Positions 1-40,620 of a stretch of 40,620 bases of DNA are shown in pieces. The translations under genes and the position numbers were made by a program. The stretch's first letter is position 1, and each line of letters opens with the position of its first letter. The notes below the pieces were generated by a model. It was not told the origin of the DNA, searched no databases, and saw nothing but the letters and a program-made list of their open reading frames with translations. The stretch comes from Spirogloea muscicola (Eukaryota): NCBI GenBank assembly GCA_009602725.1, contig WELB01000029.1, positions 689,522 through 730,141 of the forward strand, in the 5' to 3' direction.

Positions 1-258
1 CATCCCGTTGTCGCGGATCTTCATCGGCTCTCCTTGAGTAGGACTGTGACTGCTTACCTGGAGGACAGTCTCTGGCCCGTACCTGAGAGGTGAGTTGCCG
101 CCTGTCGGCGGCGCCTCAGGGCAAGGTATTCCGCCCCTGCATAGTACACGTGTGCTTCACTGTGCTGGGGGTTTGTCTCTAAACCCCAGCGACCGGAACC
201 AATAAGAACATACTGACCCCTGACTGTGCTCTTAAGGGTCAGGGTCATCATAGCTACA
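1..258 (+). mobile_element. 3' part of a family-A LTR (runs off the window start), inserted antisense into the 3' LTR of the chromovirus
   Basis: Collinear with 7990-8232 and with the reverse complement of 7200-7376. Ends ...GGGTCATCATAGCTACA (CA terminus at 258), after which sequence switches abruptly to a reverse-oriented LTR. Confidence 0.8.
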
Positions 259-788
259 GCAGGCGGCAGCAGGGCTGCGCCTCTCGCGCGTGGGCGCTTC
301 CCTGATCCTGACTGGGTCCCCCGAGTCTCGTCTCAGTACTCATAAGCTTCACGTGCCACCCTTCTCAGGGTCTCTGGGAGGCTCGCCTCAAGGCCCTCCT
401 TCGAGAAAGCGGGCCCGACAAGGGGGATACGATTACGAGTCAGGTGTTCGCGAGAACCACGCCAAGCTGCTTCTGGGAGCACCGTCTCCCTGCGCGTCGC
501 GGCGCCGCCCTGCGCGTCACAGGCGCGTCGCGGCGTCGCAGGCGCGCCACACGTGTCACATACGTGTCACTGCGAGTACGGCCGCGCCGCCGAGCAGCTC
601 TTCTTCCGGAATCGGCGCAACGGCGGCACGGCTGCGGCACCGCAGCGGCACGCCGCGTGTCATACCGCACGTCACCGTGCGTCGTGCGCATCAGGCGCGC
701 GCGCGTCACGCACGCGTCAGTGGAGCGCGCGCCACCGTCACTATACTCGAGGTAAAGACGTTCCTTCCGTAACGGCGCGGACGTCACA
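259..788 (-). repeat. 3' LTR of the chromovirus (truncated at 259 by a nested LTR)
   Basis: On the minus strand it begins TGTGACG at 788 directly after a polypurine tract. Homologous to 8330-8637 plus 9201-9446. Confidence 0.85.
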
Positions 789-797
789 TTCCTCCCC
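789..797 (-). other. Polypurine tract (PPT)
   Basis: Minus strand GGGGAGGAA abuts the LTR TG start. It is preceded by GTTCCCGAGGACGTGAA, which is also seen before the PPT at 15181-15210. Confidence 0.8.
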
Positions 798-899
798 ACT
801 AACATGTTCACGTCCTCGGGAACAGGACACAGGATGGAGGAGATAAGTCGAAAAAATATTCCGCGACTGGTGCGTCCAATAATACGACGCAATGGAGTA

Positions 900-3800
900 A
901 CACGCCACTGTCCGAGATCGTGCGCGAAATGGACGGGCAATTGGCATTTGGCCAAAGGCCTTCACGGATTATCAGGCCCATAGCCTAGCCACTTTACAAG
1001 ATACTCGCGGCACTTACGTCGCCCCCGGAGATTGTCGCGGTAAGACTAGATCTCCTCCACCTCATACTCTTCCTCATCCTCAACGACAAGAGGAGGTGGG
1101 GGGCGATCTGACACGACCATCCGTGTAAAGTGGCTCGAGCTGGGAAACATGGAACACTCTGGCAATTTTCCTTTGTACCAGGGCTCGTACGCGACCTTGC
1201 GGACCAGGCGGACTCCACAATAGGGTCCAAGCCATTGTAGCAGTAATTTAGGCGTACCGACAGCCCGCAAGGAGAGGTTATTTGTGCTTGATAACACTCG
1301 AGCACCCATGCGAAGGCCACATGTCGACGATGTCGATAAGCATACTCCTTTTGCCGTTGCTGGCAATCTCCAAGCATTGCCGAACCCTCCGCTGAGCATC
1401 CTGGAGCTTACGGTAAAGTTTGCTGCTGCCGGCACACGTTCTGGCCTCGCCACCTGTAAAGTTGCCCGGGGATGCTGACCGTGATTGAGGAAGAACGGGG
1501 TAAGTTTGGTGGTTTCATTTAAGGCATTGTTCACAGCATATTCTGCTGGAGCAAGATAAGCATCCCAGTCACTTTGGCTAGGGTTTACAAAATGCCTAAG
1601 CATGCCATCCAGACCCGATTTATGCCCGCAGTCTGACCATCTGCTTGCGGGTGGAAAGACGTGGACAGGGACTGCTTGGTGTCCATAAGACTGCACACCT
1701 GTCGCCAGAAGCAACCCGTGAAGCGAGAGTCGCGATCACACATGATTCTCTCGGGCACTCCGTGCAGTCTCCATACACGGTCCACGAAATACCAGCAAAT
1801 CCCTCAGCGGATGCTGTGGAGGTCGTAGGCGCAAAACGCGCCATCTTTCGGATTGGAACGATTCACGAACACGATGATGGCGTCATAGCCCTTCGGCGTC
1901 ATCGGTAACTGGGTGATGAAATCCACACTAGTAACAGACCATTTCCGCGGAGAAATCTCCAAAGGTTGGAGCAATCCGGCAGGCTTATGAGAGCGTGCCT
2001 TACCACGCTGGCAGGTGGCGCAAGTCCTCACAAAAGACTTTTTTTCTGGGCTTTCAAGCCGGGTCACTATAAGAGAAGCTGGATAGCTTTGCTATTTTTT
2101 TACCCGAATGACCACGATAGGGTGGCTCATGCATCTCTTGCATGATATTACTACTTCGTAAGGCAGTGCAGTCAGGGACTACAATGGCATCTCCTCTGCC
2201 ACCAAAAGTCTTGGTCAGACATAAGTGTGCGTGTATTGGTTGCAGTTGCAATCCACGGGTCGGTACCTTACTCATTACAATTACGCACAGCTCAGAGAGG
2301 TTGGCGGTGGACTGCTGCGCAGTTCCACGAGAAGGCCGCACGTCTGCGATCTGAATCCCTGACACATACAAGGCAGCCGCCACAGCAGCCCCTACAATGT
2401 TGCGGCTCACCGAGTCCGCAACATTCCGCCTTCCAGGGCGGTACACCCACTGGAAATGAAATGTGGTCAAACGCTTAGCCCACCGTGCTTGACGCCTGCT
2501 CAATTGCTGTTGTGTGTGAAAGTAGGTCAACTGGCAATGCTCCGTTACGACCGTAAATTTGCTGCCCTCGAGATAGCACCGCCACACACGCAGGGCGTGC
2601 ACAACAGCAAAGAGCTCTTGCTCCCCAGTAGTATAACTGCGCTATGCTCGACGAAGCAGGCGACTTTCACATCTTATGGGTGACCCTCCTGCATGAGAAT
2701 GGCACCAATACAGATTAACGAGGCGTCACATATGACTTCAAATGGCAAACCTTCTCGAGGTAAGGCCAACAGGGGTGGAGAAACCAGGACCCGGTCTATA
2801 TTGTCAAATGCCTTCTGGCATTCGGACGTCCAACCCCAGGACACGTCCTTACGAGTAAGCTTCGTAAGAGTAGATGCCATACTTCCATATTCTTGCAGGA
2901 ATTTACGGAAGTAATTTGCGAATTTGCACCAGTGGATGTTAGCCTAGTGATACCACATCGTGTTCTTCTTTCTAGTCAAAATTACCAAAAACATATATAC
3001 AACTCATATATTATGCAATATTTTCTCCATGGTCTCAAGAAAGAACGCAACTGTGGAAATTCCGTGGCACCGGCCAGTCCTTTAATACTCAGAGCCTTTT
3101 TGGGGTCGACGCGAACCCCGTCTTTACCTATAAACATGCCCTAAGCTCGGGCTGGTTGAATACACAATTTTTTGGCATAACGAGCCTCTGAGTGCCAAAT
3201 TGGTCTCTGGGCGAGCTGCGCTACCTGTCAGACATGGCATCGGAGGCTGCTTCTGGTGGGGGCAGCGTCAGCAGCGGCGTCAGCGGCGGCCGCGACGGCA
3301 GCGGCGGCGGCAGCGGCGGCCGTGGCAATGGCTCCCTCCTGGCGAGGGGCCGGACGGGCCGCGTGCGGCGATGCGTCGTATATGCCGAGTCGGATGACGA
3401 TGGCGAGGGCATCCCCTCCGAAGGCAGGGTGGACCGAGGGTGATGAGTCAGGGTCTTTCAGGGTTTGGGCCTTGCCGGTAACGAGCGCCGGCTCGCTGAG
3501 GCCGTGGATGGCACCGTGGACGGCGCAACCATTGCCAGCCGCCGCTGGTGCCGGCACTGGCGTTCGGCCACCGGCGTTGCCCCTGCCGCGCTTCCTCCCA
3601 CCGGTCGGCAGGCCGGTGGCTGCGCGCCGCCTCCCTTGCTTGTTGCCTTTCCCTGCGTCCTCCTCCTCTGTATCCTCCTCGCTGTCAGCCCCGCCCTCGT
3701 CCTCGTTGATGTCCTCGTCGTCCTCACGATTGCCATCGCTGGGACTGCCATCGCCCTCGACGCACCCAGCTGCCGCTGCGAGCTTGCGCTGCCGAGTCGC

Positions 3801-5050
3801 CGCCTCGGCCTCAGCCCAGTCGTCATCGCCACTGCCAGCGGCGGCGTATTTATTCTAACGCAGCAATTGCAGCACTGGCCGGAGGTGCCGTACGTGATCC
3901 TCGGCCGTGTTACTGAACACCAAAATGTTATCCAAGCAAAGCAGTACGCAATCATACAGTAGGGGGCCAAAGACCTTCGTCATCACAGCTTGAAATGTGG
4001 CAGGTGCGTTGGTTAACCCAAGACTGAGCACCTTGTATTGGAAGTGACTGATTGGCTTAGGGAACGCACATTTCGGTTCGTCCTCAGGTGTAATATAAAT
4101 TGGTGATACCCGCTTTGCAAATCGAGAGAGCTGAACACATTAGCTCCCGCGAGACGATCGGACATATCATCAATTCGAGGCAAAGGGTACCGTTTCTTGG
4201 ACAGTGAGCTTGTTGGGAGCTCGATAGTCGATGCACATCCGAAGACTTACCATCTTTCTTCTTGATAAAAAGACCTGCACGAGGTGGTGCACCGTACGAC
4301 GACTGGGAGGGGCTCAATGTGCCCTTTCCTCAGCAAACCCTCCACTTGGGATTGCATCTCGCAAAATTCGAGAGGACTCAGTTGATACATTGGACGGTAA
4401 GGCAGCGCAGCGCCGGGCTCCGATGGAATTGTATGAGCCACGCCTCGAAAAGAGGCAATCCGTCTGGGAGAACGTCGAGGAACACATCCGAGAATACTGC
4501 CAACAACTTGTCAAGAACCGCAACATGTGAGCCACATCACTCACTACAGCCGAGTCACGGAGAGACTTAGCACTCATCACCACCAACAGATACACGGCCG
4601 AAGCTGGTTTCGCGTGAAGGGGCTTCTTGAATTGCACAGCCGACAGCTGGATAGAGGAAGCTGTCACGGTTGGTGGTCCACGGGGAACGTCTTTGTGTAA
4701 TACAGAACGACGAGCACCCCGTTGACCAGAGCAAATCCGCGCGTCAAAGTCAAGCAGGGCCGCGGTGGTACATAAGCATCATCGACCAAAACCACATCAA
4801 AGCCCAGTTCCAATTCAATGGCATGGCAAAACGCAACCGTCTTATTATTATGAATGCGCACAGGGACTTCACAGAGACCCGTGACTTTGGCCGTTTGTCC
4901 ATTAGCCAATGTAGCTCGTCAGACACAAGTGGGCTTCACAATCAAAGCCTTGTTCTCACAAAATTCTTACTAATACAGGAGACAGAAGCCCCCGTGTCTA
5001 CAATAATCTGGGCCGGCTGACCGCCACAAGTCGTGTGAAGAACATTGTTG
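900..5050 (-). pseudogene. pol: Disrupted pol: protease (~4660-5050), RT (~3050-4440, interrupted), RNase H (~2400-2880), integrase (~1100-2150), chromodomain (~960-1080)
   Basis: Translated fragments include [22 protein letters not shown]...[11 protein letters not shown]...CLDNILVFS (YLDD decayed), HALRVWRCYLEG, CATCQRGK, VDFITQLP, LQWLGPY and EEYEVEEI. Confidence 0.9.
3181..3849 (-). other. About 670-bp GC-rich foreign insert splitting the RT domain (boundaries approximate)
   Basis: RT reads LLR*NK on one side and YAKK on the other. The homologous RT at 10930-10975 is uninterrupted (LLRENELYLKK). Confidence 0.8.
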
Positions 5051-5424
5051 GCGCTATAGCACCGAGTGGCGAGGCACTTACAGTAGTAAGAATGAATTAC
5101 CAAGCTACATATACTAGCTTTTTCTGAGACGATGGTAAAACGTTATCTACTTCAGTCCTCACTTGGGGGCGCTTCGCTACGTGGCGACACAACAAGGCTG
5201 GCCCAGATGGATCTAAGATGGTGGTATTACCTCACGATTGCACGGCACAACGCAGAACATTGTTTCCTTAGCACCGTGGAAACTGATCCAGCTCAAGTAC
5301 ATGCTCGCAGCTTTCTTCAACTTATTGGAAGGAACCACACAACAAGGGGACTTTCTTCCTTCAAAGCTTGCATCAGCCCATGCACAGAGCGTACTACTGG
5401 CATAACACAGCGATCATACTCGGT

Positions 5425-6566
5425 CTACAAGTTTAAACAGCACTTCACATCATACTGCTGAAACTCGCACAAGGGTGATAGGAAGGGGCACTCACTTTCG
5501 CCTTTTCCCTTGTACGAGCCTTTCGGGCGAGTCGATGTAGGCTTGGTAGACGAGGTCCGCGGCTGCGGGCACTCCCGACATCGATGGCCCTTCTGGCCAC
5601 ATCGGTAGAACACCCGGTCCTATTTGGGGACGAAGTTCGCTGGCCCCTCGCCACCACTGAGCGCGACGATGGCCCGGGTCTACCACTTGGTACTAGAAGC
5701 CATGCTATGCTAGAAGCCATGCCTGGGCTTGAAGCGCTTCGTCGTCGAAGGCCCCGGCGGCTTGTTCCCATCTTCCTGACGGAGGAACCGCTTGCCCTTT
5801 GGGTACATGGAAACGATTGCCAAGCCTCAATGATCTTCTCCAAGGTGGTCACAAGCTCAAGCGTGGTCTTGTCCACCTGCGACATCAGCGCCCCATGCTG
5901 CGGCAGTCCTACCTTAATCCGTTGAACTTGGTCTCTGGCGTCCATGGTGCCGCACTTAACCAGCAACATGTGAAAGCGCCTGACATAATCTTCAGAACCA
6001 TCGCCCGTCATACTAATTATTTCAAGCTCGTTGCGGGCCATCGGCCCCGCTTAGACTTCGCCAAATATCGAGGTCAACGAACGGGTGTGGAAAGTACCAG
6101 GTATTGAAAACCCTAGGGGTGGAGGATAGCTTCACGGACTCCCGCTATGCGACGGGATCACACGCAGGATAAGTGGCGGCGATCCCGACCCGGATGCCGA
6201 TGGTGCCTCGCACAAGACAAACCATGCCATTATTCCCCTCAACCACACGGCGAGATTGCCCAGCCCACTAAATTTGGCAGGCTGGCACGGCTGGGCACGC
6301 CCCAGCCGAGCGCCGTGGCTGACTTTCGCCTTCAGGCGTTGGACCCGTTGCTCGCCCGCACACACACGGGTAATCAACGTCCGAATCCCGGCGCATAGCA
6401 AACCCCACACGGGATTCGCCAGCGGGTTCCCTCCGGAGACGGCAGCCTCCAACTGCTCCTTTAGGCACTCGAGGCTCCGCGCTTGATCAGAAGTCAGGCC
6501 ATCCGGGCCAGGCGCACGGAGCTCCGCAAGGTCGTTGACCACGTCCTCAACTTCAGGTGGAGGCAC
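5425..6566 (-). pseudogene. gag: gag with C-terminal zinc knuckle, frameshifted
   Basis: ORF pieces 6132-6566, 5445-6041 and 5425-5613. The last contains (C)FYRCGQKGHRCRECP, a CX2CX4HX4C-like motif. It lies upstream of the protease. Confidence 0.8.
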
Positions 6567-7160
6567 AGGTGACGGACCGGGGCTGGGTGGCGCACTTGAG
6601 TCCGGCTACTCCATGCTCTAACACCAACACACTGAGAGATCAAGTCAGTGGCGTGCATTCGGCACAACAGCAGAGACAATACTTCCACGATGATACTGAG
6701 CTAGGCCGGGGCCTCGAAAAAAGGCCAGAGCTATCATGGCGGCGCACCCAACATACCCCTAGAAACGCCAACTGCACGAGCAGCCGAGGAACGGACCAGG
6801 ACTGGAGTGCGGACCAGCCTCTGGCAAATAGCCAGAATTCGTCGCCCTGCGGCCGTCGGTTCAATCTCCATGCCATGAAGGCAGGCAATACGCTGACCGC
6901 AGAAGGTTACGCAGGCGAATTGCTGACTTGGCAATGTCGCTTGACGCCGGGGTGGAGGGTCTGTCGCCATCGCCGACCCCGGACACGTGGAAGCAGCGGG
7001 CGAAAGGATGACAGCACCAGTCGGCCCGGCGATGCAGATCCACGGAACACTCTGGCAAGGAGGTTTTGAATGCAAAGAGACAACTCAGTGCCAGAACATC
7101 AGAAGGAACCTTGCACTGCAGCCGTACCATGAAAAGGAATGTGAGGCTAGTCAGATGGAA

Positions 7161-7168
7161 TGATACCA
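7161..7168 (-). other. Primer-binding site, tRNA-Met type (partial)
   Basis: Minus-strand TGGTATCA immediately inside the 5' LTR end. Confidence 0.7.
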
Positions 7169-7376
7169 ACCAAAGTCAGATCCCTACCCTCGTAAGCACA
7201 GTTAGGGGTAGCCCTTTCTGGGTTCGGTCTCTGGGATTGGATTTAGAGACGAACCCCCAGCACAGTGAAGCACCACGCGTGCTACGCAGCGGATGACCCA
7301 ACCTCAGGCGCCGCCGACAGGTGGCGACTCACCTCTCGGGTACAGGCCAGCAACTGTACCCAAGGGGAGCAGACAT

Positions 7377-8232
7377 TGTAACGTCCCCACCCGTTACGTA
7401 ACATTTGACCTTGGGTCAAACGCTAACGCGTAGTAACGGTGCGCGGCCAAGTTTGGTTCGACTCCCGCGCCCCACTGATACGCGCAGTGACGCGCGTGCG
7501 ACACGTGGGCGACGCTCGACGGTGACGCGCGGCGCGCCGCCGTGCCGCTTCCAGAAGAGGACCTGCTCGGCGGTGCGGCCGCCGCGCCGCCGGAGACGCC
7601 GCCGCATCGCCTCCGCGCCGCTCCCAGAGAGGAGCTACCTGGCGGTGCCGCTGGACTCGTAGTGACACGCATGTGACGCGTGCGGCGCCGCGCCGCGCAG
7701 GCCGGTGCCATTTCCAAAAGGATGCCGCGTGGCGTGGCTCTCGCGAGCCACCTGCCCTCACAAGCGTATAACCCTTGTCGGGCCCTCTCGAAGATGGGCC
7801 TTGAGGCGAGCCTCACAGAGATCCCTGGGGGTGGTGGCACATGAAGCACTATAAGTAGGGCTGAGACCAGACTCGGGGTACCGGGTCAACATCAGTGAAG
7901 CCCGCGAGAGAGAGGCGCAGCCCTGCTGCCGCCTGCTGCCGCAGCCCGCCGACGTTGCTCTGTTGCTGCCTGCTGCAGCAGCCCGTTGCCGCATCCCGTC
8001 GTTGCGGACCTTCATCGGCTCTCCTGTGATTAAGAGTGTGACTGCTCCACCGTACTGGAGAGGTGAGTCGCTGCCTGTCGGCAGCGACTCACCTTAGGGC
8101 AAGACTTCTGCTGTGTAGAACATGTGGTGCTGCACTGTGCTTGGGGTTTCGTCTCAAAATCCCAGCGACCGAATACAATCACGATGTCCTAACCTAACCC
8201 CTGACTGTGTGTATAGGCATAAGCACGTCACA
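7377..8232 (+). mobile_element. Solo LTR, family A
   Basis: TGTAACG...GTCACA termini, TATA-like TATAAGT near 7850, degenerate 5-bp TSD GACAT/GCCAC. Confidence 0.8.
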
Positions 8233-8637
8233 GCCACAGTCTACTCACAGGAGAGATGAAGATCCGCAGAGACGGCCTGCGGCGACAGGCTGCAGCAGCA
8301 GGCAGCAGCAGGGCTGCGTCGACAGGCTGCAGCAGCAGGCGGCAGCAGGGCTGCGACTCTCTCTCGCGTGGGCTTCCCTGATCCTGACCGGGTGCCCCGA
8401 GTCTGGTCTCAGCCTATTTCTAGTGCTTCATGTGCCACTCTTCCCAGGAGTCTCTTGGAGGCTCGCCTCAAAGCCCACCTTCGATAAGGCGGGCCCAGAA
8501 AAGGGGAGACAATTACGGGGACAGGTGGTTCGCAAGAATTACGCCATGCGGCTTCCTTCCGGGAGCGGCGCCGCCCTGCGCGTCGCGGCGCCGTCCTGCG
8601 CGTCACAGGCGCGATGCAGCGTCGCTGGCGCGCCACA

Positions 8638-9200
8638 TGTAACGATCCAGCCGTTTTGTTAAGCACACGGTGCTATTAGCCTTACATGACCGCTAGCCAT
8701 TTTTCGGACAAGTGGCCCGTCCAGCTGGCAGGCGGGTGGCTTGCCAGGCAAGTGACCCGCCCCGCCCGTCCAGGAATACTCCTCGCTAGGATCCATCCGT
8801 TCAATAGAGGATCTTTGTAAAGCCCGCCTCAAGGCAGGCCATGGGGCGACCCGCTCACACCCCTGGAGGGGAAGTGGCACGGGGGAGCAATACGAGCCTT
8901 GGGCTGAGACCCAACAGCAATTCGAACTGGTGAAGCCTAGAGCAGCCTTGCCGTTGCTTGCCGCCGCAGCCGCCGCTGCAGCCCGCTGCGGGACTTGCTG
9001 CGGGGAGCCCCGTGGGGAACAGCTGCGCCCAGGAGGTGGAGTCGCCGCCGGACGGCAGCGCCACGGGGCCTGTCTTCAGCTGCGCCTATGGGCTTGTGCT
9101 TCACTGCTTCACTGTCAGTGGATTCGCTCCTAGACCCCTACAGCCGAGCATAACAAGGACGACTCACCCTACTGCGTGTCTAGGGGCGAGATTCTTTACA
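8638..9200 (+). mobile_element. Solo LTR, family B (same family as the LTRs of 12911-16016)
   Basis: TGTAACG...TTTACA termini, TSD CCACA/CCAAA. Shares GACCCGCTCACACCCCTGGA with 13140 and 15471. Confidence 0.85.
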
Positions 9201-9446
9201 CCAAACGTGTCGCTACGAGTAGAATGGCGCCGCCGAGCAGCTTCTCATCTGGAAGCGGCGCGGCGGCGATCCGGCGGCGGCGCAGCTCGGCGCCGCGGCG
9301 GCATGCTATGCGTCACCCACGCGTCGCACGCGTCAGTCGCGCGTGCGTGACTCGCGCGTCAGTGGGGCGCGGTAGTATATCTTCTGGGCCGCATCACGTT
9401 AGCTTGAATCCGCGATTAAGCGTCACGTAACGGCGGGAACGTTACA

Positions 9447-11390
9447 GGCGTGCACAACAGCAAGGAGCTCTTGCTCACCCGTAGCATACTTACGCTCTGC
9501 AGGACGAAGCAGGCGACTCTCAGATGCTACAGGGTGACCTCCTGCAAGAGACGGCACCAATGCCGATCAAAGAGGCGTCACAGACTACTTGAAATGGCAC
9601 GCCTTCTCGAGACAAGGCCAAAACGGGTGGGTATCCGGGTAGGACTAATTTATATCCTTAAATGCCCTCTGGCATTCGGACGTCCACATCCAACATACGT
9701 CCTTACGAGTGAGCTTCGTAAGAGGAGCTGCCATACTTCCGACCCTTACAGGAACCTACGGAAGTGATTTGCGAACTCCAAGAAGGAACGCAACTGTGGC
9801 ACATTTCGAGGACAGTTACAACCACAGTCCTTTACAACTACGCTCTCTAAAATGTCCCCTCCGTCTAAGCGTGCCAGCGGTGCCGGTAACCTTACATGAT
9901 CGTATCGTATCTACCGATTTGAAGTCCCAAACGGGTAACTTCGCTGCACTTTGTGCAGCTGAGTGTGGGCTGAGACCCTGGGCACGTGTGGCACGCGCCA
10001 CATGCTGCACGCGCGGCATGCGCCCCGCGGCACGCACTGCACGCGCCACGTGCGGCGCGCGCCGCGCGCAACACGCGCTCGGTGACTCGCCTTTCCATTC
10101 GTCCCGCTCGCGCCACGCGCAGCACGCGTCACGCGGCACGCGCTGCATGCGCCACACGCAGCACGCGCCAGTCCCCTAGATTCGTATTCCTGTATCCCCA
10201 TTCGTCAGGCCCGCTCCTCCAGGGGAGGCCCTTTGGGGCTACCCTCGTCACACCCTCTGGGAAGGGGCGGCAGGAGAAACAAGAAGGAAGCGCGGCCAAA
10301 TGAAGTGGTGGCTGTGAGAGGCCACCCCAAAGGAATGGACAAGGTCTTAAGGAGCCGGAGTGCTAAGTGCTAAGACAGCAGCCAGGAGACTCTCAGTAAC
10401 CTCTAATCGGTAGATGCAAGTCGGAATAGCTAGCTGGCGGATAGACGTCGCCCTGATGGAAGCCGGAGGCCCCAGCCAGAAAATGAGAAACGCAACAGGT
10501 AGTGGGCCGAGGCCAGACTCCTCACTCCGACCAACGCCGTGAGAGACACAGCTTTGCTGCTGCCTAGCCAGCCCCGCTGCTGCCTGCTGCCGCCGCCGCT
10601 GCCACAGCTCTGCTGCGGCCGCCTACAGCCCAGCCCGTCGCCGCAGCTCGTCGCTGCGGGCCCCACCGGCTCTCTAAGTCTAATGGTAGAGTCACCTCCC
10701 TAGAGCGGTGCCTCAGGGTAAGACTTTCGTTGCGCTCTGTGCGCGTATGTGCGTTGGCGTTATCCTGTATGAGGGTTGTCTCCAAAACACCCCTATATTC
10801 GAATCCAAACCAGGACATTCTGACCCTGACTGTGTGATGAGGGACAGGGATGCTACAGTCTTGATGGGGTTGACGCGAACCCCTTTGTCACAACATGCCC
10901 TATGTATGTTCCGGCTGGTTACACACACTTAGGTTTCTTGAGATACAACTCATTTTCACGCAGCAATTGCAGCACTTGCCGCAGGTGCCTCACGTGATTT
11001 TCGGGCGTTTTACTGAACACCAGTATCCTATCCAATTTCAAATGTACCAAATCATTCAGTAAAGGCCCAAAAGCTTTCATCATCACAACCTGACACCGTG
11101 GCAAGTGTGTTTGGTGAAAGCAAAACGACGCATTTTGCGTCAGGTGTAGCCAAGCGGCCAACAACAAGCCGACTACTGAACCTCCTCAGGTGTGAGACAG
11201 GAATGATCATCACCACTCTGCCAAGCGAGGAAGCTTTACGCATAAGCTTCAGTAAGATGAGTTTACAGATCATCAATGCTTACAGAAGGTATGCTATCTT
11301 GACAGTGAGCTCGCTCAAAGCTCATATCGATGCACATCCGAAGTCTCCAGCTTTCGTCACAACGAAGAGGATTTGCACCGCACGATAATT
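9447..11390 (-). pseudogene. Older Gypsy element RT-RNase H remnant, host of the nested insertions
   Basis: 9447-9830 is collinear with RNase H/RT at ~2594-3085, and 10858-11390 is collinear with RT at 3095-3180 plus 3850-4295 (LDRILVFSKTPENHVRHLRQVLQLLRENELY). Confidence 0.85.
9853..10857 (+). mobile_element. Solo LTR, family C (left boundary uncertain)
   Basis: Interrupts the RT of the older element. The 3' part (10560-10857) carries the shared LTR core and ends GGGATGCTACA. No clean TSD was found. Confidence 0.65.
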
Positions 11391-11407
11391 TGTTAAGAAC
11401 CATACCA

Positions 11408-12063
11408 TGTATCGTTCCCACTTACTGTGACCATTACCCCTACGCTTACCTAATTGGCACGTGGCCGACCTGGCCTGACCAGGCGGTCCCGTACGGGGGC
11501 CTCGGTGACGCGGTGTCCACCCCGGCGCCCCGCGCAGAGGGCCGCGGTGGCGCGGTGTCCACCCTGGCGCCCGGCGCACGGGGGCCGCGGCGGCGCGGTG
11601 TCCACCCCAGAGGACTCGACACGTCGGCCCCGACAGCGGGGCCTTCCCCTCGACAGGCCTGCCCCTCGGGGCGGGCCATTGGGCAACCCCATGCGCCCCG
11701 AGAGGGGGGGCGGCACCGGGAGCACTAGGAGTCGGGGGGCAGAGACACGGACAGCAGTTCGGACCCGTGAAGCCCTGAGTGCGGCGCAGCCCTGCTGCTG
11801 CGCCTGCTGCTGCAGCCCGTCGCCGGCAGGACGCTGCCGGCTCGCTGCAAGGCGTCCGTGGCCGGCCTGTGGTGGGCTAGCTGCGGGCTGGTGCCCGAGA
11901 GGAGGAGACGCCGCCGGATGGCGGCGCCACAGGGCAAGACTTCCGCTGTGCGCCGAGGCGCGAGGTGCTTTACGGTGTGAGGATATGCTCCTAAAACCCT
12001 GCGTCCGAGCCGACCAGGACTTGACCGCGTAATGCCTGTGTACAGGGGTCGGGTCACACTACA
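11408..12063 (+). mobile_element. Solo LTR, family D
   Basis: TGTATCG...CACTACA termini, TSD TACCA/CACCA, shared LTR core at ~11760-12020. Confidence 0.85.
11495..11608 (+). repeat. Tandem repeat of about 42-43 bp (~2.7 copies) in the LTR U3
   Basis: GCGGTGTCCACC recurs at about 11510, 11552 and 11595 within similar GC-rich units. Confidence 0.85.
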
Positions 12064-13507
12064 CACCATGTGATTGCACAAAATTAAAAGCAGAGTCGGG
12101 GAGAGACTCTGTGCGCATCAACACGATGCGATACACAGCCAGAGCTGGTGTTTGGTGAGAGTACGTTTTCAAGTACAACGTTCTGGCTCAGCTTGTCAGG
12201 ATGCTACCCAAAGCAATCTCATACAGGTCAACCGTCTGAGACTGTGTATGAGGATAGGACGCTACACTTCAGGCTGGCCTATTCTTCTCTGCTTTCAAGT
12301 AACGGCTATTCATTTAGAGTAAATTTGATCAGTGTATTGAAAGTGGTACGTGAGTTGGCTTTAGAACGTCGTGAGACAATTCGGCTTCTATCTACCGTTG
12401 GTCATAAGAGACGATTGAAAGAAATCCACCCTAGTACGAGAGGACTGGGTTGAATCATCTCATTCACCGTTGTAATATCAATTGCATTGCCGGGTAGCTC
12501 GTTGGAATGGGATGACTGCTGAAAGCATCTAAGCGGGAAACCCTTTTTAAAGCAGATTTTCAGAAACCAGTGGAAGACTCTCACTTTGATAGGCGAGTAG
12601 AAAAGCATGGCGACATGTGAAGCTTTCCCGTTCTAAAACCCGCTCTTCTGTTATTATACGTATATCGCTCAATTGTTTGACTATATTTGGATTTAGTATG
12701 ACTATATGATAAATCCAAAAATGCCGCGCTCAGAAATCGAGAAATAGATGGCGCGTTGGCTCGTGGCGCGATCGCTCGCTTCGAACATCATGTCAGTGGT
12801 CATTGGTTACCTGACTAAGATGTGCGGTCACGTGCTCTTACCTCCTCCGTGCTTTCTAACGTGAGAGTGGCAGAAGACGGGCCAATGTCCGGAACTGTGG
12901 CTTGCTCATCTGTAACGTTCCGACCATTTGGGAACGCCAAAAGGTGCTGGTAACGCTACATGCCCGTGCATGTAGCTGGTGGCAAGTTCAGGGGGCTGCC
13001 AAGCTACAATACCTCTAGCCCCTTGACGGGCAAGCGGCCCGCCTAGGCGCCTACGGGTCCGTCTCTCCTGGAATGACCCTCGCCAGGACCAACCTGCCAA
13101 GGGTGGACCTTGGGCCCGAGCACGGGCAGGCCTTAGGGCGACCCGCTCACACCCCTGGAGGGGGGGGTGGCACGGGAGAATCACCAGTAGTCTAGGGCCG
13201 AGACCCGACCTCGGGGGTTAAGAGCGGTGAAGACCGGGGGCAGCCTTGCTGCTGCCTCCCGCCGCAGCCGCCGCCGCAGCCTGCTGCGGCCTGCTGCGGG
13301 GAGTCCGTGGCTGCCTCTTCGGGAACAGCTGCTGGCTTGTGCCCAAGAGGTGAGTCGCCGCCTCACGGCGCGCCACAGGGCCAGTCATCTGCTGCGCAGA
13401 TGCGCGTGTGCTTTGCCGTGTAGAGGGCTGGCTCTACATCCCCTACAGCCGAACCCAACACAGACAACTCCCCCCTAATTGCGTCTGTAGGGGCGGTTTA
13501 TAACAAT

Positions 13508-13517
13508 TGGTATCAGA
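13508..13517 (+). other. Primer-binding site, tRNA-Met type
   Basis: TGGTATCAGA 2 bp after the LTR CA end at 13505. Confidence 0.85.
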
Positions 13518-15490
13518 TTTTTTGCATCTTTCTGGCCCGTGTTCTCCTGCGGCTGATGATGCAAGGATCCGTCTGATGCTCTGGCCTGACTTGTTCGAGT
13601 AGTGTATCTCGCCAGACATTGGTCCATGGTGCTGCTAAGCGGGGTCGGCAGGTGCTACGTCATCTTGCCCCCTCGAGGCAGCACGACCATCGGCATTCTG
13701 CCAGACTGATCGTTTGCGATGAACACCTGCTGCTAATTGCCTACTTGAAGGTGGGAATTGGAACCTACAGCCGTTGAGTGGCGAGTTCGATCGTGTGACC
13801 AACATCAATCAAGTGCATCAATTTTGGTCCTATCTGCAGGTTCTGCCTGCCTTGGAGGTATGGATTAGCGCGCTCTCTTGCTTGCTCGCCATCTGGTGCA
13901 CCAGTATTGCGTTGCCTTGCACTACGGTAGGGAGGAGGGATATCCTGACTATCAGAAGCTGACTTTATCCCACGACTACCTTAAGACGGCGGCATGGAGT
14001 CACACAACTCAGTGCGCGTCCTAGTCCTTCTCGGCCGTGGAGCAGCCGGCTGCTGTGGATCAGATGGCTGACGAGCTAGCCGAGCTCGGGGCCGCGGGCC
14101 AAGAGGGCCTGTCGGCTGGGGAGATGCAACATGTTGCACTCCTGAAGGAGCCCTTGAGGCAGCCAAGGCTGTGCTGCACCGTCCTCGCACATCCTACTGG
14201 GGGCGTTGTGTGAGGAGGGGCGAAGCTTGCTTTGCTAGCTTCATACCGGCGAGAGGCATTATGCAAGGGGTCAGGGTTGACGTGCTTCCGATGTGCCCAA
14301 GCCGGGGGCATCCAGCGCATGGACTTGCCAGGGCCGCCCAACTCCAGCAACACGCTGGTCAGTCCCGGGGGTGGACTCAAACGTGGCTCAGCGGTATTAC
14401 TTGAGTGGTTCGTGCTGAGTGGCACGGACGTGACGGCAAGAGTGCAGCTTGCCGCCACTTCTTTCGTCGGCGATCCCCGTGAGGGGTATGACTCCCTGGA
14501 GAAGATTGCCACACTTGAGGTGTACAACGCCGAAGTCCTAATCGGGTGCGCTCACTACGTGTGTTATGAGACGTGGGGAGCTGAAGGCTCGTGATGAGCT
14601 GGATGCTCTCCGTATGCGCGATGACTCAGACGACTATGTGCGGCGATTCGGGCTGCTGGTCAAAGCTGCGCAATGGGCCTATGAAGGCTGCCAATTAGTG
14701 CTAGCGCTTTGAGGCTGGGCTGCCCGAGCCAATGCGGAGGTGCATCGCTCTGGACCTCACCTCGCAGGTCTTGCCAACTTGCCTTGGCTGGTGGACCACG
14801 CCAGGAAGGTGCTGAACACTTAACCAAGTGTACTGGGCAAGCGCTCCCTGCTTGAGGTGGGAGTATCTGCTGAGGCAGAGAGGGGACCAAATAAACTTCG
14901 ACCCAAGGAGGGACTGAATATTCGTCCCATGAAAGCCTTGGAGAAGCCAGCACTGTAGGGGAATGGTTGCTTCGCTGCAGCGGCGATCAGAACAACCTCG
15001 TCCAAGACCCATGAGTATCTGATAAGTGGCTTGGGTATGGGCCTGAGCACATCACGTGGAGCCTGCGGCCAGTCTGGCTATTTGTCCGCCTGCTCTCTGG
15101 GGATACCTAGCCAAGGTTGGTGATTACCTAGGCTTCGTCGAGGCCGCAATCGGTATTACCTTTCGGCTGTTTCATCGTTTGTTCCCGAGGATGTGAAGCT
15201 GGGGGTGAGGTATATAATGTTCCGACCATCCGATAACGGAAAAAGGTGCTAACGCTAGCTACATGCCCGTGTATGTAGCCGTCGGCAGATTCACGGGACT
15301 ACCAAGCTACGGGCTTGGTAGTCAAGCTACAGGCTTGCCCGTCAAGCTACACGCTTGACGGGCAAGCGGCCCGCCTAGGTACGGGCGGTCCGTCATTCCT
15401 GGTATGATCCTCGCCAGGTCTGCCCTGCCAGGGATGGACTTTGGGCCTGCCCACGGCCAGGCCTTGGGACGACCCGCTCACACCCCTGGA

Positions 15491-15661
15491 CCGAATTCCG
15501 ATCTGCCATCTGGTATTCGGGCATTGATTAGCGACCCCCATGTACTGACCCGTGGTAATTGAGCGGGTCAATTTACAATGGGTGATGTACGTCATTAGAT
15601 GCGCTTGCCTTTGTACTTGGCCACCTTGGCCTTCGTTTTGTTTCAAACACACTAAAATGGT
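15491..15661. mobile_element. 171-bp insertion of unknown class in the 3' LTR
   Basis: Absent from the 5' LTR and from solo LTR 8638-9200. Flanked by the 6-bp direct repeat CCTGGA. Confidence 0.75.
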
Positions 15662-18600
15662 CCTGGAGGGGAATGGCAAAGGAGAAGCACTAGTAGTCTG
15701 GGGCCGAGACCCGACCTCGGGAGTTCGGACCCGTGAAGCCCGGGAGCAGCCTTGCTGCTGCCTGCCGCCGGAGCCGCCGCCCCAGCCTGGTGCGGGCCTG
15801 CTGCGGGGAGTCCGTGGCTGCCTCCCTTCGGGGACAGCTGCTGGCCTGTGCCCAAGAGGTGGAGTCGCCGCCTGACGGCGGCGCCACAGGGCCAGTCTTC
15901 CGCCGCGCAGATGCATGTGTACTTCGCCATGTAGAGGGTTGGCTCCTGAACACCCTACAGCCGAACTCAACAAGGACAAATCATCCTAATTGCGTGCGAA
16001 GGCGCAGTTCGTTATATCATCCATGCTGATTGGCTGCTGGAGAGCAGGCAAGCGCATGGTATCGAGCTTCTTTAGTCCCTCGGCAGAAGTGACCTTAGAT
16101 GTGACTATATTGCATACTGGAAGGTGAGTGTCGCTGGAAAGGCGGCCTAGACTGGTAGTCGCAAAGGGTCCATCAGGCGGACGACTAGACGAGATTGATC
16201 GCTTCCTCGTGCAAATAACAGCGCACCTGAACTCGTTACTCGCGACAGCAAGGTGCCGGCGCCAGGAACAGCGATCTTACGGATACCACCCCTTCAGCAG
16301 TACTGTCAGCCGCCGTCAACGTAAACGGTAAACGGCAAAACATTGCCGATGATATTCAACCGTGAAGCTAGACTGCTGGTGGTGGACCGCTGGTCGCTGT
16401 GGATTGGCCGGTGACGGCTAATCGATGCAACCAATGGTTTGATTACGTCAAGTGGGAAGCCCAGATCTTGGGAGGCTGCTCGGAGGGCTGTACGGGGAGG
16501 ACATGAGAGGGAGGGGAAGGTCGATAGTAAATCACCAGGTACAAGTCGCTCGCACACCAGGTACAAGTCAAAGGACGCCACAGCCGCAGCATTGCATACT
16601 TCGATCTAGTGGTGAAAGCGAGTGGCTCGGTAACACGAACCGTACGTGAATATGATAAGGTCAATGATAATTCTTCATGTTACCTGCTTGCTTGTATCTA
16701 AGCTATTTCCGGCCCCTTCAAACCTTGTCCATATATCGGGCTAATTTTGAAGCCATCGCCTCCTTGGGTAATTCTCTTCATTATGTGGTGATACAGCTAC
16801 CAAACGGACAAGTTGACGGGGGGAAGAGTTGCCAAAAAGTCACACATTGCTTATGCCAATACGGGTGTCTCAAAGGTCAACCCTTGGATAGACACGAGTA
16901 TTCGAAGTCTGCGGTATTGTAGGTAGGCCAGCAGAATATCTAGGATCTCGGTGGGGTACGTGTTATGCGACCTGTGGCCCGATTGTGGAGCTTCAAACAC
17001 AGATCTGTGGCAGACCCGACTTGTCCGCTCTCACATACAGCCGACCTGAATGGGGCGCATGCGGGTGGCTAGCTTGGCCCTCATTAAGCCGATCCACACA
17101 GCTCTTTCCGACAAGGAAAGCAGTGCGCAGTATAAGGGGAGACGAAGATGCTCTTCTGTGCAACAACCATTAGCTTTTGGCAACCTACGAGCTATTGTTT
17201 TAACGACCTCTCCAACCTTGAAGCCCTACGGACTTGTGGCTGTCTAGCCTTCCAACACCCTCATTTGCTTTCTTCTTCGATGCTGCCGCACAACTACGTG
17301 GTAGTAGCCCGCTCATTAACTGCGCACGGTCGTGCTCAGGCTTGGCCATTTGCACGTGCATACATGCTCTTTAGAGCTTGCTTACTGGCCTCGTCGGACG
17401 AGCACGAAGCTGGCATGGTGAATGTTGCATGCCAAAAGGCACATAGTAGCGCTGGTTTCCTAAGTCTCAGCAACCAAAATTACGAACTGTCTTAGCAGGT
17501 AGTGCCACTGGAGGTGTCGCTTCACCGAAGGAGAGCAAACTGTCATTCAACCACCCAACAACACCTCCATACAATCATCTGCTCATCGACTTTCACTTCC
17601 GGATATAAGGGAGTGCTCGGAAGGAATCTTTCAGAATCACGAGGGGAGGGTGGCCGTAGCAGTATACACTTCCGTGGCTGATCTCTGGGAGCCGAAAATT
17701 GATGGCTGCAGCCAAACATGGGGATGACCTCCTTCTCGTCGGCCCAGGTCGGCGCACATCGAAGCCCGAATATCGGTCACACAGTAGGACTAATACAGAA
17801 CGGCGATCACAGCTGGCAAATAGCAGATCAACCTTGTTCTCATGGAGCCACCGTGTGAGCTTCCAAAATGATCAAGTGCACGGTGGGCTGTTAGTCAAGG
17901 AAGAGTCTGTTGAGCCCTGAATGTTGCACCTTCGTGAGCTCCCGACAGTTGCCAAGTGGTGTGTGCGAGCCACACCATCAATGGAAGGTGATATGTGAAA
18001 GTTGTGAGCACGACATTCCTGCACGGTGAGAGGCCAGATAGCAGCATTGGCAAGGGGCTCGTTCGAATCACGTGCGCAGTCTGCATTGTATGGGAGGGAG
18101 GCCAAAGCAAGCCAGTGCACAGATTGTATAAAGAGCAAGGAAACAAAGCAGGAAAGCATCGAGGGGACTGTAGTACCCACCAGTGAGCACATCCATATCA
18201 GCCAGACTAATCTGAAGTGTCGGAGTACCAGTTTGCAAGCCAGTGGCCTGGCTTAGTGCATGGCCAGCATGCTGAAGTAGGTCTCTCGCAGCAAGGACGA
18301 TCCTGGCTTTCGGACTTCATAGCGAGGTAAAAAGGTTTACTTGCTGACTCGGGGTTGTGAGCTGTCGAGACGATGAAATGGGAATGCTGTAACGTAGGCC
18401 AAGTTACGGAACCTCAGTCGTGTTACTTGGCTGGGGTGGCATACAATTGAAAGGCACAATGATGCAGTTGCCTACCCAGAGGTCATTCTTATAACACTAT
18501 TGGAGACATAGCAAGCCACTCTAGGCTCACTCAGGAACACTCAATGTATCAGACTGGGCTGGCTAGCTGGCCCATTCTATGTTCAGTTCTATGTAGTGCA

Positions 18601-18814
18601 GGCACATGACAGCTAGTTGGAAGCACGAAGACCCATGATCTAATGATGCAGCGCAGGGACATGACAAGAAAAGGTACTGGCACCATGTAGACACATAGTC
18701 CAATGGTCGAATTAACGCAAAGAGGGTGAATGGGCCGTCAAAGTCCATCATAATTGAATGTATGTGTTGTACATGAACAGATCGATGCAAGGCAGAGGAG
18801 AAGGATGATGCTCT

Positions 18815-21184
18815 TTACGTCAGCATGAGCTTTTTGTATCTGAAGTACCACATGATCCCAATGAAAATGAGTATGCCAGAGATACCCGTTAAACCAATAA
18901 CCCATTTAAAGGCGTAAGGATTTTGCTCCAATCCTAATGGGATGTTCATACCAAAAACTCCAGCAACCATCCCATAAATAGCCACCACAAGAGTGACAGT
19001 GGTCATGAGCAACTCAAATTGGATGAGCTTATTGCGCGTGTTATCCTGCAAGGCAAAGAACCAGGTGCCAAGACACAAGGTGAGGTAGCTCAGCCCATGC
19101 AGCTTATCAGAGTAGCAAATTATGTGTAAGCACGACCATGAGCTAGCTCTCTGTACACCGAGCCCATCACAACAGCAGATGCTCACCAATTGGATATTGA
19201 TGAAATCTTCCGTGTCATCCGTGTACTCCTTCAATGCTGTGAGCTTGTTGAGCGTGGAGTCAATAACAACAAAATAAGCCTCCAAAAGCATCTCCAACTC
19301 CTCAACACTCTCCTGCTGAGTTGTGGCACTGCTTTCGCTCCCTCGTTGGCTCACATAGCTCAGCGTGCGATCCAAAGCCGCCGAGCCACCCCCATCGCCT
19401 CTTCCCTAGCAAAGTGAACGATACCCACCCATGAGCATCTGACCCCGCAATAGTTCGTCGGAGCACGAGCACGAATTCCTCAGAGCGGGTGTGATCGGGG
19501 GCCCACTCCATGCGAACGCGGAGACCCGACGGGTGAGACGGGCGCAGAGAAGGAGCCTCCAGCTCCTCGTGAAAGAGACCCGAAGGCTGCTGCCATGTCA
19601 GACGTGGATCGAGGAGCCGGTAGCAAGGCCTCCTTCTTCTCCGTCAGATACATTTCAACCATGTCTCCATCATCATCCATCAGCTGCTCGATCTCGTCCC
19701 GTACCTGCAGGCCATGACAATAGCAGTACGGCCTCACACGTGCATCTACGGAATTGAAGGAAGCACACATTTAGGAAGGATGCGAGGAGCAGATCAGCAC
19801 CTTCTGCACTCGCCGTGTAAGTGCCACTAGACGGCTTTTGAGCCTGCGGACACGCTCTAAGTTGAGGGTGCTGATGACAGAGCAGAGCTCGTCGAGCGCG
19901 GGATAGGCTTCGCCTTCCAGCTCCGCTGCCTCTTGTCCACACCCCACAAAGCCCGGCCCGTCTTAACGGGCAGTTGCCATACGTCATGACATGCACTGCC
20001 TGAGTACAGAGTGACCGGCACGATCGGCCAGCGGAGCCCGAGTAGGTGCCAGCATGCACCTGCGAGTCCAGGAGAGTGCAGGCGCCCTCGAGAGCGACTT
20101 CCAAGGCACGAAACTCAAATGGCAGCTCCTCGCCGAGGCTACTGCTCACGGCGTGGCTGCTGAAGGTGTCTGTCTCGCTGGGCTGATGGCTGCAGATGCA
20201 AGCAAGATGGATATCGTGAATTACGATGTTTCCATGGCCGTGGGGACCCAACCAGGCCACGGCACAAGGAAGCCGATGCCGATGGTCATCCCCAGCCAAG
20301 CGGCAGTGGATGAGCTCACCGGTGGCGAGGCTGGGAGTCTGCCTCAGAATGCGAGTCGGAGGTCGTGGAGGGAGGGCCCATGCGCTCGCTGCCACCCTGT
20401 GGTGTTCTGCAGGGGGTCGTGGGCACCACTGGCGAAGCTGAGCCAGCGAGAGCAAGCCGAGGCAGGACGCAGCCATGGCAGCAACAGCAGAGGCAGGGCG
20501 GTCGGTGAGAGTGGGAAGGGCAGGGGCAGGGGGCTGACCGCCACGACACAGCCGGCCCCTCGGACGCCAGCTGGGCTCCCGACTGCTTCAGGCGCCGCTG
20601 GAGCTCGTGCACGTACTGGGCCCGGCTCACAGCGCATCGCCAAGGCGGCCTCAGCGCCCCGCCGAGCTCGACGGCACGACGCGGTCAAGGCCCGCGGGGG
20701 CAGAGTGGCGGCGGCGGCGAGGTGCTTCCCTCACCTGGAGAACAAAGTGGTTGAGCGTGTTGAGGAGCAGGACCTCGTCGGCGGTGATGATGCAGCGGAT
20801 CTGCTCCAGGTTCACAACGATGGCCTTCTCGCGGCCCAGCAGCGTGCTCGGGTACACGAACAGCGGGTCCAGCAGCCGCATGTCCCGCGCCGGCAGGTCG
20901 CACCTGCGCACCCCCGCCGGCCCCGCCGCGGCCGTGAGCAGCAGCTCCAGGCCGTGGCCAGCACCGCAGTCGCCGCTCTCCGCCGTCCCGGCCGAAGGCG
21001 GCAGCAGAGGGAGGCGGCGCACCGGCGCATGATGGAGAGCTTGTCCACCTCCATGACGTGCGCCGCGCCGGCGCGGTCGATGCGGATCCACGACCGCAGG
21101 CCGTGGCCGCGCTTCTTCAGCCCCGCCAGGTCCTGCCCGAACGCCGCCGCGCCGCCGCCCGCCGGCGGCAGCGGCGGCATGGCC
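18815..21184 (-). CDS. MRS2: MRS2/MGT (CorA-family) magnesium transporter, MRS2-1-like, multi-exon; 5' end may extend into the gap
   Basis: GLKKRGHGLRSWIRID, CDLPARDMRLLDPLFVYPSTLLGREKAIVVNLEQIRCII, LPFEFRALE, VEELEMLLEAYF, and two TM helices with the GMN motif (FGMNIP). GT-AG introns. Stop at 18815. Confidence 0.95.
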
Positions 21185-21453
21185 NNNNNNNNNNNNNNNN
21201 NNNNNNNNNNNNNNNNNNNNNNNNNNNNNNNNNNNNNNNNNNNNNNNNNNNNNNNNNNNNNNNNNNNNNNNNNNNNNNNNNNNNNNNNNNNNNNNNNNNN
21301 NNNNNNNNNNNNNNNNNNNNNNNNNNNNNNNNNNNNNNNNNNNNNNNNNNNNNNNNNNNNNNNNNNNNNNNNNNNNNNNNNNNNNNNNNNNNNNNNNNNN
21401 NNNNNNNNNNNNNNNNNNNNNNNNNNNNNNNNNNNNNNNNNNNNNNNNNNNNN
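21185..21453. other. Assembly gap covering the divergent MRS2/GDPD 5' region
   Basis: Run of N. Confidence 1.
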
Positions 21454-23324
21454 CGGCGCGGGTGCTGGTGGGCGGGCACCGCGGGCTGGGCATGAACCTG
21501 CCGCCCGGCGGGGACGTAGCGGCGCAGCGCTGGCCGCGGCCCACCGTGCGCGAGAACACGCTGCCGTCCTTCGCGCGCGCCGCCGCCGCCGGCGCCGACT
21601 TCGTCGAGCTCGACGCCCAGGTCCGCGGCGGCGGCGGCGCAGCGCCACCCGCCATGGCCATGGAGGAGCTGGCGGGCTGATGCGCTGCTCCTGCGGGCCG
21701 TACTACGGCGCGGCGCAGGTGACACGGGACGGGCACGCCGTCGTCTTCCACGACAACCTCGTCCTCACGGCCGACGGGGTCCGCCTCCTCCGCCTCCCCC
21801 GTCCCTTGCGGAGAACGACGCTCGAGGCGCGAGCGCCGCCTCATGCCGCGGCCGGCGGCCCAACTCGCTGCCGCAGGATGCCAAGCCAGTGGCGGAGCTG
21901 ACGCTGGCCCAGTTCCGCGGCGTCGGGCCCCAGCCCGACGGCTCTGTGAGTGCTCCCAAGCAAGTCCTGCTCACGGTCAAGGGCACGACCCATGGCGGCC
22001 ACCGCTTCTGGAGGCGCTGTGTTCGGCCGCAGTGGAGCCCACACTGCCCCTGCCTTTGACTCACATCCCAGCCTAAGCCGCCCACGCCTCCTCTGCGCAG
22101 GACGGCAGACAGCTGCTGCGACGGGGTGTCGACGGCCGGCCGGGCGTGTGGAAGGAGGAGGTGGAGGGGCCCCTGTGCACCCTGCATGAGGTGCTGGAGC
22201 AGCTGGACCCGCGCGTCGGCGTCAACGTTGAGGTCAAGTTCAATGAGCTGCAGCCCGTGGGCGAGGCGGAGATCGACCGCCTGCTCCACCCCATCTTGGC
22301 GGTACGCCTGCATACGTAGCCACATTCATCACGGGAGCCTCGTGTCAAGCTCATTGCTAGCCCCAGCAAAGTGTCTTACTACGCTGTTTAAGTGGTGCTC
22401 ATGCAGACTGTCAAGGAGAGCGGCAAGAAGCGCAATATATTCTTCTCTACGTTCTTTCCCAGCGCGGCCACCTCGCTGCGCAAGCTGCAGGACGATCACC
22501 CTGTAAGTGGCTCTGCAAGCTCAGAAGTATGGCAATGCTCTCAAGGCAGCTCCCGAGCGAAGTGATGCTCTTCAATGGTGCGGAGCAGTGTGGATGTTTA
22601 TATCGACCACAGGTCGCCCAGTCCCGATTGTCCCACTAAGTTGGCATTTGATCTCTTACAGGTTCTATTCTTGACTGGAGGTGGAGCTTACCACTTTGAA
22701 GATCCACGCATGAACTCCATTGCTGCAGCTATTGAGCACTGCGTGTCCAGTAGGTGTTTCGAACACAACGGGCATGCTCCTTGAGGGGCCAGAACTTGCT
22801 CACTTCCAGAATGCTTCAGTGGCAGCCTGCCTGCTCTTCCCCAAAAAAGCCCGTGGCCATGTTGCAGGCTCTTGACAGGTATCAGGTATGTGACTTTCCA
22901 GGTGGATTGCAGGGCATTGTGTCAGAGGTTGCCACGGTGCTACAGCATCCTGAGCAGGTTGGGCAGGTCCAAGCAGCTGGACTACACTTACTCACATATG
23001 GTAAACAGAAGTGAGCACCGGCCACCTCACATATCCTGCAGCAAGTGCAGGATAGGATTGAGCTCTACTTAAAGAGATGCTTTCTTTGTGGATAATGCTC
23101 CAACACCTCTTGGGATATCCACAATTGTTTCTTGCAATGGCAAGTCTGCTCTCGATGGGCTCTGTCAATGCGGCTACTTCACGAACTGATATGAGTGTCT
23201 GGCTCGCTGCAGCAACGACCTTACTGCAGTGCTGTCCCAGCAAAGTCATGGAGTCTACGGTGTCATTGTTGATTGCGTTGAGAGAATAGTGGAAGGCATG
23301 CGGGGGAGCCCTACCCCACAGTAG
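21454..23324 (+). CDS. GDPD: Glycerophosphodiester phosphodiesterase (plant GDPD1-3 type), multi-exon, start in the gap
   Basis: VGGHRGLG...RENTLPSF...GADFVELDAQ|VTRDGHAVVFHD, LCTLHEVL...GVNVEVKF, LLTYGKQN|N...GVIVD. Stop TAG at 23322-23324. Confidence 0.93.
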
Positions 23325-24377
23325 CACTGCTGCCTCATGACTGCAACAGTAGGTCGACGGTGATGGTTAGTTCAGGTCTGCTGCAGTACTGCCGTTTAGG
23401 ATATGGCACCTGTTTGAGGAGCGAAGTATGCTGCTGACGGCTCAGGTCTGAGTGGTTAGAGATCCCCACAATAGCCTGTGAAAATGATCAGCATGAGTAT
23501 CGGAGGTGAAGATGTTGGGTGCTGCATGATGCTGGTACCCAACTTGAGCCTGGGTTGCTTATTGTGGCCACGACAAAGCCACGAGGATTACAGTATTCTG
23601 ACATTCTTTGAGGCTTGTTTCACCTTACCAATAGCAAGGATGGCAAGTTCTTGAAAGATTGTCTTTCACTGCTCACTGCAGGAACGGCAATTCATCCGCA
23701 ACATAATCTCACATGCTCCATATGTATGCAAGCTCTGATTGACGACTACATAGTTGAGCAATTCAAAAGTTAGGATTGCATCTCTTGTTTTTGTTGATGT
23801 CATTGTTTTGAATTACGGACGAAGAGTATTGACTACGTATCTTCTGCTTGGAAAGCAGACACTTCGAGATCAATCTATTGGCTGGAAACGAAAGAGTATT
23901 CTAGACCTTGATGAAGGCAGAGGAATTTGGAATACATGATCGATGACTGTACAAGATTTGGATTTCTGCATGTAGTCAATATGTGCAGAGTGAATTGGTC
24001 CCTGATGTTTGTGCATTGTTGGCCCACTACAATACTCCCTGGTAAAGTAATCCTTGAGCTGATTTAGCAGGGGTACATGCAATGCTTTCCATGCAGTGTG
24101 CGTGCAAACAAGACTACTGAAGTGCACGAGACAAGACCAACTTCATCGTCCGAGTCCTATTGAAGCTTCCACCTGACTGTTGCCATGCACAAGTTCGCCT
24201 CTTTGCAACCTTGTGTAAGATTTCACATAGAGGGGAGTTTTGACTACAAACAGACCCGCAGGCATTCATCTTAGACTCTGCAACATCCTCAACGCACGTG
24301 ACCAATGTCTCAAGTGCTGGCAGTGCCAGTGATGGCATGTTCAAGGCAAGCCTAACCTTGAGCACAAGCAGGACAGC

Positions 24378-27300
24378 TCAGTAGGGTCGATAGCCATTTT
24401 GACTGGGTGGCCGATGAGGTTGCCGTGCTGGCCCATATCCCCTCCCACCAGACCGTTGCTGCTGCGATTGTGGAAAGTTCTGATAGTGGTGATGGGGTTG
24501 GTCAGAGGCATCCTTGTCCTCTTTGCGCTTGTGCTCGACCTTCAGCGTCCTACCTGCAAGTACTGTGTTGTGAACCCCAGCAAGAGCTCGTTCAGCATCC
24601 GCAGAGGAGGCCATAGTCACAAACCCTGTAAGCAAGCCATTCCCCGCCAGAAACGTGCGAGCAGGCAAACAAGAGGCATCTTAGTGGCCGAACATCAATT
24701 CTTAATTGGTTCAAGTCCTGATTAGCTCAACATTAATGTATCAGCAGAGGAGGAGTTTCATCATAATAGAGAATATTGTGCACACTAACCAAAGCCACGC
24801 GTTCGACCAGTCTTCTTGTCCACTCCCATCTTGGCAGTATTCACAGTGCCATGTGAAGAGAAAAGGTCTGCTAACTCCTGGTCTCCGAAGTTGTCCGGCA
24901 ATCCAAATACAAACAGCTGATTGCCTGACAATCACCAACAACTTCTTAACCTTGATTAGTAAATTCTGATCTGGTCAGAGTCAAGGGGTGTGCAAACATG
25001 CCTGCCGCGAAGGAGAGGCAGCCTGCCTGTGGAAGAGGAGGGTGACAAGGGCAGTGCCGGAGAGGTTTTTTGGCCTCTGTCTGAAGCGGGCGAGCCCGCT
25101 TGAAGGTGAAGCACCGGTGCTGCACTCACTGCAGAAGCTCAAAAGCCGAGATCAAATTTCAACAGATGCTAGGGCAAAGTGGTCTCGATGTGTGCGATCA
25201 ATATATCCAGGTCGATTGGGGCTAATACAGGGCTTCACCATGAGGCTGCACTGCCGGTGGCGCTGAAGAGCGAGCTGCAGGAGTGCTTTCCTGCTGTTGA
25301 TACTGCTGCTGTTGCGGAGGCCCAGAGCTTGGATATGTATGCTGCAGGGGCTGCCCTTCTTGCTGGGGACGGGTCGGCCTCAGCTGCTGTTGAGGAGAGG
25401 GCACAGGATAGGGCGAAGTCGCATGTGGAGAGCTCAAAGAACCAATATAAGGGACGTGGCCATGGTGTAAGCCATGCTTGGCATTCTGGGCAAATTGCTG
25501 CGCCACCAGCTCTGCAGGCTTTTCCCATTGCGTGATGCCTGCCAACACCATGAAGTAGAGGTTCATGTGAGATGAGTCGCGTCATGCCAGCTTCTGGGAG
25601 ATATTGAGTCCAGGGGTTCTTAAAGAGTGTCCCAGGGCGACAGTGTGGACTCGTGCTGACATGACAGAGCTCGTGTTGCATTCATCTGGCCAAGAATGGA
25701 ACAGATGAGCACCACTAGCCTGCCTGCGTTGCCAAGAAAGGAGCTGACCCACAACCCTGGAACAACTCGGACGTGAATGGACACCTAGTGCTTCCTCAAG
25801 CCAAGGCTCGACGGCCTTGTCCTGATGTCCTCTGGACAGAGGCTGGTGGTGGGTTACTCCCAAAAGCCTACTGTGTGCAGATGAGAGCCGCAAGTACATA
25901 CCAAGCATGAACAGCAGGACTTGTCATGAACGCTGATTTGGGAATGAGTCTGATGCTTGCTGATGCAATCTACAAGACTGATGCTGGCTAGCGTGCAGCG
26001 AGGAGGGGGCCATAGGCTTGGAAAGAGAAGGAGAGCTTGCTACCGATGTGAGGGGTCAGAGGAGGGCAAACCAGTTGCTGCGTTGAAGTAGAAGGGCTTG
26101 CCATCGGGTGCCAAATGCTCGGCCCACTGCCGCGAATTGTCAGGGTGGGCCCCTGCGGCCTCGAAGTCCCCTGCGCTCATTGGCGGCACGCTCTCCTGCA
26201 ATTGGCCTCTAGCAACTGTTACAGACAGGTAACAGTAGCCAGCACCTCTCCTATGCTGCCGGCCAGCCTATTCTGCTTCTCTCCTTTTTCTCGGAGGATA
26301 GTGAGCTGGACTACAACATCTCTTGCAACATGTAAACCAGGAGGGAGGCTACTCGTAGTCCGTTGGACAGCACCCGAGAAGTGAATACGGGCATGAAAAA
26401 GTGCTCCCCAAATCTTATACATTGACCTCTCCAGTATGGTCATGACCCTTAACATGACTGACGAGGTTCTATCCGGTGAGTCTCTCATGCCTGGTTTCAT
26501 GGTATTCTCGCTACATCAACAGAATGCTTGGCAGCTACAACATGACGGACCGAGAGTGAGCTCTCTTGATGTATCTCACACCCACGAGACCCAGAGGCAG
26601 TCTTCTGCTCTGCATGCGTACTCCTCTGTACGTGGCCCCACCTGGTAGTCTTCATCACCCAACCTAGCCTGCAAATGTCATGTTTGTCAACTCGACGCCT
26701 ACCGGGGCCTCAACCTAGCATGCAGGCTGCAGTCCCCAACAGAGACCGAGCGACGGCCGTCCATTCCATGCCGCCACTTGAGAGACCTCATTCTGAAACC
26801 TTGTGCCATGCCAGCACACTTGCCCTAGCGGCTTGCCTACTGATAACAGAAGCCATTGACAAAGGCCCAGTGAAGGGTAGATCGCGACTAATGCTAATTA
26901 GAAGTATTTGTAGATCTGTAGTTCCTACCAAGCAAGATGAACGACATCATGAGGCCGTATGGCCTGCACTATCTCACCTCTCCCTGTGTGGAGCTGCCAC
27001 AATTGCTGCCTGCACTAATTACAGACCTTGGCTGCTTGCCGGTGCAAAGCTCCCCCCATAGAGCACTGGAAGTCCTTAATGAGATCACCAATGTCTGCCA
27101 TGACGACCTCTGAGCATACATGTCGAAATTTCTATGCTGGAGCAGAAGCTGCAGCCCAGAGAGCTGGAGTTGGGGGAATGATGTGTGTGGTGCCGTACCT
27201 GGGAAGTGGCGGAGGAATTACTATTAAGCGGCCACCCTGTCGGAGGCGCTCCACGATGTACTCCACCATTGGTCGGTGCAGAATGCGATGCACCCTGCCA

Positions 27301-28229
27301 CTGTGGGCATGCCAGCAGCCCACTGTGACTTTTCCTCGCAGCAGCACCGTGCCAACTGAGGAGCGCGTCAGCAAACGGTGAGCGAGTAGGGGCAAGACTG
27401 GTCAAGCAGTACCGACGAGCGCACCTGCTGGACAACATAGCCATCAGCATAGCCTCTGTGCACATCCTCGGCTGGGTGGCCGTTGTCCTGGGTGCGTGCG
27501 AACTGAGAAGCAGGCTGCGATGGCTGCGGCTGCGGCTGCGACTGCGGCTGCAGCTGCGGCTGCTGCTGCTGCTGCTGCTGATAGCCGAAAGACGTGTTGG
27601 TCTGTGCGAGCTCCGCACGCAGGCGCTCCAGGTCCCGTGCCATGGCCACGAGGCTCTTCTCCAGGCCCGCGCGCACCTCGGCCGCCTCCGCTGTTGCCGC
27701 CTTCTCCGTCTCAAGAGCGGCCCTGGCGTGCGGCAGTGCGTCGAGCTCGCCCTGCAGCTGGCGCAGGTCCTGCTGGAGCATGGCCTCTGAATCCGCGCGG
27801 TGCTGGATCTCCGCCCGTAGCGCCTGCAGCTCCGCCCTCAGAGGCTCTGTGGCAGCCATGGGTGCGCAGGTCAGCCCAATCTCGTCTAGGCGCAGAGCTC
27901 ACGATGCCAGCGGGCACAGCGGCCGGATGCAGCTGGGCCCTCACCGACGGCGCGGAGCTCGGCCTCCATCTGCGCGGTCTTGTCCAGCAGCGCACGGATG
28001 GTGCTGTCCTTGTCGGCCTGCTCCCCAGGCCAACGTCAGCAGCCAGCCAGCCTCTGGCAGCTCGGCAGGGCGGCGGCGGCGGCGGCGGCGGCGGCCGGAC
28101 CTGGAGGGCGTGGAGCGTCTGCTGGTAGCGGCCGAGGTCCTCCTGCGCGTTCCCCAGCTCCAGCTGCAGGCCGCGTTGCACCGCCCCCAGCCGCGCGTTC
28201 TCCTCTGCCAGCCGCGCCATCTCCACGTG
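24378..28229 (-). CDS. FLX-like coiled coil + WW + CELF-type RRM multidomain protein. Exons 28229-28101, 28017-27945, 27846-27425, 27294-27199, 26668-26642, 26195-26072, 25538-25239, 24924-24790, 24625-24378; first exon(s) in the gap
   Basis: FLX signature ARAALETEK...LEKSLVAMARDLERLRAEL. WW domain WAEHLAPDGKPFYFNAATG|ITQWEKP. RRM NQLFVFGLPDNFGDQEL...DKKTGRTRGFG|FVTM...LKVEHKR. All eight introns are GT-AG with matching phases. Confidence 0.8.
27514..27580 (-). repeat. (CAG)n/(CAGCCG)n coding microsatellite encoding a polyQ/QP tract
   Basis: Encodes YQQQQQQQPQLQPQSQPQPQPSQ directly after the coiled coil. Confidence 0.9.
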
Positions 28230-28291
28230 CTGCGCGCCGCCGCCGCCGCCGTCGCGGCCGCCGCCGTGAGTTGCGGGGGCCGCAGGCGGTG

Positions 28292-28564
28292 NNNNNNNNN
28301 NNNNNNNNNNNNNNNNNNNNNNNNNNNNNNNNNNNNNNNNNNNNNNNNNNNNNNNNNNNNNNNNNNNNNNNNNNNNNNNNNNNNNNNNNNNNNNNNNNNN
28401 NNNNNNNNNNNNNNNNNNNNNNNNNNNNNNNNNNNNNNNNNNNNNNNNNNNNNNNNNNNNNNNNNNNNNNNNNNNNNNNNNNNNNNNNNNNNNNNNNNNN
28501 NNNNNNNNNNNNNNNNNNNNNNNNNNNNNNNNNNNNNNNNNNNNNNNNNNNNNNNNNNNNNNNN
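28292..28564. other. Assembly gap covering the start of the FLX-like gene
   Basis: Run of N. Confidence 1.
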
Positions 28565-28587
28565 GGGGGGGGGGGGGCGAGGACCTT

Positions 28588-28615
28588 AAACCCTAACCCT
28601 TGGCCCGCCGGCCCA
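28588..28615. promoter_or_regulatory. Telo-box with adjacent site II-like motifs upstream of the FLX-like gene
   Basis: AAACCCTAACCCT followed by TGGCCC and GGCCCA in the short intergenic segment. Confidence 0.45.
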
Positions 28616-28847
28616 GTGGCAAAACCCCGAGGCCGCTGCTACCCATAGCCATAGTCAAGCCTCAACGGCTGCCCGAGCACCGCCCGCGCCTCGCAGCCAT
28701 GCATGCAGAGCGCCGCACTGCAACGCCCGCGAGCTACGTCCGTTCCTCCGGCAATGGCGGCGGCAGCGGCGGCGGCGGCAGCGGCGGCGGCAATGGCGGC
28801 CTGCCTCTGTCCATAGCAGCATGCGATCTCTCTACGCGGCCTGCCTG

Positions 28848-34884
<6,037 letters not shown>

Positions 34885-35727
34885 NNNNNNNNNNNNNNNN
34901 NNNNNNNNNNNNNNNNNNNNNNNNNNNNNNNNNNNNNNNNNNNNNNNNNNNNNNNNNNNNNNNNNNNNNNNNNNNNNNNNNNNNNNNNNNNNNNNNNNNN
35001 NNNNNNNNNNNNNNNNNNNNNNNNNNNNNNNNNNNNNNNNNNNNNNNNNNNNNNNNNNNNNNNNNNNNNNNNNNNNNNNNNNNNNNNNNNNNNNNNNNNN
35101 NNNNNNNNNNNNNNNNNNNNNNNNNNNNNNNNNNNNNNNNNNNNNNNNNNNNNNNNNNNNNNNNNNNNNNNNNNNNNNNNNNNNNNNNNNNNNNNNNNNN
35201 NNNNNNNNNNNNNNNNNNNNNNNNNNNNNNNNNNNNNNNNNNNNNNNNNNNNNNNNNNNNNNNNNNNNNNNNNNNNNNNNNNNNNNNNNNNNNNNNNNNN
35301 NNNNNNNNNNNNNNNNNNNNNNNNNNNNNNNNNNNNNNNNNNNNNNNNNNNNNNNNNNNNNNNNNNNNNNNNNNNNNNNNNNNNNNNNNNNNNNNNNNNN
35401 NNNNNNNNNNNNNNNNNNNNNNNNNNNNNNNNNNNNNNNNNNNNNNNNNNNNNNNNNNNNNNNNNNNNNNNNNNNNNNNNNNNNNNNNNNNNNNNNNNNN
35501 NNNNNNNNNNNNNNNNNNNNNNNNNNNNNNNNNNNNNNNNNNNNNNNNNNNNNNNNNNNNNNNNNNNNNNNNNNNNNNNNNNNNNNNNNNNNNNNNNNNN
35601 NNNNNNNNNNNNNNNNNNNNNNNNNNNNNNNNNNNNNNNNNNNNNNNNNNNNNNNNNNNNNNNNNNNNNNNNNNNNNNNNNNNNNNNNNNNNNNNNNNNN
35701 NNNNNNNNNNNNNNNNNNNNNNNNNNN
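34885..35727. other. Assembly gap covering the divergent FtsHi1/ribophorin I 5' region
   Basis: Run of N. Confidence 1.
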
Positions 35728-35840
35728 GCGAGGCCCGCGCGGCCAGGCCGGGCGCGCGCCGCGGGCCCCGCCGTGCCTGGCTCTCGCTGACGGCGCGGGC
35801 GGCGTGCCATGCTCATGCCCGGCTTGGTGGGCGCCCGCAG

Positions 35841-38713
35841 ATCGACCTCCGGTCCCAGGTGGTGCGCATTGGCTACTCCATGAAGGTGAGCCGCGGCCGC
35901 CATTGCTGCCCGAGCTCGAGCTCCACTTCTGAGCGCGCGTCCTGAGGCTCGAACCTCTGCCCTCTCCAGGTCGAGAACCGAGGTGGCGCCAGCGTGGCGG
36001 AGCTGCTGCTGGCAATGCCGGCAGCGCAGGCTCAGCATGTGGCGCTGGTGCGGGCTGCGGTCATGGGCAAGGGCAAGGCCAAGGGGGCCGCGAAGACGAG
36101 CCTCGCGGCCGCGCCGGCCACCGTGGAGGGCGCGGCGGCCAATGTCAGCTTCTGGGCGCTGGCGCTGCCGGAGCCGCTGGCGCCCGGTGAGAAGCTGAGC
36201 GTGGAGGCGCTCGTGGCCATCACCGGCGTCCTCGAGCCCTTCCCGGCGGAGATCGGGCAATCCGACAGCCAGCTCGTACTCTTCCGCGACGGCCACTACG
36301 CGCTCTCGCCGTACCCCTCCGAGCGCCAGAGCACGCTGCTGCGCCTGCCCAGCGCCCACGTCGAGTCCTTCACCCCCCTCCCGCCCCACAACAACGCAGG
36401 CAAGGAGCTCACGTTCGGGCCGTACGACAAGGTTCCGCCGCTGGCGCACTCCCCGCTCACTGTGCACTACGAGCACGACCTCCCGTTTGCCGTGGCTGAG
36501 GACGTGGTGCGCGAGATCGAGGTCTCGCACTGGGGCAACGTCTACGTCCAGGAGGACTACAGCTTCGTGCACGCCGGCGCGCGCCACAGGGGCGTCTTCT
36601 CCAGGTGAGTCGATGCAGCTTGTCTATTTGGCTGGCATGACTAGCGGGGTACAATGTGGATCTGGGATATGGCTGAATGATTTGGGAGTCTCATGGCAGA
36701 TTTCTCGTGAGTGGCGCTTTTGCAGGTTCGAGTACCAGTCGCGGCCCCACATGAGCGGCGTGTCATCGCTGCGGGGCCTGCGAGCGCGGCTGCCGCCTTC
36801 GGCGCACTCCATCTACTTCCGCGACGAGATTGGAAACATCTCCTCGTCCCTTGTTCGCTATCACGTCGAGAATGTGGGCAGCTTCGCAAACCCGTTCCCT
36901 TCTGCATCTGCGGCCACAATCTGTGGAGTGGGCAGGCGCCCCGCATCTGCGCTCGAGTTGCCTCTGACCAGGAGTTTGCCTGACTGTTTATGACCTCCCC
37001 GCGGCCTCCAGACGGAGCTGGAGCTGTCCCCGAGATACCCTCTCCTAGGCGGCTGGCGGGCCAAGTTCACAATCGGCTACAGCGTGCCGCTGGAGGAGTT
37101 CGTGTCACGGGCCCCGGGGGGGCAACGAGTCCTCAGGGCCACCTTCAGCACGCCGTTTGAGGACGTTGTTGTCAACAACCTCGTTGTCAAGGTGCTCACT
37201 TTCTTTGGTGCTATCGTCTCACTTCCCTGACACCTCAATGGAAGCACGTCAGAGGAGGACTAGCGGACATTCCCGTCAAGAGGGCAACAACCACACACCC
37301 ATATCGTCTCATTTGGCCTTGACAGTCTCTCTTCGCTTGATAGAGATAGAGCATGGGAAGCAGCGTGATGGAGGCACGATGCAAGCTCATCAAGTCGGCG
37401 TGCCTCTTGTTGAGGGCAACAGGTAGTGCTGCCCGAAGGCTGTTGGGATATCAATGCGGAGGCCCCATACGAGGCAGAGCAGAAGATGGAGGTGCCCCCA
37501 CCTCCTGTCTGGCTGCTGCGATGCTGGCTAGAGCTGCGAGTGTTGAGTCCTTCACTTCTGGGTCTTGCAGCAGCAAACTCTGCAATTCTTGTGATGAGCA
37601 TCGGCTCGCGCTCCTTACCTTACCTTACACAAAGGCCCGCATGCAGACCAAGTACACGTACTTGGACACGATTGGCCGGCCTGTCGTGGTCCTCCACAAG
37701 CGAAACTTGGTGCCTGAACACTCAGAGGACTTTCAGGTAGGCGACTGAGCCCCCTGCCACACACAGGGAGTTGAGCTGGTGTTGGCTAGGCTGGTACAAG
37801 CACCGGCAACCACCCATTATTTCGACGAGATGCGTACAAGGCCTCGTGCTCGGTCTGCAAGCTGGCCCAGAATGAGAGGCGGTGTGTAAGATCTTGTGCA
37901 CCTGCTGTCACATGTGTGCCTGGACGGAGATGTCCACGTGGGTGCCATATTATGTGATGAGCCTTTTCAGCATCATGATGGCACTGCTTCTGCAGGTCTT
38001 CTACCGCTTCAATCCACTGGCGCAGCTCGTGGAACCGCTCCTACTTGTGGCAGCCTTCTTCACTTTCTTCTTGGCCTCCATGGCCTATGTCCGGTGTGAC
38101 TTCACCATTGCTAAGTCCTCCACGAGCTACCAGGCCAAGCTGCAGCGAGAAGAGGTGCAGTATACCCCTCAGTCAGCAAGGCTCGTGGCACGATGCTGCA
38201 CACGGCGCAAGGACAGGGCCTTCCTTAGGGCTTGAGTCTGGGTGCCTTGGTGGCGTGGCTCAAACGCAGGCCTTTACTTCTGTGGGGTTCTGTGTGCAGA
38301 TGATGGATGCCATGCAGCGGCTGCAGAAGGTGATGGCTGTGCGGCTCAGCTTTACCGAGAGGCTGGAGGCTTCGTTACGCGACCTAGTGCGCACCGGCGA
38401 CGTTGCGGCAGCCAAGGCGTCCCGAAAGTTGCTCGAGTCTTCGCTCAAGGACACGGCCAAGGATGTGAAGTCCGTCACCGATGTCCTCGAAGCTTCGCCA
38501 CGCGCGGCGCATGTGCTGCCACGCGTGCAAACGCTGGTGGCCAAGGAGAGGGAGAAACAGGACAAGGTGTTGCAGAAGCACATTGCAACAAGTGATGCAT
38601 TCGAGCGGAAGCTACCACGAAAGGAGATCGATCAACGCATCGCCCCGCTGCAGGAGAAGGTCCTTAGCCTCACTCTCGAGGTCCGCGAGCTGCTCCAGAA
38701 TATCGAGGCCTGA
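35841..38713 (+). CDS. OST1: Oligosaccharyltransferase subunit 1 (ribophorin I), multi-exon, first exon in the gap
   Basis: PFPAEIGQSDSQLV, VREIEVSHWGNVYVQEDY, FSRFEYQ, IYFRDEIGNISSS, PRYPLLGGW, KYTYLDTIGRPVVVLHKRNLVPEH, TM EPLLLVAAFF, and a helical cytosolic tail ending at TGA 38713. Confidence 0.95.
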
Positions 38714-40119
38714 GGGTCATGTAGGGAGAGTAGGGAGCATTTGATCCACTCGTCCTCTGGTCGGTGGCAGCAGTCTGCACTGGTGCCTATCGTGGCGCGA
38801 GATTACCATTAGCACTCTTTGAGTTGGTACACGTGGGTGTTGCGGCATTGCTGAATGATCTCGTCCAGCGATTTTGATAGCCGAACTTGCACGCTGCAGC
38901 AGCTGGCCAGCTATTAGATTTAACAACGGTGGTTTCCGCTCCACTTTGCTCTAGACCTAGTGCAAGATGGACCCGATACTGGTCTTGCATACACATTCCC
39001 ACAGCATACACGTCTAAAGCTTGCACTTCTGATCTTTCAAGCTTCTAATCTTCCAAAGTGTGTGTGACATAACTCGCTCCGGACAGTACAGCTAGCAGTA
39101 CTGTCTTGTTGCAACGAGAAGTGCAATCGGACACAGGCACAAGAGTATCAGATTGTCACCAACATTGAGCTGGACATGGAGGGTTCTCAGGACTTAATGA
39201 TCTGTATGCTAGTCACTGCAACCAACATCCCTGTAGACTTCTAAGCAGCACACTCAATGCAGGCAGAATGGACATACTTCGTCTGTGTATGTCATTGTGC
39301 ACTGGATGTACAGTGTACATCTGGTTGCACCAAGATGCCTTGTAAATCCACAATTATTTTGACTGCCCCATTTCGTTCCTTGGACAAGATAAATACTCAT
39401 AGATCTGACGGATGCAGCCCCCAGCACAAACAACACATTCAAACCGGCCGCTTCTGTTGGGTGTGAGACCGTAGATTTGGTGCAAATAAAGAAGGCCATG
39501 ACGTTGCTGTGGCTGCCTGTACCTCTGAGGTTGGCTCTCATCTTGTGGACCTAGATACTCACTGGTTAACTCAATGAAGCTGACAGGCTACCAAATTCCC
39601 TGGCCAAGGTACAAGGACATGTTCACCTTTGTATCAATTCAGGCGCCCGCTGCAATAAAAGCACAGTAGCAGGATGGGCCTTGGTCACGAGGCCGGTTGT
39701 CGTGGCTAGGTCATGGGCACGACAAGACCTACGACATTGGTGGTTTGCTGGACTGCTGGCTTGCTGGATTACTAGCACGGAGCAGTGCCTGCGGAACCAC
39801 AAAGGCTACAATCGAAAATGTGGAGACAAACCGCCACTGGCACAGTTGCACAAGCCCAAACTGTTACTGTGCAGCGCAGATGCGACCAGTCTGCAAGACA
39901 AAGTACGATATGGAGAGCCGAGCTTGCTCAGCGTGTCCAGGGCCACTGCGAAGCTGCCGCTGCCACCCATGGCCTGCTCCAGTGACTGACAGGGGATTTG
40001 ACGACCGAGAAAAGGAGGGTGTACCAAAGAAAGGACGAGGCAGTGCTCAGGAAGTGGAAGCTCAGAAGCTCGCCGAGAATGGACATCGCTCGAGTGAACG
40101 GGGCTGTATGCCCCGGTCA

Positions 40120-40620
40120 CTCCGACACATTCATCAACATCATCAACCTGCTAACAGTTTCTACGAGCGCTTGTGCTGCCGCCCTTCTTGATGACACATG
40201 GCAGTCCTCTGACATCCAACGTCCTAGTGATATACCGTCTGTGTCCACTTGTCGGAGCTTGCAGAATGCTAAGCGCGACTCGAGTGCGACAGCCGGGTCC
40301 TGCGGCGGACACGGGAGGGAGCGGACACTTGGGTGCTCGACGACTCCTCACCACGCACACTGAGGCAATCAGTGTTGGCGCCGGCACGCAGGACTCGCAG
40401 CGAGACGTGGTGGCAGAGAAGCTGCGAGCGGGTGACCGACGGGACCGGCGGGCGAGCAGACGGCAGCGCGGCGGGATGCGGCTTGGGAGCGCGCCGCAGC
40501 GGAGGCGCGCGGGGCCAGCGAGCTCGGCGAGCTCGGCGAGCTCGGCTTGCAGCAGTCGCAGCTTGTGGCCAAGGCCCTGCGAGGCGCGCGGCGGCGGCGG
40601 CGGCGGCGGCGATGGCTGCG
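40120..40620 (-). CDS. Possible 3' exons of an unidentified gene running off the window end
   Basis: GC-rich sequence with plausible AG/GT junctions (CTCGCAG|CTTCTC...GCGTG|GTGAGG, CCGCAG|GACCCG) giving ...LIASVCV|DPAVALESRLAFCKLRQ...NVSE*. No recognisable domain. Confidence 0.3.

What the first reader, a model, noticed from the sequence alone, without database searches (positions are those of the whole stretch)
24378..28229. One gene appears to fuse an FLX/FLL coiled coil with a WW domain and an RRM (possible FLL2-FCA 'Rosetta stone')
Seen: nine minus-strand exons with canonical GT-AG sites and intron phases 0,1,0,0,0,1,1,1 join without a stop into more than 500 aa, in the order FLX coil, Q/P-rich, WW, Q/P-rich, RRM, RPY*. 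There is no GC-rich 5' island between the parts, unlike the other gene starts here. Known: angiosperm FLX-family proteins lack WW and RRM domains. Arabidopsis FLL2 promotes phase separation of FCA, an RRM+WW protein whose WW binds FY in 3'-end processing. Inference: this organism may hard-wire scaffold, WW adaptor and RNA binding in one condensate-forming 3'-processing protein, suggesting the partnership predates its role in flowering. I cannot tell whether this architecture is already catalogued.
Basis: partly seen in the sequence, partly recalled or inferred. Interest (0 to 1): 0.88.

Follow-up and report, generated by a model that had tools for sequence, protein, structure and literature searches.

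The report
FLL2-type coil fused to FCA tail
This algal gene joins an FLX/FLL2-type coiled coil to a WW domain and an RNA-binding domain of the kind found at the end of moss FCA, a layout shared with a stonewort, mosses and ferns, and it likely does in one protein what FLL2 and FCA do as partners in RNA 3'-end processing in Arabidopsis.

Summary
The fusion is real. Contigs of one run (probably RNA) show or fit every splice from coil through WW to RRM, although no single contig spans the gene. The N-terminus matches a profile of seed-plant FLX-like proteins (96 bits; controls at most 28). The same coil-WW-RRM layout occurs in Chara, moss and ferns (21 of 120 listed hits); no seed-plant hit has it. 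New here: the RRM is not FCA's RRM1/2. It belongs with a third, CELF-type RRM that follows the WW in moss FCA and is absent from Arabidopsis FCA, so the tail is likely the rear half of an FCA-type gene. On coil trees, fused members mix with coil-only FLX genes by lineage (one fused clade rejected, p about 0.001), so FLL2-like genes may be shortened descendants. Function (condensates, FY binding) is inferred, not tested. Databases hold these proteins as hypothetical; nine literature searches found no description.

The parts
28292..28564 (.). Assembly gap (273 N) that probably hides the first exon(s) and true start codon
   Evidence: the FLX profile match begins at profile position 57 on the first residue of exon 1; relatives carry about 45-90 more residues
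28101..28229 (-). Exon 1 (first visible): start of the FLX coiled coil
   Evidence: contig record 8 covers 28107-28225
27945..28017 (-). Exon 2: FLX coil
   Evidence: joint 27945>27846 seen; 28101>28017 is not listed (repeat-masked) but fits the 108 extra letters of record 8 (inference)
27425..27846 (-). Exon 3: rest of the FLX coil, Q/P tract, FLX tail motif YADGY
27199..27300 (-). Exon 4: weak homologue of the FLX-family tail; its donor is spliced on to the WW exon
   Evidence: loose ends at 27425 and 27303; tail profile 9.2 bits, 0 of 500 shuffles as high
26642..26668 (-).
26072..26195 (-). Exon 5: first two thirds of the WW domain; skipped in one contig (27199>25538), which shifts the frame
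25239..25538 (-). Exon 6: end of WW, Q/P/S-rich linker
   Evidence: joint 26072>25538; composition
25027..25128 (-).
   Evidence: joints 25239>25128 and two 102-nt skips at 24921-25024; in frame
24790..24924 (-). Exon 8: first half of the RRM (RNP2, start of RNP1)
24378..24625 (-). Exon 9, coding part: second half of the RRM, Q/P/G tail, C-terminal RPY and stop
   Evidence: joint 24790>24625
24036..24377 (-). 3' UTR, at least this far
   Evidence: a 543-nt contig with 16 other letters (likely a sister copy) runs 24574-24036

Best explanation
This is one spliced gene for an FLX-family coiled coil joined to a WW domain, a single RRM and a PY end, a tail that was likely taken from an FCA-type gene before stoneworts, conjugating algae and land plants split, and the protein likely acts as a nuclear scaffold in RNA 3'-end processing. 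Shown: splicing, FLX identity of the coil, the domains, the spread of the layout, and the placement of the RRM among CELF-type third RRMs that follow a WW. Inferred: a single origin by duplication of the rear half of an FCA-type gene. Predicted, untested: the coil self-associates or binds other FLX proteins and FCA; the WW binds proline-rich motifs such as those of FY; the RRM holds nascent RNA; the Q/P-rich linkers promote condensates; the PY end aids nuclear import (recalled PY-NLS idea). Skipping of the WW exon would give a coil-only or decay-bound transcript from the same gene.
For: Joints coil to WW to RRM; the exon 4 to WW joint is seen in three sequence variants with 0, 10 and 12 other letters. 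FLX profile from 30 coil-only seed-plant proteins: 95.6 bits; reversed -2.0; best of 200 shuffles 3.5; best of 200 heptad-block shuffles 28.0. 21 of 120 listed profile hits are coil+WW+RRM, including named Chara braunii, Ceratodon, Psilotum, Pteridium, Adiantum, Ceratopteris; 20 of 22 coil+RRM hits end in PY, 0 of 94 coil-only. Sphagnum P0093 is RRM-RRM-WW-RRM-PY and matches, by eye, Arabidopsis and Physcomitrella FCA in the supplement of PMC7673134, where Phpat.2 also has the third RRM. Its RRM3 is the best non-fused match among 579 RRMs held (84.7 bits; its RRM1 43.5, RRM2 24.3). Tree 1: 18 family RRMs plus P0093 RRM3 form one branch, 95/93. Tree 2: fused RRMs one branch 85/80 inside WW-bearing RRM3s 89/86; joining them to two WW-less CELFs is rejected, p-AU 0.005. 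Nearest solved WWs are PRP40A, TCERG1 and WBP4. RNP1 and RNP2 aromatics are intact in the window protein. FLL2 is needed for FCA condensates and FCA's WW binds FY (PMC11962161, PMC7673134, passages).
Against: No function was tested. In the denser tree the direct sister link to moss FCA has only 57/56 support, and RRM trees have about 90 columns. The WW alone is no closer to moss FCA's WW (score 106) than to unrelated repeated WWs (104-105) or to alveolate-like FCA-type WWs (116). No intron is shared exactly with moss FCA: the WW introns differ, and the RNP1 intron lies in the same glycine codon but in phase 2 against phase 1. The fused protein lacks RRM1/2, and RRM2 is the domain shown to matter for FCA condensates. 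Fern members have lost RNP aromatics and three lycophyte members have no RRM, so RNA binding is not kept everywhere. RNA support is one run of short contigs.
Confidence: 0.6

Rival explanations
1. The fusion is real and old, but the protein works outside FCA-FY 3'-processing, for example as a splicing or transcription-elongation adaptor whose WW binds other proline-rich partners.
For: The nearest solved WWs are splicing and elongation factors; the WW is not specifically FCA-like; RRM1/2 are absent; FLX itself serves the FRIGIDA activator complex (bioRxiv 10.1101/2021.07.02.450944, passages); RRM decay in ferns.
Against: The WW-RRM3-PY order and the RRM's tree position tie the tail to FCA-type proteins, and FLL2 and FCA are known partners; a fusion of exactly these two families by chance is less likely (inference).
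Confidence: 0.3
2. The tail was assembled from an unrelated WW and a generic CELF third RRM, and the likeness to FCA is convergent.
For: Sister link to moss FCA only 57/56 in one tree; no exact shared intron; WW scores do not single out FCA.
Against: Grouping with two WW-less CELFs rejected; best non-fused RRM match is moss FCA RRM3; WW followed by RRM3 is also the layout in a glaucophyte and in alveolates.
Confidence: 0.07
3. Two neighbouring genes (a coil-only FLX gene and a WW-RRM gene) were joined only on paper.
For: One of three near-identical database models (P0003) starts at a Met in the WW exon; no single contig spans the gene.
Against: Spliced joints across the linker in three variants; no GC/CpG island inside; fused ORFs in fern transcript assemblies (P0021, P0177); two of three models are fused.
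Confidence: 0.03

Closest known systems
Arabidopsis FLL2 and the FLX family (FLX, FLL1-4)
   Same: About 150 residues of FLX-type coil and a weak copy of the FLX tail motif; low-complexity region behind the coil.
   Different: Adds WW, RRM and a PY end; none of the seed-plant hits has WW or RRM. The coil lacks about 20 residues of the profile and is not specifically closest to FLL2.
FCA (Arabidopsis: RRM-RRM-WW; moss: RRM-RRM-WW-RRM)
   Same: Q/P-rich region, WW, then, as in moss FCA, a CELF-type third RRM and a PY end.
   Different: RRM1 and RRM2 are replaced by the FLX coil; intron positions differ from moss FCA. Arabidopsis FCA has no RRM behind its WW.
CELF/Bruno proteins, third RRM
   Same: The best single-RRM matches in the PDB are CELF1 and CELF2 constructs covering their C-terminal RRM (2cpz, 5m8i, 2my7; that these are RRM3 is recalled and fits).
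   Different: Only one RRM; has a WW and a long coil.
Database entries of the same architecture (Chara CBR_g26401, Ceratopteris, Adiantum, Ceratodon)
   Same: Coil-WW-RRM order and, mostly, the PY end.
   Different: Named only hypothetical, uncharacterized or WW domain-containing; no function attached.

Membership tests
FLX/FLL family | N-terminal coiled coil matching an FLX-family profile | tested here: met
   95.6 bits against a profile of 30 coil-only seed-plant proteins; controls at most 28. The local Pfam copy gave no FLX model.
FLX/FLL family | Conserved residues of the coil (N and RL of the first helix, EK and E-x-L of the last) | tested here: met
   Invariant or nearly invariant columns in 49 sequences that include the database model of this locus
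FLX/FLL family | Tail motif behind the coil (Y-x-D-G-Y) | tested here: met
   Weak: 9.2 bits, 0 of 500 shuffles as high
FLX/FLL family | Coil as the only folded domain, short end in RR | tested here: not met
   WW and RRM follow; 69 of 94 coil-only hits end in RR or RK, this one in PY. It is a variant, not a typical member.
FLX/FLL family | Acts with FRIGIDA or promotes FCA condensates | not testable with these tools
   Needs cell biology
FCA | Tandem N-terminal RRM1-RRM2 | tested here: not met
   One RRM only, and it does not group with RRM1/2. Not an FCA.
FCA | WW domain within Q/P-rich sequence | tested here: met
   PF00397 above cut-off; linker composition
FCA | Third RRM and PY end behind the WW, as in moss FCA | tested here: met
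FCA | RRM is the direct sister of FCA RRM3 | tested here: inconclusive
   95/93; 57/56
FCA | WW binds the PPLPP motifs of FY | not testable with these tools
   No FY sequence was held; only the class of nearest solved WWs was checked
CELF/Bruno | C-terminal RRM of CELF type with intact RNP1/RNP2 | tested here: met
CELF/Bruno | Three-RRM layout | tested here: not met

The most novel reading that the evidence does not exclude
The fused form is the ancestral state of the streptophyte FLX family: one gene carrying the rear half of FCA made a long and a short product, duplicates in mosses, lycophytes, ferns and seed plants repeatedly kept only the short coil form, and seed plants lost the long form while their FCA lost its third RRM. 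FLL2 would then be a shortened descendant of an FLX-FCA chimera, and the FLL2-FCA partnership that drives Arabidopsis condensates a relic, in trans, of what was once one chain.
Probability: 0.4. Interest if true: 0.85.

Novelty: new variant of a known kind. Interest (0 to 1): 0.7.

Why it matters
FLL2 is the genetic proof that condensation matters for FCA-directed 3'-end processing, but why a FRIGIDA-complex-type coil works with FCA is unexplained. A natural FLX-WW-RRM chimera kept from Chara to ferns points to a much older link between the two families, names single genes to knock out in moss or Ceratopteris, and gives a ready-made construct for asking whether tethering coil and WW is enough to build a 3'-processing condensate. 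It also shows that moss FCA keeps a CELF-type third RRM that Arabidopsis FCA lacks.

Tried and rejected
No whole genome is held, so I could not look for FCA, FY or coil-only FLX genes in this organism. No run is on record as RNA; X1 is a guess. No cover lay over introns 26240-27189: no evidence for or against a short last exon. Two single-sequence word searches with the coil found only P0001. Pfam gives the coil exons only generic coiled-coil hits. The Atlas did not hold P0001 and gave no usable hit for the fern homologue P0171. The coil homodimer fold gave no verdict (score 0.30, mark 0.32; my alignment was not used): no evidence either way. The AlphaFold2 model is of the fern homologue P0021 on 7 sequences (three long helices 67-285, WW, RRM, disordered linkers; pTM 0.24); I ran no fold search on it. 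The metagenome scan returned 80 loci, none with an FLX coil, so intron positions of other fused genes were not read. Shared introns with moss FCA were looked for and not found exactly. One clade of fused coils was rejected. Simple independent truncation does not explain the shared C-terminal end of coil-only proteins. A proline-rich short ORF at 28815-28734 was considered as the missing first exon and left open. Two look-ups in the scan's earlier findings were empty. Fang et al. 2019 (FLL2) and Quesada et al. 2003 were not held.

Full report
Observation. Pfam finds half a WW on 26195-26072 and the two halves of an RRM on the last two exons. GC and CpG fall steadily from the 5' end with no island between coil and WW. 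A 273-base N gap lies 62 bases upstream of the first visible exon; the FLX profile match starts at profile position 57 on the exon's first residue, so the true start is probably hidden there.

Transcript check. One run holds the stretch, X1, guessed to be RNA and kept as short contigs. It shows joints 27945>27846, 27199>26195, 26072>25538, 25239>25128, a 102-nt skip that fits 25027>24924 with a GC donor, and 24790>24625. The joint 27425>27300 is seen only as loose ends of 17 and 10 letters from either side. 28101>28017 is not listed because a repeat there is masked, but the length of record 8 fits it (inference). The exon 4 to WW joint appears in three sequence variants: 48+15 letters without a difference, and contigs with 10 and 12 differences. 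No contig spans the gene. The revised model is open for 544 aa. One contig skips the WW exon and shifts the frame.

Source and copies. Three EukProt proteins labelled Spirogloea muscicola are near-identical: P0001 (fused), P0152 (fused; WW and RRM identical to the window, with a linker taken from another frame) and P0003 (WW-RRM only). So the window is this alga or a very close relative, and automatic annotation already fused two of three copies but got the linker wrong.

The coil is FLX. A profile built only from 30 coil-only seed-plant proteins, most of them named FLX-like, scores the window coil at 95.6 bits; reversed -2.0; the best of 200 residue shuffles 3.5 and of 200 seven-residue block shuffles 28.0. 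The exon 3/4 region weakly matches the tail of 33 coil-only proteins (9.2 bits; 0 of 500 shuffles as high), which ties exon 4 to the FLX part.

The layout is conserved. A search of 1.84 billion representatives gave three full-length coil-WW-RRM proteins among the best 150 (P0018, P0021, P0027). A profile search listed 120 of 185 hits: 21 coil+WW+RRM, 4 coil+WW, 1 coil+RRM, 94 coil-only. Named fused members are Chara braunii, Ceratodon (RRM cut short in the model), Psilotum, Pteridium, Adiantum and Ceratopteris; three Diphasiastrum proteins have coil+WW. No row with a seed-plant name has WW or RRM. This absence is only moderate evidence: just 7997 candidates were scored, and several of the query's own members are missing from the list. 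No liverwort, hornwort or earlier alga appeared; that shows nothing. PMC7673134 states that FCA and SSF are the only RRM+WW proteins in Arabidopsis (passage).

The tail is FCA-type. Sphagnum P0093 is RRM-RRM-WW-RRM ending in PY. By eye its RRM1/2 and WW match Arabidopsis and Physcomitrella FCA in supplementary files 7 and 8 of PMC7673134; Phpat.2 carries the third RRM, Arabidopsis FCA does not. Among 579 RRM domains held, a set biased by the search that fetched it, the best match outside the fused family is P0093's third RRM (84.7 bits, 49%), against 43.5 and 24.3 for its first two. In a tree of 116 chosen RRMs, 18 family rows plus P0093 RRM3 form one branch (95/93) inside a CELF-type branch (99/92); two of the 18 (P0003, P0151) lack a coil in their records. 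In a second tree of 46 rows with a mixture model, the fused rows are one branch (85/80) inside WW-bearing third RRMs (89/86); the direct link to moss FCA has only 57/56; joining them to two WW-less CELFs is rejected (p-AU 0.005). Against: the WW does not single out FCA, and no intron is shared exactly with moss FCA loci L005 and L006.

History. If the fusion had founded a separate subfamily, fused coils should form one clade. They do not: p-AU 0.00015 with 59 rows and 0.001 with 40 rows after leaving out the algae and two long branches. Moss-group fused coils sit with moss-group coil-only proteins (98/99, 100/99), and both algal members are fused. This fits an ancestral fused gene. However, coil-only proteins of the moss group, ferns, a lycophyte and gymnosperms share a C-terminal end, which independent truncations would not give. 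One ancestral gene with a short and a long product, split among duplicates, fits both; so does concerted evolution of two old genes. Sampling is thin (no FLX or FLL4 rows, no algal coil-only rows), there is no outgroup, and the algal branches are long.

Mechanism. In Arabidopsis, FLL2 is required for FCA condensates and FCA binds FY through its WW (PMC11962161 and PMC7673134, passages). The fused protein has the coil, a WW whose nearest solved relatives are PRP40A, TCERG1 and WBP4 (that these bind proline-rich ligands is recalled), an RRM with intact RNP motifs and linkers with 31-34% Q+P. I infer a multivalent nuclear scaffold for 3'-end processing, about 0.6; that it is one real gene, about 0.97. 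A model of the fern homologue shows three long helices, WW and RRM with disordered linkers.

Novelty. Nine searches of the held library (listings and abstract starts only) showed no paper on this architecture or on a third RRM in moss FCA. I saw passages of PMC11962161, PMC7673134 (plus hits in two supplementary files), bioRxiv 10.1101/2021.07.02.450944 and PMC13695793 (irrelevant). Fang et al. 2019 was not held; its text or supplements, other subscription papers and bioRxiv supplements could mention it. The proteins are in public databases as hypothetical entries with WW and RRM already assigned. Verdict: a real, old, apparently undescribed variant of the FLX family; interest 0.7.

Noticed in passing
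window 27199>25538 (minus): One contig (depth 17.4, 30 letters on the short side) skips the WW exon; this shifts the frame and stops 34 codons later, upstream of four junctions: a coil-only product or a decay target from the same gene.
   Followed up: partly
   Followed up: yes
L005 9136-10950; P0093: Moss FCA keeps a third, CELF-type RRM behind its WW; a glaucophyte and alveolates share RRM-RRM-WW-RRM; 10 of 80 loci show RRM-RRM-WW without it.
   Followed up: partly
P0021, P0171, P0129, P0177, P0192, P0212, P0227: Fern members have lost RNP1/RNP2 aromatic residues, and three Diphasiastrum members have a WW but no RRM: a graded decay of the tail in vascular plants.
   Followed up: partly
P0186: The Ceratodon model leaves the RRM right after the RNP1 glycine and runs into unrelated sequence, which fits a retained phase-1 intron at the same place as in the window gene (inference).
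   Followed up: no
window 28815-28734 and about 28600 (minus): A short proline-rich ORF with PPLP repeats begins 33 bases behind the upstream gene's stop, and a telomere-like AGGGTT repeat lies just before the gap; probably UTR or promoter.
   Followed up: no
window 18818-21300 (minus), 21453-22500 (plus): An MRS2/CorA-type magnesium transporter and, head to head across a gap, a gene whose translation recalls glycerophosphodiester phosphodiesterases (recalled; no Pfam hit on the piece tested).
   Followed up: partly
window 28848-34900 (minus), 35946-38713 (plus): An AAA ATPase gene, probably FtsH-like (name recalled), with a 394-codon acidic last ORF, and a ribophorin I gene.
   Followed up: partly
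window 250-16000: Repeat-rich region with a broken retroelement (RNase H-like domain at 2057-2641).
   Followed up: no
P0229, P0279, P0283: Three angiosperm models join an FLX coil to BRCT (two also RING) domains; a conserved neighbour or annotation joins, not checked.
   Followed up: no
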